64,000 nt of DNA from a virus, in IMG/VR virus record IMGVR_UViG_3300027724_000010, positions 5,815 to 69,814 of that record; one strand, written 5' to 3'. The notes under the pieces are model-generated. The model was not told the DNA's origin. It saw only the letters and a list, made by a program, of their open reading frames with translations, and ran no database searches. The position numbers and the translations under genes are program-made. Each line of letters begins with the position of its first letter. Within the stretch, counting starts at the first letter, position 1. This document shows positions 1 to 64,000 of this stretch, one piece after another.

Positions 1-177
1 AAAAAGAATAATAAATATTCAGATAATTTTATAAATGGTACACAAAGTAGATATGTATATTCTATTAAACCAGAAAAAGATATTATAGTTACTCCTAAAA
101 AAACAAATAAAGATGATGCAGATGCTTTTTTTGATAACGAAGAAAATAAACAATTAGAAGCTCAACGACAACGAAAA

Positions 178-636
178 GTGGATGAAATTAACTCTATTGT
201 AGATATTAATAAGCTAAACGAAATGGAGTCTAAAGTACCAGCAGATAAATTAGAGTTTTATAAACCACATTTTGATAGACGTCGACAAGAGTTAAAAACT
301 CCAAATATACCAAATCAAGAAGCACCTAAAGTATATGCTGATAGAGTAGTTACTGTTAATGGTAGAGAAATACTTGTTAAAGTATCTGGTGGTATGTATT
401 ACACTAATGGTAAAGCTGTACCAGAAACAGAGAATGTAACTATAAGTCTTGCTAGAGTAAAAATAGACATCATAGATGGAGTACTAAGAACAGCTAATCA
501 CGAAGGTAAAAATTATTATATTTTATCAAATGGTAAAGTAGTAAGTGCTGATGCAGAAACTTTAGGTTCTGAAACAGTAAAAGATAGATTTAAAAAAGAT
601 ATAATCATAGCGAAAGCTTCTAAATATAAGTGCTAA
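178..636 (+). CDS. hypothetical protein; stop overlaps the next gene's start (TAATG)
   Basis: 152-aa ORF with ordinary amino-acid composition, co-oriented with and translationally coupled to the giant ORF. Confidence 0.6.
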   Translation: MDEINSIVDINKLNEMESKVPADKLEFYKPHFDRRRQELKTPNIPNQEAPKVYADRVVTVNGREILVKVSGGMYYTNGKAVPETENVTISLARVKIDIIDGVLRTANHEGKNYYILSNGKVVSADAETLGSETVKDRFKKDIIIAKASKYKC

Positions 637-3600
637 TGGCGTGTAAAATAAGTGTAAAAGATACAGTATATAATAGTATTGCTAATATAGCAGGTAGTGA
701 AGACGTATTCAGTAAAGAAGCAGCAATTAAAAAAGCTAGACGTATTAATGCTATATGGGGTGATAAAACAGCTACTATAACTCAATATAGAAGTGAAGGT
801 GGTTATAAAGTAGTTACTCATAACCTAGATAAAATAATAGAAAGAGAGTATGAAAAACAATTAAGAATCGAACAAAATTTAAATCAACAACTTGGTAACC
901 TTAATAACGATATACCTACTTCTGAAGCTGAAGTATCAATAGAAGAAGAAGTATTTGATAATACTTTCGAATTCTATAATGTTAACAATCCAGATAAACT
1001 TAGACAATCACAAATACGATCTTTAAATAGTTTATTAGATAGATCTGTAAGAGCATTAGGATTTACTAAAACTACTATAAAAAAATATAATGAAGATTAT
1101 CAACGTAGAAATCCTGGTAAAAAGTTAAATCAACAAGGTCTTATAAATCTAATAGATAAACAAATTGCTCTTGGTGAGAGATCTGAAATAGATGGTGTAA
1201 CTTATGCTGAAGAAGTATTTCATGGTATTGTAGCAGCTAACGAAACAGCTCAGGAGTTTCAAGATATAATCAATCTTAGAGATGCTGATGGTATATTAGA
1301 AATATCTAAAACAGATATATATAAGAAAAATTATGAAACTTATATGTCTGCTTATGGTGGTGATGAGAATAAAGTTAAATTAGAAATAGTAGGTAAACTA
1401 CTTGCTCAAGCAATATATGATAAATTTGCTTATGATAGTATACCACAAAAACTATTAAGAGCTATTGATAAATTCTTTTCATTTTTTACAAAAAAACTAA
1501 GATTAGCTAATCTATTAGATAGAAATCAATTTAATAAAGATTTGTATGCTGCTTTAGATATAGTTATGGAGAATTGGCAAAACGATATGTATAATCATCC
1601 GTTTACAACTGCTGTTCCAGTAACTGTTCCATTTGTTTTTAAAGAAATAAATAATTTTGAAGATACTATTATAAAAAATACATCAGAATTACGATCTAAA
1701 GTTAGACAATTAGAAGAGAGACAAGGTGGATTGATAGGTAACTATAATACAAAATATGAAGATTTAACTAAAAAATATTCAGGAATATCTAATAAAACAA
1801 AATATCTAGCAGATTTAGAAGCTAAAGCTACGAAAACACCATTATCTAGATATGAGCAACAGCAAGTCTCAGAATTAAAAGAGTATTTTATTCTTAAAAA
1901 TATAGATGATATAGATGTAAATAGAGAGAAACAAGTAAAAACTATTAATGGTAGAATAAAAGAAATAAATAATCTAATAAACAAAAATAAACTACAATTA
2001 GGTATACATACTTATTTTTTTGGTATTAATAATAGTGGTGGAGCAAATGAAGATATAGAACAACTTTATAAATATATGCAAAAAGTTGTTAAACAAAAGT
2101 TATTCTTGAGTATGGAATCTTGGCACAGCTTAAACGAATCTTATAACTTACATATAAATATCATAAACGAATTGCGAGCTTGGTACCAAGATAGTAGTAA
2201 TGGTAGAAATGAGTTTCCAGAGTTAACAAAAGAACAAAATAAAAGATTAAAAGATGTTGTATTTGGATTAAAAGTTAAGTTGGATTGGATAAATACATCA
2301 TTAAATTCTTCTGCTAAATCTGTTAAAAGAGATTTTCATAAAAAATATGTAGATTTAAATCCAAATATAGATACAACTGAAAATAATAGTTATACAGAAA
2401 TAGGTAACTTTAGAAAATATTTCGGATCACTTAGAAACGCGCAAGACGAAACTGCTAGATTATTCTATAAAACAATAATGGATGTAAATAATTTAGTTCA
2501 TAATAAAGTATTAAATAATACTATAGATTTTTATAATAAACATAAAGATCTTATAAAAAGAATGGGTCCAAAAGAGTTTAATAAACTTAGAGAAAAAGAT
2601 GCTAGTGGTAATCAAACACATTATTGGTTGAGTGATAGATTAACAAGCGTATTTGAGTTTAATTATAATTCGTTTAGAGAAACAACTATTAAAAATTTAA
2701 TAATATACGCTAAACAAAAACATAACAAAGATTATAACATACCGTTTGATGAGTTCGAGTTATCTGAGTTTTTTAATGCTACAACTTTAAATAATATTTC
2801 TTCTGCTGTATTAGATAACGAATTACTAATAAGAGAAGAATTGCGTAATATGTATAATGCAGCATATGGTAATTGGATAAGTTTAAATACAGAGCTTAAA
2901 TACAACTATGAAGATATTATAGAACAGCGTAGACTATCTATGAATAAAACTAAATTTGCTAAATGGTTACAATTAAATGCTCCTACTCATACATATACTA
3001 AAAAAGATGGTACAGTTGTTACTACTGTTATTTATAAAGGAGAACTTATTAAACCATCGAGCGGTCAAAAAAACCTATTAGGTAATCTAACAGAAGATTA
3101 TACAAATCCAGAATACAATAGATTAAGATCTACTAATCCAGAATATATAGAACTATTAGAAGATCTAAAAGAAAAATCGTTAGATGCTAAGCGTAAATTA
3201 CCTTTACATAATTACTCATGGGAGTACTCAGAAAGATTACCACAAGTATCTAAATCTACTATGGATTTATTTGGTAGTAGTTTATCTAACTATACTGAAA
3301 AATTTAAAGAATCATTTTCAGCTAGACCAGATGATGATATGTATGCTAATAGAGCTGGTAATACAATATTAGAGAGACCACCTATTAGATTTATAGAAAA
3401 GATAAATCCAGATCTAATAACAGATGATTTATTTAAATCAGTAATGATGGTAGAAGAAATGTCTGTTAATTTTGTAGAGTTTACTAAAGAATTACCTACT
3501 TTACATGGTATATTAGATTTAGTTAAACGCGGAGATGTTGTAGACAAAGGTATAAGACTATCTAAAAATCCTAGAGATTCGGTATCTGATTTAGAAAAAA

Positions 3601-5144
3601 AGATGAGAGATGTAATGCTTAGAAGTGTATACGGTGGTAAAGATGAACAATCTTATAATCTAACTATAGGTAGTGTAGATCTTAATAAAGTATTAGATAG
3701 ATTAAAGAAGTATATACGTAACGTTAGATTGTTAGGTAATACTACTGCACAACTTACAGGATATTTTTCAGCAATGCTAAATAAAAGTGAAGAGATATAC
3801 GCTAAAAATTTAGATGGTAAACTATTATTAGAGTCTGAAAAAGAAATGTATTTACATACTATAAGTATTACTAATGATGCTATATCTCCTATTAAAACAA
3901 GTAAACTAACTGCTGCATTACAATACACAGGGTTAGTAACTAATAACATAGAGACCTTTGCTAATGTTAATAGAAGTAAATTATTAAGAGCAGCTAGTAA
4001 AACTATTAATTATGGTGGTTGGGAAACTATAGATGTACTTGTTAAATTACCAATTATAATGACAATAGCTAAAGAAATACGACTTGTTAATGGTAAATGG
4101 TATACTAAAAATAGTTATACAGTAGATGATGATGGTTGGTTAAATGGAGAATCTTTATGGGGTATGATGGAGTTAGAAGATAATAAAATAAAATTTGATC
4201 CTAGAGTAACTCAACAAGTAAAAGATTTATGGTTAACCAAATCAAGAGTATTAGCTAATCAAATAGATGGTCAACTATCTGATTTAGATAAAGCCTCTAT
4301 ACATAATCACTTTCTTTTTAAGTTTTTTACAATAAATATGAACTGGTTATATGAAAGATTAGATAGAGGATTTAAAAAAGAAATATTTGATTGGCAAACA
4401 CAACAAGTAGAAGGTGGTTATTATGTAGTAATTTGGAGAGCTATACAAAGATCACCAATACAATTTGTTAGTGATGTATTCAAACATAACGATCAGTTTA
4501 CAGAATTAGAAAAACAATCATTACGTAGAGTAGCTCACACCTTAGTAGCAGCTACAATGTTATTTATGTTTGTTTATATAGTAACTGCTATATCTTTAGA
4601 TGACGATGATGATGACGACAATCCAATGCTAGCATATTTTATATACATACTTAATAGATTACAGATGGAAGAAAACTCTAAAACATCATCTGTAGATTTA
4701 TTCTCGTATATTACAAGACCAGCAGATGGTATAGATCAATTGGACGATTATTTACCAATAGTAAAATGGATAGCATTTTTAGCTGGAGAATCAGAAGAAG
4801 TAGAATCTGGTATATATAAAGGTTACGATCAAAGTACTAAAAAACTTATACAAGCTACCCCACTATTAAAAGGTTTCTATGAAAATATAGGTGGTGGTGT
4901 AATAAACGAAGCGTTAGGGAAACCAGAAACAAGTATAACAACAGCTATTAGTGGTAAAAACCAAGTAATAAAAAGTAAAATAAATAGCGATATGGGTAAC
5001 TTAGCTTTAGTAGGTATGGGATTATTTACTAGATTTTCTGGATGGGCGTTAGGTAGAACAATAGCACCAGTAGTATCTAAAAATTATAAATCTAGTTTTA
5101 TGGATTTACCTACTAAAAAAGCTCAAAAAGATAAAAATAAATAG
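636..5144 (+). CDS. very large (~1503 aa) coiled-coil-rich virion-type protein, possibly a tape-measure or internal/ejection protein; the true start is likely the ATG at 636 that overlaps the upstream stop
   Basis: single uninterrupted 4.5-kb ORF, long K/E/N/L-rich helical stretches, one C-terminal hydrophobic segment followed by a poly-Asp tract (LDDDDDDDN); no catalytic motif recognised. Confidence 0.8.
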   Translation: MACKISVKDTVYNSIANIAGSEDVFSKEAAIKKARRINAIWGDKTATITQYRSEGGYKVVTHNLDKIIEREYEKQLRIEQNLNQQLGNLNNDIPTSEAEVSIEEEVFDNTFEFYNVNNPDKLRQSQIRSLNSLLDRSVRALGFTKTTIKKYNEDYQRRNPGKKLNQQGLINLIDKQIALGERSEIDGVTYAEEVFHGIVAANETAQEFQDIINLRDADGILEISKTDIYKKNYETYMSAYGGDENKVKLEIVGKLLAQAIYDKFAYDSIPQKLLRAIDKFFSFFTKKLRLANLLDRNQFNKDLYAALDIVMENWQNDMYNHPFTTAVPVTVPFVFKEINNFEDTIIKNTSELRSKVRQLEERQGGLIGNYNTKYEDLTKKYSGISNKTKYLADLEAKATKTPLSRYEQQQVSELKEYFILKNIDDIDVNREKQVKTINGRIKEINNLINKNKLQLGIHTYFFGINNSGGANEDIEQLYKYMQKVVKQKLFLSMESWHSLNESYNLHINIINELRAWYQDSSNGRNEFPELTKEQNKRLKDVVFGLKVKLDWINTSLNSSAKSVKRDFHKKYVDLNPNIDTTENNSYTEIGNFRKYFGSLRNAQDETARLFYKTIMDVNNLVHNKVLNNTIDFYNKHKDLIKRMGPKEFNKLREKDASGNQTHYWLSDRLTSVFEFNYNSFRETTIKNLIIYAKQKHNKDYNIPFDEFELSEFFNATTLNNISSAVLDNELLIREELRNMYNAAYGNWISLNTELKYNYEDIIEQRRLSMNKTKFAKWLQLNAPTHTYTKKDGTVVTTVIYKGELIKPSSGQKNLLGNLTEDYTNPEYNRLRSTNPEYIELLEDLKEKSLDAKRKLPLHNYSWEYSERLPQVSKSTMDLFGSSLSNYTEKFKESFSARPDDDMYANRAGNTILERPPIRFIEKINPDLITDDLFKSVMMVEEMSVNFVEFTKELPTLHGILDLVKRGDVVDKGIRLSKNPRDSVSDLEKKMRDVMLRSVYGGKDEQSYNLTIGSVDLNKVLDRLKKYIRNVRLLGNTTAQLTGYFSAMLNKSEEIYAKNLDGKLLLESEKEMYLHTISITNDAISPIKTSKLTAALQYTGLVTNNIETFANVNRSKLLRAASKTINYGGWETIDVLVKLPIIMTIAKEIRLVNGKWYTKNSYTVDDDGWLNGESLWGMMELEDNKIKFDPRVTQQVKDLWLTKSRVLANQIDGQLSDLDKASIHNHFLFKFFTINMNWLYERLDRGFKKEIFDWQTQQVEGGYYVVIWRAIQRSPIQFVSDVFKHNDQFTELEKQSLRRVAHTLVAATMLFMFVYIVTAISLDDDDDDDNPMLAYFIYILNRLQMEENSKTSSVDLFSYITRPADGIDQLDDYLPIVKWIAFLAGESEEVESGIYKGYDQSTKKLIQATPLLKGFYENIGGGVINEALGKPETSITTAISGKNQVIKSKINSDMGNLALVGMGLFTRFSGWALGRTIAPVVSKNYKSSFMDLPTKKAQKDKNK

Positions 5145-5154
5145 ACATAAAAAA

Positions 5155-5186
5155 AAAGAGAGAGATAAGTTCTCTCTCTTCTTTAA
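5155..5186. terminator. bidirectional rho-independent terminator between convergent genes
   Basis: perfect hairpin GAGAGAGA-TAAGT-TCTCTCTC flanked by an A-run upstream and a T-rich run downstream. Confidence 0.6.
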
Positions 5187-5398
5187 TATCTTCTTTTACT
5201 AAACCAAATAGATAATATTACCCAAAATAGTAATCCCATTATCAATAATAATGGTGATCCCCATAAAGGTAATGTTACTAACCACCATCCCCAATTTACA
5301 TATCCAAATACTTTTAATAATAAAAATACTATAAATATTGTAGCTGGAACAGCTCCTAATTTAAAACTTATTGTTAATCCTTTTTTTTCGTTACTCAT
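5183..5398 (-). CDS. small membrane protein (2-3 TM helices)
   Basis: 71-aa ORF, strongly hydrophobic with W/G-rich segments. Confidence 0.5.
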   Translation of the reverse strand: MSNEKKGLTISFKLGAVPATIFIVFLLLKVFGYVNWGWWLVTLPLWGSPLLLIMGLLFWVILSIWFSKRRY

Positions 5399-5781
5399 TT
5401 TATTAATTTTAAACCTTCAAATAAACCTACTTCTAAAGCTTTTTCATAAGTATCATAACCACTAGAATAATAATCGCTAGAATCACCTATATTATGAAAA
5501 TCTTTACCATAATAATCTATTTCTACTGTATATTTAATATCTTTTATAGATTCTATATTTTCACTATAAAAAGTAACTTCTACTATACAATTATGCTCTT
5601 CTCTTAACCACTTTTGTAGTAAAGATTGTGTAGGTGCTGCAATATCAAGTAAATATAATTGATTATATGGACTATGATGTACAAATGTTTTACTTTTAGC
5701 ATAATAATAATGAGATGGAGCATTAAATCCTTTTTCTTTAGCTAATTTTGCTGTTTCATACTTTACTACTTCTTCTGTCAT
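5395..5781 (-). CDS. hypothetical protein
   Basis: 128-aa ORF; ATGA overlap with the downstream gene. Confidence 0.6.
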   Translation of the reverse strand: MTEEVVKYETAKLAKEKGFNAPSHYYYAKSKTFVHHSPYNQLYLLDIAAPTQSLLQKWLREEHNCIVEVTFYSENIESIKDIKYTVEIDYYGKDFHNIGDSSDYYSSGYDTYEKALEVGLFEGLKLIK

Positions 5782-5832
5782 TTTATTAAAGTTTGTGTTG
5801 TTATTTCTAAAGCATATAATGTAGCATCTTCA

Positions 5833-6099
5833 TTATTTATCATCATAAGTAATTTTATAAGTAGAATTTAATGTTTTAAAAGTATTATCATCTATAACTT
5901 CTATTACCACAGATGTTATTAAATCTCCTACATAACATGATTGACCTATTACAGGTCTTTGTATTATTACACCATATGATTTTCTACCTATATTAATACC
6001 ATTAGGATGGTTATTATTAAATTTATTATCTTCTATTTTTTCTAAAGTAGCAAATTTAAATTTTGATAAATCTATTATTGTTTTTTCTATTTTACTCAT
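5833..6099 (-). CDS. hypothetical protein
   Basis: 88-aa ORF in the co-directional gene string. Confidence 0.5.
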   Translation of the reverse strand: MSKIEKTIIDLSKFKFATLEKIEDNKFNNNHPNGINIGRKSYGVIIQRPVIGQSCYVGDLITSVVIEVIDDNTFKTLNSTYKITYDDK

Positions 6100-6100
6100 T

Positions 6101-6604
6101 TTAATTTTTAATTATTTTATTTTTATAATTTGTATAACAATTATAGGCATCTATTTCGTTATAAAATCCACCTAAATATTTTGTTTTATTATTTATTTTA
6201 ATTTTAGCAATCCATTTATTTCTTTCTTTACTATAACTTACACCTACATATTTGGAAGATGTTTTTAATTTTCTACTATTATTATAATGAGTGGTATTTT
6301 CTCTTCTATTAAGATACTCTAAATTGGTTATATTGTTATTTGTTTTATCAAAATCAATATGATTTACTTCTTTTATAGAATCATATAAAAAATGTTTAAT
6401 AACTAATCTATGTGCTAGATAAGAAATAATTTTATTATTTTTAGTTAATCTAAATTGAATATATCCATCTTTACAATAGTGATATTTTAATAACTTTTCT
6501 TTATTAAACCTTAAAGATTTAACACTTCCTAAATTACTAACTTTATATAAACTTTCATAACCTATAATATCTATCCAAATTTCATTAAAATTTTGTTCAT
6601 TCAT
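6101..6604 (-). CDS. HNH homing endonuclease (I-HmuI-like) with NUMOD4 and C-terminal AP2 DNA-binding domains
   Basis: N-terminal WIDIIGYESLYKVSNLGSVKSL (NUMOD4-like), AHRLV…NNITNLEYLNRRENT (HNH_3-like), C-terminal YVGVSYSKERNKWIAKI…LGGF (AP2 domain). Confidence 0.8.
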   Translation of the reverse strand: MNEQNFNEIWIDIIGYESLYKVSNLGSVKSLRFNKEKLLKYHYCKDGYIQFRLTKNNKIISYLAHRLVIKHFLYDSIKEVNHIDFDKTNNNITNLEYLNRRENTTHYNNSRKLKTSSKYVGVSYSKERNKWIAKIKINNKTKYLGGFYNEIDAYNCYTNYKNKIIKN

Positions 6605-6685
6605 GACTAATTATTTAGTCACAAAATTACAAAAATTATTTTAAATAATTAGATAATCACATAAATCTTACTCATATTAATTTAT

Positions 6686-6859
6686 TTAAAACGTTCTAAA
6701 ACTATTTTTCATTTTAGTAGTACCTATTTCTGTACTAATAGTATAAAGACCAGTATTATTATCATATTCTGTAATAACACCTTCTTCTACATATTTATGG
6801 TTTATCCATAATCTATCATGAAAATATATTTTTGTTCCTATTGTATATATTTTACTCAT
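6686..6859 (-). CDS. possible small protein (57 aa), below the ORF-track cutoff
   Basis: ATG…TAA ORF with ordinary composition (MSKIYTIGTKIYFHDRLWINHKY…) in an otherwise empty intergenic gap. Confidence 0.3.
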   Translation of the reverse strand: MSKIYTIGTKIYFHDRLWINHKYVEEGVITEYDNNTGLYTISTEIGTTKMKNSFRTF

Positions 6860-6934
6860 CTTTTAAATATTTTATTATACCAATAATAAATATGCATAGA
6901 GAATACTATTATTCTTTTAATAAAAATATTCATT

Positions 6935-7402
6935 TTATAATACTTTATAAATTATATCTAAATATTCTTCACAACTTGAATAGCTTGGTAATCTTTTATA
7001 AGAATTGTTTACTATTTTTTTATACTTTTCATCCATTACACAAACATAAGCAAGATTATCTTGATAAAATATATATGCTATATTATACATAAAATTTTCT
7101 ATTATAACAGTTTGTTCAGTTACAAATGCTGATGTAGACATACCACGTTGCCAACCACCTGATCCACTACCCCATGTTTGTTTTACAATATGTATATTTA
7201 TATCATTCCAATTCTCCATTTTACCTTGTTTGTACAAAGAAGTTATAGGTCCTTTAACAACAACATTTTCCCAATATTCTAGCATTTTGTTTATTGCTAC
7301 TTTACCACCTTGACCTACTAAATAATTAGCGTAACTATTATACTTATCTAATATATTTAGTAAATCTGCTATATCTTTTATATCTATTTTATATCTATCC
7401 AT
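6935..7402 (-). CDS. hypothetical protein, probable partner of the adjacent nucleotidyltransferase
   Basis: 155-aa ORF whose stop is 2 nt from the NTase start; G-rich loop WGSGSGGWQRG. Confidence 0.55.
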   Translation of the reverse strand: MDRYKIDIKDIADLLNILDKYNSYANYLVGQGGKVAINKMLEYWENVVVKGPITSLYKQGKMENWNDINIHIVKQTWGSGSGGWQRGMSTSAFVTEQTVIIENFMYNIAYIFYQDNLAYVCVMDEKYKKIVNNSYKRLPSYSSCEEYLDIIYKVL

Positions 7403-7403
7403 T

Positions 7404-8453
7404 TTAATACTCTTTTCTTATCTTTAATAACAATTTTTGTAATTGTTTTTGATTTACTTCTCTTGGTAATCCGATTTTATTTTCTTCAAATAACTTTTTA
7501 ACTTCTTCTTCTAAATTAGAAGCTAATTCTATTATTTCTTCATAAGAATATTTACCATTACGGATATCTATTAATTGATCTTTTTCTGATCTATTTAATA
7601 TCAATCCATTACCTAATATAATATCTTTAACAGTATATAATAATCTTACACAATGAGATAAATTTTTAGTATCATATTCGTTAGCTACTTTAGCATTATC
7701 TTGATATCGTAAGGGATTACGTTTTTCTAACCATTCTTGATACTCTCTATAATCTTTACAGTGTGTAGAATAAGCATTACGATCAAAGCGCATATATTTT
7801 AAAAATCTACTATCTTTAGGTATACTTTTTAGTTGTACATCATTACTATTTTCATTTATTATACCACCAGCTTTTCCTAAATAATACATACTATAAATAT
7901 CAGGAAAATTATTTACAGACGCTAATCCTATATCATTTTGATTTTTACTAATTATTTCAAAATACTTAGTTAATGATACAGAAAACTCTCTATCCATAAG
8001 TACATAACAAAAATCTAATGGTGTTTTACGCTCCATTCTAGTTTTCTCCCAGTTAGTTTTCTTATTCATACCTTTAGCTTTTTTAATCTGACTAAACGAA
8101 TATCCTAAAAAAGTATGTTTTAGTTTAGTAGTTAAAAAAGGTGTAATATCTGGAAAGTATTCTTTCCATTTATCAGTTGTAAAAGTAATTTTATCGCTTC
8201 CGAGTATATCCACAATATTAGGATTACCTTTAACTAGTAGTTCTATAAATCTACCAATCTCGTAATAAGTAATATCTTGTTTAGCATCGCTTATTTGTTC
8301 TATATATCGTCCAGATAATATCATACTAGTAGGTAGGATATAAACACCTTTAATGTCTATATCACTACCTTCTTTATTTGTACCATATAAGTGAGAACCA
8401 ACAATACATTCGTGTATTATCCATCCACTTTTTTTGAGTTGTTCTACATTCAT
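7404..8453 (-). CDS. Pol-beta superfamily nucleotidyltransferase (predicted-NTase family), substrate unknown
   Basis: N-terminal GSHLYGTNKEGSDIDIKGVY matches the [GS]x9-13 DxD minimal NTase signature; 349 aa. Confidence 0.7.
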   Translation of the reverse strand: MNVEQLKKSGWIIHECIVGSHLYGTNKEGSDIDIKGVYILPTSMILSGRYIEQISDAKQDITYYEIGRFIELLVKGNPNIVDILGSDKITFTTDKWKEYFPDITPFLTTKLKHTFLGYSFSQIKKAKGMNKKTNWEKTRMERKTPLDFCYVLMDREFSVSLTKYFEIISKNQNDIGLASVNNFPDIYSMYYLGKAGGIINENSNDVQLKSIPKDSRFLKYMRFDRNAYSTHCKDYREYQEWLEKRNPLRYQDNAKVANEYDTKNLSHCVRLLYTVKDIILGNGLILNRSEKDQLIDIRNGKYSYEEIIELASNLEEEVKKLFEENKIGLPREVNQKQLQKLLLKIRKEY

Positions 8454-8546
8454 TTTTTCTTAAATATATTATCAAAGAAATCTGTAAAAAAAGCTAATAT
8501 TATAACTATTTGTACAATAGCACTACATATCATTATAATTGAATTA

Positions 8547-8918
8547 TCACTCATTGTTTTGTATTTTTAAATTTTTAGCAACTTCTGAAAAATATCTATC
8601 TCTCCAAACAATAGATTCTTTTTTATGGTCTATATGTTTTTGCTCGTTTAATTTATCATTTAAACATTTTACTTGGTGTAATAGTTCATTAATACGTTCG
8701 TTTTCTAAAAACTGTTTAGTCCAACCATTTGTTTTTAATTCTTCTATTTGTTTTGGAGATATCTCTTTATTTTTTATAGTTTCTTCTAACTCTTCTATAT
8801 AAGATTTAGCTTGTCCTAGTTCTATTTGAAGTTTAGAAATCTCTTGTTTTTGATATAAAACTATATCATCTTTTGTATATTTTCTTTGTAACTTCAACAG
8901 ATACGCTCTATCATCCAT
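8547..8918 (-). CDS. coiled-coil hypothetical protein
   Basis: 123-aa ORF with K/E/L/Q-rich heptad-like sequence. Confidence 0.5.
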   Translation of the reverse strand: MDDRAYLLKLQRKYTKDDIVLYQKQEISKLQIELGQAKSYIEELEETIKNKEISPKQIEELKTNGWTKQFLENERINELLHQVKCLNDKLNEQKHIDHKKESIVWRDRYFSEVAKNLKIQNNE

Positions 8919-9000
8919 TACTCGTAGTATCTATATCTAGGTATTACTCTAGCACAAACTCCATGTGATCTACTAAACATTCTTCTAAACATTCCTTTTA

Positions 9001-9243
9001 TCATTTTTTAAATATTTGATTATTTTTAGCTATAAAACTTAATATCTCATAATCTTTTTCTACTACTTTTTCCCAGAACTCAGGATTATTTTCTACTTGT
9101 ATACATAAAATCTTATAATGGTAATAACCTATACAATCAGGATTATAATCTATATCATCTTTATCTTTTTTAGTAACTAACATACCTACTTTCCAATCTT
9201 TAGGTAAAGATGGATACCATTTTTTTAATTTATAACTACTCAT
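9001..9243 (-). CDS. hypothetical protein
   Basis: 80-aa ORF overlapping the upstream gene by 8 nt. Confidence 0.45.
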   Translation of the reverse strand: MSSYKLKKWYPSLPKDWKVGMLVTKKDKDDIDYNPDCIGYYHYKILCIQVENNPEFWEKVVEKDYEILSFIAKNNQIFKK

Positions 9244-9967
9244 ATTTTTTATTAAATTTATCTAAAATTTCTAATTGATAATCATCTAGTTTACTTCTAA
9301 CATAATCTATATCATCTTTAGTAAGATCATTATTAATATGATTACTAAGTTCTCCTATAATACTAGCATTAGTATCTGTATCTCCACCTATCTTTACAAT
9401 CTGTTCTATAAGTTTTTGTGTTACAGGGTGTTTTTGTGAATTATAAATAGCAGAAATTATTGTTAAAGTGTCCATAGCATTTATACAAAACTTATTTAGT
9501 ATTGGTGCTCCCATAAAATTTACTTGTTTAAACACATACATAAAATATAACAAATAAGCTGCTCGTATTGAATCTTTATGATTATGAGTACAAATTACAG
9601 AGTCTTGTATTAAACTTTTACTATACATTGCTGGAGCTAACCTCATTAAACATCCATTACCATAACTAGTTATATAAGCTTCTGGATGATTTTCACACCA
9701 TTTAGCAAAATTATCACCATATCCTGGACTACCATCATCATCAGTATTAGGATATAGATGATACCACTTTTTATAAGCTTCTGCAAAAGGTATATCATGT
9801 AATACAGCATCAGCACTAGCTAGTGTCATTATACTGTCATCTGTAATATGCGAATTAGGATTATGTAAGTTAAATTCACTATAATCACCTTTATATTTAA
9901 ATTCATAAGGTTGTCCTGCTAAATCACCTAATATAGCACCATAAAGTTTATTTATACATAAAGACAT
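9236..9967 (-). CDS. ADP-ribosylglycohydrolase (DraG/ARH family)
   Basis: N-terminal YGAILGDLAGQPYEF and overall size/layout typical of ARH-fold hydrolases; C-terminal GGDTDTNASIIG matches the ARH Mg-binding acidic motif. Confidence 0.7.
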   Translation of the reverse strand: MSLCINKLYGAILGDLAGQPYEFKYKGDYSEFNLHNPNSHITDDSIMTLASADAVLHDIPFAEAYKKWYHLYPNTDDDGSPGYGDNFAKWCENHPEAYITSYGNGCLMRLAPAMYSKSLIQDSVICTHNHKDSIRAAYLLYFMYVFKQVNFMGAPILNKFCINAMDTLTIISAIYNSQKHPVTQKLIEQIVKIGGDTDTNASIIGELSNHINNDLTKDDIDYVRSKLDDYQLEILDKFNKKYE

Positions 9968-10289
9968 ATTTTTGTTTTTTACCTATTGTTAATAATAAAA
10001 ATCCACTTAACCACCTAAAAAGATGTATATTAGATTCTTCTTGTCCAAAAAAATCTTCTACATTAAAACAATGTAATACTAATTTATCACCTTTTGTTTT
10101 AGAAAGTTTTTTAAAAAAAGATTCATATATAAAATCTTCAAATTCCCAGTAACCATCTAATATATCTAACTCATTATTTAGATTTTCTAAAGTTATACTA
10201 TCACCATTAATTTTTATAGTATTAGTATTTATTCTAGCTCTTATTTCGTTACTAGGTATAAACTCTTTAAGTAGATCTCTTATAATCAT
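9948..10289 (-). CDS. hypothetical protein
   Basis: 113-aa ORF; ATGA overlap with the upstream gene. Confidence 0.5.
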   Translation of the reverse strand: MIIRDLLKEFIPSNEIRARINTNTIKINGDSITLENLNNELDILDGYWEFEDFIYESFFKKLSKTKGDKLVLHCFNVEDFFGQEESNIHLFRWLSGFLLLTIGKKQKYVFMYK

Positions 10290-10930
10290 TCTGCTATACT
10301 ACTATTGTGGTGATCTAATATTTTTACTTCTCTTTTATTCATAATATCTATTAAATACTCATAAGTAAATGGTTTATATTCTCCTAATAGTTGTATTGCG
10401 GAATCTATTCCTACATCAAATGCTTTTATAGAATTATAATATTTATGTATAAGTGATTTACCAGTTCTTATATTATCATGAACATGACCATAAAAATGAT
10501 AACTACTTCTACCTATAGAATCCCAACTTAAAATAGGTTCATGAGAAAGTACACATAATTTACCATTTATTATTACATTTTCTCTCCATCCTAAGTAAGT
10601 TACATTATTATCTTTACATGCTTGCACTAGTCTTTCTACATTATCATGATTACCACGTAATACATAAATATTATTACAGTTTAAAGATTTAAATAATGCA
10701 TCATAATCTTTATCTCCAAACATTAAATCTCCTAATATGAATAAATAATGATGAGGTAAAACATAATTATTTATATTACCTATAATTACCCCATTCATAT
10801 GATCTACAGATTTAAAATCTCTAGTTGCTCCACTTTCCCATGTACTTAAATCTTTAATAAGGTTAGAATGATTAATGTGTAAATCTGATACTAGATGTAC
10901 TTCATTATCTGGTGCTTTTATTTTTATCAT
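10286..10930 (-). CDS. calcineurin-like metallophosphoesterase
   Basis: motifs VSDLH, GDLMFGD and GNHD in the canonical order. Confidence 0.75.
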   Translation of the reverse strand: MIKIKAPDNEVHLVSDLHINHSNLIKDLSTWESGATRDFKSVDHMNGVIIGNINNYVLPHHYLFILGDLMFGDKDYDALFKSLNCNNIYVLRGNHDNVERLVQACKDNNVTYLGWRENVIINGKLCVLSHEPILSWDSIGRSSYHFYGHVHDNIRTGKSLIHKYYNSIKAFDVGIDSAIQLLGEYKPFTYEYLIDIMNKREVKILDHHNSSIAE

Positions 10931-11139
10931 CTTTTAAATTTTACTTCTATTTTAGTATTTTTTTGTCTTTTAATATGCGGAAAATAATAACTAAGATTAT
11001 TATATATATTATTTGTTATTTGCTCTGGATCAAGATTAGTAGTATAAAAACTATATAACACTTCAGTAGTATTTTGATTAAATCTCCATTTTTTATGATT
11101 CTTTTTAAGTTTACAATCATATATTTTAACAACAATCAT
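10927..11139 (-). CDS. hypothetical small protein
   Basis: 70-aa ORF coupled to the upstream gene. Confidence 0.4.
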   Translation of the reverse strand: MIVVKIYDCKLKKNHKKWRFNQNTTEVLYSFYTTNLDPEQITNNIYNNLSYYFPHIKRQKNTKIEVKFKR

Positions 11140-11258
11140 TTACTTAAACAAAGTATCTTTTAAATAATTTATTACTTCATTTACAAAATTATCAAACTCT
11201 AACCAATCTAAATCAATTTTTTTATCTGTTTGTCTCATTTTAAATTATTTAAATATTA

Positions 11259-11290
11259 TAAAAAAGTAGCAGCTAACCCCTTACTGCTAC
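11259..11290 (-). terminator. rho-independent terminator (minus strand)
   Basis: GTAGCAG-CTAACCCCTTA-CTGCTAC hairpin followed on the minus strand by a T6 run. Confidence 0.5.
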
Positions 11291-11470
11291 TATATCAGGG
11301 AATAATGGGAATCACTTTACCCACTACTTTGATTAACCTGCTCATAGTCCACTATGATGCTTCTATATACTATAGATTTTCGCCTCTTTGTTATATTATC
11401 TACAACCCCTTCGCTAACAAAGGATAGGTTTAGTATATTTACTCTACTTATATGGAGAAAGGGATTCAGG

Positions 11471-11995
11471 TTATTTAACTTTATAAGATGAACCACCTAC
11501 AGTAACTGATATAATTTTTTTAGGATCTACTAGTTTAAAATTACCTTTATTAGTTTTAACAACTAAATATCCTAAAGAATCCATAAAATTTTTATCAGAC
11601 ATTTGTCCGTTTAATGTTCTAATACTACCATCTTTTTTTTCAAAAGTAATACCAAAAAACTTACCAACATTTGTTCTAAGTATTTTTACTACTGCTTTTT
11701 TAGAAACATTATTTTGTGTAGTAGCAACAACAGGAGAAACTTGTTGAGTAATTGGTGCAATATAATATACTCTATATTTCCCATCTTTATATGTTAAATT
11801 TGGTATATAAAACATAGCTGTTTGATCCATTATTTCACTAATATCTGCTTGATAGAATTTCTCATTAGGATATAATTTTCTACACTCTATTTTTATATCC
11901 AAAGTTGTAGTTGGTCTAACAGCAAGTAATTGTTCAGCTACTGCTATAACTGTAGCTTCTAACTTATTTAATTTTTTAACTTTTACGTTTGACAT
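11471..11995 (-). CDS. hypothetical protein with a K-rich N-terminus
   Basis: 174-aa ORF; basic N-terminal segment suggests nucleic-acid binding but no motif recognised. Confidence 0.55.
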   Translation of the reverse strand: MSNVKVKKLNKLEATVIAVAEQLLAVRPTTTLDIKIECRKLYPNEKFYQADISEIMDQTAMFYIPNLTYKDGKYRVYYIAPITQQVSPVVATTQNNVSKKAVVKILRTNVGKFFGITFEKKDGSIRTLNGQMSDKNFMDSLGYLVVKTNKGNFKLVDPKKIISVTVGGSSYKVK

Positions 11996-12000
11996 TGTTT

Positions 12001-12465
12001 TTATTTATTTTCGTAATTAAATTTTTTATATTTTTTAAGCTTTAACGTTTTTATTTTATAACTATCCATTTGTTTAGCTAAATTTACTAAACCAAAATTT
12101 ATAGCACCTTGTATTATACAATTAAGATAATCAGGTGTTGGTAACCTATCAAGATGATCGTGATATAAACTCATATTTTCAATATATACACAAGCTATTT
12201 CACTATCTATTATAAAATGTTGTTTTTCATAAAATGCTTCAAACATATCTAGCCTTTTATGTTGTGTAGGTGTTAATATATATAATATACCTTCAACAAT
12301 ATTACCTTTATTTGGTCTTATATCTGCATAACCACGTGGAGTTATATACAACTCATAATCTACAAGGTTGTATTTACCAAAAACTTCTACTTTACCAACT
12401 CTAGCTTCTAAACGATCTATAAGTAGATTAGATCCGTAAGCGAAATACAATAATCTTTGCATCAT
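12001..12465 (-). CDS. gamma-glutamyl cyclotransferase-like (GGCT/AIG2 fold) protein
   Basis: N-terminal YFAYGSNL motif characteristic of GGCT/AIG2. Confidence 0.7.
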   Translation of the reverse strand: MMQRLLYFAYGSNLLIDRLEARVGKVEVFGKYNLVDYELYITPRGYADIRPNKGNIVEGILYILTPTQHKRLDMFEAFYEKQHFIIDSEIACVYIENMSLYHDHLDRLPTPDYLNCIIQGAINFGLVNLAKQMDSYKIKTLKLKKYKKFNYENK

Positions 12466-12944
12466 TTGTTATAAATTACAACTGTAACATCACAGTCTTT
12501 TAATTCTTGTTTAATAAGAAGTTTAACTACATCCCAATCGCCGCCTGCAATACCACATCCTATTTGCGGTAATCCTATATGCTTACCTTTAAATTCATGA
12601 TTCATTTTACGTAAACATAATGTTAAAGCTTCATAATCTAAATTAGGTCCTAGCTGATATTGTGTGTAAGCATTTACAACTACTACTCTTGGATGTATTA
12701 TTTCATCATTTATAAATTTGTAATATTCTCTATAACTTATTCTACCTAATTTATTGATATCTCCTTTAAGCATTGGTAATTCTAATGGATATTTTCTAAA
12801 ATTATTAGTATCAAATATATCACTCATTTGTTTAGCTATACCAGCACCTTGTAAACAAAAACAGTTCGTTCCATGTGCTATAACATCAAAAGAGCCTGCA
12901 AGCGCAAGCTCTATTAAATTTCCATCTATTTCTCTATATTGCAT
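12462..12944 (-). CDS. macro-domain-like protein (ADP-ribose binding/processing)
   Basis: HGTNCF…GAGIAKQ glycine-rich loop and ~160-aa size consistent with a macro domain; divergent. Confidence 0.5.
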   Translation of the reverse strand: MQYREIDGNLIELALAGSFDVIAHGTNCFCLQGAGIAKQMSDIFDTNNFRKYPLELPMLKGDINKLGRISYREYYKFINDEIIHPRVVVVNAYTQYQLGPNLDYEALTLCLRKMNHEFKGKHIGLPQIGCGIAGGDWDVVKLLIKQELKDCDVTVVIYNK

Positions 12945-12946
12945 TC

Positions 12947-13162
12947 TTATTTCATTTTATAATTATGATATATATTACTAAGTTCGAAACCTAAAAAAGC
13001 AAAAGAAATAATTGTAATAGTATCTATATAAATATTTTCTTTACCTAAAAAAATAACTATTAAATAATAAATTACAGTTGGTATAAGAAAAGTTAAAACC
13101 ATTATAGCATAAATTATAAAAAAGTATTCTATAACAGAAAATATTTTTTTTAATGTTTTCAT
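12947..13162 (-). CDS. small membrane protein
   Basis: 71-aa ORF with two hydrophobic helices. Confidence 0.45.
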   Translation of the reverse strand: MKTLKKIFSVIEYFFIIYAIMVLTFLIPTVIYYLIVIFLGKENIYIDTITIISFAFLGFELSNIYHNYKMK

Positions 13163-13171
13163 GTTATTTAT

Positions 13172-13363
13172 TTAGTACCAACAAGTTACTATAGATGCTG
13201 GTGGTATAAAAACACCTATAAGATGTATTACTTCTTCTTTGAAAGGTGCTTCAAAATCACAATTAAACAATCCAACAAGATTTGCAATCCAACATACTGC
13301 TATAAAAACCCATATTAAACATCCAAAAAGGGATATCCCATCATCTAAAATATCGTTTCTCAT
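13172..13363 (-). CDS. small membrane protein
   Basis: 63-aa hydrophobic ORF. Confidence 0.4.
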   Translation of the reverse strand: MRNDILDDGISLFGCLIWVFIAVCWIANLVGLFNCDFEAPFKEEVIHLIGVFIPPASIVTCWY

Positions 13364-13432
13364 TTTTATTTATTTGTTATTAATTTACAAAAGCTTCCAT
13401 TTCTTAAGCTCTTGTTGTGTAAAATTTCTAAA

Positions 13433-13882
13433 TTAATCTTTTTGACAATCTCCTCTAATTCCAAACATAATTGGAAATCTTGGAAGACCATCATCAGTAT
13501 ATTCAAAAAATCTTATATTAGCAATCTTACCAATATATTTTTCTTTGTTAGTTAAAAATTCTTTTCTATCTTCGTGTGAGTATTTTAATCCTGCTCTAAA
13601 AGTATAGGTATTAACACCAGATACCTTTTGATTAGTATATTTTAATACTGGTACTCCCCATTCTGGACGTTGTTCGGCAGGTACAATATCAACTATTTCA
13701 GCATCTATATCTTGAAAATCTTTATACTTTAATAAATTAGACGATCTACCATTACATTTGTAATACCCATCAGTTCTTACAATAGATCCTTCATATCCTG
13801 TCGATATAAATTCTTTATGATATTCTAATAATTCTCTTTCGTTTTTTATTTTAAATGTATCTACTAATATTATAGTATTCAT
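13433..13882 (-). CDS. ATP-dependent DNA ligase, C-terminal fragment (motifs IV and V plus OB domain)
   Basis: EGSIVR (motif IV) and LLKYK (motif V); C-terminus YIGKIANIRFFEYTDDGLPRFPIMFGIRGD closely resembles Chlorella-virus/T7-type minimal ligases. Confidence 0.8.
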   Translation of the reverse strand: MNTIILVDTFKIKNERELLEYHKEFISTGYEGSIVRTDGYYKCNGRSSNLLKYKDFQDIDAEIVDIVPAEQRPEWGVPVLKYTNQKVSGVNTYTFRAGLKYSHEDRKEFLTNKEKYIGKIANIRFFEYTDDGLPRFPIMFGIRGDCQKD

Positions 13883-14496
13883 ATTTTATTACTTTTTTTA
13901 ATATTATCTATTGCCCAAAGTGCTTGTTGGTTTTTATAATTAAAACATTTACGCTGTTCTTCGGGATCTGTTAAATCGAATAAAGAACATGGGATAATAT
14001 GATCAATATGCCACTCACCATAGTTATCCCATGACATATTATTTACAAATGATTTTTCAAGATGTATTTTAAATTCTTCAATTGTACAACCTATTAAATC
14101 CATAGTAGTATTTGATTTTTTAGATATTCCAAAAATAGCATGGTGCACTCTAGTTCTTAAATTTTCTTTAAGTCTATAATTAATATCTATTTTTCTTCTT
14201 TCTATTTTATTATTAGGGTGAGATACTCTATATCGTTTATTAGTTGCTTTAATTACTTCTGGATATTTTTCTCTATACTCTTGAGCTTTTTTAAGAATTT
14301 TTTCTGTATTACTATTATAGTGATTTTTACTGTATTGTATATGCCTTTCAGGATCTGCAGCATAAAGTTTTCTTCTTCTTATATTATTGCAGTCAACACA
14401 TACATACCATTGATTCTTTAAATGTTTAAACTTATCAATATTTAAAAAATTATTACAATGGTTACATTTTACATCACCGTTTTCATTTGTTTGCAT
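13879..14496 (-). CDS. HNH endonuclease inserted between the two ligase halves
   Basis: N-terminal Cys pairs (CNHC…CVDC) and canonical HNH WHIDHIIPCS…N motif. Confidence 0.8.
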   Translation of the reverse strand: MQTNENGDVKCNHCNNFLNIDKFKHLKNQWYVCVDCNNIRRRKLYAADPERHIQYSKNHYNSNTEKILKKAQEYREKYPEVIKATNKRYRVSHPNNKIERRKIDINYRLKENLRTRVHHAIFGISKKSNTTMDLIGCTIEEFKIHLEKSFVNNMSWDNYGEWHIDHIIPCSLFDLTDPEEQRKCFNYKNQQALWAIDNIKKSNKI

Positions 14497-14550
14497 ATCT
14501 GTACTTTATTTTAGTACAAATATACACATTTTATTTTACTTTTTATTATA

Positions 14551-15201
14551 TTATTTCAGAATATTTTCTAATTTATCTTTTCTTTCTGAATATAATAAAT
14601 CAGGATCAACAATATCATAAACATGATATTTTACATTTTCTGTTTCTCCTTTTCTATACTTCTTAATAAGTTTCATATTATCCTGAAAACCTAATCCATG
14701 AGCGTATAATTCTCCATCTAAAATAATATCTTGTGGAGTAATTTGTAATAATTCTTTTTGAATATGTTCCATATTTTCAATAATTCTACCATCTCTAGAG
14801 ATTAATTTAGGAACTCTTCCATCAGCGTATATATGAGCTAAACAACGCATACCATCTAACTTTGGTTGTACAAAACAATTATTCCAATCTATTTTGTGTG
14901 CTTCGTCTTTATAAGATTTAGCTAGCATTGGTAGTTGTACTGTATTATCTTCTGCTTCTTTTTCTGTTAAAAAATATCCTTCTTGTAACTTAGAAGCAAT
15001 TATAGAATTAACTTCTAATACTGCTTGTTGTTCTGCTGTAGTAGCGTTAGCTTTACCTACATTTTTAGGTTTAGCAACTTTAGTATGTTCTACTTCATTT
15101 GCTGTACCAACCATACCAGAACGCTGTATAATACTACTACCATTTGCTATTACATTTAAGTATCTAGTATTTCCATGACTATCTTTACGATATATTATCA
15201 T
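14551..15201 (-). CDS. ATP-dependent DNA ligase, N-terminal fragment (adenylation domain motifs I-IIIa)
   Basis: KLDGMRC (motif I KxDGxR), ILDGELY (motif III) and YHVYDI (motif IIIa). Confidence 0.8.
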   Translation of the reverse strand: MIIYRKDSHGNTRYLNVIANGSSIIQRSGMVGTANEVEHTKVAKPKNVGKANATTAEQQAVLEVNSIIASKLQEGYFLTEKEAEDNTVQLPMLAKSYKDEAHKIDWNNCFVQPKLDGMRCLAHIYADGRVPKLISRDGRIIENMEHIQKELLQITPQDIILDGELYAHGLGFQDNMKLIKKYRKGETENVKYHVYDIVDPDLLYSERKDKLENILK

Positions 15202-15362
15202 TTTAAACTAATTTTATTATATTATTTATAGTACTTGTTTTTTGATTTATAACATTATGTTGATATAAATCATAAAATTTAAAATCATCAGATACATATT
15301 CAAAAATAGCATAACCATCAAGTTGTAATCTTAATATCCCAACTCTATAAAAATACTCTTTT

Positions 15363-15680
15363 TTATTCATTTTTTAGTAATTTTAGATATATGTCTTTAT
15401 GCGATTCTTTAAAAAATGATTCAGAATATGTATGTAGTAATTCATTATTACAGTATTTTAATACGTGTTTATTATATAATTTATAATGTATTTCGCTTTT
15501 ATCTGTATTATCGTTTTCTATACACCATTGTATTTTAAAACCATTCAAATATCTAGGTTCATCTGATTCTTTACACTCGTTTAAGCGCTTTCTTAATATA
15601 TGTAATGGATTATTTTCATAACCCATAAATTTTAGAGCAGCTTCTTCTTCTGAAAAAGCTACTCCGTTTATCATTATCAT
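15363..15680 (-). CDS. hypothetical protein
   Basis: 105-aa ORF. Confidence 0.5.
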   Translation of the reverse strand: MIMINGVAFSEEEAALKFMGYENNPLHILRKRLNECKESDEPRYLNGFKIQWCIENDNTDKSEIHYKLYNKHVLKYCNNELLHTYSESFFKESHKDIYLKLLKNE

Positions 15681-15681
15681 C

Positions 15682-16032
15682 TTAAAATAATTTAATAATT
15701 TTTGTTAAACCAATATATTCTTCTCCTCCGCCTTCATGCTCACAACATTTTCTTATTTTTAATTTATATAATATTTTATCTATTAACCAGGGTATAGTAA
15801 TGGTAGGAATAACTCCCTTAACATTATATGAATCTATTATTTGATTAAGATACCATAACTGTTCATAAGTATTTACTCTAACAGTTAGATCGTTTAAAAA
15901 TCTTGGTCTATTTACATACATACGAATACCTTCTTCAGTATATTCTTGTTCTAATTTTTTAGCTATAGCGTAACTAGTATCGTCTGGATATTTAACTATT
16001 TGCATTTTGTTCTCTATTATCACCATCACCAT
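15682..16032 (-). CDS. hypothetical protein
   Basis: 116-aa ORF; likely uses an internal start because it overlaps the upstream gene. Confidence 0.5.
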   Translation of the reverse strand: MVMVIIENKMQIVKYPDDTSYAIAKKLEQEYTEEGIRMYVNRPRFLNDLTVRVNTYEQLWYLNQIIDSYNVKGVIPTITIPWLIDKILYKLKIRKCCEHEGGGEEYIGLTKIIKLF

Positions 16033-16492
16033 GAAGAGTATTTGTTTCTCTTCTTAGCATTAGTTTGTTATAATTATCTTCTAGTATTTTTAATATTTCT
16101 TCTTCTGGAAGATGATCTAATATACCAAAAGCAAAGTTAGATAGTATATAATAAACTTTTTCTTTATCTATTGGTTTATTATCTCTATAATGTTTTTTTA
16201 CTATACCGTATAACAACTCAACTCTAAACTCTCTCTCATCTAACTCTTTTCGTTCTGTTATTACTTTATTAAATGATATACCTAGTTCGTTACATAAAGC
16301 ACATAAGTACCATACTACATCACCTAACTCTTTATTTATACTTTCTTCTGATTCACCATCTAGTATTTTTTCTTTTACTTCATCTATCTCATCAAAAAGA
16401 CCTACTAAACAGTAATATAAACCAGCATCATCTACTTTTTTAGGGTATACTGCTGTTTTATTTATAATTTCTTCGTATTTTATTAAATTCAT
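15992..16492 (-). CDS. MazG-like nucleoside triphosphate pyrophosphohydrolase
   Basis: LFDEIDEVKE…ELGDVVWYLCALCNELGISF matches the MazG EExxE/ExxD metal-binding helices. Confidence 0.75.
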   Translation of the reverse strand: MNLIKYEEIINKTAVYPKKVDDAGLYYCLVGLFDEIDEVKEKILDGESEESINKELGDVVWYLCALCNELGISFNKVITERKELDEREFRVELLYGIVKKHYRDNKPIDKEKVYYILSNFAFGILDHLPEEEILKILEDNYNKLMLRRETNTLHGDGDNREQNANS

Positions 16493-16770
16493 TTTTTATT
16501 TATTTTTAATCTTTCGTGTAATCCAAAATCAGCACCAATAAGACCACCAACTAAACTAAATATAACCAATAAATAGTTACCTTTAATTATAGCATTTACT
16601 CCTATAGCTGTACTTATTAACCAAGTTATATGAACAATGCTACCTGTCCAAAATAACTTCCATCTATCTTTTTCTATATTAGCATTTACATTTACAGTTC
16701 TATAATATATAAATATAAACTGAGTAAACAATATTATAAATGCTTGTAACCAAATATTAAGTGTTTCCAT
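16489..16770 (-). CDS. small membrane protein (3 TM)
   Basis: 93-aa ORF with three hydrophobic helices. Confidence 0.5.
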   Translation of the reverse strand: METLNIWLQAFIILFTQFIFIYYRTVNVNANIEKDRWKLFWTGSIVHITWLISTAIGVNAIIKGNYLLVIFSLVGGLIGADFGLHERLKINKK

Positions 16771-16821
16771 TTAACTATTTTTATAAGTTTTCATAATTTA
16801 GTATTGTTCTCCACTCTTCCA

Positions 16822-17115
16822 TTATTTAATGTTTTTGTTATTAATTAAATAATGATAATTATAAAAAAGCATATTACACATAACATGGGCAGAATGGGGT
16901 AATTGAGATTCAGAATCATATACTTCACCATCCATCATTGCTGTTAAATGTCTCATAGCGGATTCCATTATTTCTTTATCATCCAATCCACCTTTCCAAT
17001 TATCTGCTGTATATTTTTTTGCACCGTATTCTAATACGCGAACCATTGGTTCTAAAGATTTCCACTCTACTAAACTCCATTTAGTTTTACCTTCATTATA
17101 TCTACTTCCTGACAT
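16822..17115 (-). CDS. dATP/dGTP pyrophosphohydrolase-like protein (DUF550 family)
   Basis: WSLVEWKSLEPMVRVLEYGAKKY…W…AMRHL…GE…DSESQLPHSAHVMCN matches the DUF550 pattern recalled from phage homologues. Confidence 0.6.
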   Translation of the reverse strand: MSGSRYNEGKTKWSLVEWKSLEPMVRVLEYGAKKYTADNWKGGLDDKEIMESAMRHLTAMMDGEVYDSESQLPHSAHVMCNMLFYNYHYLINNKNIK

Positions 17116-17144
17116 ACTTTATATTTTTACATTTTATATTATAT

Positions 17145-17181
17145 TTTAAATTAAAAACCCCACCCACTTTTCAGCAGATGG
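17145..17181 (-). terminator. probable rho-independent terminator (minus strand)
   Basis: G/C-rich inverted repeat (ACCCCA…TGGGGT) followed by a T5 run on the minus strand, downstream of the 17210..17392 gene. Confidence 0.4.
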
Positions 17182-17209
17182 GGTAAACGAACACTTATGT
17201 TTAAAACTT

Positions 17210-17392
17210 TTATGTTACTTCTTGTAACATTCCTGAATCTATTAAAATTATATCCGCAGATCCAGTAACAGCTAATTTATTTAAAGCTACTACTTGATCA
17301 TCTGTTAGTTCTGGAAGATATAGAGTAATTTTAGTACCTTTATCAGCCATAACTCCATTGTGTTTTAAAACAACGCTTTCTAATCTTATCAT
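17210..17392 (-). CDS. hypothetical small protein
   Basis: 60-aa ORF. Confidence 0.4.
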   Translation of the reverse strand: MIRLESVVLKHNGVMADKGTKITLYLPELTDDQVVALNKLAVTGSADIILIDSGMLQEVT

Positions 17393-17435
17393 TTTTATAA
17401 ATTTATTTACTGCAAAGATACAATAAATAATTATA

Positions 17436-18086
17436 TTAATGATAAATACTTTCTTTTATTTTATCAAATTCGACAAAATATTCTCCATCTATTTCTTCTA
17501 GAAACTTATCTTTTTTATATTTACTTTCCGGAGAAAGTATTTCTCTAAGAACTTCTTCTAAACTTTTATGCTTCAATACTATTTTAGCTGGAATATTTTT
17601 TAAAAATAAATAATCTATAACTTCGCTTTTAGAATTTACTTTTGTTCCGAAATATTTAATAGTTTCTTTATACTCTTCAGATACTGCAGAATATCTAGAA
17701 TTAATTATTTTATTTATATCGTTATCCCATTTAGGATCTATAGATAAATAAATTATTACTTCGTCTTCTTTTATATTTATTTTTGAAAAATATTTACAAT
17801 TTACTAATAAATCAAATAGAGTGGGTAAAGGTTTATTTAAAAATATTTCATTATTGCATAATTCGTATTTTTTAAATAAAAGCTTTAATGTTCTATCGTA
17901 ATTATCATCTACTTTTTCAAACAAATAACAATTTATTAAACCATTATCATAACATAAACCCTGTAAAGAGTATTCAGCATTAGCTTCTTTTGATTTTACA
18001 TTGCTTAATATATCATTAAATAATGGTAATATTAGTACCGAACTTACAGTGCATTTATTCCACAACTCTCTATACGTCATCATCAA
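17436..18086 (-). CDS. hypothetical protein
   Basis: 216-aa ORF. Confidence 0.55.
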   Translation of the reverse strand: MMMTYRELWNKCTVSSVLILPLFNDILSNVKSKEANAEYSLQGLCYDNGLINCYLFEKVDDNYDRTLKLLFKKYELCNNEIFLNKPLPTLFDLLVNCKYFSKINIKEDEVIIYLSIDPKWDNDINKIINSRYSAVSEEYKETIKYFGTKVNSKSEVIDYLFLKNIPAKIVLKHKSLEEVLREILSPESKYKKDKFLEEIDGEYFVEFDKIKESIYH

Positions 18087-18264
18087 TTATTTCTACTACA
18101 TAATCTTCTTTTGTTAAATTTAATACTAAATCTAACATTTTATTTGTTGTAAATTTTTTTACATCTTCTGGCAAAACATTAAAATTTATCAAATTTGATT
18201 CTAACTCTTTTATCTCATCTTCTGTAGATAAAAGAATATATGCTTTTATATTGTTATTTTTCAT
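18070..18264 (-). CDS. hypothetical small acidic protein
   Basis: 64-aa ORF. Confidence 0.4.
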   Translation of the reverse strand: MKNNNIKAYILLSTEDEIKELESNLINFNVLPEDVKKFTTNKMLDLVLNLTKEDYVVEIIDDDV

Positions 18265-19231
18265 TTTCTATAATATATTTTGCTTTTATTTTTATAATTG
18301 TATTATGTAAACTTTGTTTTGTTTTTATATAAATATTTTTATTACCATAAATATTCCAACCTTGTTTTGTGTATCTAGATCTTACTCTATTCCAATAATA
18401 TAATTTTTTTAAATCTGTTCTGTTTGTTGTTATATTAGTTAAATTATCTAATAAATATTTAGTATAAGCATCTTTACTTTTATACTTTCTTACAATATTA
18501 TCAATATATGTTCTACCAAACTTATTAGAAGAAAAATATAATCTAAACAGAACTTTAACCGATTGTATATTATAATAATTGTATAATGTCAATAATGTCA
18601 TATATTGAGCATTAGTAGATTTTAATTTATCTAAATAATCAGATACAAAATCAGTATGTAATAATAACGGTAAATCTTCTTCTACTAACAAACTAAGATC
18701 TACAAAAGGTTTATCTATAGTATATTTAGAATAAATATCATAAAGTTTTTTAGCATCTTCTGTTCTAATAACAAGAGTTAAAGAATCATCTATTAAATCA
18801 AATTTACCAGCTTTCATTGTCCATTGTTTCCACGATTCGAACCTACTAACGCATGTAGGATTATTTGTATTTAATGAAGCATCAAATACAGTATCAATAC
18901 CCCTATAATGTGCAGTAGCATTTGGCTGAACCGTATTAAAATATACCCATACATTAATACCTCTAAAAGAAATATTTTCGCATGTAGTATTTGTATCAGA
19001 AAAAATATAATCTGCTTTATGGATATCTAATACCTTTTTCAGATTATATTTTTCTTTTACAATATTTATCCTATTTTTAGGAGTATTTAAATTATTACTA
19101 TAATATGTTTTATTTTTTTCTATATTATAAATATATTTCGTAGGTATTAATAGATTTTTTAAATCATTAATAAACAGCTCTAAATTAATATATCTATCTG
19201 AATTTTTTATTTTATATGTTTCTATATTCAT
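18254..19231 (-). CDS. hypothetical protein
   Basis: 325-aa ORF. Confidence 0.55.
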   Translation of the reverse strand: MNIETYKIKNSDRYINLELFINDLKNLLIPTKYIYNIEKNKTYYSNNLNTPKNRINIVKEKYNLKKVLDIHKADYIFSDTNTTCENISFRGINVWVYFNTVQPNATAHYRGIDTVFDASLNTNNPTCVSRFESWKQWTMKAGKFDLIDDSLTLVIRTEDAKKLYDIYSKYTIDKPFVDLSLLVEEDLPLLLHTDFVSDYLDKLKSTNAQYMTLLTLYNYYNIQSVKVLFRLYFSSNKFGRTYIDNIVRKYKSKDAYTKYLLDNLTNITTNRTDLKKLYYWNRVRSRYTKQGWNIYGNKNIYIKTKQSLHNTIIKIKAKYIIENEK

Positions 19232-19237
19232 TTTATT

Positions 19238-20452
19238 TTATTTAAAAATTGAAAGACATCCTAATACAACATCTTTAAATTTTACTTCTGATTTAGCTAA
19301 TGATTTTAAAATAAATAATTTATTATCTTTTTCAAAAACACTACTATTACCTATTTGAATCAATCTACTTTTTAATTCTGGAGTTACTGGAACGTTATTT
19401 TCAATTATTCTATCAATATAGTTAGATAATCGAAATGTAATAACACTTCTTATAACATATTCATTTTTAGATAAAGCAAAAGATTCTTCAATTCTTTTAA
19501 CTACTGTTTCAAATTTAGGTGTACTAATAATCTCTTCTGGTGTTATTATCTTATCAAAATCGTTGTTTATAAACGCTCCAAAACTATGAATAACATCTCC
19601 AAGAACTATTTGTCCTAGTTCGATTATTTTTGGTAAATCGTTTTTAGTATTTGGATATAATAGAGCTACCTGTTTAAAGAAGTTAGTCCATCTACGAATA
19701 GAACAAGCATTTGTATATTTTTTATCACTAGAATAACCAGAAACTACTTCTGGATTCATAAATATAAAATTTACATATTCGTCTGGAATAATTTTTCTAT
19801 CATCAATATATAAACCATCTGCAAAAGCGCACCAAGCTTCTTTGTTCCACTCTATTTCTATTGGAGTGATTCTATCTGCTTGTGCTCCATCGAGCTGTTG
19901 GACGTCATAATTTCCATCGTCTGGATTAGAAGATAAAAATACAGATACACCTTTTGGTAATTTCCAACTACCAAAAGCTTTTTCTTTAATTATCTCCATT
20001 ACTGCGTTTTGAAAAAATCCTAAGTTTCTACTAAAATCGTCTAATACAAGTATATCACCTTCTTTAACTCTAGATACAAAATCAGGTATAGCATCGCTCA
20101 TAACTGGATCGCTGTTACCCATTACCCAACCATTATCTATATAGTTTGGTATTTGTTTTTGAGTAATCCATTTTTTTACAACACCAGTTTCAGTATCTTT
20201 ACATACTTCTATCTTTATCATCGGATAACCTTTTAATTGTCCAATCTCATCGAACTGAGATAATCTAACAATTTCACAATGTATACCCTTTTCTTTTGCA
20301 AAACTTTTTAATATCTCTGTTTTACCAATACCATGCTCTCCAACTAACATTAAAGCAGCATTATCCATTTGCATGTTTAAATCACATGCTAATTTATTAG
20401 TATTATAAAAAATTTCGATATATTTTTTCGCATCAATTAAATTAAATTTCAT
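19238..20452 (-). CDS. AAA+ ATPase (MoxR/CobS-like)
   Basis: Walker A LMLVGEHGIGKTE and Walker B ILVLDDF; ATGA overlap with the downstream vWA gene. Confidence 0.7.
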   Translation of the reverse strand: MKFNLIDAKKYIEIFYNTNKLACDLNMQMDNAALMLVGEHGIGKTEILKSFAKEKGIHCEIVRLSQFDEIGQLKGYPMIKIEVCKDTETGVVKKWITQKQIPNYIDNGWVMGNSDPVMSDAIPDFVSRVKEGDILVLDDFSRNLGFFQNAVMEIIKEKAFGSWKLPKGVSVFLSSNPDDGNYDVQQLDGAQADRITPIEIEWNKEAWCAFADGLYIDDRKIIPDEYVNFIFMNPEVVSGYSSDKKYTNACSIRRWTNFFKQVALLYPNTKNDLPKIIELGQIVLGDVIHSFGAFINNDFDKIITPEEIISTPKFETVVKRIEESFALSKNEYVIRSVITFRLSNYIDRIIENNVPVTPELKSRLIQIGNSSVFEKDNKLFILKSLAKSEVKFKDVVLGCLSIFK

Positions 20453-21699
20453 TTACTATCAATTTTTAATGTTTTAAAATTATTACCCCAAGAACTTCTA
20501 AATGATTCTATAGATATACCATTACTAGTTAAAACCACAATCATTGGTTTTAAAGGTTTAACTTTTGTAAGAGATACATAACCATCAGTTAAATAAACAA
20601 TAGATGCTACATCTTTACATTCTTTGTTAATATACGCTATAGCAGGATCAACTACTGTTCCACCACCACCACTATAACCTTTAGTAGCTAATCTAGATAA
20701 TAATTCCGTAGAATTTTTATATGGATAAATGGAATCTTTAGTTATACTAGCATCACATTCGACAACTAATATATCCATTTTTGATTTTTTACCAATATTA
20801 TCTAACTCACTAAATGCTTCTTCTATATTTTTACCGTTCATAGAACCTGATGTATCTACTATAACTACTATTTTAGGTTTAAATTTTACTTTAAACATGG
20901 TTACATCATCAAAAAATTTAGATGGTTTAGTGTAACTTTTCTTTATTATAATTTTATTAGAAAATAAACCAATAAACGATTTTAACTCGTTTTTCCAATC
21001 AATTTTAGATATATTAGCGTTTAATAAATCAGATATAAACTTTTTTAAGAAACCAGGGATTGATCCCTGATTTCTATTTAAAGCATTAGCTTCTAATAAT
21101 ATTTTATTAACCTGAGCTTCTATTGTTTTATCTAGTACTTCTTGTGATACTTCTGATTTTTCTAACTTTTTCCATAAATCGTGATCTATCATCAATGGTT
21201 GTCCTTTAGAAGAACATTGATTATATAAATCTTTAAATTTAGGATTATTAGATTTTTTTAAAAAGTTATAAATAGCATCAGTACCTTCTTTGACTATATC
21301 TATTGGTACTTTCATATTATCATCATCGTACCAAATACCACCTTCTATAAAATAACTTTTATCTTTAAATATTTCATCTATTACTATATAATTTATATAA
21401 GCATCTGTAGAAATATTAAATAAATTAAAATCATCATAATCTTTGTATACTCGATAATGTTTAAGAATCAAATGATGTAACTCATGTAATAATAAAAATT
21501 GATTTTTTTTATGATTTTTACTATCTATTGATAACCAAAAATCAGGATTTAAATTAATTTCAAAATTTATACCATTCAAAACTAACCCCGCTGTTGTTAA
21601 AGAATTACTAAATCTTATACTAATTAAAGATAAAAAGTAAAAATAAAAATTACTATGTGCTTGTAATTCATAATTTACATCACCTATTTTTGGATTCAT
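20449..21699 (-). CDS. putative metallopeptidase-vWA protein (DUF2201-like layout: HExxH N-terminal domain plus C-terminal von Willebrand A domain)
   Basis: HELHHLILKH (HExxH) in the N-terminal half; VVIVDTSGSMNG (MIDAS DxSxS) in the C-terminal half. Confidence 0.7.
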   Translation of the reverse strand: MNPKIGDVNYELQAHSNFYFYFLSLISIRFSNSLTTAGLVLNGINFEINLNPDFWLSIDSKNHKKNQFLLLHELHHLILKHYRVYKDYDDFNLFNISTDAYINYIVIDEIFKDKSYFIEGGIWYDDDNMKVPIDIVKEGTDAIYNFLKKSNNPKFKDLYNQCSSKGQPLMIDHDLWKKLEKSEVSQEVLDKTIEAQVNKILLEANALNRNQGSIPGFLKKFISDLLNANISKIDWKNELKSFIGLFSNKIIIKKSYTKPSKFFDDVTMFKVKFKPKIVVIVDTSGSMNGKNIEEAFSELDNIGKKSKMDILVVECDASITKDSIYPYKNSTELLSRLATKGYSGGGGTVVDPAIAYINKECKDVASIVYLTDGYVSLTKVKPLKPMIVVLTSNGISIESFRSSWGNNFKTLKIDSK

Positions 21700-21708
21700 T
21701 TTTTAATT

Positions 21709-23424
21709 TTATGACTTTTTAATTACTTTTGCTACTTCTTCTTGAATACTTTTATTTCTTTGATCTCGCATTCTTTGTAACATATCTTCTCGATCTTTCA
21801 ATACTTGCTCATATGTCATATTGCTAAATTTATCAACAACATCATTAAAACCAGTACTACCATCTGATGTTTTTGTATTACCCAACGGATCGGTATTATC
21901 ATCAACTGATTTTTTATAAATACCAGTTGCCGTATCATATTTTATTTTCAATGCTGGTTTAACATTTAATCCATCGTCTATTCTCCTATCCAGAATATCT
22001 TTTACCGGATTAGATTTGGTAGTATTGTAAATCGCATATGAATTAGATACGTTATTTAATATATTCCAAAGCGAATCTTTAGAATCATTATCTTCTGTAA
22101 ATATATTACTATATGGAACAATAACTTTTTTTAATTCATCATCCGCTGCTGACACATTTATTAAAGAATTGTTATTTAAATAATAATGATCATAAAAATA
22201 TTTTTTAACTCGTCTTATATTTTCTAAAGTTATTTCTAATGTTGCTTTATCTTTAATATATGCTGTTAAACAATCTTCTAATTCGATTTTTATCTTCGTA
22301 TTCATTACATTAGAGTAATTATTTATAGCATAATCTATAATTGAAGAGTTTATTAATAACCACATTAAAATATAATCAAAATTATAAGTACTTTGTAAAC
22401 TACGAACTTCAATAGTAGCATGACTAAATGGTTTACATAAATAATTAAGAAAATTAATATTATAATACCTACCTTCTAGATTCCATTTAGATGTACCATT
22501 AATATATTCATTAAGAGATGGTAAAGAATCAATAAAACTTGTTTTAATTCTATTATCAATTCTAAATAATTTATAAATAGATTTAACATCTTTATCAATA
22601 AGTTTTGGTAAATTTTTACAATGATCTCTACCGTTTTTTTGTAATTTATCTGCTAAAAACTTTGTATCTTTTTTATATGGAATTATTAATTGATTTAACT
22701 CATCTGTTAATCTTTGAAATAAAGAATACATAGATAATAACTCTGTTTCTCCTTTAACAATGTTTCCTATATGTATATGTAAACTACAATATTGATCTAT
22801 ATCTGTACATGTTCTAGCAAAGTTCAAAAACTTTCTTAAACTTTCCATATTTTTTATATTCATTATATTAGATACATACTCAGCTCCAGTTATTGAACCA
22901 TCATATAATACAGCAAATCCCATATCATTAGCAATATCTTCTTTTATATAACCTCTACTAGTTTCTAATTCAAAACCATAAGTATATGTTATAAAATCTA
23001 ATACTGATCTTTTATTCTCGTAGTTATTTAATGATCTATTATAATGACTTATATTATATATTTTTTTATCTGGAGAATATTTATTAGTACTTGATATAAA
23101 TCTATCATATTTTGATATATATACATCTTTATTATCGGTAATATTGATCAGTTCATCTTTAAATCTCTTTAAATAAGATGCACAAACTCTATAAGTATGA
23201 TTTCTAAACATCAAAGTAATAGTTTTACTTGAATATTTAGTATTATTATCTATAATATCAGTATAACTAATTAATTTTGATTTATTTTGTATACTATTGG
23301 TATAAGTATCAAATTCTGTATTAACTTTTGGAACATATTTACCATCTAATAATACAGCTGTAACATCTTTAGTATATACTTTATCGTTTATTATTACTTG
23401 ATTTTTTTTTATTTTTTTTTCCAT
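21709..23424 (-). CDS. amidoligase-like protein (GCS2/glutamine-synthetase-like carboxylate-amine ligase, Amidoligase_2-type)
   Basis: YDGSITGAEY…CSLHIHIG motif shared with the paralogue at 28330..29214; sits in an operon with GATase-II, ATP-grasp and GGCT genes. Confidence 0.5.
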   Translation of the reverse strand: MEKKIKKNQVIINDKVYTKDVTAVLLDGKYVPKVNTEFDTYTNSIQNKSKLISYTDIIDNNTKYSSKTITLMFRNHTYRVCASYLKRFKDELINITDNKDVYISKYDRFISSTNKYSPDKKIYNISHYNRSLNNYENKRSVLDFITYTYGFELETSRGYIKEDIANDMGFAVLYDGSITGAEYVSNIMNIKNMESLRKFLNFARTCTDIDQYCSLHIHIGNIVKGETELLSMYSLFQRLTDELNQLIIPYKKDTKFLADKLQKNGRDHCKNLPKLIDKDVKSIYKLFRIDNRIKTSFIDSLPSLNEYINGTSKWNLEGRYYNINFLNYLCKPFSHATIEVRSLQSTYNFDYILMWLLINSSIIDYAINNYSNVMNTKIKIELEDCLTAYIKDKATLEITLENIRRVKKYFYDHYYLNNNSLINVSAADDELKKVIVPYSNIFTEDNDSKDSLWNILNNVSNSYAIYNTTKSNPVKDILDRRIDDGLNVKPALKIKYDTATGIYKKSVDDNTDPLGNTKTSDGSTGFNDVVDKFSNMTYEQVLKDREDMLQRMRDQRNKSIQEEVAKVIKKS

Positions 23425-23425
23425 T

Positions 23426-24865
23426 TTAATATGTTTTTATGGACAACGATTCACCATTTGCAACAAAAGTTGCTGTTGTTGGACCAAATAACGGACGGAT
23501 TGTTACTTGTAAATCATCAAATTTAGTTATATAATCTAAAGTACCGTCTGTTTTTTTATAAACTACAGTATGTAATTGTCTTTCTTTAAAAAACGGTATA
23601 AAATCTATTACTGTATTAAGTAACCTAGGTTGTTCACTATTAAAAAATTTATCTGCAGAATCTGATTTATTATAAAATCTTCCACGAATAGCATTATAAA
23701 TATGTTTATCTTTAACTATAATACCATCCACAAAAAGTATTTTATTAGTATAACTAGATTTTTTACTAAATAAAGCATACATTTCTTTCATAGCTGTATT
23801 AGGATTTAAAACACACTTATATTCTCCTTCAAGTGGTTTTCCAAGATTCATATCAGTATATCTACACTGATGTAAATTAATTCTTGGGTGTGCTACAGGA
23901 GAATCATTAAATGTTTTTCCTTCAGTAATATTTTTAATTATAGCTACATTTGTACTATGATTAACTACACCAGATGTTGCTTTAATTTTTGGCGCAGTAT
24001 AATCCCAACCGAGATAATTATTATTATAATAAGTTGTTTTCTCTTCATGATTTCTAACTATAATTTCAGATTTCTCTAACGCATGATTATGAAATGTTAA
24101 TAACTCATTATTTTGTACTTCTTGTACTTTATATAACCTATCAAAAACAAGATATAACGCATTTTTGATACTACTAAAATACCAACCACTAGGTGTTTCT
24201 ACATAATACAAAGGTCTCTCTTCAGTATCGTTATTAGCACCTTTCCATGCTTTAAAACAATTATTAGTATAATATAATAATGCAGCATATCCTTTGTAAA
24301 ATTTTAAAACATCAGCTTCATCTGCTTTACCAGATAGTGCTCTTCCTAGCGACATTGCTAAGTAATGCGAGTCTATATGTAATTGCTCATCAACATTCTC
24401 TACATCTTTTAAAAATTCTCTTTTAATATCATACATATTTGATAAAGTCCCGTTATGAGCTAAAGAAAAATGATTTAACCCATCCGAAGATTTATATACA
24501 AATGGATGACAATTATTAACATTATAAGTACCAATTGTACCTTTTCTTGTATGAAATATACAAGGTTTATTTAGTAATGGTATCTTTTCGATATTTTCGA
24601 ATTCGCTAGCTATAAAATCTCTAGCTTTTTTTTCTAAATTAGTACCAGTAAATCTAGTATCAGCTATAGATAAACCACAAGAATCGGTACCTCTATCTTC
24701 ATTTATTATACCTAATAAGTATAATTTATTTATATTAACTTTTTTACCCTTCTTCGGATAAAAACCAGCAAGTCCACAAGCTAATATATTTCTATCTGGT
24801 TTCATTAAATATCCCATAAATAGAGATATTAAAAAATAATATATTATAAAATTAATCAACATCAT
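23426..24865 (-). CDS. class-II (Ntn) glutamine amidotransferase-like protein
   Basis: N-terminal …ILACGLAGFY with a candidate nucleophile Cys after a short leader, plus DRGTDSCGLS; 479 aa. Confidence 0.5.
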   Translation of the reverse strand: MMLINFIIYYFLISLFMGYLMKPDRNILACGLAGFYPKKGKKVNINKLYLLGIINEDRGTDSCGLSIADTRFTGTNLEKKARDFIASEFENIEKIPLLNKPCIFHTRKGTIGTYNVNNCHPFVYKSSDGLNHFSLAHNGTLSNMYDIKREFLKDVENVDEQLHIDSHYLAMSLGRALSGKADEADVLKFYKGYAALLYYTNNCFKAWKGANNDTEERPLYYVETPSGWYFSSIKNALYLVFDRLYKVQEVQNNELLTFHNHALEKSEIIVRNHEEKTTYYNNNYLGWDYTAPKIKATSGVVNHSTNVAIIKNITEGKTFNDSPVAHPRINLHQCRYTDMNLGKPLEGEYKCVLNPNTAMKEMYALFSKKSSYTNKILFVDGIIVKDKHIYNAIRGRFYNKSDSADKFFNSEQPRLLNTVIDFIPFFKERQLHTVVYKKTDGTLDYITKFDDLQVTIRPLFGPTTATFVANGESLSIKTY

Positions 24866-25373
24866 TTTTAAAATTTTTTATTACATTTTTTGAAAAAGTT
24901 ATTAACTGCTCTATACTAGCTTCGTTTTTCATTGTATTAGCTAGTAGTGATATAATCCAGACATTTCCAGAAACATATCCTTTAGTATTATCAATTCTAT
25001 CTATAGATGCCCCATTAAGATTTCTACCATTACCATACACATAATCTAATTTTACATTTAATAGTGGACAATGTGTAGGTAAAATTTTAAAATCATCTTC
25101 TGTTATTGAGAATTCTATATTTCTAGTTCTAGCTGTATTTTTAGCAGTTAATAATTTTACTTTTAAATAATTTTCGCTTTTATATTTAAGCTTTTTCTTT
25201 TTATATTTTTCTGAAGAATATAAAGTTTTAATTTTATCTGTTTTTCTATATATTTTATCATATTCATTTTTACATATTTTACAATATTCTGATAAACCAG
25301 AATTTGTATTTTTGTTTTTATGAAATTCCATATTATCTTTTTCTATATTACATTTTTTACATATCTTTTTCAT
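24852..25373 (-). CDS. HNH homing endonuclease (zinc-finger N-terminus, IDRIDN-type HNH core)
   Basis: CKKCN…CKIC Cys pairs and NGASIDRIDNTKGYVSGNVWIISLLANTMK. Confidence 0.7.
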   Translation of the reverse strand: MKKICKKCNIEKDNMEFHKNKNTNSGLSEYCKICKNEYDKIYRKTDKIKTLYSSEKYKKKKLKYKSENYLKVKLLTAKNTARTRNIEFSITEDDFKILPTHCPLLNVKLDYVYGNGRNLNGASIDRIDNTKGYVSGNVWIISLLANTMKNEASIEQLITFSKNVIKNFKNDVD

Positions 25374-25398
25374 TATATTTTATATTCTTCGCTATATA

Positions 25399-27234
25399 TT
25401 ATTTTTTATCAATTAATCTTACAAATTCTTTTAAATAAACCGAAGCAGTAACTTCTGCCATACTTGGTGCAGAGTTAATTTCGATTATAGAAAATTCTGG
25501 AGAACTATTTTTACGTTCGTTTCCATCTTTATTTAAATTGGATTGTACTCTAACATCACAAGCTCCAAAATCTAATCCAACAGATTTGAGAGCTTTTATA
25601 CACTCATTCTGGATATTTTTTAAATTAACAGGAGCATCAAACAAAGGATTTTTCTCACTAATCCAATTACAGTTACTATTGTTAAAGAACCATTTTTGAT
25701 TAGCTGGAGTATCATTTCTCCTAAGCTTTCTCCACATTAAAAATACTCCATTAGTACTTACATGTATTCTATATTCTTTTGCAAAATTTTTAAATTTCTC
25801 AAAGATATAGTTTTCTATATTTCTACCTTTAGACCAACGTAACAACTCTTGTTCACTATCTAACTTATAATTACCTGTTCCACGAGATCCTAATATATGT
25901 TTTGCAACAATAGGATATTCTATATTAGAACCAGCTAAAGCACTAATAACATTGTCTATAGAATTTTGATAAACATACTCTGGTGTAGTTACTTTACCAT
26001 TTATAAAACAACGTTTCATTAGTAACTTAGATGAACTATTAGTTATAGCTTCTTCACTATTTAATACTACATCATACTCTTTAGTTGCTTTTGTTGTAGA
26101 TCCTAATCTTATTAATACTTTTTTAGTACTTTCTAAAACTTTTCTAAATACTCTATGAGATGGATGTCTAGATTTAATCTCAACTTCGTATCTTTTTTTA
26201 GTTTTATCTATATCATCTAAATAAGATTTATAATCAAATGTATATAATCTATCAACTAATTGATTAGTTAAACAATAACTATTATCAGGATTAAAAATAT
26301 AATAGATTTGTCTATCACCACATTGTACTTGATTACCTAATTTAATATAATCTCTAGACCTAGATACTTTATTAAGATATTTTTCTAATTCTACTGGGAA
26401 ATTATAAGCAATATATTGATCCCAAGATCCAGTATTTGGATCTATAGTTATACCTCTAATTTTAAAATCTACAATTTTATATTGTTTAAAAATATCCATT
26501 TTAGGATTATCTTTAGAATTATATAGAATAAAAGAAGTACTACTTTTAGCTATTTCGTTTAACTGTTTCATCGTTGTTAAGGCTTTTTCTATTGTTGTTT
26601 CATATGGTTCTTTAGTTTCACCTAAATATAAACCATATGGACCTGCTGCATTAGAAGCAACTTTATTAAAATGAGCTACTAACTCTTTTACAGTTACTTC
26701 TTTACAAACTACTGGAGGTAAAAAAGTATAAACTGAACTATTTATAGAACACCATGATAATTTTTTAATTCGATCAAACTCTGAATCATTTTTATCACAT
26801 ATATTTAAATAATTAAAGAGTATTTGTTGACCATAATAAAAATGTCTAAACATACAAAACGCATAATATCTATGTCTACTAGAAGTATAATCTCTTAAAT
26901 CTAGTTCAACAATTATAGACTCATTTATAGTAGTATAATTGCTAAGAAATTCGTATTTACCAGTAGCTTTAGATTCAAATATTTTAAATTTAAATCCAAA
27001 ATTTGATATTTCTTCTAAAATTTCTTCAAATGTTTTTTTAGTTTCATCGCACATTATTTTTATATCATCTTTCTTAAGAAATAGATACATATATCGTGAT
27101 GATGCTCCTGTAATAGCACCATTACAACCATTTAATCTATTAATACTACTACCAAGTAATAAATCTATATTCTCTTGTGTAAAAGGAGTACTACGAAATA
27201 TATGTGCAGAAAAATTTGATGTATTATGTCTCAT
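25399..27234 (-). CDS. ATP-grasp ligase (RimK/glutathione-synthetase-like C-terminal domain) with a large N-terminal domain of unknown function
   Basis: C-terminal YPIVAKHILGSRGTGNYKL…EYRIHV…E…N matches the ATP-grasp fold signature. Confidence 0.65.
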   Translation of the reverse strand: MRHNTSNFSAHIFRSTPFTQENIDLLLGSSINRLNGCNGAITGASSRYMYLFLKKDDIKIMCDETKKTFEEILEEISNFGFKFKIFESKATGKYEFLSNYTTINESIIVELDLRDYTSSRHRYYAFCMFRHFYYGQQILFNYLNICDKNDSEFDRIKKLSWCSINSSVYTFLPPVVCKEVTVKELVAHFNKVASNAAGPYGLYLGETKEPYETTIEKALTTMKQLNEIAKSSTSFILYNSKDNPKMDIFKQYKIVDFKIRGITIDPNTGSWDQYIAYNFPVELEKYLNKVSRSRDYIKLGNQVQCGDRQIYYIFNPDNSYCLTNQLVDRLYTFDYKSYLDDIDKTKKRYEVEIKSRHPSHRVFRKVLESTKKVLIRLGSTTKATKEYDVVLNSEEAITNSSSKLLMKRCFINGKVTTPEYVYQNSIDNVISALAGSNIEYPIVAKHILGSRGTGNYKLDSEQELLRWSKGRNIENYIFEKFKNFAKEYRIHVSTNGVFLMWRKLRRNDTPANQKWFFNNSNCNWISEKNPLFDAPVNLKNIQNECIKALKSVGLDFGACDVRVQSNLNKDGNERKNSSPEFSIIEINSAPSMAEVTASVYLKEFVRLIDKK

Positions 27235-27237
27235 TTG

Positions 27238-27615
27238 TTATTTTTTATTAAAATCTCCAGATTTAACAACTCTACCATCATCATTATTAAAGTATAACCA
27301 TGCTTCAATAGTTTTACCATTTAAATTAACAGGTATCAACTCTCTTTTGTACCAACTACCATCATGATTTTCAGGATCATATCCTTCTAATCTATCTACT
27401 CTTGGTAAATCTCTTTCTTGTACTTCCCATACATCTACTACTATTTGTGTATCGGGTGTTTTATTTACAAAAGGTATACCCCTTTCTTTCATTTGATATT
27501 TCTCTACTGTTACTCCAGTACCTTTATGATTATCTCCAGTATCTATTAATCTAGAGTTGGATCCATTTTTACGAAGTGTGCCGTAACATGCTATATATAT
27601 ACTTTCTTTATTCAT
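27238..27615 (-). CDS. gamma-glutamyl cyclotransferase-like (GGCT/AIG2) protein
   Basis: ACYGTLRKNGSN…DRLEGYDPE…Y motifs of the GGCT/AIG2 fold. Confidence 0.7.
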   Translation of the reverse strand: MNKESIYIACYGTLRKNGSNSRLIDTGDNHKGTGVTVEKYQMKERGIPFVNKTPDTQIVVDVWEVQERDLPRVDRLEGYDPENHDGSWYKRELIPVNLNGKTIEAWLYFNNDDGRVVKSGDFNKK

Positions 27616-27757
27616 CTTTTAATTTATTTTTATAAAAATTTTTTACTAAATTTATTATTTCTTCATCACTCCAATCTTGCTTCATCATATTGTACCACCA
27701 ACAAGTTACTAAATATATTTTATATTATGGTACTACTATTATACCATATGTTGATAT

Positions 27758-28333
27758 TTAATATAATTTATTTATTAAATCTTTTATATAAGTTAAATTA
27801 TGTCTGTAAAAACCAGCACTATGCATCCATTCTGGATGAAACTGTACTGTTAATGCTTTTACTTTTGGAAACCACAGTATCTCTGGTTCTATTATACACT
27901 TTATTTCTTCTTTAGCTGTATAATGATGTTCAGTAGCGATACTACTATACCCAAACACTTTAAAATTTTCATCTTCTATAATATTTTTTGTCCACACCAA
28001 TTGATGATGTGCGCTATTTGTTAATATTTCTGTATCAAAAATACCTGTTTCTAGATTTCTTATTTTAATATTGTGCTCACTTGGATGCTTCATGTCTTGT
28101 ATAAGCGTTAATCCATTTAAAGCAGCAATTAATTGATGTCCACGACAAATACCAAAAATAGGTTTACCTTTTTTAACAGCATCGTAATACTGATTTATAT
28201 GTAATCTATCTTGATCAGATGGTTCTGGACCATAAATATTAGATTTATAGTTTTCTTTACCATAAATAGATGGATGGATATCAGCACCACCTGGTAAAAC
28301 TACAAAATCTTCACTTAAAAATCCATATTTCAT
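27758..28333 (-). CDS. class-I glutamine amidotransferase-like gamma-glutamyl hydrolase (PuuD/peptidase C26-like)
   Basis: VLPGGADI…GICRGHQL nucleophile elbow and C-terminal H…E (QFHPE). Confidence 0.7.
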   Translation of the reverse strand: MKYGFLSEDFVVLPGGADIHPSIYGKENYKSNIYGPEPSDQDRLHINQYYDAVKKGKPIFGICRGHQLIAALNGLTLIQDMKHPSEHNIKIRNLETGIFDTEILTNSAHHQLVWTKNIIEDENFKVFGYSSIATEHHYTAKEEIKCIIEPEILWFPKVKALTVQFHPEWMHSAGFYRHNLTYIKDLINKLY

Positions 28334-29214
28334 ACTGTTTCTAATATTATAAAGTCGTTATTTCTAATTAACTTGTTTTTTAACTTTTTACAAGCTTCTC
28401 TACTATATTCTGTATCATCTACTAATTTTAAATTATCGTAGTATTTATCATAATACTCATCCAATAAATTAGCATCTAATACTTTTTTTATCATTTTTAT
28501 ACCGTAATCCACAAACTGTGGATAGTTGTGTATACCAGCCCCTAACACTCTATATTCTATTCTATTAGATGCTTCTTGATCTTTACCTATTATTCTATGA
28601 TCGCTAAGATTTCCATATAACTTTCGTCTATCTACATCTTTATCATAATACATAGATTGAAAACCTAAAAATACATCATTAAGAATCATAAATTTATGTA
28701 ACTCTTCTTTTGTATATTTTTCATCCCAACCATAATGAATATGGTAACCACAACTTCTCAAATTACCTACCATAGCTGGATCTGGTCTAAACGATATATC
28801 ATTCCGATATACACTATAACTTGGTTCACAACCAAAAGTCATAGCTTGTTCGTTATCTAACTCCATCATATTATATCTAGCACTAGATACTATATCTAAA
28901 CTATACATTGGATCAATTTCTGCTAACCATTTATTAGTATATTCAATACAATCGTCAATTATAGATTTATACATCCAATACTCTTTCATTGGTGGTAATG
29001 TAAACTCTATCATTACATTATCTAATTGTTGAAAACATCCTTCTAAAGCTATAGGTTTAGGATCTTTTTTTGTACCTTCTACTATATTTATTAGAGATTG
29101 ATATTCATTTATACCCTTTATTATACACGGAAATTCAGGATCTCCCCCTATCAAAAAATTTGATTTCATTTTACTAGTTATTTTTATAATAAATATCTTT
29201 ATTACCCCATTCAA
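28330..29214 (-). CDS. amidoligase-like protein, paralogue of 21709..23424
   Basis: SCGYHIHYG motif equivalent to the HIHIG motif of the paralogue. Confidence 0.45.
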   Translation of the reverse strand: MNGVIKIFIIKITSKMKSNFLIGGDPEFPCIIKGINEYQSLINIVEGTKKDPKPIALEGCFQQLDNVMIEFTLPPMKEYWMYKSIIDDCIEYTNKWLAEIDPMYSLDIVSSARYNMMELDNEQAMTFGCEPSYSVYRNDISFRPDPAMVGNLRSCGYHIHYGWDEKYTKEELHKFMILNDVFLGFQSMYYDKDVDRRKLYGNLSDHRIIGKDQEASNRIEYRVLGAGIHNYPQFVDYGIKMIKKVLDANLLDEYYDKYYDNLKLVDDTEYSREACKKLKNKLIRNNDFIILETV

Positions 29215-29692
29215 TTGGAGTTTTGTTATTTTTTATGAGTATTTTATTTATATTTATAAACACATCACTACCCACAAATACTTTTTTACCAGAATATTGA
29301 TCACTCATTGGGTGAACAACTTCTAAAATATTTCCACTAACTATATTTGTTTTAAACTTTTGAGCATCTCTACCCATCAATAACCAAATAATATCTGGTC
29401 TTTTTTTACTTAAACTTGTTATTAGATGCTCAGTAAATGGTTTCCATATTTTACTATGAGAACCAGATAAACCTTGCTCAACAGTTAAAGAAGCGTTTAA
29501 TAATAAAACACCTTGCTCGCACCAATTAAACAATGATTTAGCTTGATAAACAGGATTACCATATATTGGAAACCCTGTTCTTTTTAATTCTTCAAATATT
29601 ATTTTTAAACTAGGATTTATATATCCATTTTCTGTAGCAAATGCTACTCCACACGCTGATGGTACACACTTGTATAATCCAGGATAAGGCAT
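29174..29692 (-). CDS. uracil-DNA glycosylase, exon 2 (family 1 UDG C-terminal two thirds)
   Basis: GVLLLNASLTV…GSHSKIWKPFTEHLI…IIWLLMGRDAQK…HPMS is colinear with family-1 UDG from the GQDPY motif onward. Confidence 0.85.
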   Translation of the reverse strand: MPYPGLYKCVPSACGVAFATENGYINPSLKIIFEELKRTGFPIYGNPVYQAKSLFNWCEQGVLLLNASLTVEQGLSGSHSKIWKPFTEHLITSLSKKRPDIIWLLMGRDAQKFKTNIVSGNILEVVHPMSDQYSGKKVFVGSDVFININKILIKNNKTPIEWGNKDIYYKNN

Positions 29693-30763
29693 TTTGTTAT
29701 CACTAAGACTCTTTATTCTTAGTTTCTGTACTTTTATTTTCGAGTTATAGGTACAGTTCAGACTATATCTTCTACTTTTCAGTAGTGCTGATTTCGTGGA
29801 TATATTATATTCTATAAATTATTATTTATAGTTTCAATATCTAGTCGTTAGGCATTTACTAATATATTATTATTAGATTTAGCAAGGGATTGTCCACTTC
29901 TGGATATTCCCCTTTTAACAGCATTTATACAGAACCCTCATGTAATTTATATATCATTGAAGGAATAATATAAGGTTTAATTATATTAGTAAAATTTATA
30001 ACAGATTTTAGTTTTATATAAATAGAATTATAATAGGAATGATAACTTGCTTCTATATTAAATTTATCTTTTAATAATTTTATTAAAAATAAAACTTCTT
30101 CTTTTGAGAATGAGCAAGTATATATCATATATCCATGTGTAGCTTTACTACCATCATCCATAAACCAAATTGCTAACCCAAAAGAATCAATTTTAGTTAT
30201 AAAATCTTTATTGATAATTTTAATATTATCTTTATAAAAAAAATTTCTATATTTACTAAATATAGGATTAGATTTACTTTTGAAAGTATAATTTTGATTT
30301 AATTTATTTTTAAATCTATTATCTATATTTTCGTAATATCTAAATTTTCCTGCTAATTTAAAATCATTTAAAAAATTATGTTTATATTGACAATACTCTT
30401 TTTGTTTTACACCATGTGCGAAAACCATGCTGGATTGTTTTGCTAATCCTGATATTTTAGATAGGTACCCATCACCTAATAATGAACCAATTATAAATTG
30501 ATCCAAAATATCCGAATCTATACTTAGATATCTATTCGATTTTAAACTATAACGATTTAAATCTGAAATGACCTTTTTTACAGGTATTTTCAGCAAATCA
30601 GCAATTTCTATATTAGTTAATTTATTAGAATATAATTCTAATATATTTTCTGTTAATTTACTTTTTTTTCGTATTTTCATTGTGAATTATTTTTCACAAA
30701 TATACTAAATTAATCCTAATATCCCAACTTTATTATATTAATAAATTGTTAAATATTTTAAAA
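29690..30763 (-). mobile_element. group I intron interrupting the UDG gene after the GQD codons; carries a LAGLIDADG endonuclease ORF
   Basis: UDG ORF breaks at GQD|PYPG; minus-sense R-like CCTAACGACTAGAT (~29843) and S-like GATATAGTCTGAAC (~29748); the last intron base is G (omega-G) immediately before the CCT codon. Confidence 0.65.
29925..30680 (-). CDS. LAGLIDADG homing endonuclease (double-motif)
   Basis: FIIGSLLGDGYLSK and LAIWFMDDGSK motifs ~100 aa apart. Confidence 0.8.
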   Translation of the reverse strand: MKIRKKSKLTENILELYSNKLTNIEIADLLKIPVKKVISDLNRYSLKSNRYLSIDSDILDQFIIGSLLGDGYLSKISGLAKQSSMVFAHGVKQKEYCQYKHNFLNDFKLAGKFRYYENIDNRFKNKLNQNYTFKSKSNPIFSKYRNFFYKDNIKIINKDFITKIDSFGLAIWFMDDGSKATHGYMIYTCSFSKEEVLFLIKLLKDKFNIEASYHSYYNSIYIKLKSVINFTNIIKPYIIPSMIYKLHEGSV

Positions 30764-31009
30764 ATCCTGTCCCAATATAACAACTTTCGTATTATCATAC
30801 TCGCACTCACTAAATGCTCTAAATACTTGATTTTTTTCAGGATATACGATTGTATTTTCATATAATACATCTAAATTATTTAACAATTCGTCTAATCTAG
30901 AATCTAATCCTGTTTCTTTTACAAAATTATTCCACGTTTTAAACTCCGGAACCATTTTTATAATTTTTAGAACCATTTGTAGCTTTAAAAAATCCAACAC
31001 CAAATTCAA
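30758..31009 (-). CDS. uracil-DNA glycosylase, exon 1
   Basis: …VYPEKNQVFRAF…KVVILGQD matches the UDG N-terminal segment up to the water-activating GQDPY loop. Confidence 0.8.
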   Translation of the reverse strand: MNLVLDFLKLQMVLKIIKMVPEFKTWNNFVKETGLDSRLDELLNNLDVLYENTIVYPEKNQVFRAFSECEYDNTKVVILGQDF

Positions 31010-31090
31010 ATAAAATCACACATAATAAATACCACCAGCTTGGTTGTATATCGTCTGGTAACATTAGTTGAACTAGTATAAACGTTTCTG

Positions 31091-31420
31091 TCATATACCT
31101 AATAAATTTTTAATTAAATTAGAAGAATAATTATCATATAATTCTTCCGAATGGTACTGAACGGCAGCTATTGGTAAAGTTTCATGTCGAAATGCTTCAA
31201 TAAGTAAACCACCATCTTCAGTAGAGTCTTCAGAAAACAATAAAGGTTCTAAATCTTTACCTAAATTCAATAAACAAACAGCTTGATGATGATGAGAATT
31301 TACTTTAAATTCTTTAGTATGTTTTTTTACAGTATATGGTGTATCAATACCAGAATAAACGTCGTGAGCTGTAGCCCATCTACTAGATGATTGTGGATGA
31401 TATATTAAATTTTGAGTCAA
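31091..31420 (-). CDS. class-I GATase-like gamma-glutamyl hydrolase, exon 2
   Basis: …SHHHQAV…LPIAAVQYHSEE corresponds to the catalytic His/Glu region of class-I amidotransferases. Confidence 0.65.
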   Translation of the reverse strand: MTQNLIYHPQSSSRWATAHDVYSGIDTPYTVKKHTKEFKVNSHHHQAVCLLNLGKDLEPLLFSEDSTEDGGLLIEAFRHETLPIAAVQYHSEELYDNYSSNLIKNLLGI

Positions 31421-31423
31421 CTT

Positions 31424-32410
31424 AGATCCAAAATATACTGCTAATTGTTGTCAATTTGTTATCTTACAAGTTCTTTATCTTGTAATTCTTATAGTTTCCT
31501 ATAAGTTCAGACTATATCATATTCTTTATAATTTATTTACTTTTTATAACTATTATTAATATTTTTTATTATATTTGCACTTATGAATAAAAATGAACAA
31601 ATAGTAAAATCGCTTCATAAAGAAGGATTAAACGATAGTCAAATTAATGCTATAAGTGGTATATATAGAAGTACTGTTGGTAAAATACGTAAAAAATTAG
31701 ATTTAGAATCTAATGGTTCTAAATATGTACCATTATACAGTAAACTTAAAGAACTCTATTTGGATAATCTAACGGATTCTGAAATAGCTAAAAAATTAGA
31801 TATATCAGATAAAGCTGTATTCTATATTAGAAAACAATTAGATTTAAAAACCAAATTTAAAGTTAAAAAATATTATAACTCTATTGATAAAAGAAAAGGT
31901 TACTGGTTACGTAATATTCGTAATTCAGCAATGCAAAGAAATTTAGATTATAACTTACAAATAGAAGATTTTGATTTACCAGAATTTTGTCCACTACTTG
32001 GGACAAAATTAAATTATAATGGTAAACCAAATGATCCTTATAACGCTAGTATAGATCGTATAGATAATACTAAAGGTTATATTAAAGGTAATGTTATAGT
32101 TATATCTAGAAAAGCTAACCAAATGAAAAATTCTGGTACACTTGACGAATTATTAACTTTTGCTTCTAATATCAATATTCTTGTAAATTATTATAAAGAT
32201 CAAGGCGCTCTTGGAGATATTACCGACGTATTTCCAAACATAGTATTATGTAAAGAAATTTAGTCTCGATCTCTAGTCGTTGAACTTTTAAAGTTATTTC
32301 TAACTAAACTTAGCTGCTGATTGACATATACAATATATATTGTACTTAGTGTTCCAGCAATTCACCTCATTTTTAACCATAAATCACTTTATGGTGGGTC
32401 CCAACATTAG
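31424..32410 (-). mobile_element. group I intron in the class-I GATase gene, carrying an antisense HNH endonuclease ORF in its P8 region
   Basis: host ORF breaks right after GICLGF; minus-sense R AAAGTTCAACGACTAG (~32280) and S GATATAGTCTGAAC (~31503); plausible U/G splice sites giving …GICLGF|TQNLIYHPQ…. Confidence 0.6.
31583..32263 (+). CDS. HNH homing endonuclease (IDRIDN-type) with an N-terminal helix-turn-helix-like region
   Basis: PLLGTKLNYNGKPNDPYNASIDRIDNTKGYIKGNVIVISRKANQMKN; encoded opposite to the surrounding genes and the intron. Confidence 0.75.
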   Translation: MNKNEQIVKSLHKEGLNDSQINAISGIYRSTVGKIRKKLDLESNGSKYVPLYSKLKELYLDNLTDSEIAKKLDISDKAVFYIRKQLDLKTKFKVKKYYNSIDKRKGYWLRNIRNSAMQRNLDYNLQIEDFDLPEFCPLLGTKLNYNGKPNDPYNASIDRIDNTKGYIKGNVIVISRKANQMKNSGTLDELLTFASNINILVNYYKDQGALGDITDVFPNIVLCKEI

Positions 32411-32721
32411 TTAAACCCTAAACATATACCGAATATAGGAGTTTTAGAATCAATATACGCTTTCAATCTATTATTCATAAAGAAATCTTTATAAACATCT
32501 GTATTAGAAGTATAAAATCCTGGTACTTCACCATAATTTGCTGGATTAACATCTAATCCACCTGGTAATAGTATCATATCTACATCTACTTTTTCTTCCC
32601 ACGGTAATATAATACGTGGATTACCAAAATTACTAATAAACTCTAAATATGTTTTATTAGCACCAAAACTGTTATCACCCATAGATGATCCTGGAATACC
32701 TATTACTTTTTTTTTACTCAT
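32407..32721 (-). CDS. class-I GATase-like gamma-glutamyl hydrolase, exon 1
   Basis: ILLPGGLDV…PIFGICLGF nucleophile-elbow region; the ORF stops immediately after it. Confidence 0.65.
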   Translation of the reverse strand: MSKKKVIGIPGSSMGDNSFGANKTYLEFISNFGNPRIILPWEEKVDVDMILLPGGLDVNPANYGEVPGFYTSNTDVYKDFFMNNRLKAYIDSKTPIFGICLGFN

Positions 32722-33116
32722 TATTTTGTTATTTTATTTATCCACATCTTTATAGTATTACCACTAGATGGATTTATAAAAGTTTTTACTAACAACCAGT
32801 TATTATTCTTTTCTAATACTTTCTCAAGAAATACACAAGTACCATAACCATTTGTATTTATAATTAAATCATTATGACGTTTTGCTATTTCTGTAAATAA
32901 TTCTGATATAGCATCTATATGATCACTACTAAAATCACTATATCCAGTCATTCTAAAATTACCTATTTCGGATGCACCGCAACAATAAGGTAAGTCACTT
33001 ATTAACATATCTATAGTAGATAAACCATTATTATAACTTATTATTAATTGATCATATTTAAATAAACTATCTATCCAACTTTTTAAATCTTTAATTTTAT
33101 ATTTGTTTTCCATCAA
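32721..33116 (-). CDS. hypothetical protein
   Basis: 131-aa ORF; TGATG overlap with the GATase exon. Confidence 0.5.
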   Translation of the reverse strand: MMENKYKIKDLKSWIDSLFKYDQLIISYNNGLSTIDMLISDLPYCCGASEIGNFRMTGYSDFSSDHIDAISELFTEIAKRHNDLIINTNGYGTCVFLEKVLEKNNNWLLVKTFINPSSGNTIKMWINKITK

Positions 33117-33181
33117 CCACCTAAACTATCGTTAATAATATCTCCATTATCATCAAATGGATTTGTTAATTGTTTCATCTT

Positions 33182-33712
33182 TTAAATATTTATTACTGAA
33201 ATATAAACTCTATTTTTAGTTCTTTTATTTACAACATCATGTATATCTTTCCAACCATTAGTTTTTAATAACTTTCTTTGGTGAGTATTTTGCTCTATAT
33301 CTGTACATAGTATAGATGAGTAGTTTAATACTCTACCTATATCTTGTCTAAATTGGTTTAAAATAGTACCAATACGCATACCACGATATTTTTCAGTTAC
33401 ATTAACATTACAACTAACCATAAAAGCACAACAATGTGGCATCTGATATAGCTTCCATGTAGATATAACTTCTTCTTCGTATTTTACAGCATAATCGCCT
33501 AATCCTAAATTAGTTGCAACAAATACATAGTTATTCATATCAAATGGTACACCACGTTCTTTAGCATCTTCTCTAGCTTCTTCTTCTGATTTTGAGTATT
33601 TCAACTCACCTATTAGATTTTTATCTTTATAAAAAGTTATATCATTAATATCACAAGATAATATTCCTGCTAATATTTTACGATATTTATCTAATATCTC
33701 TAATGTTTTCAT
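33182..33712 (-). CDS. GNAT-family N-acetyltransferase
   Basis: YRGMRIGTILNQF (R/Q-x-x-G-x-G/A acetyl-CoA loop) in the right position of a 176-aa protein. Confidence 0.6.
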   Translation of the reverse strand: MKTLEILDKYRKILAGILSCDINDITFYKDKNLIGELKYSKSEEEAREDAKERGVPFDMNNYVFVATNLGLGDYAVKYEEEVISTWKLYQMPHCCAFMVSCNVNVTEKYRGMRIGTILNQFRQDIGRVLNYSSILCTDIEQNTHQRKLLKTNGWKDIHDVVNKRTKNRVYISVINI

Positions 33713-34673
33713 CTCTTTTTAATTTTTGTTTAAACAACTCTTCTAAATCTTCATAACTATATTCTACTACAAAAGCAAATGGATCTTTACATCCAGTATC
33801 TAATGGTAGATTAAAATAGTTAAGACCATATTCGTTTGTATATTCTATACATTTTTTAACTCCTGTTGCATCGTTATCATAATTTACATAAATAGTTTTA
33901 AACCTTGTTTGTAAATCATAAATATCGAAAGGAGATATAAACATATTTTCTGTATGCGGAGCTATTGCGGGATATCCAAGTTTAGACCAAACTATTATAT
34001 CTTTATAACTTTTAGTAATTATTAGTATATCACCTTTTTCTGGTAATTTATCATAACCTTGTATATGACCAGCTACATTTTTACCATAAAACTTTAATCT
34101 TGGATCTTTAGCTAGTGGTCTATAACCTTTATATATTTGATTTTTTTTATCAAACATATATATAAATAACGGATCTCCAATTTTAGATTTATGCCATATA
34201 ATACCATTATTTCTAATCTCACCAGAATAAATATCCCAATATTTTAAATCTTGTGCTGTAATATTTGCTTTACTCCAATATTCTAATTCCCAATCATGAA
34301 AATAATTTCTAATCTTGCAATAAGATTCGATTTCATTTGTTATAGGAGTATTTATTGTTATTTTTTTATGTTCTTTATTTAAGTATATATCGTTATATAT
34401 TTTATCGTAAGCTTGAGCTATTGATATATTAAAATATTGAGCAACAAATTCTACAGCGTTTTTTGGATTATTACTAATACCAAAATCAGTCCATTTCCAT
34501 TCACCATTATAAAAAGAAATTCTAAAACTAGCATTTCCTTCAGTACGAAGTGGAGATTTTATCCATTGATTATTCTCAAATTCTCCTATATAATAAATAT
34601 ATATATCTTCATCAGATACATAGTTATTTAAATCTTTTTTAGTGTAAATGTATATATTATTTATATCAAACAT
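33687..34673 (-). CDS. putative DNA primase (TOPRIM-type)
   Basis: C-terminal half has ILIITKSYKD…YVNYDNDATGVKK resembling TOPRIM DxDxAG; N-terminal region RTEGNASFRI…W; located next to the DnaB-like helicase block. Confidence 0.45.
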   Translation of the reverse strand: MFDINNIYIYTKKDLNNYVSDEDIYIYYIGEFENNQWIKSPLRTEGNASFRISFYNGEWKWTDFGISNNPKNAVEFVAQYFNISIAQAYDKIYNDIYLNKEHKKITINTPITNEIESYCKIRNYFHDWELEYWSKANITAQDLKYWDIYSGEIRNNGIIWHKSKIGDPLFIYMFDKKNQIYKGYRPLAKDPRLKFYGKNVAGHIQGYDKLPEKGDILIITKSYKDIIVWSKLGYPAIAPHTENMFISPFDIYDLQTRFKTIYVNYDNDATGVKKCIEYTNEYGLNYFNLPLDTGCKDPFAFVVEYSYEDLEELFKQKLKRDENIRDIR

Positions 34674-34684
34674 TCTATATTATA

Positions 34685-34716
34685 TAAAAAAAGAGAGTAG
34701 CATTACACTACTCTCT
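34685..34716 (-). terminator. rho-independent terminator (minus strand)
   Basis: GAGAGTAG-CATTACA-CTACTCTC hairpin followed on the minus strand by T7. Confidence 0.55.
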
Positions 34717-34747
34717 AATAATCAAAAATATTTAAAATGCATACACG

Positions 34748-35377
34748 TTATATGTCATCAATACTAGATATTGACAATTTTGTATCATCTTCTTCTTCTG
34801 CAACACCAGTTAATCCAGCAGCTTCTATCAAATCTAATTCATAAGAAGTATATTGAAAATCTGGTTTACCATCTATCATTGGTTGTATTACACCTTTACC
34901 CCTGTATTTAGGTAATTTACTATAACCATTTTTATCCTTTACTACTTTTAAGTATACAGGATCATTGGTTTTATTAGTATTTACAACTTCACAATACTTT
35001 TCTACAAACTCATCAAATGTTTGTACTGCCGGTATTGTATTCATTGTAGCTTGACTAACTCCACAAGATGTAGCTATATGTCTAATATACCCCATATATT
35101 GCTTCATTAATCTATCATACTCTTCTTGAGCAGTCTCTGTTGTACCATCTTCTTTTAAACGATTATTATTACAGTACTCCAATTTAGGAGGTAATAATGA
35201 ATCAGTTAAAAACGAAATAGTATCATCACTATCATTTATGCGTTTAAACATAAACTTTACAGCAGAAATATGCTCATTTGGTTCTACTGAATGTAAAACT
35301 ACATTATCTACTGCTGTACTTACTGGAAACGGTACTGTGGTTCTTTTTTTACCACCTGTGTTATTAATATCAAACAT
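34748..35377 (-). CDS. hypothetical protein with an acidic C-terminal tail (possible ssDNA-binding protein)
   Basis: 209-aa ORF ending …AEEEDDTKLSISSIDDI, reminiscent of phage SSB acidic tails; no OB motif verified. Confidence 0.5.
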   Translation of the reverse strand: MFDINNTGGKKRTTVPFPVSTAVDNVVLHSVEPNEHISAVKFMFKRINDSDDTISFLTDSLLPPKLEYCNNNRLKEDGTTETAQEEYDRLMKQYMGYIRHIATSCGVSQATMNTIPAVQTFDEFVEKYCEVVNTNKTNDPVYLKVVKDKNGYSKLPKYRGKGVIQPMIDGKPDFQYTSYELDLIEAAGLTGVAEEEDDTKLSISSIDDI

Positions 35378-35395
35378 ATTTTATGTATTTAATTT

Positions 35396-35734
35396 TTATT
35401 TGTTATTTGTTATTTCTACTTTTTTGTTTTTAATAGCAGTTAAGTAATCTGCATTTTTATGTAAATTTATATAACTAGAATGAACAGCTTGTAAGCTATC
35501 CAAATCTGTTGTTGTTCGAATTATATCTAAAGCATCATCTAACTCACTTCTACCTTTAGAAGCCCAATCTCTAAGAATACCACCAGTATCTTCTGATATA
35601 AGAAACTCTGGTACATCTGTAAATAACCCTGTTCTATCTTTAGATGAAGTCGCTAAATGATTATCATTAGTAATCTCAAACACTAAATCCATTTCGTAAC
35701 TAAAACCATCTCTTGTAACTTCTTGTAAACCCAT
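35396..35734 (-). CDS. RecA-fold ATPase (Sak4/AAA_24-like), exon 2
   Basis: continues the RecA-like core (…DLVFEI…SSKDRTG…) after the intron. Confidence 0.5.
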   Translation of the reverse strand: MGLQEVTRDGFSYEMDLVFEITNDNHLATSSKDRTGLFTDVPEFLISEDTGGILRDWASKGRSELDDALDIIRTTTDLDSLQAVHSSYINLHKNADYLTAIKNKKVEITNNK

Positions 35735-36321
35735 TTTTTGTACAGTATTTTTACCGTTAGATCCAGTAACAATAGCAAACTCTTCTTTTCTTCTAACAGT
35801 ACAAAATACATGACAACTTGATGTTAATATCGCATCAATGAAACGATTATGTCTTGGAGTTACACTACCCCAATTCTGAAATGTACCACCTAATCTAGAA
35901 TGTATTTCTAAACAACCCGTTTAGATTCTTATTATTTCTAATAAGCTTAGACTATATCTTATTTATTATTAAGCATGTATTTACTATTATAAATATAATT
36001 AATATTATTAATTGTATTAACAATACAATAAATACCAGAAACTGGTGAAACGGATCTCCAGTTACTTAATATAAATTGCTCCGTTTCGGGAATACTATTT
36101 AGTATTTTATCCCTACTCCCCATCACAGGGATAGTCGTTGAACTTTCACCATTTAAGGCGCTTAGCTGCTGATTGTCCATTTTATAAATATTTTTTGCAA
36201 ATATACAATAAATATTTAAATATATATATTATTTTCAAACTTTCACGCTTATTTTTTCAAATTACGTTGTAGTTAACATATCTTTAGGAGTTTCCAGCAA
36301 TTAGAAGCATAAAGGCAGTTG
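35735..36321 (-). mobile_element. ORF-less group I intron in the RecA-fold ATPase gene, homologous to the GATase intron core
   Basis: minus-sense R AAAGTTCAACGACT (~36145) and S GATATAGTCTAAGC (~35950); shares agtcgttgaacttt…cttagctgctgattg…ccagcaatt blocks with 32270-32370; elevated local GC. Confidence 0.6.
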
Positions 36322-36645
36322 TTATTTACCTTCTCCGCTCCATTCATGTGTGATACTATCTATTATAATTACATCCATTTCAGCTTTTTCTGCTGTATGG
36401 ATAGCTTCAATATATCTTTCTGGAGTATACGGCGCTGTTAAACTTATAGTATTAAACTCACCCATATCCGAATATAAAGAAGCAGAATCTCTCTCTGTGT
36501 CTATTACACAAATCTTAGACCAATCTCCACATAACCCATATGCTGTTTTTAAAGCACTATAGGTTTTACCACTACCTGCTGATGCAGAAAATAGTATTCT
36601 CAATTTTTTAGCTTTCTTGGAAGCTTTCTTTAAAACAAAACTCAT
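36322..36645 (-). CDS. RecA-fold ATPase (Sak4/AAA_24-like), exon 1
   Basis: Walker A SASAGSGKT and Walker B VIIIDSITHEW. Confidence 0.65.
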   Translation of the reverse strand: MSFVLKKASKKAKKLRILFSASAGSGKTYSALKTAYGLCGDWSKICVIDTERDSASLYSDMGEFNTISLTAPYTPERYIEAIHTAEKAEMDVIIIDSITHEWSGEGK

Positions 36646-36673
36646 ACTCTATATTTAAATTTTTTATATTTTA

Positions 36674-37168
36674 TTAATCATAAATCGAACTTTTGATTAG
36701 ATCATCTAACCAAATAGTTCCCGAATTAGGAACTTTTAACAATACACAGGCGTATTCACGAGCGTTTAATTTACGATTATAATCAAAAGATTGATCTTCG
36801 TTTATTAATCCTGTTTTAGTTGTATAAACAATACTCTGATCATTTATTTTGATAGTGTATTTAGCAGATGGATCATCAACTACTACATTAAGCTGATCAA
36901 GATGATCTTTATCTATTTTGTAGATAAAAAATCCATTCATATCATAATAATAACTACCATTAACCACATCATGATTCTGAGGTACTACTATATATAAAGG
37001 ATCGCTTTCTATAGCCATCAATCTATTACCAAATACTTTAATAGTATTTGTAGGTTTATGTAATATACAAACACTACAATTTGGTGAATCTATATCTAAT
37101 CTATCTTTTATATATTTTTTTGTTTCTTGGGTTTTCAATATAAAGAACCCAGGTTTTATATTTGACAT
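36674..37168 (-). CDS. hypothetical protein
   Basis: 164-aa ORF. Confidence 0.5.
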   Translation of the reverse strand: MSNIKPGFFILKTQETKKYIKDRLDIDSPNCSVCILHKPTNTIKVFGNRLMAIESDPLYIVVPQNHDVVNGSYYYDMNGFFIYKIDKDHLDQLNVVVDDPSAKYTIKINDQSIVYTTKTGLINEDQSFDYNRKLNAREYACVLLKVPNSGTIWLDDLIKSSIYD

Positions 37169-37178
37169 ATTTTATATT

Positions 37179-38198
37179 TTAATATTCTACATTTTTTCTT
37201 TTAAGAGGTATTATAGTATTTACTTCTAACTTATTAATAAACTCTTGGATAGACTCTCCAACATCTCTCCCTTTGATAATATGAGCATAAAGTATACGTT
37301 CTTCTTTACCGTTTACTACATGAGTAAGCGGTCTTCCATTATATTCTGTACCTTTACCATTAGATTTTAAATATTTATATGGACTATTTAATACTAACAT
37401 TACATCACATATATGATACAACTGTCTACCAAAATAAATATCTGTATATAAAGGATACATAAGTTCACTTTTATGTAATCTTTCTGGTTTTAGCATGGAA
37501 TCGTTTAATTGAGATAATATTAAACTTGTAACACAAGCTTTGTTATTACCATTTTTATCACCATTCGCATTAGAATAACGTTTTTTAATTATATTTAGTT
37601 TATTAACTAAGTTATTAATTGCTTTATGCTCATCATCTCCATCGACTAATAAAGTATGGTCTAAACACATTAATACTTCTTTACCGTATCCAGGTTGACC
37701 TTCTGAACAAAATAAACAAATATAGTTATATATTTCTTCATCTGATCCACCATATTCGTAATAATATATCGGAAGTTTGGATAATGCTTCCAATTGTGAT
37801 TGATCTATATCTATATCAGCAGCTTTGAGATATAAATCTTTAACTTTAATATTATTAGCTGCTGAAATAATTCTACTAATCAATGATCTAACAGGCATTT
37901 CTAAAGTAAAAAACAAAACTACAGTATTCGGATTTGCTATTGGTGCATGCATTATTATATTATTTAATAATGTAGTTTTACCACTACCAGAGTGTCCAGC
38001 TATACAACATACAGTATTTTTTGGAATACCATCTAGCATAGCTTCGTTAAGATTCGAATACGGTGTTTTTATACCGGGTACATACCCATCTTTTAGTTTA
38101 GATATATAATTATTGTATTGATCAATACCTTTTGTTACTGAGATCATATCATTAGTAACACTATTTGCTTTAAAAGAGTTTTTTTTTACAAAATCCAT
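37179..38198 (-). CDS. DnaB-like replicative helicase (RecA-like C-terminal domain)
   Basis: CIAGHSGSGKTTLLNNII…VVLFFTLEMPVRSL…R matches DnaB helicase H1/H1a/H2 motifs. Confidence 0.75.
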   Translation of the reverse strand: MDFVKKNSFKANSVTNDMISVTKGIDQYNNYISKLKDGYVPGIKTPYSNLNEAMLDGIPKNTVCCIAGHSGSGKTTLLNNIIMHAPIANPNTVVLFFTLEMPVRSLISRIISAANNIKVKDLYLKAADIDIDQSQLEALSKLPIYYYEYGGSDEEIYNYICLFCSEGQPGYGKEVLMCLDHTLLVDGDDEHKAINNLVNKLNIIKKRYSNANGDKNGNNKACVTSLILSQLNDSMLKPERLHKSELMYPLYTDIYFGRQLYHICDVMLVLNSPYKYLKSNGKGTEYNGRPLTHVVNGKEERILYAHIIKGRDVGESIQEFINKLEVNTIIPLKRKNVEY

Positions 38199-38245
38199 TT
38201 TTATGTTATATGTTATTTAATTTTTATATTTTATATTTTTATTTT

Positions 38246-38779
38246 TTATACTTCGTATATTACACCATCTAAAAATATAGATTCTGAACTAGAAGAAACA
38301 GATACAGAAGATCTTCTTTGTTCTTCTTTTTTTAATTCTATAATTGTATTGTGTAATCTACTATCAAAAACTCTCGATCTATCATATTTATATATAAAAT
38401 TAATAAGATCTCCCTGATAAGGGTATTGTTTTGATCTACACCAGTATATAGCAGCTTCTATTACATCTTCTGCTGTATAGTTATGTAAGAATTTTTTATA
38501 AGCTACTTTTAACCTACTTTGTAAAGCGTTGCTACTACATCTATTACCTTCTGGAAAGGTTTCTAATAAATTTTTTAAGAACTGTTTATCTTCATAAAAT
38601 TTTTGTTTATTTGTTATACCTAATTTACTTGCTGTTTCATCTGTTAATATGAGATTATCAAAAGATAACTCATTATCAAAATCAATTTCTGCAAAACCAT
38701 GTGCTACGAGCGATGCTATAACAGATGGTTCTACCATTCTTGCTAAAGATGCTATTTGATCGTTTGTATAATCATTCAT
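38246..38779 (-). CDS. hypothetical protein
   Basis: 177-aa ORF. Confidence 0.5.
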   Translation of the reverse strand: MNDYTNDQIASLARMVEPSVIASLVAHGFAEIDFDNELSFDNLILTDETASKLGITNKQKFYEDKQFLKNLLETFPEGNRCSSNALQSRLKVAYKKFLHNYTAEDVIEAAIYWCRSKQYPYQGDLINFIYKYDRSRVFDSRLHNTIIELKKEEQRRSSVSVSSSSESIFLDGVIYEV

Positions 38780-38996
38780 ATAATTGTCCTACTTTAAACT
38801 TTTTAGGGTTTTCACCAGAAATACCGATGATAATGTTCTGTATATCTACAGTTATTACTGTATCTAATCTATTCTTTCTTAAATATACTCCATTGATTAT
38901 TTCGTACTCAACTGAAGTTTTCTTTTTCTTACTGTTATTTTTTAATTCTCTTTGTTTAACAGTAGATTCTCTAATTTTTATATCTTTTCTAGGCAT
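38772..38996 (-). CDS. hypothetical small basic protein
   Basis: 74-aa ORF. Confidence 0.35.
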   Translation of the reverse strand: MPRKDIKIRESTVKQRELKNNSKKKKTSVEYEIINGVYLRKNRLDTVITVDIQNIIIGISGENPKKFKVGQLYE

Positions 38997-38999
38997 GTT

Positions 39000-40070
39000 T
39001 TATATTAAATCTTGTAATGCGGTTTCTATCCAAACTTTCTGTATTGTATTTTTACTCAACAATACATCTAACTCTGCTGTGTAATTCTCTCTATATAATA
39101 TACCACGTAAAAGTTTTTGCTGTACCATATCATTAGAACTATTAATATCTGCTAATAAGCATCTATCTAAGTTTTCATAATTTTCACCAGCACCACCTTT
39201 ATTTACAAGTACTAAATGATTAATTTTACCTTTTTTAAAATCATTAAAGTATTTATCATCGCTAGTACCGTGATAAAAATATTTTGAAATCTGTTCGGCC
39301 ATTTCACGAGTATTAACAAATACTAATACTCTTTGATCTTTATATTGTTCTAAATAATTCTTAATAAATCTTATTTTAGATTTTAACGTATTTAAAAATC
39401 TAAGTCGGGTAAGCGCTAATAACATTTTTCTATTGGAGTTTGTTTCAGAATCTATTCGCAAAGATAAAGAATTATAATTTTTAACTTCGCTTGTGTAGAA
39501 TGATTTTTTAACTCCTGTAACTTTATCTTTGTATTCTACTAAAATATCCAAATCAGTAGATAAAGGTAATAATATATAATTAACATTAAAGGGAGCAACA
39601 TCTTTCGCATTAACTGCATCTTGTGTAGTATATTTATATACTAATTCTAATTTTAACGCATTAAAAATTATATCTCTCTTTGTACGATTATTTGGAATAG
39701 TACCTGTCATACCAACAATTTTTTTATAAGACATTGTTGATACTATATCAAATCTATTCTTATTTAACATTTGTATCTCATCCAATATTACAATATCCCA
39801 ATCAGTATTGGAATATTTTTTTAAACTATTATAACAAATAGCGTGAATATTTAACTTAAACCCCCATTTTTTAATTTCATTTGGTAATCCTACGTCTCTA
39901 ATTTCAGTATTTGGTACTAACCACAATACTCTTCTATATTTATTTTTATTAATAAAATGTAAAAGAGCTAAGGTTTTACCGGATCTTACGGATTTCTGTA
40001 TTAAACATTTATCACAACTATCTAAAATAGATTGTAACTCATCTTGAGATGTTGTGAGTGTATATTTCAT
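39000..40070 (-). CDS. superfamily-2 (DExD/H) helicase
   Basis: Walker A SVRSGKT and DExx box VILDEIQ, followed by a second RecA-like domain. Confidence 0.65.
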   Translation of the reverse strand: MKYTLTTSQDELQSILDSCDKCLIQKSVRSGKTLALLHFINKNKYRRVLWLVPNTEIRDVGLPNEIKKWGFKLNIHAICYNSLKKYSNTDWDIVILDEIQMLNKNRFDIVSTMSYKKIVGMTGTIPNNRTKRDIIFNALKLELVYKYTTQDAVNAKDVAPFNVNYILLPLSTDLDILVEYKDKVTGVKKSFYTSEVKNYNSLSLRIDSETNSNRKMLLALTRLRFLNTLKSKIRFIKNYLEQYKDQRVLVFVNTREMAEQISKYFYHGTSDDKYFNDFKKGKINHLVLVNKGGAGENYENLDRCLLADINSSNDMVQQKLLRGILYRENYTAELDVLLSKNTIQKVWIETALQDLI

Positions 40071-40169
40071 TTTTTAAATGTTGGTTTTTTGTATATTCTT
40101 GATTTAAGTGGTACTACCAATAACAAATATACTATAACTATTGGTAACACCATTGTTGCAAATATAATA

Positions 40170-40631
40170 CTAATAATATTCATGACCTAATGTTTTAATT
40201 ATTAATTTTCTTTTTCTTATCTTTTTTATATCTCTTTTATTTGTTGCTGTTTTAGGATTAAAAAAGTATAAAATATCACACTCTCTTAAGCGGTCTTCTA
40301 ATAAACAACTAGCAATTTGTAGATCATGTTGTGTAAAAGTATCAGATATAACATATTGATTTTTTTGATAAATAACATCTATAATAGATGACGGAAACTC
40401 TACATTGTTCATACGATTTAATATAGAGCTTCCTATCGCTATTTTATCAATATCTGGTGTACCATTACCTTCTGCGTGTAAAACTCTCGCTATAAGCTCT
40501 GAATTGTGTTTTAGAGCATATTCTGTTAATAATTCACTATGTATTATCTGCTCTTGTTTTTTAACATCCTTATAAGCAAAATATATAAGAAGAATTAAAA
40601 TTATAGCACCAGTTATTGTTAAATATTTCAT
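40170..40631 (-). CDS. SleB-like cell-wall hydrolase (Hydrolase_2) with an N-terminal signal anchor; probable endolysin
   Basis: N-terminal TM helix; HAEGNGTPDIDKIAIGSSILNRMNNVEFPSSIIDVIYQKNQY matches the Hydrolase_2 core. Confidence 0.65.
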   Translation of the reverse strand: MKYLTITGAIILILLIYFAYKDVKKQEQIIHSELLTEYALKHNSELIARVLHAEGNGTPDIDKIAIGSSILNRMNNVEFPSSIIDVIYQKNQYVISDTFTQHDLQIASCLLEDRLRECDILYFFNPKTATNKRDIKKIRKRKLIIKTLGHEYY

Positions 40632-41080
40632 ATTTTTACTGTTAATTTTTCATCAACGTATATACATACTTTGACAAATTTATTTAATAAATAATTTATA
40701 CCATTACAAGGTGGTACTATAATATAATTATAAAACACCTGAGACCAAAAACCTATATAATAATATTTAAACTTATCATATTTTGTTTTTAATAATGATA
40801 AATGTTCAATATATTTTTGTTCTTCACCATTTTCTCTATAATAGCGATCATCTGTTACATACTTTTTTACATACTTTTCAAAATATCTTTTTTCATTATT
40901 ATAAGGTCTATAAAACTCTTCGTAAATATATACATTACTAGATACAGTAACACCCATAAAAACTACAGAAATTAAAACGTAAAAAAATATAGGAAAATAA
41001 CTCCATAACATAAATAAAACATATAAGAGGATTGGTATTAATATAAACCATCTACCTTTAATTTCTTTTTTATCAGACAT
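40628..41080 (-). CDS. small membrane protein (lysis cassette candidate)
   Basis: two TM helices near the N-terminus; overlaps neighbours. Confidence 0.45.
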   Translation of the reverse strand: MSDKKEIKGRWFILIPILLYVLFMLWSYFPIFFYVLISVVFMGVTVSSNVYIYEEFYRPYNNEKRYFEKYVKKYVTDDRYYRENGEEQKYIEHLSLLKTKYDKFKYYYIGFWSQVFYNYIIVPPCNGINYLLNKFVKVCIYVDEKLTVKI

Positions 41081-41519
41081 ATTCGTTGTTTTTAGGTATT
41101 TCTAAAAAATTAGCTTCTATATGTTGATTACCAGAGTTTAGTAAGTTACCTTTAGATAAATAATTACCTATCAGTTCTAAATTATCTAATCGTTCTGTTA
41201 ATTGTTTATTAGATATATTACCCATGCTAGTTTCCATTATTAGATTATTTACTGCACCAGATAATAAATCTTGTTTACGTTTTAACTCATCTTGTTCTTT
41301 TTCCATATCTGATCGAAAATCTATACTAACATATTCTTGAGAGCCATATGATGCAAACTCCATAATATAATAGAAAAAGAAACCATTCAAAAGTAAAAAC
41401 AAAAACATCTTAAAATCACTATCGAAAGCTGGATATATTACATAATCGATAGCTAATACAGCTAGAAAACCTAATAGTTTTCTACCATATATACCAGAAA
41501 ACAAATTAAAATTTTTCAT
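41073..41519 (-). CDS. membrane protein with a C-terminal coiled coil (spanin-like candidate)
   Basis: two N-terminal TM helices and a K/E/Q-rich C-terminus. Confidence 0.45.
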   Translation of the reverse strand: MKNFNLFSGIYGRKLLGFLAVLAIDYVIYPAFDSDFKMFLFLLLNGFFFYYIMEFASYGSQEYVSIDFRSDMEKEQDELKRKQDLLSGAVNNLIMETSMGNISNKQLTERLDNLELIGNYLSKGNLLNSGNQHIEANFLEIPKNNEYV

Positions 41520-41739
41520 CTAAATAATTGTTAATTATAGGAAGAAGTTCCAAAAAAAAGTACATAATAAAATATATCGCAGAGCACGAATCAATTACAT
41601 AAGTAAATATAGCTCTTGTATGTTGTAATTCGGTAGTAGTAGTTAATGAATAATCTATACCTGTAAAAAATGTTATATAATTTGTATATATCAGACATAC
41701 AGTAAAAATTAATAACCAAAATTTCTGACTACCTCTCAT
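41506..41739 (-). CDS. small membrane protein (holin-like candidate)
   Basis: 77 aa with two TM helices. Confidence 0.45.
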   Translation of the reverse strand: MRGSQKFWLLIFTVCLIYTNYITFFTGIDYSLTTTTELQHTRAIFTYVIDSCSAIYFIMYFFLELLPIINNYLDEKF

Positions 41740-42110
41740 TAGTATTTAATATTTAAGGTTAACTTATCATTTATATACTTAAAACCTTCGTTTACTGCAA
41801 ATAGAATAACTCCTGGTATAAATAGAAAAACTACAAATACAAACGGCATGTCATCTTTTATATGTTTTGTCCAAATATTTATAATATATTCTATTATTGC
41901 TAATACTACAAACATACTTATTATTACTAGAGATGCATTAAATAAACGTTCCCAAAAACCTGGTGGTGCTTCTCTTAATCCTTCTGAAGTACAATAACAT
42001 AACGACATATCATTAAATACATCTATACTTTGTATTATAAACCAATATATAATATATATTATAAATGGTACCATAAGTACTACTATACCTGGTATTTTAA
42101 CTGTTTTCAT
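41739..42110 (-). CDS. small membrane protein
   Basis: 123 aa with three TM helices. Confidence 0.45.
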   Translation of the reverse strand: MKTVKIPGIVVLMVPFIIYIIYWFIIQSIDVFNDMSLCYCTSEGLREAPPGFWERLFNASLVIISMFVVLAIIEYIINIWTKHIKDDMPFVFVVFLFIPGVILFAVNEGFKYINDKLTLNIKY

Positions 42111-42111
42111 T

Positions 42112-42414
42112 TTATTTAATTGTTAAATATTTATCTAAAAATTTATTAATAATATGTATAATAAAAAATATTAAATATCCAAACCATAATAATAATAATG
42201 GATATTGTATTATTTCATCGTTACTATATTCATAATTAGTTAAGTTTTTACCATGTGTAATATCATAATAAGGCCATATTAAAAAACTACTAAATCCAAT
42301 TGTAATATAATATACTTTTGCTGGAATTTTTTCTAAATAAGGGAAACTATATGTTAATATTATATATAATCCATATAGTATTACAGGAATCCAAAAAAAC
42401 CATCTACCTTTCAT
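42112..42414 (-). CDS. small membrane protein
   Basis: 100 aa with three TM helices. Confidence 0.45.
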   Translation of the reverse strand: MKGRWFFWIPVILYGLYIILTYSFPYLEKIPAKVYYITIGFSSFLIWPYYDITHGKNLTNYEYSNDEIIQYPLLLLWFGYLIFFIIHIINKFLDKYLTIK

Positions 42415-42489
42415 CTTTATTTAAATTTATTGTTATAAGCTAAATAATTAGCATAAATTATAAGTACTAAATATAATAAGTGACTACCT

Positions 42490-43179
42490 TTAAGATTCAT
42501 ATTCAATTTTTATTGGTAAATTAATAGGATTATGATGTAGATCAACAATACTAGCATTAATAAATGTAGTATCACCAATTAATCTATATCCATAATTAAA
42601 AATATTTTCTTCATCGTGTAAATGTCCAAATATATGATAATTTGGTTTTACTCTACCTAATACGTGATTAAGTAAAGATTTACACCCAACTTGTTCAGTA
42701 AGAGTATTATTAACATGTGTAAGATCTAGTATACCCTTTGGTGGACCATGTGTAATAAGAATATCCGTATTATCCGGTATTTCATCCCAATATGTATTTA
42801 TTTTATGTCTAGGTACATTATAAGCCCATCCTGTACCAAAAGTAGGAGTATATGGAGATCCAAATATTCTTATTTTATTAATTACAACTAATTCGTGTAT
42901 TAATCTATAAATATTGTTATACTCATATATATCTTTATAAATACCATGTTCACTAGTATTATGGTTACCTGGAACATATATTTTGTATTTAAATGGTAAT
43001 TCAGCATACCAATCTATAAATTCTAATTGAGCATTGTGATTAAGTACGGGAGATTTTGAATTAGCAGTATCTCCAGCACATATAATCATATCTACACCAT
43101 CTATGAACTCAGGATCATATAAGAATTGATCTAACCACTTATGTTGCTCATGGGTATCAGATATCGCTATTATTTTCAT
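42490..43179 (-). CDS. metallophosphatase (Ser/Thr phosphatase / lambda PPase-like)
   Basis: ISDTHEQH, GDTANS, GNHN, THGPP and GHLHD motifs in order. Confidence 0.75.
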   Translation of the reverse strand: MKIIAISDTHEQHKWLDQFLYDPEFIDGVDMIICAGDTANSKSPVLNHNAQLEFIDWYAELPFKYKIYVPGNHNTSEHGIYKDIYEYNNIYRLIHELVVINKIRIFGSPYTPTFGTGWAYNVPRHKINTYWDEIPDNTDILITHGPPKGILDLTHVNNTLTEQVGCKSLLNHVLGRVKPNYHIFGHLHDEENIFNYGYRLIGDTTFINASIVDLHHNPINLPIKIEYES

Positions 43180-43197
43180 TTCGTATTGTAAACATTT

Positions 43198-44109
43198 TTA
43201 AATTATTTCTTGATTTTCAATTTTATTAACAATTTTATAAGCTTGTGATATATACCAATCTTTGTTTAGATTAGGATATCTCTCTTTTATCTTTTCAACT
43301 TTAATTCCTTTTTTGTAATCAAATATTTCTTCTTTTGGTATATTTAAAGCTAATGTAACTGGTGTATTAGCTTCTATAGCATCTATACCATCTTGTTTTT
43401 TACCTTTAGTCCAAAATTTAGATATTGTTTGATTACCACCAGCATAGTATCGTAAAAATCTATGATTCATCAATTCTGATTTAGCTACTTTAAGATCGGG
43501 ATTATAAGTAGTTAATAACCAAGAATAACTACCAGATCCTTTTACTCCATAACAAAAATCATAAATATTATTATGATTGTTTATTGTATCTTCTATAGGA
43601 GTACCATTTTTAAAATATTCTTGTAATGCTTGTGGTATAATAGAAGCAGAAGAATCTTTATGATATGCTCCTGATTTTATTAAATCAGCATGAGTTTCAA
43701 ATACCCCTTTGGTTTTGATATCTCCAGATTCTGTGATTGCTAAATAATTGTTTATGTCCCGAATTACATATTTTCGGTAAACATTAGTTTCATATGGTAT
43801 TTTACATATATTAGTTATTTCTTCAAATATAGAATTTAATAATTCTACATCTTTTCGTTCTACTAATATTTCTATACCATCAGTATTTTTAGATAAAATC
43901 GTTGCAGTGGGAATTCTTGTATATATTTTATCTGCTAGCATACAAATGGTTAATATGCCATTTATAGTAGTAAATAAAGTAAATTTTGTATCGTATAATG
44001 CTGAATATTCAGAATTAGATAGGCCAAAAATTAAATTTATAAGAATCTTTGTGCTATAATTCAATAAATATTGAGTTTTTTTATCGTACGTTTTTCTTTT
44101 TTCGTACAA
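43198..44109 (-). CDS. family-B DNA polymerase, C-terminal exon (motifs B and C); the annotated start is an alternative codon and the exon probably begins upstream
   Basis: KILINLIFGLSNS (KxxxNSxYG-like motif B) and LSKNTDGIEILV (DTD-like motif C). Confidence 0.5.
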   Translation of the reverse strand: MYEKRKTYDKKTQYLLNYSTKILINLIFGLSNSEYSALYDTKFTLFTTINGILTICMLADKIYTRIPTATILSKNTDGIEILVERKDVELLNSIFEEITNICKIPYETNVYRKYVIRDINNYLAITESGDIKTKGVFETHADLIKSGAYHKDSSASIIPQALQEYFKNGTPIEDTINNHNNIYDFCYGVKGSGSYSWLLTTYNPDLKVAKSELMNHRFLRYYAGGNQTISKFWTKGKKQDGIDAIEANTPVTLALNIPKEEIFDYKKGIKVEKIKERYPNLNKDWYISQAYKIVNKIENQEII

Positions 44110-45137
44110 TCCCTCTAATAAATTACAATATATTTCTGAAGGTATATGCTTTGGAGATACCTTATTTTTAAATTGTAAATGCGGATAATAACTTACACTT
44201 TTTGTTATCTACTATTACTAGTAGTGTCGGACTATTTCTTAATTTTACGCCAAATAAATCCATATATAGTTGGTTTATATCCATTGCATACTGCATAGAT
44301 ATTTTGCCATTTCCAACTAGGATTTTGTTGTAGAATATCTTCTACTGAGTTCCATATTTTTATAAGATTCATATTTTTATCATATTGATAAAAACAATTC
44401 ATCTTTTGTTTAGCTTTACTAACATTATCACTCATTATGAGTTTAACATTAGGGTTATCTCTCCAGAATATTTTAGATCTATTACCTATTTTAGTAGCTC
44501 TACTGGGATTATTTTTATAACTTTCTAGTTGGGATTTAGACATTAGTTTTTTAGTTTCGTCACTAACTATATTAGATTCATCACTATTATCCGATCTTAA
44601 ATTATATCCACAACGTCTATCTAAAGACGTATAATAATTCATCCAATATAACTCTCTATTTTTCAATAAATCTTCATCTCTATCTAAAACTTCAATAACT
44701 ACTGTTTTAAAATTATCAGCTCCATATTTATACCAAGAATTTATTAAATGTCTATTTTCATCTTTACTTTTAGATTTTAGAGTAGATCTATGATGAACTA
44801 ATCTTTTATATATATTATAAGATCTTCCTATATAAATTTTATTATTTATAATATTTATAATACCATATATCCCACATACGTTATATGTTTCTTTTCTATT
44901 TATAATCATATTTTATATTTTAACTAACGGCAAAGATAGTTAAAATATTTAATATTGCGTAAAATTTTGGACGCTTTTTCATTATAGTTTATGTATTATA
45001 CTATAACTACTTCCTGTTATTAAGATATATCGCTATATCTCAGGTAGTCTCTGCACCTTCTCTCTCTGAGAGCTTGGCTCAAGATTATCCTAACTATAAA
45101 ATTAGGGTTTCCTTGAATTCATCCAATAGTTTTAGTT
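44110..45137 (-). mobile_element. group I intron in the DNA polymerase gene carrying a GIY-YIG endonuclease ORF
   Basis: minus-sense R-like GTGCAGAGACTACC (~45040) and S AAGAAATAGTCCGAC (~44213-44228, just 3' of the endonuclease ORF); the exon-1 ORF ends inside PolB motif A (…FDFN). Confidence 0.55.
44232..44909 (-). CDS. GIY-YIG homing endonuclease
   Basis: CGIYGIINIINNKIYIGRSYNIYKRLVHHRS (GIY…YIG…R…H) then E…N in the catalytic domain, followed by a basic DNA-binding C-terminal half. Confidence 0.8.
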   Translation of the reverse strand: MIINRKETYNVCGIYGIINIINNKIYIGRSYNIYKRLVHHRSTLKSKSKDENRHLINSWYKYGADNFKTVVIEVLDRDEDLLKNRELYWMNYYTSLDRRCGYNLRSDNSDESNIVSDETKKLMSKSQLESYKNNPSRATKIGNRSKIFWRDNPNVKLIMSDNVSKAKQKMNCFYQYDKNMNLIKIWNSVEDILQQNPSWKWQNIYAVCNGYKPTIYGFIWRKIKK

Positions 45138-46112
45138 CTACTCTGTTATGTTAAAGTCGAACGTTATGATTACAAATTTTTCATTACTTTCGTATATACC
45201 CGATTCTACTGCCGAGTGGATCCCTCCAGATCCTATTTGTGTTGTTAATCCTTTATATGTAATAGATTTAGATACTGAATTTTTCAAACTTATAAGTTTT
45301 TTATCTGAATTGATATTACTTTTTAAAGTAGGTATCAAGGTTGTAGACTTATAAAATTCTAAAATCTCATTATATATAGGTAAATTAAATTTAATATACG
45401 GTAATATTATATCTTTAATATCTATTTTATCATAATAAGTTCTTAGTTTTGAAAAATCTCTAGTATCAATACTCATAGCTTGTGATAAATATTTATAAAA
45501 ATATTTCTTACCCATATCTGGTTCTGGAGAATTTAATATATCAATCTTATGAAGATTACCAAACTCTATTCTAAGCTTAATTAGTTCTTTTGTTATATTA
45601 AATACATCTCTAGTTACTTCTACGTCATATTTACAATATTTAATAACTTCATTAACTTGTGCTAGTGTTTTTATTTCGTCATTAAAATGATACGGTAAAT
45701 CTTTTATACTTTTTTTTCTAAGTATAAACTCTAAAGCTTTTAAACTCGTAGTTTTTGCTCCGCGTGGTCCATAATTATTTACTAACATGAGATCTATTGT
45801 TTTATTACACAATTTATCTTCTCTATAAATAGGCCACTCACTATTTATTAACTCATCATTAAACTCTTTTATTTCTTTTGCTGTAGATAATCCTGCTTTA
45901 ACTATTCTAGTTAAAATATTCATATCATAACCTAAAGAGTTATAACCAATAAAATAAGTATTTTCGTTATCTTTTAGATATTGTCGTAAATCTCTTATTT
46001 GATTGATATCATTCCACACTGTAAATACTGTATGTTTATTTTCTTTTGGATCATAAAATACAGCAACAAACAAATTTACATAAACTTCCAAATCGAACAG
46101 GACTAATTTCAT
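45138..46112 (-). CDS. family-B DNA polymerase, N-terminal exon (3'-5' exonuclease domain up to motif A)
   Basis: Exo I LVLFDLEV, Exo II FIGYNSLGYDMNIL, Exo III YCKYDVEVT, and the start of motif A ITFDFN at the C-terminus. Confidence 0.65.
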   Translation of the reverse strand: MKLVLFDLEVYVNLFVAVFYDPKENKHTVFTVWNDINQIRDLRQYLKDNENTYFIGYNSLGYDMNILTRIVKAGLSTAKEIKEFNDELINSEWPIYREDKLCNKTIDLMLVNNYGPRGAKTTSLKALEFILRKKSIKDLPYHFNDEIKTLAQVNEVIKYCKYDVEVTRDVFNITKELIKLRIEFGNLHKIDILNSPEPDMGKKYFYKYLSQAMSIDTRDFSKLRTYYDKIDIKDIILPYIKFNLPIYNEILEFYKSTTLIPTLKSNINSDKKLISLKNSVSKSITYKGLTTQIGSGGIHSAVESGIYESNEKFVIITFDFNITE

Positions 46113-46151
46113 ATATTTTATTTTAAAATTTTATATTATATTTATCAATAT

Positions 46152-46409
46152 TTAAATAATTATTGATTTTAAATCTTTTATTATTAATTCTTCCACAACT
46201 TCCCAGCAATCTATATATAAACCATGATCAAGTAAACCAATAATTGTTGGATCAGTTATTTCTATATAACCCACAACAAAATTTAAATTACTTAAATTAG
46301 CATTTTCTATACCTATAGTCATTAATATATTTGCGTTATTACTATTTTTACTATCAACTACAGATACCCAAATACCAAAAAATATGTTAGTATTATACCA
46401 ATAACTCAT
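46152..46409 (-). CDS. small protein, possible degenerate member of the tandem family
   Basis: 85 aa with only weak resemblance (…VVEELIIKDL…). Confidence 0.4.
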   Translation of the reverse strand: MSYWYNTNIFFGIWVSVVDSKNSNNANILMTIGIENANLSNLNFVVGYIEITDPTIIGLLDHGLYIDCWEVVEELIIKDLKSIII

Positions 46410-46677
46410 TATTACTTATATTATTTATATCTTCTATTATTAACTTATTAAGTGTTTCTTTTAGTTGTAAATGCATATTATGATTTATAATATTAATAAT
46501 AGTAGTATTTTTTATTTGTATATGTTTTATCATAGGATTTAAATTAATTAGATCATTTACATCAACATAACAATGAAAATAAGATCTTTTAGATTTGTAT
46601 ATACTTTTTTTTTTATTTACTATTGCTATTACTATTATACCCTTAATTGTTTTTTGAATTTCGTAAAACATCTTCAA
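46393..46677 (-). CDS. tandem-family small protein
   Basis: contains NTTIINIINHNMHLQLKETLNKLIIEDI. Confidence 0.55.
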   Translation of the reverse strand: MKMFYEIQKTIKGIIVIAIVNKKKSIYKSKRSYFHCYVDVNDLINLNPMIKHIQIKNTTIINIINHNMHLQLKETLNKLIIEDINNISNNELLV

Positions 46678-46975
46678 ATCGATTTAATATGTTTTTATCG
46701 TTTAAATCTTCAACAACTATAGCTCTAAAACTAATATATAGCTCTTTATGTATTTTATGATTTAACATATTTATTATGGTATTATTTTTTATTTCTATTA
46801 GTGGAGAATTTGTATTTTCAAAAATAGTACTTATTATTTTATTATATACTTTAGATATTTCTTTTTTGCTTACTATACTATGATGAAGATAAATATTTGT
46901 TTTATCTGTAATAGTTATATAAGCTCTTTTTGACCGATCATCTCTATTTAATCTATAATAATATTTAATGTTCAT
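46643..46975 (-). CDS. tandem-family small protein
   Basis: contains TIINMLNHKIHKELYISFRAIVVEDL. Confidence 0.55.
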   Translation of the reverse strand: MNIKYYYRLNRDDRSKRAYITITDKTNIYLHHSIVSKKEISKVYNKIISTIFENTNSPLIEIKNNTIINMLNHKIHKELYISFRAIVVEDLNDKNILNRFEDVLRNSKNN

Positions 46976-47264
46976 ATTTTATAATTATTGAGTGTTTTGC
47001 ATACATTATTCTTTTAAACTCTTCTTTAATCAACATAGTAAATATCTCTTTATTAGATTTATATCTATCATTTCGTATCATTGATAAAACTATATCATTA
47101 TTTATTCTATGTGGTTTCTTATAATATACAGATTTTTCTGGTGCTTTAAAATCAAGATAAATTACTCCACTATAAAGATTGCGATGACCTTTTTTGTTTG
47201 TAATAATTAATGTATTAGATCCCGCATAATTACTTAGTTTATAATAGTATTTAGGCATTTTCAA
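46965..47264 (-). CDS. tandem-family small protein
   Basis: contains IVLSMIRNDRYKSNKEIFTMLIKEEF. Confidence 0.55.
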   Translation of the reverse strand: MKMPKYYYKLSNYAGSNTLIITNKKGHRNLYSGVIYLDFKAPEKSVYYKKPHRINNDIVLSMIRNDRYKSNKEIFTMLIKEEFKRIMYAKHSIIIKYEH

Positions 47265-47568
47265 TATTTAATTTTTTAAAAAGTTTATCAATATCTTCTT
47301 TAACAATTATATCAAATATATCTCTATTACTTATATGTTGTTTATTATGAATCATTTTTAATATTATTTCATTTGTTACCGGATAAAATCTATTAGCAAG
47401 AACTTCTTCATCTTTTAGTACTTTATTTTTAAAATTATAAGTTTTATAACTTATAACTGAATAAGGTTTATCTGGATTTTTGATATTTTGTAAATCTATA
47501 AAAATTGTTTTAGTATTATTAATAATAACTGATGAAAATATCAATCTGTAACCTATTTCATTATTCAT
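47251..47568 (-). CDS. tandem-family small protein
   Basis: contains IILKMIHNKQHISNRDIFDIIVKEDI. Confidence 0.55.
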   Translation of the reverse strand: MNNEIGYRLIFSSVIINNTKTIFIDLQNIKNPDKPYSVISYKTYNFKNKVLKDEEVLANRFYPVTNEIILKMIHNKQHISNRDIFDIIVKEDIDKLFKKLNIENA

Positions 47569-47582
47569 CTTAATATAATATT

Positions 47583-47912
47583 TTATTTATATGATACTCT
47601 AATATAATCATACCAAACTCCGTTTTCTAATATAAAATTACCAATATCTTCTTTTAATAATATAGTAAATATTTCTTTACAGTTTAAATACCTACCTGTT
47701 TTAATCATATCTATAATTAAATCATTAGTTATTTTATGTTTAGTATTATTTAAATAATCTATATTAGTAGCTTTACAACCATCTACAATAATAAATATTG
47801 CAGGTTTAAAAACAGTACATATTTTATTTTCATTTATTTTATATTCTTTTATACTAATACAAGCTTCTATATTAGTATCAAAACCTTTACGTAGTGTTAT
47901 TTGATAAATCAT
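47583..47912 (-). CDS. tandem-family small protein
   Basis: contains LIIDMIKTGRYLNCKEIFTILLKEDI. Confidence 0.55.
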   Translation of the reverse strand: MIYQITLRKGFDTNIEACISIKEYKINENKICTVFKPAIFIIVDGCKATNIDYLNNTKHKITNDLIIDMIKTGRYLNCKEIFTILLKEDIGNFILENGVWYDYIRVSYK

Positions 47913-48231
47913 TACTTGTACGTTCTATTATTTTTTTAATTTCATTATTTACATCTTCGTTTACTATAATGTCAAATAATTCTTCATTTGCATCGTAATG
48001 TTTAGAATCTATAATATTTAAAACTACTGGGTTTGTAATTTCTATATTTAAACCACCTAAATACTTTAACTGTAATAATTGTTTATAATAAGATGTTTCA
48101 TCTATATCGAATCTATAGATACCATTCCAATGTAGACTACCTTTTTTTTCAATTATTTTTACTCTAATAGTATCAAAAGAGCTTTTAATACCTGGTGTAA
48201 TTATTACATAATATAGTTTACTCTCTTCCAT
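47887..48231 (-). CDS. tandem-family small protein
   Basis: contains VVLNIIDSKHYDANEELFDIIVNEDV. Confidence 0.55.
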   Translation of the reverse strand: MEESKLYYVIITPGIKSSFDTIRVKIIEKKGSLHWNGIYRFDIDETSYYKQLLQLKYLGGLNIEITNPVVLNIIDSKHYDANEELFDIIVNEDVNNEIKKIIERTSNDLSNNTT

Positions 48232-48559
48232 ACATTGTTTTTTTATAGTAAGCTATTTTTACTTTTGTAGTAAAACCTACTTGTGTACCAGTAATAAATT
48301 TAACAACCCATGTTTGATGTGAGTATATTACAGATACTTTTTCTTTTTTTCGTTTCTTATTTTCGGATCCTATTTCTATAAATTCATACTCTTTTTGATC
48401 TTCTGGTATTTCTGAGTTTATATCTCTATATAATAAGATAGCATCACCCCTATATGATTTTTGATTATTCCAACTTAACCAAATAGGGATAATGCTACCT
48501 TCTTTTAAATGTTTTTTGTGAATCTTGTGCTGCATATTATTTTTTATGCAAAAATACAA
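48218..48559 (-). CDS. hypothetical protein interleaved in the array; lacks the family motif
   Basis: 113-aa ORF, K-rich. Confidence 0.45.
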   Translation of the reverse strand: MYFCIKNNMQHKIHKKHLKEGSIIPIWLSWNNQKSYRGDAILLYRDINSEIPEDQKEYEFIEIGSENKKRKKEKVSVIYSHQTWVVKFITGTQVGFTTKVKIAYYKKTMYGRE

Positions 48560-48567
48560 GATTTATA

Positions 48568-48978
48568 CTAATAATCATAATTTATATAAATAAAATAATC
48601 TTTTATATCTTCTTTTATTAATATTTGAAATAGTTCAATATTTGATTGAGCATGTCCTGATTCTATCATATTAATAACACTAGAAGATTGAACTGGTATT
48701 TTAGTATCTGATACACTAATAAATTTATCCCAAAAGGTTAACATAAATATATGTTCTCCATCTTTTGATATATATCCTTTAGAATTATTATTGTTTTTAG
48801 CAAATTCGTAAAAATATATAGGTTTTTTTATAACTTCATCATTTAATTTATCTATTGCTATTATAACTATAAAAACAAAAAATAAAAAAATAAACAAAAA
48901 ACCAAAACTATGCATAAATACTTCATTAGTCATAATACTGATATTTTGTAACCATATCGGGAAAAATATAACTATCAA
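48568..48978 (-). CDS. tandem-family small protein with an N-terminal TM helix
   Basis: hydrophobic FGFLFIFLFFVFIVIIAI and SVINMIESGHAQSNIELFQILIKEDI. Confidence 0.55.
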   Translation of the reverse strand: MIVIFFPIWLQNISIMTNEVFMHSFGFLFIFLFFVFIVIIAIDKLNDEVIKKPIYFYEFAKNNNNSKGYISKDGEHIFMLTFWDKFISVSDTKIPVQSSSVINMIESGHAQSNIELFQILIKEDIKDYFIYINYDY

Positions 48979-49306
48979 AATCTTCTTTAATTAAGATATT
49001 AAATAATTCTTTATTGTTTAAATAATGACCAGATTTTAACATACTTAAAATAACTTTATCTTTAATATATATTTTATTATCTGGTAATATTTTATAAACA
49101 CTACTATATGTTATCAGTATTGCATATTTAACTTCTAAATCACTAGATTTGATTGCCAGCTTTATTACAGTATCATTATGTATAACATAATTATAATAAT
49201 ATAAACCAGTATTAACTATATATGGTTCTTCAGTCATTTTACTGTGTAATATATATAAACTACAAATAGTAGCAACAATACTTACAATAGCTACAAACGC
49301 TTCCAT
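48926..49306 (-). CDS. tandem-family small protein with an N-terminal TM helix
   Basis: contains VILSMLKSGHYLNNKELFNILIKEDF. Confidence 0.55.
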   Translation of the reverse strand: MEAFVAIVSIVATICSLYILHSKMTEEPYIVNTGLYYYNYVIHNDTVIKLAIKSSDLEVKYAILITYSSVYKILPDNKIYIKDKVILSMLKSGHYLNNKELFNILIKEDFDSYIFPDMVTKYQYYD

Positions 49307-49680
49307 GTTATATTTTTACTATTTTTATTAAAATAATCATTAATCATTATCTTAAATATATCAGAAGATGTTTCATATCTTTCTTCTTTAATCATTTTAA
49401 GAATTAATTTATCTTTTAATTTTAATTTACATATTTCAGTTATATCTGTATGACTAGTAGGTGATATTTCGTCATATATACTACAAATAGGATGAATACT
49501 ATCATTATATTTCATTTTAACATGAATATTAAACAACTCAATAGAATTAACAATATCACTATATTTATATATTGTTAAATAGTAGTAAACATTATTTTCT
49601 AAATAATATAATCTTATTTGATCTATTAATAAAGGTATTATTGCACCAAGAATGAAAAAACCAATAGACTCATCTAACAC
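49291..49680 (-). CDS. tandem-family small protein with an N-terminal TM helix
   Basis: contains LILKMIKEERYETSSDIFKIMINDYF. Confidence 0.55.
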   Translation of the reverse strand: MLDESIGFFILGAIIPLLIDQIRLYYLENNVYYYLTIYKYSDIVNSIELFNIHVKMKYNDSIHPICSIYDEISPTSHTDITEICKLKLKDKLILKMIKEERYETSSDIFKIMINDYFNKNSKNITWKRL

Positions 49681-49957
49681 GTTTGGTATATTTTCTTTTT
49701 GGTTTTATAGTTGTTTCTACAACTTCTACATCTGATTCCACAATTGGTTCATTTACCTTTACACTTTCAAAGATAGGATCAAAAAATACATTAGGGGTAT
49801 CTTTGTTTATTTTATTATTTAATCTTTCATTTTGTTTATAAGTACTATTTGTAATTATAAAATTAAATAAAAACGCCAAAACCATAACACCTGCTATAAA
49901 TAAAAGAGCTAACATAATTATTATTTTAATAGATTTAAAAAAATGTAGAGATAGCAT
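49670..49957 (-). CDS. small membrane protein
   Basis: 95 aa with one TM helix; lacks the family motif. Confidence 0.45.
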   Translation of the reverse strand: MLSLHFFKSIKIIIMLALLFIAGVMVLAFLFNFIITNSTYKQNERLNNKINKDTPNVFFDPIFESVKVNEPIVESDVEVVETTIKPKRKYTKRVR

Positions 49958-49993
49958 TATACTATCTCTACGTATACTAATGATTGAAAAACA

Positions 49994-50794
49994 TTATTGT
50001 TTTTGTAAAAGTATATTTGTTCCAGATCCAAATACGTTTCCAGAACCATATTTACTTATACCTTTTCTCGCCCATTCTAATTCTATTTCTAATTCTTTTA
50101 GTTTTAGATTAGCTGGTGTTGATAATAGAGTTGCTGATTTAGCATCAAATTGAGCAGCTTCGTATTTACCTTTAGCTTCTGCTACAAGAGCATTACCAAG
50201 ATTAAGCTTTTCTTCTTCCATTTTAGATGCTAACTTATTTTTCTCTACTTGTTCAGCTGTTTTTTCTGCTTGTTGTGAGATGGTACCCGGTAAATCTACA
50301 TCTGTAATTTGTACTCTTGCAAAGGATAGATAGAAATTTGGTAATTCTTCAGATAAAATTTTACCAAGCTTTTCTTCTGCTTCTGCTCGTTTACTAAGAT
50401 TCAGATCTACTGCTGTATATTGAGGTATAACTTCTTTAGCTGCTGATTTTATTGTTTTTTCTAATTTAGCTTCTACATCAGTAATTTTACTATGTAATAA
50501 ATTTACTTTATCAGGAGTATAATTAAAATCTACAGATATTTCAACATTTGTAAGCATAGAGTTTAAATCATTAAACTCAAATTTTGATATAGTTGTTTTT
50601 TCTCTACAATCGTACTCTACCAAATCATCAAACATCCAATGTAACCCACCGTGGAATCCTTCTGGATAAATAGTTGTCATATTTGTTTCACCACCCCAAC
50701 TCACTTCTACACCCTTATGTCCAGGCGATACGCTTTCGCATGATCCCAAACTAAATACTAATAAAATAGATAAATAACTAAAAAACTTTTTCAA
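49994..50794 (-). CDS. SPFH/Band-7 (prohibitin/HflK-like) domain lipoprotein
   Basis: signal peptide with lipobox LVFSLGSC; SPFH core …ARVQITDVDLP… followed by an A/E/K-rich helical region. Confidence 0.7.
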   Translation of the reverse strand: MKKFFSYLSILLVFSLGSCESVSPGHKGVEVSWGGETNMTTIYPEGFHGGLHWMFDDLVEYDCREKTTISKFEFNDLNSMLTNVEISVDFNYTPDKVNLLHSKITDVEAKLEKTIKSAAKEVIPQYTAVDLNLSKRAEAEEKLGKILSEELPNFYLSFARVQITDVDLPGTISQQAEKTAEQVEKNKLASKMEEEKLNLGNALVAEAKGKYEAAQFDAKSATLLSTPANLKLKELEIELEWARKGISKYGSGNVFGSGTNILLQKQ

Positions 50795-50967
50795 TTTTTA
50801 ATGTTTTAAATGTGTTAAATAAAATCTTCATGATCGTTTTTATAGAGTCGATCAATACTCTCTTTTGAACCATCATCTGGTACTGTTCGATTAAAATATC
50901 GATATGTTACCCAAAATAAATAAATAACAATGCTAGGCGTTATTATATACAAAAATAGTTTCATTTC

Positions 50968-51249
50968 TTATTTTTTTCTTGTACATATTAAAGAACCCTT
51001 AGCATGAGCATCTTCTGCAAAATCAGATGCTAACTCAACAAATACGGTAGTATTGAAATTGCTACCTACGTCAATAGTTCTACAATATTTACCAGCATTA
51101 AACCTGCCGGTAGCTATTGCGTTACCAATTTTGCGAACAAAATTGTCCTTTCTAGAACATCTCGACGCTGAGAGTAATAGTTTTCCATCTACTACATCTC
51201 CTACAACCGTTACTCGATTGCTTTTGTGTTTACTGTGAAGTACTAACAT
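50968..51249 (-). CDS. hypothetical protein (GC content noticeably higher than its neighbours)
   Basis: 93-aa ORF rich in G/A/R/V codons. Confidence 0.5.
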   Translation of the reverse strand: MLVLHSKHKSNRVTVVGDVVDGKLLLSASRCSRKDNFVRKIGNAIATGRFNAGKYCRTIDVGSNFNTTVFVELASDFAEDAHAKGSLICTRKK

Positions 51250-51324
51250 AAATTAAATTAAATTTTATTCTTTATTCGCAATAAAAGAAGAGTTACTATT
51301 TCTAGTAACCCTTCACTCTCAAAA

Positions 51325-53163
51325 TTACGAACACATTTCTCGTACTAAGTCATACCGATTGGACTGGTACAAACTTTTTAATGGAGTATATATATCGATA
51401 ATATCCATATCAGATATTTTTGTAAATACCTGATTTATTGTACTCATATTATAAGTACAAATATGAATAACATTTTCGATATTATCGAAATATCCAGATT
51501 TATTTACAGAATCTCCAAGCTTTGGTACATCCCATAATACTATTACACCATCCCAGCTAAACCACTGTCTCATTTTCATCTGAAAATCAGCCATACTAGC
51601 TGCTGCGGAGTGAGAGTTGTTTAAATCACCATCAGATATTACAAGCATAACTTGATAATCGCTGACTTGCTCTCTTCTATGTGCTTTTTCTACTTCACTA
51701 GTAGAAGAATCTACCCATTTACGAATATTTTCAGCTATCCCTGTAAAGTTAGTTGAACCCATACTAGCATTAACAAATGCTCCAACACTATTAAAGTTAG
51801 TTTGGAAATCTGCTTCTCTATCTACTAATTTACTTACTACTACTGATTGTTTACCCATAAATCTATTATTAGATGTTAGAGCTGTACTTTGATCTGTAAT
51901 ACAATCAGTTGCTGTACCAAATCTAAATAGTAAGTTATCCATTTTGTTTGGATTCTTTAATAAAGCAAGAGTTGTTAACAATCTAGCAATCTGCATAGGT
52001 CTACCATTCATGGAACCACTACAGTCTACTATTGGTAGTAATGGTACATTAAACTCTACTTTGTCGAGTATTGCTTGTATTGTAACATCTGTGGCTTTAC
52101 CTTGTAGAAATTGCTCAAGATAACTAAACAAAGAAGTAGCACCAACGGTTACTTTAGCATCTTTAGTAACTTTAGCTAATTGAGCTTTCTCATTGTCAGA
52201 TAAACCAACAGTAGATGCTTTAGCTTCTAGAATACGTTTTTCTTGTTGTAGTTTAAGTTTAGATTTCTCCCAATCTAAAAACCATTTAGACAACTTGGTC
52301 CATTTAGTTTTTGGTTTATCATCACCATCTAACAATCTACGTCTAACTCTATATCTAGCACCACTTGGTAGCGTGTTTATCCAATTTACAAACTGTTCTT
52401 TATCAAACTCAGCAATTTTACCAGTGGAAAACAATACAAACTCTAAATTTTGATTATATTGTTTTTGCCATTCTTTATACCCAACAAATGCGGTATAATT
52501 TTCTTTTACATCAACTAACCACTCCATCTCTTTCGATAAATCTAATACTAATCTATGATAGCATTTCATTTTATCTTTGGTTCGATTCTGAAGTTGTCTT
52601 TTACCTGTAACTGTGCCGTCTTTTTTTTTAGCTATTCTAGCACTAGATCGTGGTATATGTACAAATTTTGCTACTTGATGTTTCATAAAAGGGTTGTTAC
52701 CCCTAATATATTTAGCAAGTAATTTTATCAATCCAGTATATGCAATAGGGTTATTTTGAATTATATTTAACAATCCCCATACACCAGTAATAGATTTCTT
52801 ATTAGTTTTTATTTGAAGAGTTACTAACTCTCTTAAACCAACATATTCTACTATTAAAGGCAAAAATTTTACAAATGTTTTAGGTTCAGCATTAATTAAC
52901 CAACTCACATACTCTATCCATTGTGGATTAGCAGCATTACCACCAGCATCTACTTTAGATTTAAATATGTTATGTTGTCGATTAGTAATATCACCTAAAC
53001 TGAAACATATAATATGAAACAATTGTATAAACATATTGTTATCCCCTGCTTCTCTTCTAGCAGCATCTAAATATTTAACAATTGATCCTTTTACGCCATT
53101 TTGAAATAGCGCAAATAAACTTTTTAACCCATAGAATGGGTTTTCATAAACTAACTTTTTCAT
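51325..53163 (-). CDS. von Willebrand factor A domain protein (CobT-like partner of the adjacent AAA+ ATPase)
   Basis: LPIVDCSGSMNG MIDAS motif in the C-terminal third; 612 aa. Confidence 0.7.
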   Translation of the reverse strand: MKKLVYENPFYGLKSLFALFQNGVKGSIVKYLDAARREAGDNNMFIQLFHIICFSLGDITNRQHNIFKSKVDAGGNAANPQWIEYVSWLINAEPKTFVKFLPLIVEYVGLRELVTLQIKTNKKSITGVWGLLNIIQNNPIAYTGLIKLLAKYIRGNNPFMKHQVAKFVHIPRSSARIAKKKDGTVTGKRQLQNRTKDKMKCYHRLVLDLSKEMEWLVDVKENYTAFVGYKEWQKQYNQNLEFVLFSTGKIAEFDKEQFVNWINTLPSGARYRVRRRLLDGDDKPKTKWTKLSKWFLDWEKSKLKLQQEKRILEAKASTVGLSDNEKAQLAKVTKDAKVTVGATSLFSYLEQFLQGKATDVTIQAILDKVEFNVPLLPIVDCSGSMNGRPMQIARLLTTLALLKNPNKMDNLLFRFGTATDCITDQSTALTSNNRFMGKQSVVVSKLVDREADFQTNFNSVGAFVNASMGSTNFTGIAENIRKWVDSSTSEVEKAHRREQVSDYQVMLVISDGDLNNSHSAAASMADFQMKMRQWFSWDGVIVLWDVPKLGDSVNKSGYFDNIENVIHICTYNMSTINQVFTKISDMDIIDIYTPLKSLYQSNRYDLVREMCS

Positions 53164-53194
53164 TTTTGTTTTTTTTGTTTTAAGTTAATTATAA

Positions 53195-54301
53195 TTAAAA
53201 TGCAAATTTTGATGTTGCACCATTAAATACGTATATCTTCTCTAAAGATAATTTATAGACTTCGTTTTTAATATCTTTAATTAAATTATCGATAACAAAT
53301 ACAGTATCATCTTCAGTTACACCTTTATCTTTAGCATTAATATACTCTGTTATTTCACTTATTAATCTTTCGGAATCAATAGTTACTTTAGTATCAACAC
53401 TTATTTCTCTTTTTAGTGATTCACATAAAGCTTCTGATGGGTAATAATAAAATATCCTATCATTATCATCACTAAATCGTATAGCATTAGAAGATACACT
53501 TGGTAATCTCATTGATTCATAATACGGTTTAGAATTTTTTGTTAACGAGTAATAATATTTATAATTTTCTTCTTGTATATTTAAACAATTCGAATATTTT
53601 ATAAAATTATTAATTCCGTGTATTTTTATTACACCAACAATACTATTACATATATCATATGATAAATTTTTTATTTTACTTAAGTAATTTAATAATTCTT
53701 TTTTCATAGATATTTCTATAATACTAGAAATAAATTCTAAACCTTCTTCTGGTAATAATCTATCGAATTTAAAATCAAATATAAATCTACCAGGTCTATT
53801 AAAAAAGTAATTACTTAATTTACTTTTATCGTTAAAACTACAAATCGTAATTACTTTTTTACCAAAATCTATTCCATCTAAAAATGTTAATAACGTATTA
53901 GATGAGTCTTCTTTTGCATATAATTTTTCAAACTCATCGAAAAATACAATAACATCAGAATTTATTCTATTAATAATATCTATAATAGTATTACCAGATA
54001 ATGCTTCATCTATAAATATTGTTGGTATTTTAGATTCAATAATAAAATTTTTAATGGTTTGAGTTTTACCCATACCACTTAAACCTGAGAACAATGCACC
54101 AAAACTATTTGATTTATTAGTGTGTTCTAATAATAAATTAACATATTCGTTAGATATACCAAACATTTTTTTATATTCGTAATTTGGTAATTTACTTAAA
54201 TATGTACCAGTCATTGTTTGTACAATTTTGTAAATACCTAGTGGTAAACTATCAATGGTTTCACCACTATTAAAATGAACTTCATTATTACTTTTAATCA
54301 T
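53195..54301 (-). CDS. AAA+ ATPase
   Basis: Walker A GALFSGLSGMGKTQT and Walker B VIVFFDEFEK. Confidence 0.7.
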   Translation of the reverse strand: MIKSNNEVHFNSGETIDSLPLGIYKIVQTMTGTYLSKLPNYEYKKMFGISNEYVNLLLEHTNKSNSFGALFSGLSGMGKTQTIKNFIIESKIPTIFIDEALSGNTIIDIINRINSDVIVFFDEFEKLYAKEDSSNTLLTFLDGIDFGKKVITICSFNDKSKLSNYFFNRPGRFIFDFKFDRLLPEEGLEFISSIIEISMKKELLNYLSKIKNLSYDICNSIVGVIKIHGINNFIKYSNCLNIQEENYKYYYSLTKNSKPYYESMRLPSVSSNAIRFSDDNDRIFYYYPSEALCESLKREISVDTKVTIDSERLISEITEYINAKDKGVTEDDTVFVIDNLIKDIKNEVYKLSLEKIYVFNGATSKFAF

Positions 54302-54339
54302 TATTAAAATTTTATATTAAAAAAAATATACTATAAGAA

Positions 54340-54378
54340 TCTATCCGTAGCGGATTGACTCGGATTCGAACCGAGAGT
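54340..54378 (-). ncRNA. tRNA 3'-half-like element (T-arm plus a second hairpin); not a complete tRNA
   Basis: minus-sense CTCGG-TTCGAAT-CCGAG T-arm followed by an ATCCG-CTA-CGGAT hairpin; no matching 5' acceptor strand, D-arm or anticodon arm found. Confidence 0.3.
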
Positions 54379-54411
54379 AACCATTTGTTATTTATTATGA
54401 GTATATTAAGG

Positions 54412-54517
54412 TAAAGCAGATGGGACTCGAACCCACGACCACGGCTTTATCAGTGCTGTTAAATTATTATAAGTAGATATTCTACTATACGTGCTCTACC
54501 AGCTGAGCTACTGCTTT
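54412..54517 (-). tRNA. tRNA-like gene with a ~35-nt insertion between the D-arm and anticodon arm; anticodon-loop-like CUGAUAA (Ile GAU-like); non-canonical
   Basis: acceptor AAAGCAG/CTGCTTT, D-arm GCTC-AGCTGGTA-GAGC and T-arm GTGGG-TTCGAGT-CCCAT are all canonical; the middle is 56 nt instead of ~22 and the anticodon stem is weak. Confidence 0.35.
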
Positions 54518-54559
54518 ATTAAAATACACTATTATTAGTCTAACCAATTGACGTACTAT

Positions 54560-54592
54560 CCATGCGGATTGTATAGGACTTGAACCTATCTT
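54560..54592 (-). ncRNA. tRNA 3'-half-like element (T-arm plus a second hairpin), driven by the conserved promoter copy 1
   Basis: minus-sense ATAGG-TTCAAGT-CCTAT T-arm followed by ATCC-GCAT-GGAT; the 3' tail CAATCCGC is shared with the element at 54340. Confidence 0.3.
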
Positions 54593-54606
54593 GCTCGAAA
54601 GCTATT

Positions 54607-54649
54607 AGTTATTATAAGTGTATTATTTGTATCTTTGTCAGATGCGAGG
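54607..54649 (-). promoter_or_regulatory. sigma70-like promoter, copy 1 of a conserved 43-nt element
   Basis: minus-sense CCTCGCATCTGACAAAGATACAAATAATACACTTATAATAACT has a -35-like CTGACA, ~18-nt spacer and -10 TATAAT; 42/43 identical to 55721-55763. Confidence 0.5.
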
Positions 54650-54758
54650 GGAGTACAGGATTCGAACCTGTGTTACGAGCACCCAAAGCTATTTTAAAGT
54701 ATTATAAGTACGTAAACATACTGTATATACGCGTCCTAAACCACTAGACGAACTCCCC
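54646..54758 (-). tRNA. tRNA-like gene with a ~39-nt insertion between the D-arm and anticodon arm; anticodon-loop-like UUUGGGU (Pro UGG-like); non-canonical
   Basis: acceptor GGGGAGT/ACTCCCC, D-arm GTCT-AGTGGTTTA-GGAC and T-arm ACAGG-TTCGAAT-CCTGT are canonical; the insert is related to that of the 54412 element (CGTATA…TACTTATAATAMTTTAA). Confidence 0.35.
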
Positions 54759-54977
54759 AAAAAATCATACTATATCTACAAATTAAAAGTCTGTTGCTGA
54801 AACCAGCTTAAGTTATTATAAGTATGATTATTTCTTAATTATTACTGAACATTACACAATTACTCTTTTCTATCTCTCCAGTATCTACATTAAGTGTAAT
54901 TACAACTGGTAATAATTTTGTTATTTTTTTACCTGTTACTGTCATGTAACAAGGTATATTTGCTTTTAAAGCATCCA

Positions 54978-55181
54978 TTATATCCTGGTTTTTAAAGTCT
55001 CTATTTCTTTTTTGATACGTTTTATATCCTTTTCTGATAATGGTGTACTAATAACAGCTATTTTATTACTGTTAGTAATATCTTTTATTCTGTTAACTTT
55101 AACACCAGATTTTAATTGATTTTCTAATCTATCAATTACTAATCTTCTTCTACCAATTGTTTTTACGGATTTGTTTATCAT
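54978..55181 (-). CDS. hypothetical small basic protein
   Basis: 67-aa ORF; ATGA overlap with the upstream gene. Confidence 0.45.
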   Translation of the reverse strand: MINKSVKTIGRRRLVIDRLENQLKSGVKVNRIKDITNSNKIAVISTPLSEKDIKRIKKEIETLKTRI

Positions 55182-55648
55182 GATAATAATTTGTTAGTGT
55201 CTGTTAAAAAAGTAGCTATAAAATTTCTTTCTTTAGTAGTTAAATTAAGTAACTCCTTAATTATCCACTGTATTGGTTGTAAATCTGGAGTAACTTTACC
55301 AGTTTCTTTAGATTTATGTTGATTTTTAACATTACTTTTAGTAAATCCATTTTTAGAACCAACCGTTATCATGGTATCTTGTTTCTTTAAAGTTTGATAA
55401 TAATATGCATTTATATTCTCAACTTTTCTATGTGGTAATTTTTCAGCTGCTATTACAAATGCATACTGTAAATTGTTGGGATAATCTGCTACACATTTTT
55501 TAATAATAACTCTTTCCCATTCTGCATACGGAATTCTTACTTGTTTTACTCCACTTTCTTGCTTCATTGTAAATTTGTTTAAATGTTTAAATAATGCGGA
55601 AAACAGAGGTCGTGATCCCCATACCTTACAGTACCAACACTTTAGCAA
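55178..55648 (-). CDS. hypothetical protein; the true start is probably the internal ATG at ~55568 (MKQESGVKQ…), since the annotated 5' end runs into a structured non-coding leader
   Basis: 156-aa ORF whose first ~27 codons lie in a GC-rich hairpin region. Confidence 0.55.
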   Translation of the reverse strand: MLKCWYCKVWGSRPLFSALFKHLNKFTMKQESGVKQVRIPYAEWERVIIKKCVADYPNNLQYAFVIAAEKLPHRKVENINAYYYQTLKKQDTMITVGSKNGFTKSNVKNQHKSKETGKVTPDLQPIQWIIKELLNLTTKERNFIATFLTDTNKLLS

Positions 55649-55700
55649 AGTGTGCTCACCCTGGTGAGTTTGCTTTCCGTTAAAAACACACTAATATTAA
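55590..55700 (-). promoter_or_regulatory. structured 5' leader / candidate cis-regulatory RNA downstream of promoter copy 2
   Basis: minus-sense CGGAAAGCA…TGTTTTCCG closing helix enclosing hairpins CTCACC-AGG-GTGAG and CACTTTGC-TAAAG-TGTTGG (CACTTTG/TAAAGTG), locally GC-rich. Confidence 0.35.
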
Positions 55701-55720
55701 TTTCCCTAAATCTTTTTATG

Positions 55721-55763
55721 AGTTATTATAAGTGTGTTATTTGTATCTTTGTCAGATGCGAGG
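55721..55763 (-). promoter_or_regulatory. sigma70-like promoter, copy 2 of the conserved 43-nt element
   Basis: same CTGACA-N18-TATAAT arrangement; overlaps the stop codon of the small Zn-ribbon ORF. Confidence 0.5.
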
Positions 55764-55912
55764 CCAACAATCTTCAAAATCTTCGGAACATTGTTCTTCA
55801 TATTCTAATAATAATTCAGTATTACATTTCGGACAATTATGTGATTCATTAATATTAGAATATACTTCTAATTCAAATAAATCATAATTACAATTAGGAC
55901 AATTCATTTTAT
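55757..55912 (-). CDS. possible small zinc-ribbon protein (51 aa), below the ORF-track cutoff
   Basis: MNCPNCNYDLFELEVYSNINESHNCPKCNTELLLEYEEQCSEDFEDCWPRI with two CxxC pairs. Confidence 0.35.
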
Positions 55913-56045
55913 TATTACTTTTTTACAAAATTTCTTAATATATTCCATATCTAACGTCTTAATATCAATAAATTTTGGAACACTACAAAATTGTTTTAAA
56001 TTAAAGTCGTATAAAAGATCATTTACCTTTAATGTTTTTACTTTC

Positions 56046-56462
56046 TTAAATTTCATAATCAGTTTTAAAATAATAGTTAAAAATTTTACATTCTGGATTT
56101 AAGTTTTTAAAATCGGGAAATAACGTATCACCAATTGTGTTATCATCGATATGTGAAATATGTAATTCGGTAAATATTGGTGCAAATTTTTCATAAGTTT
56201 TTTTACCACCAATACACCAATCACAAGTTGGACACCCATCTTCATTTAAATAAGAATGGATTACGATTTCTCTACCCTTTAATGGTGGAAGTGTTTGTGC
56301 TGTTCTCCAACCAACTAACAATGTACCTCCCATTGTTAATGTTTTAAAATGTTTGAAATCTTCTTTTGATTTCCATGGTAATCCATCGTTTAATCCGATG
56401 TACCCTAAATTGTTAACGGCTAAAATCGCTCTCATATTATTTACATTTGTTTTCTTCAACAA
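56046..56462 (-). CDS. dihydrofolate reductase
   Basis: AILAVNNLGYIGLNDGLPWKSKEDFKHFKTLTMGGTLLVGWRT…LPPLKGREIVIHS…GG and …GDTLFP follow the DHFR motif order. Confidence 0.8.
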   Translation of the reverse strand: MLKKTNVNNMRAILAVNNLGYIGLNDGLPWKSKEDFKHFKTLTMGGTLLVGWRTAQTLPPLKGREIVIHSYLNEDGCPTCDWCIGGKKTYEKFAPIFTELHISHIDDNTIGDTLFPDFKNLNPECKIFNYYFKTDYEI

Positions 56463-56625
56463 TTATCACTTCAGTTCCTTGATAAATTCTACCAGTACAT
56501 AAAAATTGATCAACAAATTTTTGTGCATCTTCATGTGTTTTAAAATTTGTTCACCCATTATGTTAAAATTAATTAACACAAATATACGTAAATTTTAAAA
56601 CCTAGAGAAAAAGATTATAACTTAT

Positions 56626-64000: not shown

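Follow-up and report, generated by a model that had tools for sequence, protein, structure and literature searches.

A probable 410-nt endonuclease-less group I intron, present in some near-isogenic haplotypes and absent from others, in the AAA_24 ATPase gene of an uncultured AT-rich phage

Group I introns without a working endonuclease of their own are mobile in several phages. The T4 nrdB intron, in which I-TevIII is defunct, is mobilized in trans by MobE, and collaborative homing of ORF-less introns is known from T3/T7-like phages and from cyanophage psbA (PMC2790892, PMC3984707); co-conversion of flanking sequence has also been described (PMC3984707, PMC2790892). The intron presented in this study lies in the window, i.e., the whole 64,000-nt stretch of viral DNA that was analyzed. 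Like these systems, it has no working endonuclease, is polymorphic, and shows signs of intergenomic transfer with co-converted flanking exon markers. In the described systems, however, a free-standing endonuclease gene adjoins the intron-bearing gene and cleavage of the target site has been shown, whereas no such gene is found within approximately 2 to 4 kb of the ATPase gene in the window.

ORF-less introns of the IA2/IA3 type also occur in Bastillevirinae and other Herelleviridae, in which about a third of the surveyed introns have no nuclease loop (PMC11878797). The same survey describes mosaicism, in which the 5' and 3' halves match different groups, as well as weak covariance-model scores (PMC11878797). 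The Herelleviridae introns and the window intron share an IA-like core, and both kinds are inserted at conserved motifs in genes of the replication core; on the other hand, AAA_24 is not among the four intron-carrying gene clusters of the survey, which covers another phage lineage (PMC11878797). A literature search linking group I introns with AAA_24 returned no report.

The intron in the recA-like gene of Staphylococcus phage 812 (EF136585; Kayvirus/Twort-like) has the same core blocks and IA-type layout as the window intron, and its host gene likewise encodes a RecA-fold ATPase of a replication/recombination module. It carries an ORF for the LAGLIDADG/DOD endonuclease I-812II, whereas the window intron has neither an ORF nor P2 and uses a different guide. 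The two phages are unrelated; the window phage has no close cultured relative, and its helicase is approximately 29% identical to those of crAss-like phages. A common insertion site was considered and rejected, as the phage 812 intron is inserted in Walker A (…YGLTGSG|) and the window intron after Walker B.

The phage is uncultured and AT-rich, and the interrupted ATPase gene belongs to its replication module. The order of a DnaB-type helicase gene, a 164-aa gene, the AAA_24 gene, and a 209-aa gene is the same in the window and in the intron-less contigs. The ATPase homologs found in the protein search bear Bacteroidota names, and the host of the phage is probably a member of the Bacteroidota. 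The raw ORFs on the minus strand encode 107 aa (36645..36322, ending in TAA) and, 587 nt further on, 112 aa (35734..35396). The frame of exon 2 is open from 35921, 185 nt upstream of the ATG of the 112-aa ORF, and joining ...GAAGGT (36328) to GGTTGT... (35917) gives a 279-aa product with the predicted ligated-exon junction …GGAGAAGGT|GGTTGTTTAGAA…. Exon 1 contains Walker A (GSGKT) and Walker B (VIIID, within VIIIDS), both of which are seen directly in the sequence. Its tail, ...GAA GGT, has U as the last base, and the exon is colinear with nt 1-318 of the genes that are uninterrupted on three metagenome contigs (L001-L003); nt 319-840 of these genes correspond to exon 2.

The spliced product matches Pfam AAA_24 (PF13479) in a single stretch that spans the junction (residues 13-193; 61.2 bits against a cut-off of 27). 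Its best PHROG is phrog_1366 (268 bits), for which no function is annotated, and the score of the Sak4-like phrog_124 is weak (31.9 bits, E = 1.8e-7). A PDB sequence search with the protein gave no useful match. The AlphaFold2 model of the 279-aa ATPase has a pLDDT of 91.8, and the top PDB matches of this model in Foldseek are KaiC-CI, RadA, RecA, DMC1, and RAD51 paralogs (probability 1.0, TM 0.4-0.5); the predicted fold is that of the RecA superfamily. The insertion point lies between the codons of the invariant residues Gly106 and Gly107, in the most conserved block of the family (DSxxHEWxGxGG|CL).

The junction is fixed by alleles in which the gene is continuous. When 5.8 billion proteins were searched with the predicted spliced product, a 279-aa protein (P0001) was retrieved that is 100% identical to it over 100% of its length and is encoded by the uninterrupted 840-nt gene on L001-L003. 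Precise excision thus restores a single RecA-fold ATPase identical to the uninterrupted protein of three contigs, as the earlier note had anticipated. In megablast comparisons of the intron-less contigs with the window, in which the flanks are 96.5-98.6% identical, the breakpoints fall exactly at 36328|35917, which makes the intron 35918-36327, 410 nt in length; no other splice register fits the intron-less sequence, GAAGGT|GGATGT. The case shows that an intron-less allele from metagenomes can locate a splice junction with single-base precision and no RNA data.

According to the earlier note, the RecA-fold ATPase gene is interrupted just past Walker B by a group I intron that has R and S elements and lacks an endonuclease ORF. 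This description holds, whereas the boundaries given with it (35735-36321, 587 nt) are displaced, the 5' end by 6 nt and the 3' end by 183 nt. The intron begins with AAAUAA and ends with ...UAAACG, the terminal G being at 35918, so that its second codon is an in-frame stop. The 5' error arose because this stop (AAA TAA, which is intron sequence) was read as the end of exon 1, and the 3' error because the first ATG was read as the start of exon 2, which actually begins at 35917. The intron is also not GC-elevated as had been claimed: its GC content is 26.3%, that of the window 25.8%, and that of the exons 31.9%. The intron has no more promoter-like sites than are expected from shuffled sequences. 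The coordinates of all features are collected in Table 1.

Table 1. Coordinates of the ATPase gene, its probable intron and the other features discussed, as positions in the window
Feature	Position	Strand	Basis or remark
Exon 1 of the ATPase gene	36328..36645	-	Codons 1-106; ORF list and frame analysis
Ser codon AGC	36337..36339	-	Exon positions -12..-10; replaced by TCT in every intron-less contig; perfect linkage with the intron
Probable group I intron, 410 nt, without endonuclease ORF	35918..36327	-	Stretch absent from intron-less contigs
Internal guide sequence	36311..36323	-	Explicit pairing and duplex energies
Ribozyme core, 5' part	36077..36309	-	Rfam Intron_gpI model positions 50-157, 29.1 bits
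P3	36309-36304 / 36082-36077	-	Intron nt 19-24/246-251
P4	36299-36294 / 36172-36167	-	Intron nt 29-34/156-161; preceded by J3/4
P5 and branched P5 extension	36290-36175	-	P5 is intron nt 39-41/150-152
P6/P6a	36166-36142	-	Canonical pairs
R element	36132-36143	-	GTTCAACGACTA
J6/7-P7 5' strand	36136-36132	-	P7 is intron nt 192-196/374-378
P7.1/P7.2	36131-36088	-	Two stable hairpins, intron nt 197-211 and 215-240
73-aa ORF inside the intron (judged spurious)	35959..36180	-	Through P5'-P4'-P6-P7-P8; no Pfam/PHROG match
P8, long AT-rich branched hairpin without coding capacity	35962..36076	-	Domain folding
J8/7, P7 3' strand, P9	35928..35960	-	Rfam Intron_gpI positions 221-251, 21 bits; pairing check
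S element	35949-35960	-	AAGATATAGTCT
Exon 2 of the ATPase gene	35396..35917	-	Codons 107-279 and stop; starts GGT TGT TTA GAA
Exon 2 base +3	35915	-	GGT, against GGA in intron-less alleles; linked to the intron; completes the 7-bp P10
GATase/Peptidase_C26 intron	31452-32413	same as ATPase intron	962 nt; junctions checked by contiguous Pfam match
Intron of UDG-like gene	29690-30763		1074 nt; LAGLIDADG ORF, 114 bits; junctions checked by contiguous Pfam match
Candidate trans endonuclease, GIY-YIG	44232-44909		
Candidate trans endonuclease, HNH/EndoVII-like ORF	31583-32263		
Candidate trans endonuclease, LAGLIDADG ORF	29925-30680		

The predicted ribozyme shows the features by which group I introns are recognized: a U before the 5' splice site, an omega-G end, a guide for P10 and P1, a P3-P9 core, and the P, Q, R, and S elements in order. 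Intron nt 5-11 (AACAACU) pair with the first bases of exon 2 (GGUUGUU) to form P10 (7 bp, -5.3 kcal/mol), and the contiguous nt 12-17 (GCCUUU) pair with the end of exon 1 (GAAGGU) to form P1 (6 bp, -5.0 kcal/mol), whose terminal pair at the splice site is a U.G wobble. With an exon of the intron-less type, P10 would reach only -1.0 kcal/mol, compared with -5.3 kcal/mol with U at +3. The pairs of P3, P4, P5, P6, P6a, P7, P7.1, P7.2, and P9 are all canonical; the 3' strand of P7 is UAGUC (35954-35950), and the P9 hairpin (35945-35928) carries a GAAA loop. No P2 is present, and P8 is of unusual length and rich in AT; these two features count against the group I assignment, as do the low Rfam scores given below. 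The fold of the whole intron has a minimum free energy of -83.1 kcal/mol (z = -3.29), which is lower than that of 100 of 100 shuffles. Judged from P7.1/P7.2 and its likeness to Kayvirus introns, the intron is probably of the phage-typical IA kind; a missing P2 is atypical for IA2. Exon AGCGGA could also pair with intron UCCGUU, but this match was considered no better than chance.

The intron is barely visible to Rfam, whose model RF00028 (Intron_gpI) has a gathering score of 50 bits. Scans of the whole window at the gathering and E-value thresholds gave no group I match, and none was obtained when 3 kb containing the GATase and UDG introns was scanned. A narrow scan gave two separate local matches, one of 29.1 bits (E = 3.9e-5 locally) over 36309-36077, bounded by the two strands of P3, and the other of 21 bits over 35960-35930 (J8/7-P7'-P9); the match is split in two because of the long P5 and P8 insertions. 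The Rfam check that had been suggested for a group I intron hence yields sub-threshold local signals, and the gathering cut-off is never reached. Phage group I introns are known to be under-detected by current covariance models (PMC11878797), and this locus is a case in which current Rfam models overlook AT-rich phage introns.

Related sequences support the core. The 5' half of the intron is 72% identical over 179 nt to the intron in the recA-like gene of Staphylococcus phage 812, a similarity that covers the P3-P7 region including the P5 extension and is found in other Kayviruses as well, and it is 74% identical over 176 nt to an unannotated stretch of Acinetobacter phage ME3. A 21-mer of the core (J3/4-P4-P5) occurs exactly in at least 120 IMG/VR contigs, including giant-virus bins, with 3 to 5 copies in some contigs, and also in contigs from 25 bacterial species; a search of IMG/VR for the identical guide sequence gave no match. 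Covariation was evaluated in a MAFFT alignment of 35 related cores, whose informative part is the P4-P6 domain and, less well aligned, P7.1; the relatives lie in other genes, and P1, P3, P7, P7.2, P8, and P9 do not align across them. Among these relatives, 99% of the cells are paired in P4, 100% in P5 (with UA/CG swaps), 92-97% in P5b (GC in 17 and AU in 15), and 85% in P6a, with many double changes. Over the P4-P6 domain, 63% of the cells are paired, compared with approximately 40% when the partners are slid by 1 to 3 columns, and none of 500 shuffles matches the observed covariation score. P7.1 is paired in 64% of the cells, in a region in which the alignment is imperfect. A natural variant of the intron, that of contig L208, has a compensatory change in P5b (G63A + C81U).

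Taken together, it is very likely that 35918-36327 is an endonuclease-less IA-type group I intron that self-splices from the AAA_24 gene and is transferred or removed by short-tract conversion. Self-splicing would be expected to follow the two-step, guanosine-initiated pathway established for group I introns. Transcription would run through the intron within the ATPase gene, and the ribosome would halt at UAA, the second intron codon, leaving the ribozyme free to fold; group I introns of bacteria and phages commonly have such an in-frame stop close behind the 5' splice site (PMC3984707). The guide GCCUUU would pair with the exon 1 end GAAGGU to form P1, with U.G at the cleavage site, and an exogenous guanosine bound in P7 would attack after the terminal U of exon 1. 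The guide segment AACAACU would then pair with the start of exon 2, GGUUGUU, as P10, and the terminal G (35918) would occupy the G site, upon which the exons would be ligated. The ligated mRNA would encode the same 279-aa protein that intron-less relatives make directly. Gain or loss of the intron would proceed by gene conversion, either through a trans or collaborative homing enzyme or through ordinary recombination during co-infection. The element is genuine but ordinary, being a further phage IA-type group I intron, and it leaves the knowledge of group I introns unchanged. Its practical consequence is for annotation: on at least 14 public contigs, gene callers have cut the ATPase into "genes" of 107, 73, and 112 aa, whereas the correct product is one 279-aa protein of the RecA superfamily.

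Wastewater, sludge, and aquatic samples have yielded at least 14 contigs with the interrupted gene, and variants were tabulated for 13 contigs. The intron-plus contigs fall into two groups. Group A is of the window type. Group B (L208, L316, L318, L320, and L322, from five independent assemblies) has the exon variants of the intron-less type at nearly all polymorphic sites and, outside the intron, is 99.2-99.5% identical to the intron-less contigs and approximately 98.0% identical to the window. Intron-plus and intron-less alleles differ at 22 or 23 exon positions, all of them synonymous, as are the differences between groups A and B, which points to purifying selection. Perfect linkage to the intron is confined to CDS positions 307-309 and 321 (-12..-10 and +3), and the next markers, at -16 and +36, are unlinked. 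Over 550 nt upstream of the insertion, the three positions of the AGC/TCT codon are the only differences between L208 and the intron-less L002. The intron of L316 differs from that of the window at 1 of 410 nt, compared with 19 of 711 nt in the exons (Fisher p = 0.0018), and the intron of L208 is a variant that is diverged by approximately 3%. The 160 more distant homologous loci from viral and metagenome sequences are all uninterrupted, with the caveat that ranking by best segment could hide some interrupted ones, and the intron is therefore derived in this lineage. The truncated homolog P0071/L323 was considered as an interrupted relative and set aside, as no Rfam signal is found downstream of it.

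This presence/absence polymorphism among near-isogenic haplotypes indicates that the intron has recently moved between genomes or been lost. The recent mobility proposed in the earlier note is upheld on these grounds, and the blocks shared with the GATase intron, which had been offered as its evidence, do not bear it out. The two exon backgrounds and the four linked bases point to transfer or removal by gene conversion with a very short tract at the site, and the intron appears to have passed between backgrounds by such short-tract conversion at least twice, once in the L316 type and once in the L208 type. It is unlikely that group B consists of assembly chimeras, because the linked and unlinked markers are 4 and 33 nt apart, a spacing shorter than the final assembly k-mers to which the contig names point (k127, k141, and SPAdes NODE; the argument is inferred from how de Bruijn assemblers work), and because five independent assemblies show the same pattern. 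With their flank of four linked bases, the near-isogenic haplotypes with and without the intron provide compact natural data on the persistence and movement of an endonuclease-less intron.

The means by which the intron spread can be read in two ways. It is quite conceivable, although short of probable, that no endonuclease takes part, and that an old polymorphism has had its linkage eroded by recombination during co-infection or the intron-less allele arose by conversion, i.e., by loss. Other markers in the exons (591, 612, 690-696, and 741) are reticulate among the haplotypes, which shows that the population recombines often, and under frequent recombination a short linkage could arise without a site-specific break. 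No endonuclease gene is present in or beside the ATPase gene, with no indel between haplotypes across 33766-40556, and the divergence of the L208 intron suggests that the intron lineage is not very young. On the other hand, the breakpoints lie within 4 nt of the site in L208 (303/307) and within 33 nt in all of group B (321/354), which would be rare under uniform crossovers; the 99.8% identity of the L316 intron to that of the window, against 97.3% for the exons, suggests a recent and localized transfer; and the uninterrupted state of the 160 distant loci argues that the intron is derived.

The other reading, which we regard as rather doubtful, is that the intron is homing actively in wild phages by means of a non-adjacent trans endonuclease, in which case the sampled haplotypes would include donor, recipient, and product, and co-conversion would span at least 15 nt (-12..+3). 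Since the intron has no endonuclease gene, a break, if any, must come from an enzyme encoded elsewhere. No endonuclease gene adjoins the ATPase gene, and therefore the defining feature of the described collaborative homing systems is absent. The flanking 164-aa and 209-aa genes have no family match in Pfam or PHROG and are present in intron-plus and intron-less haplotypes alike, and the 73-aa ORF inside the intron, which runs through the catalytic core and likewise matches no family, is judged to be spurious. Three candidates for a trans endonuclease are encoded in the window (Table 1). The sequence of the intron-less ATPase site is GAGTGGTCTGGAGAAGGTGGATGTTTAGAAATAC. An 8-mer at the intron-less site, ATGTTTAG (+3..+10), which also occurs in exon 1 of the GATase gene (-12..-5), was considered as a common endonuclease target and rejected; its sharing is likely to be due to chance because the positions relative to the two insertion sites differ. 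If trans homing were true, the AGC/TCT and U/A differences would mark recognition by the enzyme or immunity to it, U at +3 would be co-selected for P10, the phages would offer a natural, ready-made system for studying trans homing, and the intron would be the first described in the AAA_24 gene family.

Origin by duplication within the genome is very unlikely. The earlier note had inferred recent intron mobility or duplication within the genome, with the endonuclease gene retained in only one copy. Read as duplication, the ATPase intron would be a recent copy of the GATase intron that later lost this gene, and two similarities speak for such an origin. The first is a set of three exact, colinear blocks of 11, 15, and 12 nt (AATTGCTGGAA, CAATCAGCAGCTAAG, and GTTCAACGACTA), which are, as had been noticed, common to the two introns and within the window essentially limited to them; a fourth candidate core block, at 50435, is a chance match in ordinary coding sequence. 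The second is the last 95 nt or so of the intron (P8 3' strand, P7', and P9), which are approximately 80% identical to the GATase intron, compared with at most 69% over comparable length for the other approximately 200 fetched loci. However, the blocks correspond to J3/4-P4, P4'-P6, and J6/7-P7, i.e., to the conserved catalytic core of a widespread subfamily that is found in the viral and bacterial contigs counted above. In a uniform local alignment, the 5' half of the ATPase intron scores 20 against the GATase intron, for which the shuffle level is 14.8 ± 1.8, and 69-70 against the Staphylococcus and Acinetobacter phage introns, and the P5 extension of approximately 110 nt has no counterpart in the GATase intron. 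The GATase intron lies on the same strand at a distance of 3.5 kb and differs in its length of 962 nt, its short P5, and its P1/P10 guide (GACCC / UGUUG), the target sites being unlike as well; its P8 contains an endonuclease ORF that is read from the other strand (phrog_3322, 98 bits). The wide distribution of the core 21-mer and the dissimilar 5' half leave duplication of the whole intron unsupported, and at most the 3' third, which could reflect exchange between co-resident introns, may have passed from one to the other.

Least credible of all is a dead, non-splicing intron remnant in an ATPase gene that is a pseudogene or encodes two separate polypeptides, for although the Rfam scores are sub-threshold and gene callers annotate fragments of 107 and 112 aa, no core helix and neither of the splice-site pairings is disrupted, a compensatory change is found within the population, the exon differences are all synonymous across haplotypes including those between the two intron-plus groups, the 61 exon 2 codons upstream of the first ATG stay open and conserved, and the interrupted allele is present on at least 14 contigs from many samples.

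The window holds three group I introns, those of the UDG-like, GATase, and ATPase genes, within 7 kb.

The GATase/Peptidase_C26 gene of the window is interrupted by a group I intron whose junctions, as derived in this analysis, place the start of exon 2 at 31451 and the end of exon 1 at 32414. The guide pairings are CAACA/UGUUG for P10 and GGGUU/GACCC for P1, and joining the exons yields a spliced product with a single unbroken Peptidase_C26 match. The endonuclease ORF within this intron lies on the strand opposite to both the ribozyme and the host gene, and its product combines HTH domains at the N-terminus with an HNH/EndoVII-like C-terminal part. A UDG-superfamily gene is interrupted at GQD|PYPG by a third group I intron, which carries a LAGLIDADG_2 ORF close to its 5' end. 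The P4/P6 core of this third intron differs in sequence from the cores of the ATPase and GATase introns, and an Rfam search of the intron (29690-30763) gave no match. A free-standing GIY-YIG gene lies upstream of the ATPase gene, at a distance of about 8 kb, and its product is a candidate for a homing enzyme acting in trans.

Features in the window and in other sequences
Feature	Location	Strand	Details
Group I intron, GATase/Peptidase_C26 gene	31452-32413	minus	
Endonuclease ORF in GATase intron	31583-32263	plus	226 aa; phrog_3322, 98 bits
Third group I intron, UDG-superfamily gene	29690-30763	minus	1074 nt
LAGLIDADG_2 ORF in UDG-gene intron	30680..29925		
Free-standing GIY-YIG endonuclease gene	44232-44909	minus	225 aa; Pfam, 38 bits
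Rfam tRNA match	54412-54517	minus	45.9 bits
Rfam tRNA match	54647-54758	minus	40.4 bits
T-arm-like element	near 54560-54640		beside the two tRNA-like elements
Group I core, Acinetobacter phage vB_AbaM_ME3	L005 2501-2659 (KU935715.1 138758-138916)		
ATPase homolog	L323 616-1173 (ERZ28613965 scaffold_87160)		81% identity over residues 1-176

The group I core in ME3 shares 74% identity over 176 nt with the ATPase intron and is located in a gap without annotation between a tRNA-Met and ME3_134; it appears to be an intron, or the remnant of one, that is missing from the annotation of this published jumbo-phage genome. Four IMG/VR contigs of 110-205 kb (L130, L160, L119, and L092) each contain 3-5 copies of the ATPase intron's subfamily within about 10 kb, and the exact subfamily 21-mer is also present in giant-virus bins (GVMAG contigs L098, L118, L126, and L146). 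In the ATPase homolog on contig L323, similarity breaks off sharply past ...EVTRDG and is followed by a stop, and the next gene begins 40 nt downstream of the homolog's end. This may represent a different interruption within the same gene family; no Rfam signal was seen there.

The two tRNA-like elements, neither of which was called by ARAGORN, have insertions of 46 and 52 nt in their anticodon arms, lengths insufficient for a group I intron. Both inserts contain the motif ACTTATAATA.

Follow-up and report, generated by a model that had tools for sequence, protein, structure and literature searches.

Three consecutive ORFs on the minus strand of the window (the whole stretch of 64,000 nucleotides of viral DNA analysed here, from IMG/VR record IMGVR_UViG_3300027724_000010) raise the question of whether the two outer ones are fragments of one DNA polymerase gene and, if so, what separates them. 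The initial annotation had read the locus as a family-B polymerase split inside motif A by a group I intron bearing a GIY-YIG endonuclease, and all three ORFs were found where it had placed them. This reading was upheld by the coverage of phrog_1252, the restored motif A, a family profile, Foldseek, matches to RF00028 and covariation, and we consider it about 90% probable that a replicative family-B polymerase gene is interrupted in motif A by a mobile self-splicing group I intron with a GIY-YIG endonuclease. The coordinates of the predicted features are collected in Table 1.

Table 1. Predicted features of the interrupted polymerase locus, in the numbering of the window.
Feature	Coordinates	Strand	Remarks
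Three listed ORFs	46112..45138; 44909..44232; 44109..43198	minus	324, 225 and 303 aa, respectively
PolB exon 1	45154..46112	minus	Exo I-III (3'-5' exonuclease domain) and start of the palm, through the motif A catalytic Asp (...ITFD-F)
Group I intron	44198..45153	minus	956 nt; IA-type with P7.1/P7.2 extensions; terminal G at 44198
PolB exon 2	43198..44197	minus	Remaining motif A (VSYYPH), motif B, motif C, thumb/C-terminal region
P1/P10 region	45136..45161	minus	
Core, 5' part	44967..45126	minus	P3, P4, P5, P6, P7 5' strand, P7.1, P7.2
P3	45126..45120 with 44973..44967	minus	
P7 5' strand	45049..45045	minus	GACUA
P7.1	45041..45022	minus	
P7.2	45007..44981	minus	
P8	44241..44966	minus	5' strand AAUUUUACGC (44966..44957), 3' strand GCGUAAAAUU (44250..44241); endonuclease ORF in loop
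GIY-YIG homing endonuclease ORF	44232..44909	minus	225 aa, intact, in P8 loop
P7 3' strand and P9	44208..44234	minus	UAGUC (44234..44230); P9 hairpin CUACUA guaa UAGUAG

Conceptual removal of the intron, with GACUU/ as the end of exon 1 and the terminal G as the last intron base (here and below, a slash in a sequence marks the splice junction), yielded a 652-aa protein reading ...ITFDF/VSYYPH... Exon 1 closes with the U of GACUU, which is base 2 of the Phe codon in ...FDF, and the insertion point lies inside this codon (TT/T), directly 3' of that of the motif A catalytic Asp. The predicted junction of the ligated exons is ...UUCGACUU/UGUAAGUUAUUAUCC or, in an alternative rendering of 45154/44197, ...TTCGACTT/TGTAAGTTATTATCC. 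When compared with 38 uninterrupted metagenomic homologues (649-663 aa, 49-75% identity), which read DF[ATV]SYYPH or DKVS[FY]YPH in this region, the spliced product aligned without a gap across the junction, and motif A was restored as DFVSYYPH, which answers a check that the initial annotation had proposed. Intron-less alleles (L053 and L054) read ATGGATTT/TGCTAGTTACTATCC and TTTGATAA/AGTTTCTTTTTATCC at the site. The exon limits first proposed needed two corrections: exon 1 does run to FDF, but the final N of ...ITFDFN, together with the ensuing ITE and stop, is intron sequence; the ORF of the second half is present, but its start is a mechanical TTG and the true exon 2 begins 88 nt further upstream, the frame being open from 44197. 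Another junction, ...AACAU/ (giving DFN-I-YYPH), was rejected: its exon end is left unpaired by any guide, and the homologues read DF[ATV]SYYPH. GACUU/...AAAAAG/ was preferred because it fits P1, P10 and the homologues.

The polymerase was recognizable only at the level of its family. Single-sequence searches of Pfam and PDB with the halves and the spliced protein gave no polymerase match, and neither PF00136 nor DNA_pol_B_exo matched either half or the spliced protein at E ≤ 10; the failure of PF00136 on single sequences is attributed to the divergence of the family, which is too great for the Pfam models, and only a few distant relatives carry a precomputed PF00136 or PF10108. Both parts covered phrog_1252 (663 positions): exon 1 matched positions 53-357, and exon 2 positions 365-654. 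In a 50-sequence family alignment, the Exo I/II/III, motif B and motif C assignments made earlier coincided with invariant columns: D7 and E9 in Exo I (FDLEV), N58 and D63 in Exo II (YNSLGYD), Y159 and D163 in Exo III (YCKYDVEV), K370, N374 and G378 in motif B (KILINLIFG), and residues 424-427 in motif C (NTDG), the first Asp of which is Asn throughout this polymerase family. In motif A (DFVSYYPH), D319 was invariant and S322, Y324 and P325 were invariant or nearly so. Every invariant residue of the family is kept in both exons.

When a profile built from these 50 sequences (A1) was run against PDB with hmmsearch, 8s84_A was found at E 1.2e-15, and the matches listed were family B only (KOD/9N/Pfu-type), with the motifs of the profile aligned to those of the KOD-type enzymes: DvaSyYPn with DFRSLYPS (A), KillNstYG with KILANSvYG (B) and NTDG with DTDG (C). 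The AlphaFold model of the spliced protein, computed from an alignment with one GenBank-locus row left out, had a pLDDT of 93.7 and a pTM of 0.90, and its top 50 Foldseek matches, at about E 1e-16, were all family-B polymerases (best: E 1.5e-16, probability 1.00, TM about 0.5), the best of them being archaeal PolB and Pol alpha, not phi29. Relatives, with lengths of about 600-770 aa (for the most part 620-720), were seen in hundreds of phage records; those of crAss-like phages are classed as PolB (PMC7886860). By both profile and model, the split gene is predicted to encode a conventional family-B DNA polymerase of a compact phage family.

An enzyme of family A, or one of the protein-primed phi29 type, would be the reading suggested by weak single-sequence matches to PF18136 (the mitochondrial Pol-gamma exonuclease domain, E 0.04) and phrog_17, by the missing PF00136 and, for phi29, by the similar size. 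We regard it as extremely improbable: the matches listed in the profile and fold searches were RNA/DNA-primed family B only (archaeal PolB, Pol alpha, Pol epsilon and E. coli Pol II), by which family-A identity, raised by PF18136 and phrog_17, was ruled out; the three polymerase motifs are those of family B; and the crAss-like relatives carry the PolB label noted above. Nothing points to phi29-like protein priming, and there was no reason for a search for a terminal protein, given the matches to archaeal PolB and Pol alpha and the primase and DnaB-like helicase that the window encodes nearby. Two remarks of the initial annotation found no support here: the polymerase is not unusually small, since 652 aa is typical of its family, and no T4-like accessories were seen among the scanned ORFs of the window.

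What separates the exons has the predicted anatomy of a group I ribozyme. P1 is formed by the exon strand UUCGACUU (45161..45154) and the internal guide GAGUAGAA (45143..45136), with one internal G x A mismatch and with U45154 of the 5' splice site paired to the G of the guide (G.U); in P10, ACA (45146..45144) pairs with UGU (44197..44195), the first bases of exon 2, over 3 bp only. No P2 was evident in the window intron. The R-like and S-like strings quoted earlier were located as GCAGAGACTACC at 45054..45043 and AAGAAATAGTCCGAC at 44240..44226. Hairpins P7.1 and P7.2 between P7 and P3' are the mark of subgroup IA in the Michel-Westhof classification, and the presence of both in the predicted fold assigns the window intron to this subgroup. 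In the Rfam scan proposed as a check, group I matches were obtained at 45126..44967 (43.8 bits, E 1.7e-9; P3-P7-P3') and 44374..44208 (26.5 bits, E 2.6e-4; P7'-P9), but the gathering score of 50 was not reached and nothing was reported at gathering. The 700-nt ORF in P8 interrupts the RF00028 model, so that the core was matched in two pieces. The intron was seen by Rfam only when about 1.5 kb was searched with E-value thresholds; over the whole window, or at gathering thresholds, only tRNAs were reported and the intron match was lost. RF00028 gave no match at E ≤ 0.01 on the homologous loci of phages phi14:2 and Fpv1 (see below).

Stronger support came from covariation among six introns at the same site, a small set whose loops were trimmed by hand. 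An explicit P3-P9 structure comprised 55 pairs in 8 helices, with 91% of cells paired and 27 of the 55 pairs altered on both sides; none of 500 shuffles was as good, and slid controls were only 34-45% paired. RNAalifold independently recovered P3, P4, P5, P7.1, P7.2, P8 and P9, with 29/57 pairs compensatory. P7 (GACUA/UAGUC) was invariant across the six introns, P7.1 and P7.2 were retained with compensatory changes, and P8, fully paired in the window (10/10), was present with differing sequences in all six homologues, two-sided changes affecting 7 of its 10 pairs. In the window copy, the core helices were all intact (5/5 to 10/10 paired). P1 and P10 matched the host's own exon in all six introns, the exon strands and guides in the other five being AGAUGU with GCAUCU, AGACGU with GCGUCU, GGACGU with GCGUCC, and GUCGACUU with GAGUAGAC. 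A guide that tracks its exon in six phages would make sense only if splicing is under selection. These comparisons support the assignment of the intervening element to the group I introns.

The same results bear on two other readings of the locus. The polymerase might be genuinely split, the intervening RNA being retained and the halves being translated separately and then assembling. In GenBank/RefSeq records of the Fpv1 type, the annotation is not an intron but a 'homing endonuclease' flanked by two separate 'DNA polymerase' CDS, and working split PolB enzymes are documented; gene 43A/43B of Aeromonas phage 25 and the mobE-split nrdA of phage Aeh1 are precedents (PMC2988022). However, the first possible start in the exon 2 frame is codon 30 (TTG), followed by codon 86 (ATG), so that a separately translated exon 2 would start beyond the remainder of motif A, and the conserved S322, Y324, P325 and H337 would be missing. 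A complete, covariation-backed group I core between the halves, with guides that track exon sequences in six phages, also argues against this reading, which we judge very unlikely. An equally slight chance is given to a decayed, non-splicing relic in a polymerase pseudogene, another polymerase replicating the phage. Rfam scores below gathering, the mismatch in P1 and the short P10 would agree with decay, but the intact core helices, the complete set of invariant residues in both exons, the confidently modelled spliced product and the full-length endonuclease ORF would not, and the scanned large ORFs of the window showed no further polymerase.

The ORF in the gap was matched by PF01541 at 38.4 bits, above the cut-off of 22.6 (E 1.6e-9), by PHROG homing-endonuclease families at 2e-23 and by the I-TevI catalytic domain (1LN0/1MK0) at E 2.4e-6, in agreement with its first description as a GIY-YIG ORF. 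In the last of these alignments, GIY...YIG was matched, and Arg, Glu and Asn residues stood at the catalytic positions, which are R27, E75 and N90 in I-TevI. The ORF is a putative homing endonuclease gene; its protein is 45-52% identical to the endonucleases of same-site introns. Enzymes of the I-TevI kind cleave some 23-25 nt upstream of the insertion site. Its last seven codons and UAG stop overlap the 3' strand of P8, J8/7 and the start of the 3' strand of P7.

The observed anatomy, restored frame, family assignments, helix covariation and patchy distribution (see below) can be accommodated in the following course, for which splicing and endonuclease activity are inferred from characterised group I introns. 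The polymerase gene would be transcribed as a single pre-mRNA, in which the intron folds as an IA-type ribozyme (P1-P10 with P7.1/P7.2). Guanosine-initiated transesterification would cut after U45154, held in P1 by the guide GAGUAGAA, and the exons, aligned by P10, would be ligated after the terminal G at 44198, giving an mRNA for the 652-aa polymerase with motif A restored. Where a co-infecting relative has a polymerase allele lacking the intron, the endonuclease encoded in the P8 loop would cut that allele near the conserved site, and repair from the intron-bearing copy would spread the intron (homing).

The intron was absent from 38/38 full-length close relatives among those listed. At the same site, introns were present in Flavobacterium phage Fpv1, Cellulophaga phage phi14:2 and four IMG/VR loci (L038, L041, L044 and L032), the host polymerases being 27-40% identical to that of the window and the intron cores 59-71%. 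When IMG/VR was scanned with a P6-P7 pattern, 13 loci were obtained; these are related introns in other genes and have neither the polymerase nor the endonuclease of the window. With a P7-P7.1-P7.2 pattern, 36 loci were returned, and nine of them had this polymerase: L030, which is phi14:2; L020, a homologue without interruption; and seven in which an endonuclease match adjoins the gap, 4 of the 7 being near-identical Fpv-like copies. This patchy distribution looks like that of a mobile element. One intron has moved between polymerases sharing only about 30% identity, its hosts being Flavobacterium phages, a Cellulophaga phage of the crAss-like group and the AT-rich, uncultured phage of the window. 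The motif-A intron occurs with an endonuclease (the window and Fpv1) and without one (phi14:2). In sister lineages, polymerases of this small PolB family are interrupted by GIY-YIG introns at motif A, motif B and motif C.

Phage phi14:2 (Crassvirales; NC_021806) is among the closest known systems, its gene g018x being already annotated as a two-piece joined CDS, 'PolB'. Its insertion point is identical (GUCGACUU/.../C GCU AGC UAC UAU, giving DF/ASYYPH), as is the P1 guide (GAGUAGAC), and its core is about 71% identical to that of the window, with compensatory changes in P3, P4, P7.1, P7.2, P8 and P9, although the host polymerases share only about 32-33% identity. It differs in having no endonuclease, P8 being a short closed hairpin, and in carrying about 180 nt of additional sequence in the P5 loop. 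The arrangement pol - homing endonuclease - pol is seen in phages of Flavobacterium psychrophilum (Fpv1 and FPSV types, Fipvunavirus), with the same insertion point in Fpv1 (AGAUGU/.../U GCU GGA UAU UAU, giving DV/AGYYPS) and a GIY-YIG ORF in the P8 loop (45% identical as protein and 67% as DNA), whose end is formed by the same J8/7-P7 sequence. The Fpv1 intron differs from that of the window by its P2 hairpin and by the lack of a clear P7.1; the cores are 59% and the polymerases 27-32% identical.

More distant systems share parts of this arrangement. The T4 td intron (IA2) resembles that of the window in its P7.1/P7.2 class and its modular endonuclease with an I-TevI-like catalytic domain; however, the host gene is thymidylate synthase, sequence similarity is limited to the GIY-YIG domain, and the I-TevI ORF sits in the P6 loop, not in P8. 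The interrupted polymerases of the Bacillus phages SPO1, SP82 and Bastille belong to family A, and their endonucleases (I-HmuI, I-BasI) are HNH nicking enzymes. Insertion of a mobile element into a phage DNA polymerase gene is common to the window, to these three Bacillus phages, and to the split gp43 of Aeromonas phage 25, where a free-standing seg insertion involves no intron and the polymerase works as two polypeptides; td is likewise inserted in a conserved, essential gene of nucleotide metabolism or replication (PMC2988022). In crAss-like phages of the Delta and Zeta groups, PolB is one of several core genes for which group I introns were described (Yutin et al. 2021, PMC7886860); for Jug phages, DNA polymerase genes were described as split (PMC12880540). 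According to these papers, the same polymerase family is repeatedly invaded by endonuclease-bearing group I introns, several per genome, found mainly via endonuclease domains or covariance-model matches, and neither main text gives a motif-A site, splice junction or ribozyme structure. The window itself is not assigned to either group.

Three further group I introns were observed in the window, in UDG, glutamine amidotransferase and AAA-ATPase genes. Including that in PolB, four introns lie within about 16 kb, each at or near a catalytic motif, and carry three endonuclease families, with one endonuclease ORF on the antisense strand. RF00028 gave no match at E ≤ 1 on the UDG and amidotransferase region, where the cores are visible by eye.

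The intron is a well-known kind of selfish element with close relatives at the same site in other phages, and no concept is changed by it: endonuclease-bearing introns in phage polymerase genes, including crAss-like PolB, had already been described. What is added is a precisely mapped homing intron at motif A of a compact PolB family widespread in phages. Neither gene callers nor Rfam with its default thresholds detect it, and the window should be annotated with one 652-aa polymerase instead of two fragments, which applies equally to GenBank records of the Fpv1 type. Tentatively, and with somewhat less than even confidence, the PolB intron may belong to a replication module in which introns are unusually dense. 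If so, this lineage would be a natural system for the capture of endonucleases by introns ('collaborative homing') and for competition between introns over the sequences of the polymerase active site.

Both outer ORFs of the polymerase region (Table) matched phrog_1252 (phage DNA polymerases; 663 profile positions) in a PHROGs search, the upstream ORF at positions 53-357 and the downstream frame at 365-654. Since these are adjoining stretches of the same profile, they represent one polymerase gene cut at a single point. Two candidate junctions kept the reading frame; that after ...AACAU was rejected because this exon end has no pairing partner in the intron. At the accepted junction, the exon end UUCGACUU pairs with GAGUAGAA to form P1, a helix with a single internal mismatch (G x A) that places the canonical U.G pair at the splice site; the final intron base is G (44198), and P10 is formed by ACA, directly 5' of the guide, and UGU opening exon 2. 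Joining 46112..45154 to 44197..43198 gave a 1959-nt ORF of 652 codons (...VIITFDF|VSYYPHLQFKN...). A search of a 5.8-billion-protein collection returned 38 full-length homologues (649-663 aa; 49-75% identical; 98-100% query cover), all gap-free across the junction and reading DF[ATV]SYYPH or DKVS[FY]YPH; remoter family members read DVxS[LFY]YP[SN], the canonical motif A of family B. Conceptual splicing therefore restored motif A, the outcome by which the initial annotation had proposed to judge its intron, in alignment with 38 uninterrupted homologues. The strings that it quoted, GCAGAGACTACC and AAGAAATAGTCCGAC, do exist, and it had recognized the downstream polymerase part but not its start, which lies 88 nt upstream of the ORF given there; the "N" of its "...ITFDFN" is encoded by the intron and is not exonic.

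Features of the split polymerase gene and of other loci in the window
Feature	Position	Strand	Basis or remark
Upstream ORF, 324 aa (PolB exon 1 part)	46112..45138	minus	ORF list
Middle ORF, 225 aa (GIY-YIG)	44909..44232	minus	ORF list
Downstream frame (PolB exon 2)	open to 43198; listed start TTG at 44109	minus	ORF list; start mechanical
P1, UUCGACUU with GAGUAGAA	45161..45154 with 45143..45136	minus
String GCAGAGACTACC	45054..45043
String AAGAAATAGTCCGAC	44240..44226
P3-P4-P5-P6-P7 and P3 return strand	45126..44967	minus	RF00028, 43.8 bits, E 1.7e-9
P7 return strand and P9	44374..44208	minus	RF00028, 26.5 bits, E 2.6e-4
P7.1 hairpin, between P7 and P3 return strand	45041..45022	minus
P7.2 hairpin, between P7 and P3 return strand	45007..44981	minus
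P8, AAUUUUACGC with GCGUAAAAUU	44966..44957 with 44250..44241	minus
UDG-like gene, split at catalytic GQD|PYPG	29174..31009; intron about 30763..29690	minus
UDG N-terminal ORF	31009..30758		ends ...KVVILGQDF
UDG C-terminal ORF	29692..29174		opens MPYPG...QGVLLLNASLTV
LAGLIDADG ORF in UDG intron	30680..29925		phrog_11023, 8e-18
Class-I glutamine-amidotransferase-like gene, split at GICLG nucleophile motif	31091..32721; intron about 32413..31452	minus
HNH ORF in amidotransferase intron	31583..32263	plus	phrog_3322, 1e-27
AAA/RecA-like ATPase gene, apparently split	35396..36645; core about 36300..35890	minus
ATPase ORF, first	36645..36322		ends ...DSITHEWSGEGK
ATPase ORF, second	35734..35396
tRNA-like gene 1	54412..54517	minus	Rfam tRNA, 45.9 bits, above gathering
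tRNA-like gene 2	54647..54758	minus	Rfam tRNA, 40.4 bits, above gathering
J3/4-P4-like string GAATTGTGGGAA	63376..63387	minus	near window end

Single-sequence searches of Pfam and PDB gave no polymerase match, and Pfam recognized only the middle one of the three ORFs. A profile built from 50 family members matched the family-B polymerases of Thermococcus and Pyrococcus in PDB (E 1.2e-15), together with Pol epsilon, Pol alpha, E. coli Pol II, and others, all of family B. In this alignment, DvaSyYPn corresponded to DFRSLYPS (motif A), KillNstYG to KILANSvYG (motif B), and saNTDGi to ysDTDGf (motif C). Residues invariant in the family alignment were D7/E9 (Exo I), N58/D63 (Exo II), and Y159/D163 (Exo III) of the exonuclease, and D319 (motif A), K370/N374/G378 (motif B), and N424-T-D-G427 (motif C) of the polymerase. 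An AlphaFold2 model of the spliced sequence with the family alignment (mean pLDDT 93.7; pTM 0.90) was compared with PDB by Foldseek: the best 50 matches were all family-B polymerases (E about 1e-16; probability 1.00), with no phi29-type enzyme among them. The enzyme had been described as unusually small; however, 652 aa is typical of the family, whose members (about 600-770 aa, mostly 620-720) are borne by hundreds of phage records. The accompanying suggestion of a phi29-like, protein-primed enzyme is unsupported, because of this normal size, the structural matches, and the primase-like protein and DnaB-like helicase that the window also encodes.

RF00028 was absent at Rfam gathering thresholds and when all 64 kb were searched; two matches were obtained only with the search limited to 43900..45400. 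The model match was split by the roughly 700-nt ORF in the P8 loop. P7.1 and P7.2 mark subgroup IA of Michel and Westhof, to which the T4 td, nrdB, and nrdD introns belong. Six introns were aligned after removal of the P8-loop ORFs and of a P5 insert in one of them (Cellulophaga phage phi14:2). Unguided RNAalifold predicted P3, P4, P5, P7.1, P7.2, P8, and P9, with compensatory changes in 29/57 pairs. When an explicit structure (55 pairs in 8 helices, P7 entered as a pseudoknot) was scored, 91% of cells were paired and 27 of the 55 pairs showed changes on both sides; none of 500 shuffles matched any observed measure, and sliding the partners by 1-3 columns left only 34-45% paired. P1 and P10 varied in sequence by phage and always matched their own exons in the six introns (AGAUGU/GCAUCU and UGCU/AGCA in Flavobacterium phage Fpv1; GGACGU/GCGUCC and AAGUUC/GAACUU in L032, an IMG/VR same-site intron). 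Such exon-matched guide variation, the strongest of these lines of evidence, would be expected only under selection for splicing. The RF00028 matches, the covariation, and the P1/P10 matches all bear out the proposed group I intron.

A functional split polymerase with separately translated halves, of the kind described for Aeromonas phage 25 (PMC2988022), is unlikely: the first possible start in exon 2 is codon 30 (the first ATG is codon 86), so that its product would lack half of motif A, and the guide sequences co-vary with the exons. A dead intron inside a pseudogene is similarly unlikely, as no helix is disrupted and the protein keeps all of its invariant residues. An intein was excluded by the stop codons and the RNA structure.

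Assignment of the intron ORF to the GIY-YIG family was confirmed by PF01541 (38.4 bits; cut-off 22.6). The ORF is full-length, and its first 104 residues aligned with the I-TevI catalytic domain (1LN0/1MK0; E 2.4e-6), including the GIY and YIG motifs, with Arg, Glu, and Asn at catalytic positions of I-TevI (for their roles, PMC2988022). Its last seven codons and UAG (...W R K I K K *; 44232..44255) lie within the P8 3' strand, J8/7, and the start of the P7 3' strand; therefore, about 25 nt are common to the C-terminus and the ribozyme core. Four homologues (Fpv1 and IMG/VR loci L038, L041, and L032) have a complete copy that bears the endonuclease, and in all of them the ORF ends at the same position.

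The Fpv1-type phages share the polymerase-endonuclease-polymerase order of the window, there annotated as three separate CDS; the Fpv1 endonuclease was 67% identical in DNA and 45% in protein. In Fpv1 (L003; NC_031914 77836..80903) and about 20 other Fpv/FPSV records of Flavobacterium psychrophilum phages, the interrupted polymerase appears as two independent "DNA polymerase" CDS, the ORF between them is labelled "homing endonuclease" or "hypothetical protein", and neither the intron nor a joined CDS is annotated. RefSeq already has a two-piece joined CDS for PolB of the crAss-like phage phi14:2, which carries the same intron without the endonuclease: its P8 is closed as a short hairpin, and its P5 holds the insert, of roughly 180 nt. 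A pattern scan of IMG/VR gave further same-site copies (L038, L041, L044, and the L032 group). The identical site is occupied in polymerases just 27-40% identical to that of the window, with ribozyme cores 59-71% and endonucleases 45-52% identical, while the intron is missing in all 38 full-length close relatives. Intron-less alleles of close relatives keep a similar target (TTCGACTT|TGTAAGTTATTATCC in the window, ATGGATTT|TGCTAGTTACTATCC in the intron-less allele L053). This patchy presence at one site across distant polymerases is comparative evidence for mobility.

Three more putative group I introns, missed by Rfam, lie on the same strand of the AT-rich window (25.8% GC). That of the uracil-DNA glycosylase (UDG)-like gene gave no RF00028 match even at E <= 1; a core was recognized by eye (AACGACUAG ... 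AGAUAUAGUCUGA, P9 hairpins, end ...AACAAAAUG|CC). For the amidotransferase-like gene, the predicted splice GGGUU|...AAAUUG|A yields GICLGLQQLAVYFG, clear group I elements are GAAUUGCUGGAA, CAAUCAGCAGCUAAG, CAACGACUAG, and GAUAUAGUCUGA, and the HNH ORF is on the opposite strand, which is unusual for a phage intron. The gap in the ATPase gene contains a core (UUGCUGGAAAC, CAAUCAGCAGCUAAG, CAACGACUA, and AAGAUAUAGUCUAAG) and no full-length endonuclease ORF; ATPase ATP_43b is among the intron-bearing genes of crAss-like phages (Yutin et al., PMC7886860). GAATTGTGGGAA could be part of a further group I intron running off the window. In the two tRNA-like genes, 46 or 52 nt replace 13 anticodon-arm model positions (33-39 extra nt). 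ARAGORN called both only with introns allowed, as Ile(tat) with a 14-nt insert and a long variable arm and Gln(ttg) with a 39-nt insert; ACTTATAATA is present in both inserts and the inter-gene spacer. Neither insert is long enough to be a group I intron.

Group I introns with homing endonucleases have long been known in phage DNA polymerase genes (e.g., the I-BasI reference within PMC2988022), and have been described in PolB of Delta-group crAss-like phages (Yutin et al. [quoted passage not shown] The present intron is of a known kind, since its phi14:2 copy was already annotated as a join. The precise junction in the window's polymerase and the intron structure with covariation support are newly added, as is the one site common to endonuclease-bearing and endonuclease-less forms across very different phages; junction mapping also corrects the Fpv1-type annotations.

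Close relatives of the polymerase (P0040-P0050; 47-59% identical) are cut elsewhere: after ...KIxINLLYG| in motif B, after ...NT| in motif C, or in the RDVNNY region. Loci L055 (4001..7244) and L056 (4001..7010), which represent the motif-B and motif-C cuts, each contain a GIY-YIG ORF (345 and 246 aa) and a recognizable group I core. Some IMG/VR relatives have two interruptions within one polB gene: the motif-A intron is accompanied by a gap of roughly 1.1 kb at query residues 359-377 (motif B) in the Fpv-like L032 group (L032, L035, L019, and L027), and in L041 by a gap of roughly 1.1 kb close to residue 122, where a second GIY-YIG match is weak. Therefore, introns target each of the three catalytic motifs of this PolB family in one lineage or another, a pattern that parallels the intein sites known from motifs A, B, and C of archaeal PolB. 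Homing endonucleases as a rule target conserved sequences of critical function, such as those of DNA polymerase genes (PMC2988022), and the present pattern is in keeping with that rule.

What the first reader, a model, noticed from the sequence alone, without database searches (positions are those of the whole stretch)
46152..49957. Tandem array of at least nine small paralogous genes with a conserved C-terminal KED motif
Consecutive overlapping minus-strand ORFs of 94-136 aa share a C-terminal signature: a hydrophobic residue, xxM[IL], four residues, Y, four residues, E[IL]FxI[LI][IV]KED[IF]. Their N-terminal halves diverge, and several carry an N-terminal TM helix (48568..49680). I do not recognise this family. 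A local gene-family expansion with diversified N-termini and membrane anchoring in some copies is the pattern seen for host-takeover, superinfection-exclusion or anti-defence modules in large phages.
Basis: seen in the sequence. Interest (0 to 1): 0.7.

Follow-up and report, generated by a model that had tools for sequence, protein, structure and literature searches.

The report
Fast-evolving ten-gene array, crAss-like phage
An uncultivated crAss-like phage from wastewater carries ten diverged tandem copies of a small gene found almost nowhere else, and these copies change far faster than their neighbours, which suggests a set of host-targeting proteins whose actual function is still untested.

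Summary
There are ten paralogs of 85-129 aa on the minus strand at 46152-49680. Two unrelated genes also lie inside the reported span: nm105 (48218-48535) and TM81 (49670-49915). Leave-one-out HMMs score each member at 16-55 bits, against 10.5 bits or less for 701 other reading-frame pieces from the same AT-rich window, so composition does not explain the motif.

The family has no match in Pfam, PHROGs, NCBIfam or PADLOC. Searches of 5.8 and 1.84 billion proteins found only about two dozen sequences, all traced ones from relatives of this crAss-like phage. Two sister lineages carry one detectable copy directly upstream of the DNA polymerase gene; here it expanded to ten.

AlphaFold2 predicts a variable antiparallel beta-sheet packed on a conserved C-terminal helix pair. 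Three copies have an N-terminal membrane helix. Against a 94-98% identical relative, members have dN/dS of 0.3-1.7, while flanking genes have 0.01-0.25. Relatives also show in-frame deletion chimeras and replaced alleles.

Best reading (confidence 0.42): early-expressed accessory binders of variable host targets, for counter-defence or host takeover. Function is inferred, not shown. It is a new family showing a known evolutionary pattern.

The parts
49291..49680 (-). m1, family member, 129 aa, GTG start, weak N-terminal membrane helix, degenerate motif (IMINDYF)
   Evidence: left-out 16.4 bits; KD19 1.94. Against L001 it is 80% aa identical with dN/dS 1.70, and the changes are concentrated at residues 56-78.
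48926..49306 (-). m2, family member, 126 aa, N-terminal membrane helix
   Evidence: 54.5 bits; AF2: helix 2-24, beta-sheet, helices 84-92 and 99-114; pLDDT 75; KD19 2.22
48568..48933 (-). m3, family member, 121 aa from the ATG (the ORF lister extends it to a TTG at 48978), strong N-terminal membrane helix
   Evidence: 33.3 bits; gene call of 121 aa in identical contigs; KD19 3.09
48218..48535 (-). nm105, NOT a member: a conserved basic 105-aa gene embedded in the array
   Evidence: No HMM match. It is 99% identical to the L001 copy with dN/dS 0.04. Orthologs in L008, L011, L013 and L014 lie upstream of the polymerase gene, separated from it by up to two small genes.
47887..48231 (-). m4, family member, 114 aa, acidic
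   Evidence: (38.7 bits). It donates the N-terminal part of chimera P0013.
47583..47912 (-). m5, family member, 109 aa; the copy used for the better structure model
   Evidence: 47.2 bits; AF2 pLDDT 83.6, pTM 0.74: strands 4-9, 15-27, 30-44, 57-60, 103-108; helices 64-72 and 79-96
47251..47568 (-). m6, family member, 105 aa
   Evidence: 37.9 bits. It donates the C-terminal part of chimera P0013.
46965..47258 (-). m7, family member, 97 aa, strongly basic (+10.8)
   Evidence: (36.5 bits). Its core-coding 93 nt (47020-47112) is the reference copy of DNA repeat D1.
46643..46975 (-). m8, family member, 110 aa, divergent motif (VVEDL)
   Evidence: 17.4 bits. The allele in L017-L019 is only 54% identical although m5 in L017 and L018 is 100% identical.
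46393..46671 (-). m9, family member, 92 aa
   Evidence: 25.2 bits. DNA repeat D3 with m8, 78% over 60 nt.
46152..46409 (-). m10, family member, 85 aa, acidic (-7.4); last gene before the DNA polymerase gene
   Evidence: (21.3 bits). In L001 it is replaced by a 28%-identical variant although the adjacent polymerase part is 99.7% identical.
49670..49915 (-). TM81, NOT a member: 81-aa membrane protein, first gene after the terminator-like hairpin
   Evidence: gene call of 81 aa; KD19 2.72. Similarly placed membrane proteins lie just upstream of the nm105 ortholog in L011 (32% identical by BLASTP) and in L013 and L014 (judged by eye from position and sequence).
49945..49971 (-). terminator-like hairpin (12-bp stem plus T run) between the SPFH gene and TM81; a possible boundary of the transcription unit that holds the array
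   Evidence: 2 such sites found in 5.5 kb, 0.4 expected from shuffles. Consensus match only; not tested.
45138..46112 (-). context: N-terminal part of the family-B DNA polymerase gene, 39 nt downstream of m10
   Evidence: phrog_1252, E 1.5e-53. The same gene follows the single family copy in L008 and L011.

Best explanation
**What is shown.** The array holds ten protein-coding paralogs of a family that searches found only in a small clade of crAss-like phages, mostly in wastewater metagenomes. Each predicted protein has an antiparallel beta-sheet, which is the variable part. A conserved C-terminal helix-loop-helix (consensus N-x-x-I-I-x-M-I ... Y ... E-I-F-x-I-L-I-K-E-D) packs against that sheet. 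Three copies (m1-m3) add an N-terminal membrane helix. Sister lineages L008 and L011 carry one detectable copy immediately upstream of the DNA polymerase gene, at a position that holds unrelated small genes in L013 and L014. In this lineage the gene expanded to ten copies. The family changes by amino-acid substitution roughly ten times faster than its neighbours, by in-frame deletions that fuse neighbouring copies (one junction examined lies at a short microhomology), and by replacement of single array positions with very divergent alleles.

**What is inferred.** The genes are probably transcribed early with the replication module. Each paralog probably acts as a small stoichiometric binder whose variable sheet surface recognises a different, variable host protein, such as a defence effector or a takeover target, in the cytoplasm or at the membrane. 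The helix pair would be the common folding core or a common docking element. The array would then be a standing repertoire shaped by an arms race.
For: **Real paralogy and coding**
- Leave-one-out HMM scores separate members from everything else in the window.
- 11 long ORFs are present against 0.21 expected.
- The locus is 100% identical in two other contigs, L004 and L005.

**Narrow distribution**
- 13 hits among 5.8 billion proteins.
- 17 true hits among 1.84 billion representatives.
- No new lineage with a broader profile.
- No match in Pfam, PHROGs, NCBIfam or PADLOC.

**Fold**
- AF2 pLDDT 83.6 and pTM 0.74 for m5.

**Dispensable, accessory position**
- One detectable copy before the polymerase gene in L008 and L011.
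- None in L013, L014 or Cellulophaga phage phi14:2.

**Fast evolution**
- Against L001, members have dN/dS of 0.32-1.70 and 73-90% aa identity. Flanking genes have 0.01-0.25 and 90-100%.
- Pooled values: variable part 0.70, core 0.47, flanks 0.12. The Nd:Sd odds ratio against flanks is 6.1, p 8e-18.
- Substitutions cluster in the sheet region, and the helices are conserved.

**Turnover**
- Chimeras P0013 and P0020, the first joined at an ~11-nt microhomology.
- Deletions in L001-L003.
- In L017, m5 is 100% identical but m8 only 54%. In L001, m10 is 28% identical beside a 99.7% identical polymerase part.

**Diversified chemistry**
- Net charge ranges from -7.4 to +10.8.

**Early timing, by analogy**
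- In phi14:2 the whole replicative module is early and is transcribed by the virion RNA polymerase (doi 10.1101/2020.03.07.982082).

**Precedents for this pattern**
- Amplification of anti-defence loci in phage T6 (PMC13096335).
- Recombining strings of non-identical immunity paralogues in firmicutes (title and abstract of PMC9484751).
Against: - No direct functional evidence exists: no homolog, partner or fold match of known function.
- Pooled dN/dS stays below 1, so positive selection is not demonstrated. Relaxed constraint alone could give 0.5-0.7. The pooled counts are also not independent, because L001 and L002 share history.
- Only m1 and a short m4 fragment exceed 1. No significance test was run on those single genes.
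- The host is unknown, so no defence target can be named.
- Timing is inferred from a distant relative (35% polymerase identity).
- The constant position next to the polymerase gene could instead point to a replication-linked role.
- The AF2 models rest on a shallow alignment of 17 sequences.
Confidence: 0.42

Rival explanations
1. The family encodes replication accessory factors. The ancestral protein would work with the phage family-B DNA polymerase, for example as a processivity, loading or priming helper. The paralogs would be sub-functionalised versions of it.
For: - A family copy lies directly upstream of the polymerase gene in three lineages. In L008 its stop overlaps the polymerase start by 4 nt.
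- The array lies inside the replication module, with primase, DnaB-like helicase and polymerase on the same strand.
- Foldseek's weak best matches are OB-fold PriB and SSB proteins.
Against: - The gene is absent from L013 and L014, which keep TM81, nm105 and the polymerase gene, and from phi14:2.
- The single-copy member of L008 is about 36% identical to its best window match over a partial alignment, and the L011 member has no BLASTP match to any window member. The polymerase N-part is 60-66% identical and nm105 55-65%.
- dN is about ten times that of the polymerase gene.
- Three copies are membrane-anchored.
- The OB-fold matches have E>=0.4 and TM about 0.2-0.3, which is not significant.
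Confidence: 0.15
2. The proteins are miniature SPFH/FliL-like membrane-scaffold proteins. They would act with the neighbouring phage SPFH (Band 7) lipoprotein at the host inner membrane, for example in superinfection exclusion or in modulating a host membrane protease.
For: - A true SPFH lipoprotein gene lies 300 bp upstream (PF01145, E 2e-17).
- m1-m3 and TM81, which lie next to it, have N-terminal membrane helices, like stomatin or FliL.
Against: - Foldseek finds nothing in the PDB or BFVD.
- There is no Pfam Band_7 match, and hhalign against the neighbouring SPFH protein gives a probability of 0.3%.
- Seven of the ten copies have no membrane helix.
- A terminator-like hairpin separates the SPFH gene from the array.
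- The single-copy genes in L008 and L011 have no SPFH gene called nearby.
- The models show no long C-terminal coiled coil.
Confidence: 0.12
3. The copies are functionally decaying duplicates. A single useful gene was amplified, and the extra copies now drift towards loss without individual function.
For: - dN/dS of 0.5-0.7 is close to neutral.
- Relatives have lost or fused copies.
- L001 holds what looks like a frame-broken copy: two overlapping ORF pieces at 10164-10526 and 10418-10672.
- GC content is lowest in the array, 0.17-0.23.
Against: - All ten ORFs are intact in DNA of about 20% GC, where stop codons arise easily (11 long ORFs against 0.21 expected).
- The copies have diverged to 11-47% core identity yet keep the same motif in register. 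That requires long purifying selection on every copy.
- The variable part is slightly but significantly below neutral (p 0.04), and the core is lower still.
- Membrane helices are retained in the divergent alleles P0005, P0007 and P0025.
Confidence: 0.1
4. The shared motif is an artefact of AT-rich composition (enrichment of K, I, N and E) and the ORFs are not homologous.
For: The region has 17-23% GC, and the motif is rich in I, K, N and E.
Against: - Leave-one-out HMMs give 16-55 bits for members and 10.5 bits or less for 701 ORF pieces of the same composition.
- Composition-corrected BLASTP gives E down to 4e-10.
- The conserved columns are in register.
Confidence: 0.01

Closest known systems
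Hyperplastic accessory-gene regions of large lytic phages, and amplification of anti-defence loci (for example SegB-driven segmental amplification in phage T6, PMC13096335)
   Same: - Small early-region genes of unknown function sit at a variable position between conserved replication genes.
- Copy number differs among close relatives.
- A GIY-YIG homing endonuclease gene lies 1.2 kb away, at 44232-44909.
   Different: - The copies here are old and diverged: 11-47% core identity, and DNA similarity only in a 93-nt core segment. They are not near-identical fresh amplicons.
- L017 has the expanded array but an uninterrupted polymerase gene, so the nearby endonuclease is not required.
- No defence target is known.
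Strings of non-identical immunity-gene paralogues next to polymorphic toxin loci (EsaG and TsaI arrays of firmicute type VII secretion systems, PMC9484751; only the title and abstract were read here)
   Same: - Tandem strings of diverged paralogues.
- Joining of neighbouring copies yields deletions and hybrid genes (P0013 and P0020 here).
- A conserved part plus a variable part, consistent with many specificities on one scaffold.
   Different: - This array is in a phage, not a bacterium.
- There is no sequence or fold relation.
- No cognate toxin is known.
- The junction examined here is an ~11-nt microhomology that is out of register with the domain, not long homologous recombination.
SPFH / Band 7 / FliL fold
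   Same: - Both have an alpha/beta two-layer arrangement.
- Some copies have an N-terminal membrane anchor.
- A genuine SPFH gene is a neighbour.
   Different: - There is no sequence signal (Pfam, hhalign).
- Foldseek finds nothing.
- The domain is smaller, at about 85-105 aa.
- There is no C-terminal coiled coil.
- Most copies are soluble.
Poxvirus-type 'gene accordions' (named from general knowledge; no paper on them was read here)
   Same: Expansion and contraction of a tandem array of a host-interaction gene as an adaptive route.
   Different: This array is a long-standing, diverged repertoire rather than a transient dosage increase. The adaptive role is also unproven.

Membership tests
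SPFH / Band 7 (PF01145) | Sequence match to the Band_7 profile | tested here: not met
   None of the ten members matches at E<=1. hhalign of the family profile against the neighbouring true SPFH protein gives a probability of 0.3%.
SPFH / Band 7 (PF01145) | SPFH alpha/beta fold | tested here: inconclusive
   [not shown]
SPFH / Band 7 (PF01145) | Long C-terminal helix or coiled coil for ring assembly, plus a membrane anchor | tested here: not met
   The models end 10-25 residues after helix 2 and have no long coiled coil. Only 3 of 10 copies have a membrane helix.
Ribbon-helix-helix (Arc/MetJ/CopG) DNA-binding proteins | A strand-helix-helix unit whose strand pairs with a second subunit; fold match to RHH structures | tested here: not met
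   [not shown]
OB-fold ssDNA-binding proteins (SSB, PriB) | Five-stranded OB barrel with a significant fold match | tested here: not met
   PriB and SSB appear only at Foldseek E 0.4-1.5, with TM 0.17-0.30 and rmsd 6-11 Å.
Target genes of diversity-generating retroelements | Template/variable repeat pair, adenine-specific differences, and a reverse transcriptase nearby | tested here: not met
   The hypervariable patch of m1 has no second copy at >=62% identity anywhere in the window. The substitutions show no adenine bias. A [YF]xDD motif scan found three ORFs, none examined further and none resembling a reverse transcriptase context. Only the 64-kb window was searched.
Known defence or anti-defence protein families (PADLOC-DB, PHROGs annotated categories) | Profile match | tested here: not met
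   PADLOC gives two isolated single-member hits, at E 5.5e-4 and 4e-3, to a methyltransferase model and a Cas12f model. No family is shared between members. PHROGs gives nothing below E 0.01. BFVD viral structures give no match at E<0.1. A dedicated anti-defence library was not available.
Recent segmental amplification ('accordion') driven by a homing endonuclease | Near-identical tandem units, and dependence on an adjacent endonuclease | tested here: not met
   The units share only 60-78% DNA identity over 51-93 nt. L017 has the expanded array without the intron and endonuclease in its polymerase gene.
Tandem arrays of diversified binder or immunity paralogues (a functional class, not a sequence family) | Non-identical tandem paralogues with a conserved scaffold and a variable surface; joining of copies; raised substitution rate | tested here: met
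Tandem arrays of diversified binder or immunity paralogues (a functional class, not a sequence family) | Each paralogue neutralises a cognate variable partner | not testable with these tools
   The host and any partners are unknown. This needs interaction or phenotype assays.

The most novel reading that the evidence does not exclude
The array is a phage-encoded repertoire of modular binders. A conserved C-terminal helix pair would dock every copy to one common partner, either a phage protein such as the replisome or a host hub. The hypervariable sheet would give each copy a different host defence target, with a membrane-anchored subset covering envelope-associated defences. The repertoire would be renewed by allele exchange between co-circulating phages. 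That would be a new anti-defence protein family, and apparently a new fold, in Bacteroidota phages, where counter-defence is almost unexplored.
Probability: 0.2. Interest if true: 0.75.

Novelty: new variant of a known kind. Interest (0 to 1): 0.5.

Why it matters
crAss-like phages are among the most abundant phages of Bacteroidota, yet very little is known about how they handle host defences. This locus gives a concrete, compact candidate set. It holds ten diverged copies of one scaffold, with natural alleles, chimeras and single-copy relatives already available as controls.

If the proteins are binders of host factors, the family would give several things at once:
- a new counter-defence or takeover family;
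- a fold with no confident structural match;
- a case study of how a phage builds and maintains a repertoire by duplication, deletion and allele exchange.

If they are not, the locus is still a clear example of an accessory hot spot beside the polymerase gene of this phage clade.

Tried and rejected
- **Near-identical phage genomes.** Megablast of the locus against 50,697 phage records found nothing.
- **Related loci by pattern scan.** The family alignment was too variable for the scan. The nm105 gene gave no confirmed relative in IMG/VR or in JGI metagenome contigs.
- **AFDB50 fold search.** The library was not available.
- **Profile search of PDB sequences.** It returned only a 21-bit match to a beta-phosphoglucomutase, which I judge spurious.
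- **False positives in the exhaustive protein search.** P0018 (758 aa) and P0022 (189 aa) are internally repetitive sequences whose matches come from several short stretches. I judged them false positives and excluded them.
- **g118 as a distant member.** The 118-125-aa gene that precedes the single copy in L008 and L011 has a similar-looking C-terminus (ELFKIIMKKYLD). Its HMM score is 2-7 bits, and hhalign gives E 0.029 with probability 1.7%. Left open.
- **Diversity-generating retroelement.** Rejected.
- **Structured RNA in the array.** None.
- **Sigma-70-type promoters.** No more than chance, 60 against 54. Bacteroidota and virion-polymerase promoters are not covered by that scan.
- **Link between the GIY-YIG endonuclease and array expansion.** Not supported, because L017 has the array without the intron.
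- **Names from source databases.** None given.

Full report
**1. What is in the sequence**

The window has about 25% GC, and nearly all genes from 6 kb to 62.5 kb lie on the minus strand. Between 46152 and 49957 the ORF list shows twelve tightly packed minus-strand ORFs.

Ten of them align over a C-terminal block of about 36 residues. The consensus reads I-x-I-x-N-x-x-I-I-x-M-I-x-x-x-x-Y-x-x-N-x-E-I-F-x-I-L-I-K-E-D. An aromatic run (Y-Y-Y) is also seen by eye in the first strand.

Using gene calls from identical contigs, the members are:
- m1 49291-49680
- m2 48926-49306
- m3 48568-48933
- m4 47887-48231
- m5 47583-47912
- m6 47251-47568
- m7 46965-47258
- m8 46643-46975
- m9 46393-46671
- m10 46152-46409

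Two ORFs inside the reported span are unrelated. They are nm105 (48218-48535) and TM81 (49670-49915). Neighbouring genes overlap by 8-29 nt or are separated by 14-39 nt, and 98.7% of the interval is coding.

**2. Is it more than chance?**

Yes, on four counts:
- An HMM of the 36-residue core, rebuilt ten times with one member left out, scores the left-out member at 16-55 bits. The best of 701 other six-frame ORF pieces from the same AT-rich window reaches 10.5 bits at most.
- No further copy exists elsewhere in the window.
- BLASTP with composition-based statistics links 19 of 45 pairs at E<1e-3.
- Shuffles of the interval give 0.21 ORFs of at least 85 aa on average, against 11 observed.

At the DNA level only the core-coding segment is still recognisable between copies, at 60-78% over 51-93 nt. 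Core protein identity is 11-47%. The duplications are therefore old. m8, m9 and m10, which are adjacent, are closest to each other.

**3. Whose genome is it?**

- Downstream of the array lies a family-B DNA polymerase gene in two pieces (45138-46112 and 43198-44109; phrog_1252), interrupted by a GIY-YIG endonuclease ORF (44232-44909). Partial group I intron matches flank that ORF, at 44967-45126 (E 1.7e-9) and 44208-44374.
- An intact ortholog of the polymerase (L008, 659 aa) has its best matches in Cellulophaga phage phi14:2 (Crassvirales, 35% identity), in gut crAss-like phages, and in Flavobacterium phage FpV4.
- The 1504-aa protein at 630-5144 matches only crAss-like phages.
- The same strand carries a primase and a DnaB-like helicase.
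- Contigs 100% identical to the window occur in two other samples, L004 and L005. Two of the related contigs (L003, L009) are labelled wastewater metagenome.

I conclude that this is an uncultivated crAss-like phage, probably of a low-GC Bacteroidota host. The host assignment is inferred.

**4. Distribution of the family**

- The ten members have no meaningful match in Pfam, PHROGs, NCBIfam or PADLOC.
- A profile search of 5.8 billion clustered proteins gave 13 hits, all orthologs or variants of window members.
- An exhaustive HMMER search of 1.84 billion representatives gave 19 hits. I excluded two as repeat-driven false positives. The rest are window orthologs plus a handful of divergent members, P0019, P0021 and P0023-P0026.
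- A broader profile found no new lineage.

Every member that could be placed on a contig sits in an array or next to the polymerase gene of a relative of this phage.

**5. Origin of the array**

I followed the conserved embedded gene nm105 into other lineages. The gene orders are:

| Lineage | Gene order |
|---|---|
| L008, L011 | nm105 - g118 - one family member - DNA polymerase |
| L013, L014 | TM81-like - nm105 - unrelated small genes - DNA polymerase |
| phi14:2 | no family member upstream of its polymerase gene |
| Window | TM81 - m1 m2 m3 - nm105 - m4 to m10 - DNA polymerase |

In L008 the family member overlaps the polymerase start by 4 nt. In L014 the unrelated small genes include two tandem paralogs of yet another unknown family.

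So a single accessory gene, at a variable position in front of the polymerase gene, expanded to ten copies in the window lineage. Three copies were inserted upstream of nm105, and these three carry N-terminal hydrophobic helices. Their Kyte-Doolittle 19-residue maxima are 1.94, 2.22 and 3.09, while the other members are below 1.4. The helices are kept in the divergent alleles P0005, P0007 and P0025.

**6. Structure**

AlphaFold2 with the family alignment gave two models.

- m5: pLDDT 83.6, pTM 0.74. Strands at 4-9, 15-27, 30-44, 57-60 and 103-108; helices at 64-72 and 79-96.
- m2: pLDDT 75. The same domain, preceded by a helix at residues 2-24.

The conserved motif is the short strand plus the two helices. 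The variable residues lie in the long strands.

The fold searches gave little:
- Foldseek finds nothing significant in the PDB or in BFVD.
- There is no sequence relation to the true SPFH lipoprotein encoded just upstream at 49994-50794 (hhalign probability 0.3%).
- A terminator-like hairpin at 49945-49971 lies between that gene and TM81.

I treat 'SPFH-like' as a weak lead, not a classification.

**7. Evolutionary behaviour**

Compared with L001, which is 94-98% identical in DNA:

| Gene | dN/dS | aa identity |
|---|---|---|
| SPFH | 0.01 | 90-100% across this flanking set |
| polymerase N-part | 0.02 | |
| polymerase C-part | 0.11 | |
| phosphoesterase | 0.11 | |
| nm105 | 0.04 | |
| g93 | 0.08 | |
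| 612-aa gene | 0.20 | |
| TM81 | 0.25 | |
| m1 | 1.70 | 80% |
| m2 | 0.86 | 73% |
| m3 | 0.49 | 75% |
| m7 | 0.32 | 89% |
| m9 | 0.78 | 90% (partial alignment) |

Pooled over full-length ortholog pairs:

| Region | dN/dS | dN |
|---|---|---|
| variable part | 0.70 | 0.138 |
| 36-residue core | 0.47 | 0.060 |
| flanking genes | 0.12 | 0.012 |

The excess of non-synonymous change over the flanks is highly significant (odds ratio 6.1, p 8e-18). The variable part is only slightly below neutral expectation (p 0.04). The pooled pairs are not independent, because L001 and L002 share history.

Substitutions among orthologs cluster in the sheet region. In m1, most residues from 56 to 78 differ, while the rest of the protein is almost unchanged.

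Relatives also differ in gene content:
- L001-L003 lack 782 bp, which fuses the start of m4 to the end of m6 in frame. The product is P0013 (59 aa), joined at an ~11-nt imperfect microhomology.
- P0020 is a similar m2/m3-type fusion.
- L001 has a further deletion and a 28%-identical replacement of m10, beside a 99.7% identical polymerase part.
- L017 has m5 at 100% identity but m8 at 54%, and its polymerase gene is uninterrupted.

Net charge ranges from -7.4 to +10.8 among paralogs. A diversity-generating retroelement does not explain the variable patch.

**8. Most likely mechanism**

Three things are shown. The genes are real and translated-looking. They are dispensable across lineages. They evolve far faster than every gene around them while keeping a common scaffold.

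The rest is inferred:
- Timing is probably early, because in phi14:2 the entire replicative module is early and is transcribed by the virion RNA polymerase (doi 10.1101/2020.03.07.982082).
- The proteins probably act as small binders whose variable sheet surfaces recognise different, variable host proteins, some of them at the membrane. The helix pair would be the folding core or a common docking element.

Two precedents fit this pattern. One is phage anti-defence loci that are amplified under selection (PMC13096335). The other is bacterial strings of recombining immunity paralogues (abstract of PMC9484751). I put this at 0.42.

The rivals are a replication accessory role (0.15), an SPFH-like membrane scaffold role (0.12), decaying duplicates (0.10) and compositional artefact (0.01). 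The remainder is something not yet conceived.

**9. Novelty and score**

The family is new by sequence and has no confident fold match. Its distribution is unusually narrow. The kind of thing it appears to be, a diversifying accessory gene family in a plastic region of a lytic phage, is well known in general terms. I therefore rate it a new variant of a known kind, with interest 0.5. It is a good, well-controlled candidate for experimental discovery of counter-defence in crAss-like phages, but function has not been demonstrated.

Noticed in passing
window 43198-46112 (-), intron about 44110-45137: The family-B DNA polymerase gene is split at about the point where the intact L008 ortholog reads DFASYYPH (compared by eye). 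The insert carries a GIY-YIG endonuclease ORF (44232-44909). It is flanked by partial group I intron matches at 44967-45126 (E 1.7e-9) and 44208-44374 (E 2.6e-4), both below Rfam's gathering score. L008 and L017 have uninterrupted polymerase genes.
   Followed up: partly
window 54412-54517 and 54647-54758 (-); also 57774-57858 (-): Two tRNA-model matches (45.9 and 40.4 bits) carry about 33-39 extra nucleotides in the anticodon-arm region, and ARAGORN does not call them. Both contain the string CTTATAAT. A normal tRNA-Leu(UAA) lies at 57774-57858. These could be intron-containing or otherwise unusual phage tRNAs. Unexplained.
   Followed up: partly
window 48218-48535 (-): nm105 is a basic 105-aa protein embedded in the array. 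It is under strong purifying selection (dN/dS 0.04 against L001) and is 50-72% identical across at least ten related lineages, always upstream of the polymerase gene. It has no Pfam or PHROGs match, and its function is unknown.
   Followed up: partly
window 49994-54301 (-): A gene cluster lies upstream of the array: an SPFH/Band 7 lipoprotein (49994-50794), a 93-aa gene, a 612-aa protein with faint vWA-like matches (51325-53163) and an AAA ATPase (53195-54301). This could be a MoxR-vWA-like module paired with an SPFH protein in a phage.
   Followed up: no
L014 1235-2077 (+): In a related lineage, the same position between nm105 and the polymerase gene holds two tandem paralogs (128 and 145 aa) of a different unknown family with a conserved GC[IV][VT]GHCASLY motif. 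This suggests the position is a general hot spot for accessory genes.
   Followed up: partly
L008 2621-2977 (+); L011 4825-5202 (+): g118 is a 118-125-aa gene (motif WFKTKDLHPL) that lies between nm105 and the single family copy. Its C-terminus (ELFKIIMKKYLDSN) resembles the family motif, but the similarity is not significant (hhalign E 0.029, probability 1.7%). It is absent from the window.
   Followed up: partly
window 46152-49680: The array genes have the lowest GC of the window (0.17-0.23 per gene), against 0.25-0.31 for the flanking regions and 0.28 for the embedded conserved gene nm105.
   Followed up: no
window 7404-8453 and 19238-27234 (-): A run of enzymes not usual for a replication module: a nucleotidyltransferase (phrog_388), an ATPase, an HNH-annotated 416-aa protein, a glutamine amidotransferase-like protein (23426-24865) and a RimK/'S6 glutaminyl transferase'-like protein (25399-27234). 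This could be a nucleotide or DNA modification pathway.
   Followed up: no
window 630-5144 (+): A 1504-aa protein on the opposite strand has database matches (21-25% identity over about a third of its length) only in gut crAss-like phages, where it is annotated as hypothetical.
   Followed up: partly

What the first reader, a model, noticed from the sequence alone, without database searches (positions are those of the whole stretch)
54340..54760. Cluster of non-canonical tRNA-like elements: two tRNA-like genes with related ~35-40-nt inserts and two T-arm 'half' elements
Elements at 54412..54517 and 54646..54758 (minus strand) have perfect 7-bp acceptor stems, canonical D-arms and GTTCGA T-arms, and anticodon-loop-like heptamers CUGAUAA and UUUGGGU. 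Each carries an extra 35-39 nt between the D-arm and the anticodon region. The two inserts are related (CGTATA…TACTTATAATA[A/C]TTTAA), and the anticodon stems are weak (3 of 5 pairs). Two further elements (54340..54378, 54560..54592) have a T-arm followed by a second hairpin and a shared CAATCCGC tail, but no 5' half. Possible explanations are intron-containing tRNAs with inserts at a non-canonical position, tRNA genes invaded by a promoter-bearing mini-element, or decaying tRNA pseudogenes. None is standard for phage tRNA clusters.
Basis: seen in the sequence. Interest (0 to 1): 0.65.

Follow-up and report, generated by a model that had tools for sequence, protein, structure and literature searches.

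The report
Interrupted and permuted phage tRNA genes
This phage carries a conserved array of real but unconventional tRNA genes, two interrupted by a small hairpin cassette and two circularly permuted, each tagged with the same helix-plus-UAyAAU module and lying next to a Ro60-like protein gene; standard tRNA finders miss this gene layout.

Summary
Rfam's tRNA model hits 54412-54517 and 54647-54758 (minus strand), each with a 33-39 nt insert; ARAGORN misses both. The inserts sit between nt 28 and 29 of the anticodon stem. Five orthologues show compensatory changes across the insert, so these are not pseudogenes.

The two "half" elements are a T arm followed by an acceptor stem closed by a loop. 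One continues into a D arm, giving a circularly permuted tRNA-like gene with the topology of bacterial YrlA Y RNAs.

Every unit carries one module: a 7-9 bp covarying helix (…ACT : AGT…) followed by an almost invariant TAyAAT(A). The helix is a hairpin inside the tRNAs and a bracket around the permuted units.

My best reading is that the module acts in RNA, as a handle or processing mark linked to the Ro60-like protein (confidence 0.45). The main rival is a promoter-terminator cassette (0.25). I found no prior description in the library searched.

The parts
54763..54829 (-). Module 1, bracket type. 5' arm AATCATACT 54821-54829; TATAAT 54815-54820; cargo is a small hairpin (AGCTGGTTTCAGC) plus an AU-rich stretch; 3' arm AGTATGATT 54763-54771. 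It lies directly upstream of tRNA-Pro.
   Evidence: The same unit sits upstream of a tRNA in L005, L032 and L034, and its hairpin covaries (GCTG/CAGC, GCTA/TAGC).
54647..54758 (-). Interrupted tRNA-Pro(UGG). 5' part 54730-54758 (acceptor, D arm, nt 26-28); insert 54691-54729 (hairpin AGTATG/CGTACT 54707-54722, TATAAT 54701-54706); 3' part 54647-54690 (nt 29-73).
   Evidence: Rfam 40.4 bits. The five-orthologue alignment is 99.3% paired, and pairs 27:43 and 28:42 covary across the insert. The MFE fold is a cloverleaf plus the insert hairpin.
54523..54624 (-). Circularly permuted tRNA-like gene inside a bracket module. 5' arm AATACACT 54617-54624; TATAAT 54611-54616; hairpin 54593-54603; T arm 54573-54589; acceptor 3' strand 54566-54572; discriminator G plus linker CAT 54562-54565; acceptor 5' strand 54555-54561; D arm 54538-54552; 3' arm AGTGTATT 54523-54530.
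   Evidence: Orthologues are in L005, L032, L033 and L034. Three of them encode A-CCA after the acceptor 3' strand, and L033 has a full anticodon arm.
54412..54517 (-). Interrupted tRNA-Ile(GAU). 5' part 54490-54517; insert 54457-54489 (hairpin AGTAG/CTACT 54472-54486, TATAAT 54466-54471); 3' part 54412-54456.
   Evidence: Rfam 45.9 bits. Orthologues carry the insert at the same place but have anticodons TGT, ATG and GTT. The L033 stem is fully compensated (ACA/TGT).
54325..54407 (-). Bracket module holding a permuted minihelix. 5' arm AATATACT 54400-54407; CATAAT 54394-54399; T arm 54359-54375; acceptor 3' strand 54352-54358; discriminator G plus linker CTAC 54347-54351; acceptor 5' strand 54340-54346; 3' arm AGTATATT 54325-54332. 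It ends 24 nt before the ATPase start codon.
   Evidence: The last unit of the array is a permuted element in L005, L013 and L034.
55685..55738 (-). Further bracket module without a tRNA cargo (AACACACT ... AGTGTGTT).
59029..59081 (-). Further bracket module without a tRNA cargo (AACATACT ... AGTATGTT). It is followed by a tRNA 5'-half-like sequence.
51325..53163 (-). Gene for a 612-aa Ro60-like protein: a helical N-terminal domain plus a vWA domain with a MIDAS motif (D380xSxS, T471, D511).
53195..54301 (-). AAA+ ATPase gene between the array and the Ro60-like gene. Its link to the system is uncertain.
   Evidence: PF00004 and phrog_2376. Among the loci fetched it was found only in the window-like loci L001-L006.

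Best explanation
The region is a conserved array of phage RNA genes. It holds two decoding-type tRNAs (Pro-UGG and Ile-GAU) and two circularly permuted tRNA-like RNAs. Each unit carries the same RNA module: a 7-9 bp helix of free but covarying sequence, whose 5' strand ends in ACU and is followed by single-stranded UAyAAU(A), and whose 3' strand starts with AGU.

In the tRNAs the helix is closed by a loop and sits in the 5' strand of the anticodon stem. In the permuted units the helix is formed by the two ends of the RNA, and the acceptor stem is closed by a loop. That is the topology of bacterial YrlA Y RNAs.

I propose the following mechanism.
- The array is transcribed as part of the long minus-strand operon.
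- Each unit folds on its own.
- The module serves as a handle or processing mark for the adjacent Ro60-like protein and associated nucleases.
- Units with a 7-bp acceptor stem are opened by RNase P and receive CCA, as shown for Mycobacterium smegmatis YrlA. The two pieces are then held together by the module helix.

Shown here: the gene structures, the covariation, conservation across distant phages, the linkage to the Ro60-like gene, and that gene's fold.

Inferred: that the helix forms in RNA, that the protein binds the module, and how (or whether) the hairpin leaves the two tRNAs.
For: 1. The helix covaries. In 44 distinct modules 94.3% of cells pair, and the covariation score is 0.563 against 0.160 in shuffles (0 of 500). 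A partner was found for 47 of 83 cores, against 5.9% of control ACT sites.
2. Hairpin and bracket versions place the helix and the UAyAAU core in the same topological relation to the tRNA body.
3. Pairs across the insert are compensated.
4. All four internal non-Watson-Crick pairs in genuine helices are G.U on the sense strand, and none is A.C.
5. The genome's own promoters are the Bacteroidota type TAnnTTTG, as in phi14:2. The hexamer occurs as TACAAA and TACAAG in relatives.
6. A homologue of the 612-aa protein adjoins the array in all 16 loci, down to 34% identity, sometimes upstream and sometimes downstream.
8. Y RNAs are encoded next to Ro60 in bacteria and phages. YrlA has the same arm order, and the M. 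smegmatis RNA is cut by RNase P and receives CCA (PMC4201824, 10.1101/312249, PMC12135203).
9. Three orthologues of the permuted unit encode A-CCA.
Against: - There are no expression data.
- I did not see the YrlA motif GNCGAAN0-1G in the array by eye.
- Cores without a partner arm sit directly upstream of ORFs in L005:148 and L033:6978, as promoters would.
- The core resembles a -10 box.
- The modules for the covariation count were picked by requiring contiguous pairs.
- Adjacency might only reflect conserved gene order.
- This reading does not say how a tRNA with a 35-nt hairpin in its anticodon stem could decode.
Confidence: 0.45

Rival explanations
1. Promoter-terminator cassette, similar to the PeSL elements of T4-type phages. 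TAyAAT would be the -10 element of a promoter read by a phage-specific or sigma70-like polymerase, and the adjacent stem would be a terminator or insulator. The two tRNA genes would then be split into separately transcribed 5' and 3' pieces. These would assemble into two-piece tRNAs without ligation.
For: - The core looks like TATAAT, and A-11 is invariant.
- In the window-type phages the cargo starts 7-10 nt after the hexamer.
- Two cores without a partner arm lie 14-22 nt upstream of start codons.
- Composite stem-loop/promoter cassettes are known in T4-type phages (PMC2839356, PMC4122927).
- All exact cores are on the coding strand and cluster at the upstream end of the operon.
Against: - There is no -35 element.
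- Host-type promoters here are TAnnTTTG.
- The variants TACAAA and TACAAG lose T-7.
- In several relatives the tRNA starts only 5 nt after the hexamer, while others start 12-17 nt after.
- This reading gives no reason why the bases upstream of the core should covary with a sequence 40-100 nt downstream of it.
- The 5' halves have no core of their own.
Confidence: 0.25
2. Protein-dependent splicing. The module marks the cut sites of an unknown endonuclease, and a ligase such as RtcB joins the exons. Interrupted genes would yield canonical tRNAs. Permuted genes would pass through a circular intermediate, as in Cyanidioschyzon merolae and archaea.
For: - The anticodon loops are canonical.
- The stems are compensated across the insert.
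- Anticodons change between orthologues, as expected for decoding tRNAs.
- Permuted genes in relatives carry full anticodon arms: Cys, Thr, Ile, Ser, Phe and a UCA anticodon.
- One module serves interrupted, permuted and whole tRNAs, as the bulge-helix-bulge motif does in archaea (PMC4090602).
Against: - There is no bulge-helix-bulge geometry.
- No splicing endonuclease, RtcB or RNA ligase appears in the family summaries, which show only 25 of 44 Pfam families. RlaP at 7404-8453 is the only hint of RNA repair.
- No such pathway is known in bacteria.
- Several permuted units have no anticodon arm at all.
Confidence: 0.2
3. A DNA-level element. The inverted arms would be recombination or mobility sites of small gene cassettes, and the interrupted tRNAs would be insertion scars or decaying genes.
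For: - Units differ in number and order between relatives.
- The arms are inverted repeats that flank cassettes.
- The genome is rich in homing endonucleases.
Against: - The insert sits at the same position in orthologues that have diverged to 55-68% protein identity.
- tRNA pairing is maintained by double changes.
- Arms that differ in every copy yet stay complementary are not expected for recombinase sites.
- The non-Watson-Crick pairs are G.U, not A.C.
Confidence: 0.07

Closest known systems
YrlA-type bacterial and phage Y RNAs with Ro60/Rsr (PMC4201824; bioRxiv 10.1101/312249; Thermus phage phiLo, PMC12135203)
   Same: - The arm order is the same: terminal 5'-3' stem, T arm, closed acceptor stem, D arm.
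- The RNA genes are encoded next to the protein gene, with several RNAs per locus.
[quoted passage not shown]
- The neighbouring protein has a Ro60-like fold with a vWA/MIDAS domain.
   Different: - The protein has no TROVE match by sequence.
- The GNCGAA/CGAA Ro-binding motif is replaced by ACU-UAyAAU.
- The same module also sits inside bona fide tRNAs and around whole tRNAs.
- Some permuted units in relatives carry real anticodon arms.
- The host is probably a Bacteroidota bacterium and the phage is crAss-like.
Circularly permuted and split tRNA genes of Cyanidioschyzon merolae, green algae and archaea (PMC4090602, PMC4390854)
   Same: - The 3' half is encoded upstream of the 5' half.
- Leader and trailer pair with each other.
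- One motif serves both interrupted and permuted genes.
- Insert positions are non-canonical.
   Different: - There is no bulge-helix-bulge motif.
- The setting is a bacterial virus with no known splicing endonuclease.
- The linkers are very short (3-10 nt).
- The break lies at the anticodon stem or in the variable loop.
PeSL composite terminator/promoter cassettes of T4-type phages (PMC2839356, PMC4122927)
   Same: A short stem-loop is joined to a TATAAT-like element, repeated many times in a plastic genome region.
   Different: - PeSLs have a -35 box, flank small ORFs and are not found inside genes.
- Here there is no -35 box, the stem can bracket the unit, and the cassette sits inside tRNA genes.
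Group I introns in bacterial and phage tRNA genes
   Same: They interrupt the anticodon region of a tRNA gene.
   Different: Group I introns are over 200 nt, have a catalytic core and sit in the anticodon loop. These inserts are 33-39 nt of AU-rich hairpin inside the stem, and Rfam finds no intron here.

Membership tests
tRNA (Rfam RF00005) | Cloverleaf that scores above the gathering threshold | tested here: met
   45.9 and 40.4 bits against a threshold of 29, with model positions 1-71 covered. Both need a 46- or 52-nt local insertion. ARAGORN does not call them.
tRNA (functional decoder) | Continuous 5-bp anticodon stem with a 7-nt loop | tested here: inconclusive
   The stem pairs and covaries only across the 33-39 nt insert. 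Whether the insert is removed cannot be read from sequence.
YrlA / Y RNA | Arm order: 5'-3' terminal stem, T arm, closed acceptor stem-loop, D arm | tested here: met
   The unit at 54523-54624 and its orthologues have this order, compared with the description in 10.1101/312249.
YrlA / Y RNA | Encoded next to a Ro60 (TROVE) orthologue | tested here: inconclusive
YrlA / Y RNA | Ro-binding motif GNCGAAN0-1G in the stem module | tested here: not met
   I did not see it in the array by eye. The conserved element is ACT-TAyAAT. No Rfam family other than tRNA matched at E up to 10.
Archaeal/eukaryal-type tRNA intron or permuted tRNA | Bulge-helix-bulge motif at the exon-intron junctions | tested here: not met
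   The predicted folds give a plain hairpin flanked by 3-7 and 15-16 single-stranded nt. There are no paired 3-nt bulges around a 4-bp helix.
Archaeal/eukaryal-type tRNA intron or permuted tRNA | Splicing endonuclease and ligase available | tested here: inconclusive
   None appears in the Pfam and PHROG summaries of 101 window ORFs, but only 25 of 44 Pfam and 25 of 85 PHROG families were listed. The host genome is unknown.
Permuted tRNA gene | 3' half (T arm, acceptor 3' strand) upstream of the 5' half (acceptor 5' strand, D arm) on one strand | tested here: met
   Found in the window at 54538-54589 and in 16 distinct cases in relatives, several with full anticodon arms.
Group I intron | Catalytic core of over 200 nt, located in the anticodon loop | tested here: not met
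   The inserts are 33-39 nt and lie in the stem. There is no Rfam intron hit.
PeSL promoter/terminator cassette | Sigma70-type -35 and -10 boxes plus a stem-loop terminator | tested here: not met
   The two-hexamer scan finds none of the cores. The genome uses TAnnTTTG promoters. A T-run after the stem is absent in L013 and L018.

The most novel reading that the evidence does not exclude
A clade of crAss-like and related phages of Bacteroidota (and marine relatives) encodes part of its tRNA set, possibly including stop-codon suppressors, as interrupted and circularly permuted genes. These would be matured by a protein-based cut-and-join or two-piece assembly pathway, guided by the helix-UAyAAU module and a Ro60-like protein. 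That would be the first non-ribozyme tRNA gene-disruption system in the bacterial world. It could also be a source of the 'missing' suppressor tRNAs of recoded phages.
Probability: 0.2. Interest if true: 0.95.

Novelty: new variant of a known kind. Interest (0 to 1): 0.85.

Why it matters
- **Gene layout.** Permuted tRNA genes are known from a few algae and one archaeon (Maruyama 2010 and Chan 2011, as cited in 10.1101/312249), and protein-spliced tRNA introns from archaea and eukaryotes. Here both layouts occur together, conserved, in bacterial viruses.
- **Hidden tRNAs.** Standard tRNA finders miss them: ARAGORN calls none of the four units. tRNA repertoires of crAss-like phages may therefore be undercounted. 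One relative (L242) has a permuted gene with anticodon UCA. The crAss literature has an open question of why recoded phages often lack a detectable suppressor tRNA (PMC7886860).
- **Ro60/Y RNA biology.** The strict linkage to a divergent Ro60-like protein extends this biology to an abundant phage group and ties it to real tRNAs.
- **Testability.** The module gives a short, searchable signature (ACT-TAyAAT plus a complementary arm) and clear junction sequences to look for in metatranscriptomes.

Tried and rejected
- **No close DNA relative.** blastn of the region against 50,697 GenBank phages found nothing. tblastn of the 612-aa protein against the same set also found nothing.
- **Viral-contig scans.** The ATPase protein and an exact 23-mer gave no hits.
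- **Exact 16-mer ACTTATAATAACTAAT.** Scans of viral and genome contigs returned only single hits per contig, which I judge to be chance.
- **Sigma70 promoter idea.** I held it for a long time. The two-hexamer scan does not see the cores, and the genome's gene promoters are TAnnTTTG.
- **phi14:2 middle promoters.** I checked them as a possible match to the core, and they are of the TAnnTTTG type.
- **Intrinsic-terminator reading of the 3' arm.** The T-run is missing in L013 and L018.
- **Integron attC and IS200/IS605-type DNA hairpins.** I considered both and dropped them, because the arms bracket the cargo and differ in every copy.
- **Small ribozyme.** The insert is too short and AU-rich, and there is no Rfam hit.
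- **G.U versus A.C test for RNA-level pairing.** The result was 4 to 0, too few to be decisive.
- **Sequence-level Ro60 tests.** All failed.
- **Literature.** Searches for permuted or split tRNA genes in phages found nothing relevant.

Full report
**1. Observation**

The window is about 25% G+C and phage-like, with nearly all genes on the minus strand. ARAGORN reports one tRNA, Leu-UAA at 57774-57858. Each hit spans the full model with a long unaligned stretch in the anticodon arm.

Read on the minus strand, the second gene is GGGGAGU-UC-GUCU...GGAC-G-CG | 39 nt | AGC-UUUGGGU-GCU-CG-UAAC-T arm-ACUCCCC. This is tRNA-Pro(UGG) with the insert between nt 28 and 29. The first gene is tRNA-Ile(GAU), with a 33-nt insert at the same position.

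The two 'half' elements are a T arm followed by an acceptor stem closed by a short loop. The one at 54560-54592 continues with GGAUAGU-AC-GUC-AAUUGGUUA-GAC. That is the acceptor 5' strand and a D arm lying downstream of the 3' half, so the gene is circularly permuted.

**2. A shared module**

All eight exact copies of ACTTATAATA in the 64 kb are on the minus strand, between 51 and 61 kb. The bases just 5' of this core are always complementary to a sequence that begins AGT.

- In a *hairpin* module the partner lies a few nt upstream. This is the form inside the two tRNAs.
- In a *bracket* module the partner lies 40-100 nt downstream. This form encloses the permuted units and some short non-tRNA cargos.

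The arms differ in every copy: AATCATACT, AATACACT, AATATACT, AACACACT, AACATACT and so on. Written as RNA, the module is [N4-6]ACU: AGU[N4-6], with UAyAAU(A) starting immediately after the 5' strand.

On 44 non-identical modules from eight genomes, 94.3% of cells pair. The covariation score is 0.563 against 0.160 for shuffles (0 of 500), and slid registers give 27-43% pairing. The modules were selected by requiring 5-6 contiguous pairs, so I ran a control. Under the same rule 57% of cores have a partner, against 5.9% of 4,607 other ACT sites. Cores that fall inside ORFs have no partner.

**3. Relatives**

Proteins next to the array led to metagenomic contigs with the same layout. DNA pattern scans found more in IMG/VR contigs of about 100 kb.

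In five orthologues of the Pro-type gene the insert is at the same place. The cloverleaf is 99.3% paired, with 12 pairs showing double changes. Both pairs that span the insert change in a compensated way: CG/CG, CA/UG and GU/AC.

The Ile-type gene keeps its body and insert, but its anticodon differs in each phage (GAU, UGU, AUG, GUU). In L033 the stem is fully compensated. These are maintained genes, not scars.

The permuted unit is also conserved. Its acceptor stem keeps the same 5:68 mismatch. In three phages the acceptor 3' strand is followed by A-CCA and a short linker.

Across relatives I counted 16 distinct permuted cargos. Several have complete anticodon arms after the D arm, so the break lies in the variable loop:
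- Cys-GCA and Thr-UGU in L247
- Thr-UGU in L018, Ile-GAU in L310, Ser-UGA in L307 and an opal-suppressor-like UCA in L242
- Phe-GAA in L479

Close relatives of these lack the anticodon arm altogether. One relative carries its insert at position 31/32.

**4. Host and promoter question**

The split DNA polymerase is most similar (33%) to that of the crAss-like Cellulophaga phage phi14:2. Array-bearing contigs are about 100 kb or 130-224 kb long.

Intergenic regions upstream of protein genes carry TAnnTTTG motifs. This is the Bacteroidota promoter type (from my own knowledge), and it also lies upstream of the phi14:2 middle genes (TSS mapping in 10.1101/2020.03.07.982082). The TATAAT-like core is therefore not this genome's ordinary promoter. 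It lacks a -35 box and occurs as TACAAA or TACAAG in relatives.

In favour of a promoter: two cores without a partner arm sit just upstream of ORFs, and the spacing to the cargo is fairly constant in the window-type phages. Elsewhere it ranges from 5 to 17 nt.

**5. The neighbouring protein**

A homologue of the 612-aa protein (51325-53163) lies directly beside the array in every related locus examined. It is downstream of the array in the window group and upstream in the ~100-kb group. In two distant relatives at 34-41% identity, one from a TARA ocean contig, the array lies downstream of the gene in one (L479) and upstream in the other (L480).

The protein has no Pfam family beyond weak vWA hits and no sequence match in the PDB. 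An AlphaFold model built from 37 homologues (pLDDT 81) gives only vWA domains with Foldseek against the PDB.

I read this as a distant Ro60-like architecture. The evidence is suggestive, not proven.

**6. Comparison with known systems**

Y RNAs are encoded next to Ro60 in more than 250 bacteria and phages. The YrlA class has a tRNA-like domain in exactly this arm order, with a closed acceptor stem. The M. smegmatis YrlA, which has a 7-bp acceptor stem, is cut by RNase P and receives CCA, and both halves stay bound to Rsr (PMC4201824; 10.1101/312249). Phage phiLo encodes Ro60 with two Y-like RNAs upstream (PMC12135203).

The array here shares the topology, the gene linkage and the multiplicity. 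It lacks the GNCGAA motif and a sequence-recognisable TROVE domain. It also extends the module into and around genuine tRNAs.

Permuted and intron-bearing tRNA genes of algae and archaea share the gene order and the idea of one motif serving all disrupted genes. They rely on a bulge-helix-bulge motif, which is absent here.

PeSL cassettes of T4-type phages share the stem-plus-promoter look, but they have -35 boxes and flank ORFs (PMC4122927).

**7. Verdict**

The feature is real, conserved and unusual. I favour an RNA-level role for the module, as a handle or processing mark tied to the Ro60-like protein (0.45). The alternatives are a promoter-terminator cassette giving two-piece tRNAs (0.25), protein-dependent splicing and ligation (0.20) and a DNA-level element (0.07).

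None can be settled without RNA 5'-end and junction data. The exact junctions to look for are listed under next steps. I found no description of permuted or hairpin-interrupted tRNA genes in phages in the library searched.

Noticed in passing
window 58425-59022 (minus strand): A tRNA 5'-half-like sequence (GGTGATA-TT-CGTA-TAGTGGTTAG-TAC, 58991-59022) follows the module at 59029-59081. An HNH endonuclease gene on the opposite strand (58463-58990) lies next to it. The complementary TATCACC sits about 560 nt downstream, at about 58425. This may be a tRNA-like gene interrupted by a homing-endonuclease insertion.
   Followed up: partly
window 62539-63713, 61364-61864 and 55650-55685 (minus strand): These are long non-coding regions with higher G+C. 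They contain a repeated element, TAATGCACCACAACTCACTTCCAAAGGGTGAGCA (near 63665 and 63300), and a similar CTCACCAGGGTGAG hairpin at about 55660. No Rfam family matches at gathering score. phi14:2 also has highly expressed early non-coding regions.
   Followed up: no
window 43198-46112 and 14551-15201: The DNA polymerase is split into two ORFs (45138-46112 and 43198-44109) with a GIY-YIG endonuclease gene between them (44232-44909). The ATP-dependent DNA ligase is also in two pieces. LAGLIDADG and several HNH genes are present. This fits an intron-rich crAss-like lineage.
   Followed up: partly
window 14524, 17420, 30704, 36205, 40166, 44938, 56586 (minus strand): TAnnTTTG motifs (extended form TGTATATTTG) lie upstream of protein genes. 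This is the Bacteroidota promoter type and points to a Bacteroidota host.
   Followed up: partly
L242 about 3510-3616 (minus strand): A permuted tRNA gene whose anticodon arm reads ATACA-CTTCAAA-TGTAT. The anticodon is UCA, which would read the UGA stop codon. It may be a hidden opal suppressor.
   Followed up: no
L033 644-700; L006 4866-4924: tRNA-like genes of 57-59 nt in normal arm order with acceptor, D and T arms but no anticodon arm (Rfam 41.4 bits each).
   Followed up: no
L033 1410-1530: A tRNA-like unit with apparently scrambled arm order: acceptor 5' strand, long hairpin, core, T-arm-like hairpin, then an anticodon-like arm (GAGTC-CTGATAA-GACTC), then the acceptor 3' strand.
   Followed up: no
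L006 1490-3060: A relative (ATPase 58% identical) has permuted tRNA genes but a different repeated motif, CTGATAA-N8-10-ACAGCAA, preceded by hairpins, in place of ACT-TAyAAT. No 612-aa homologue was seen in the 6.4 kb available.
   Followed up: no
L247 5507-5902; L479 1686-2198: Phage-encoded tmRNA genes (Rfam 70 and 51 bits) lie within a few kb of the arrays in two relatives.
   Followed up: no
window 7404-8453 (minus strand): An RlaP-family nucleotidyltransferase (PF10127, described by Pfam as 'RNA repair pathway DNA polymerase beta family'). It is the only hint of RNA repair seen among the window ORFs.
   Followed up: no
L001 286-360; L032 3892-3957; L013 2971-3034: Bracketed tRNAs whose first three acceptor pairs are mismatched (TAATACA/TGTAACT). 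The mismatches are conserved between phages while the anticodon changes (CAG versus TTT). Rfam aligns only model positions 4-67.
   Followed up: partly
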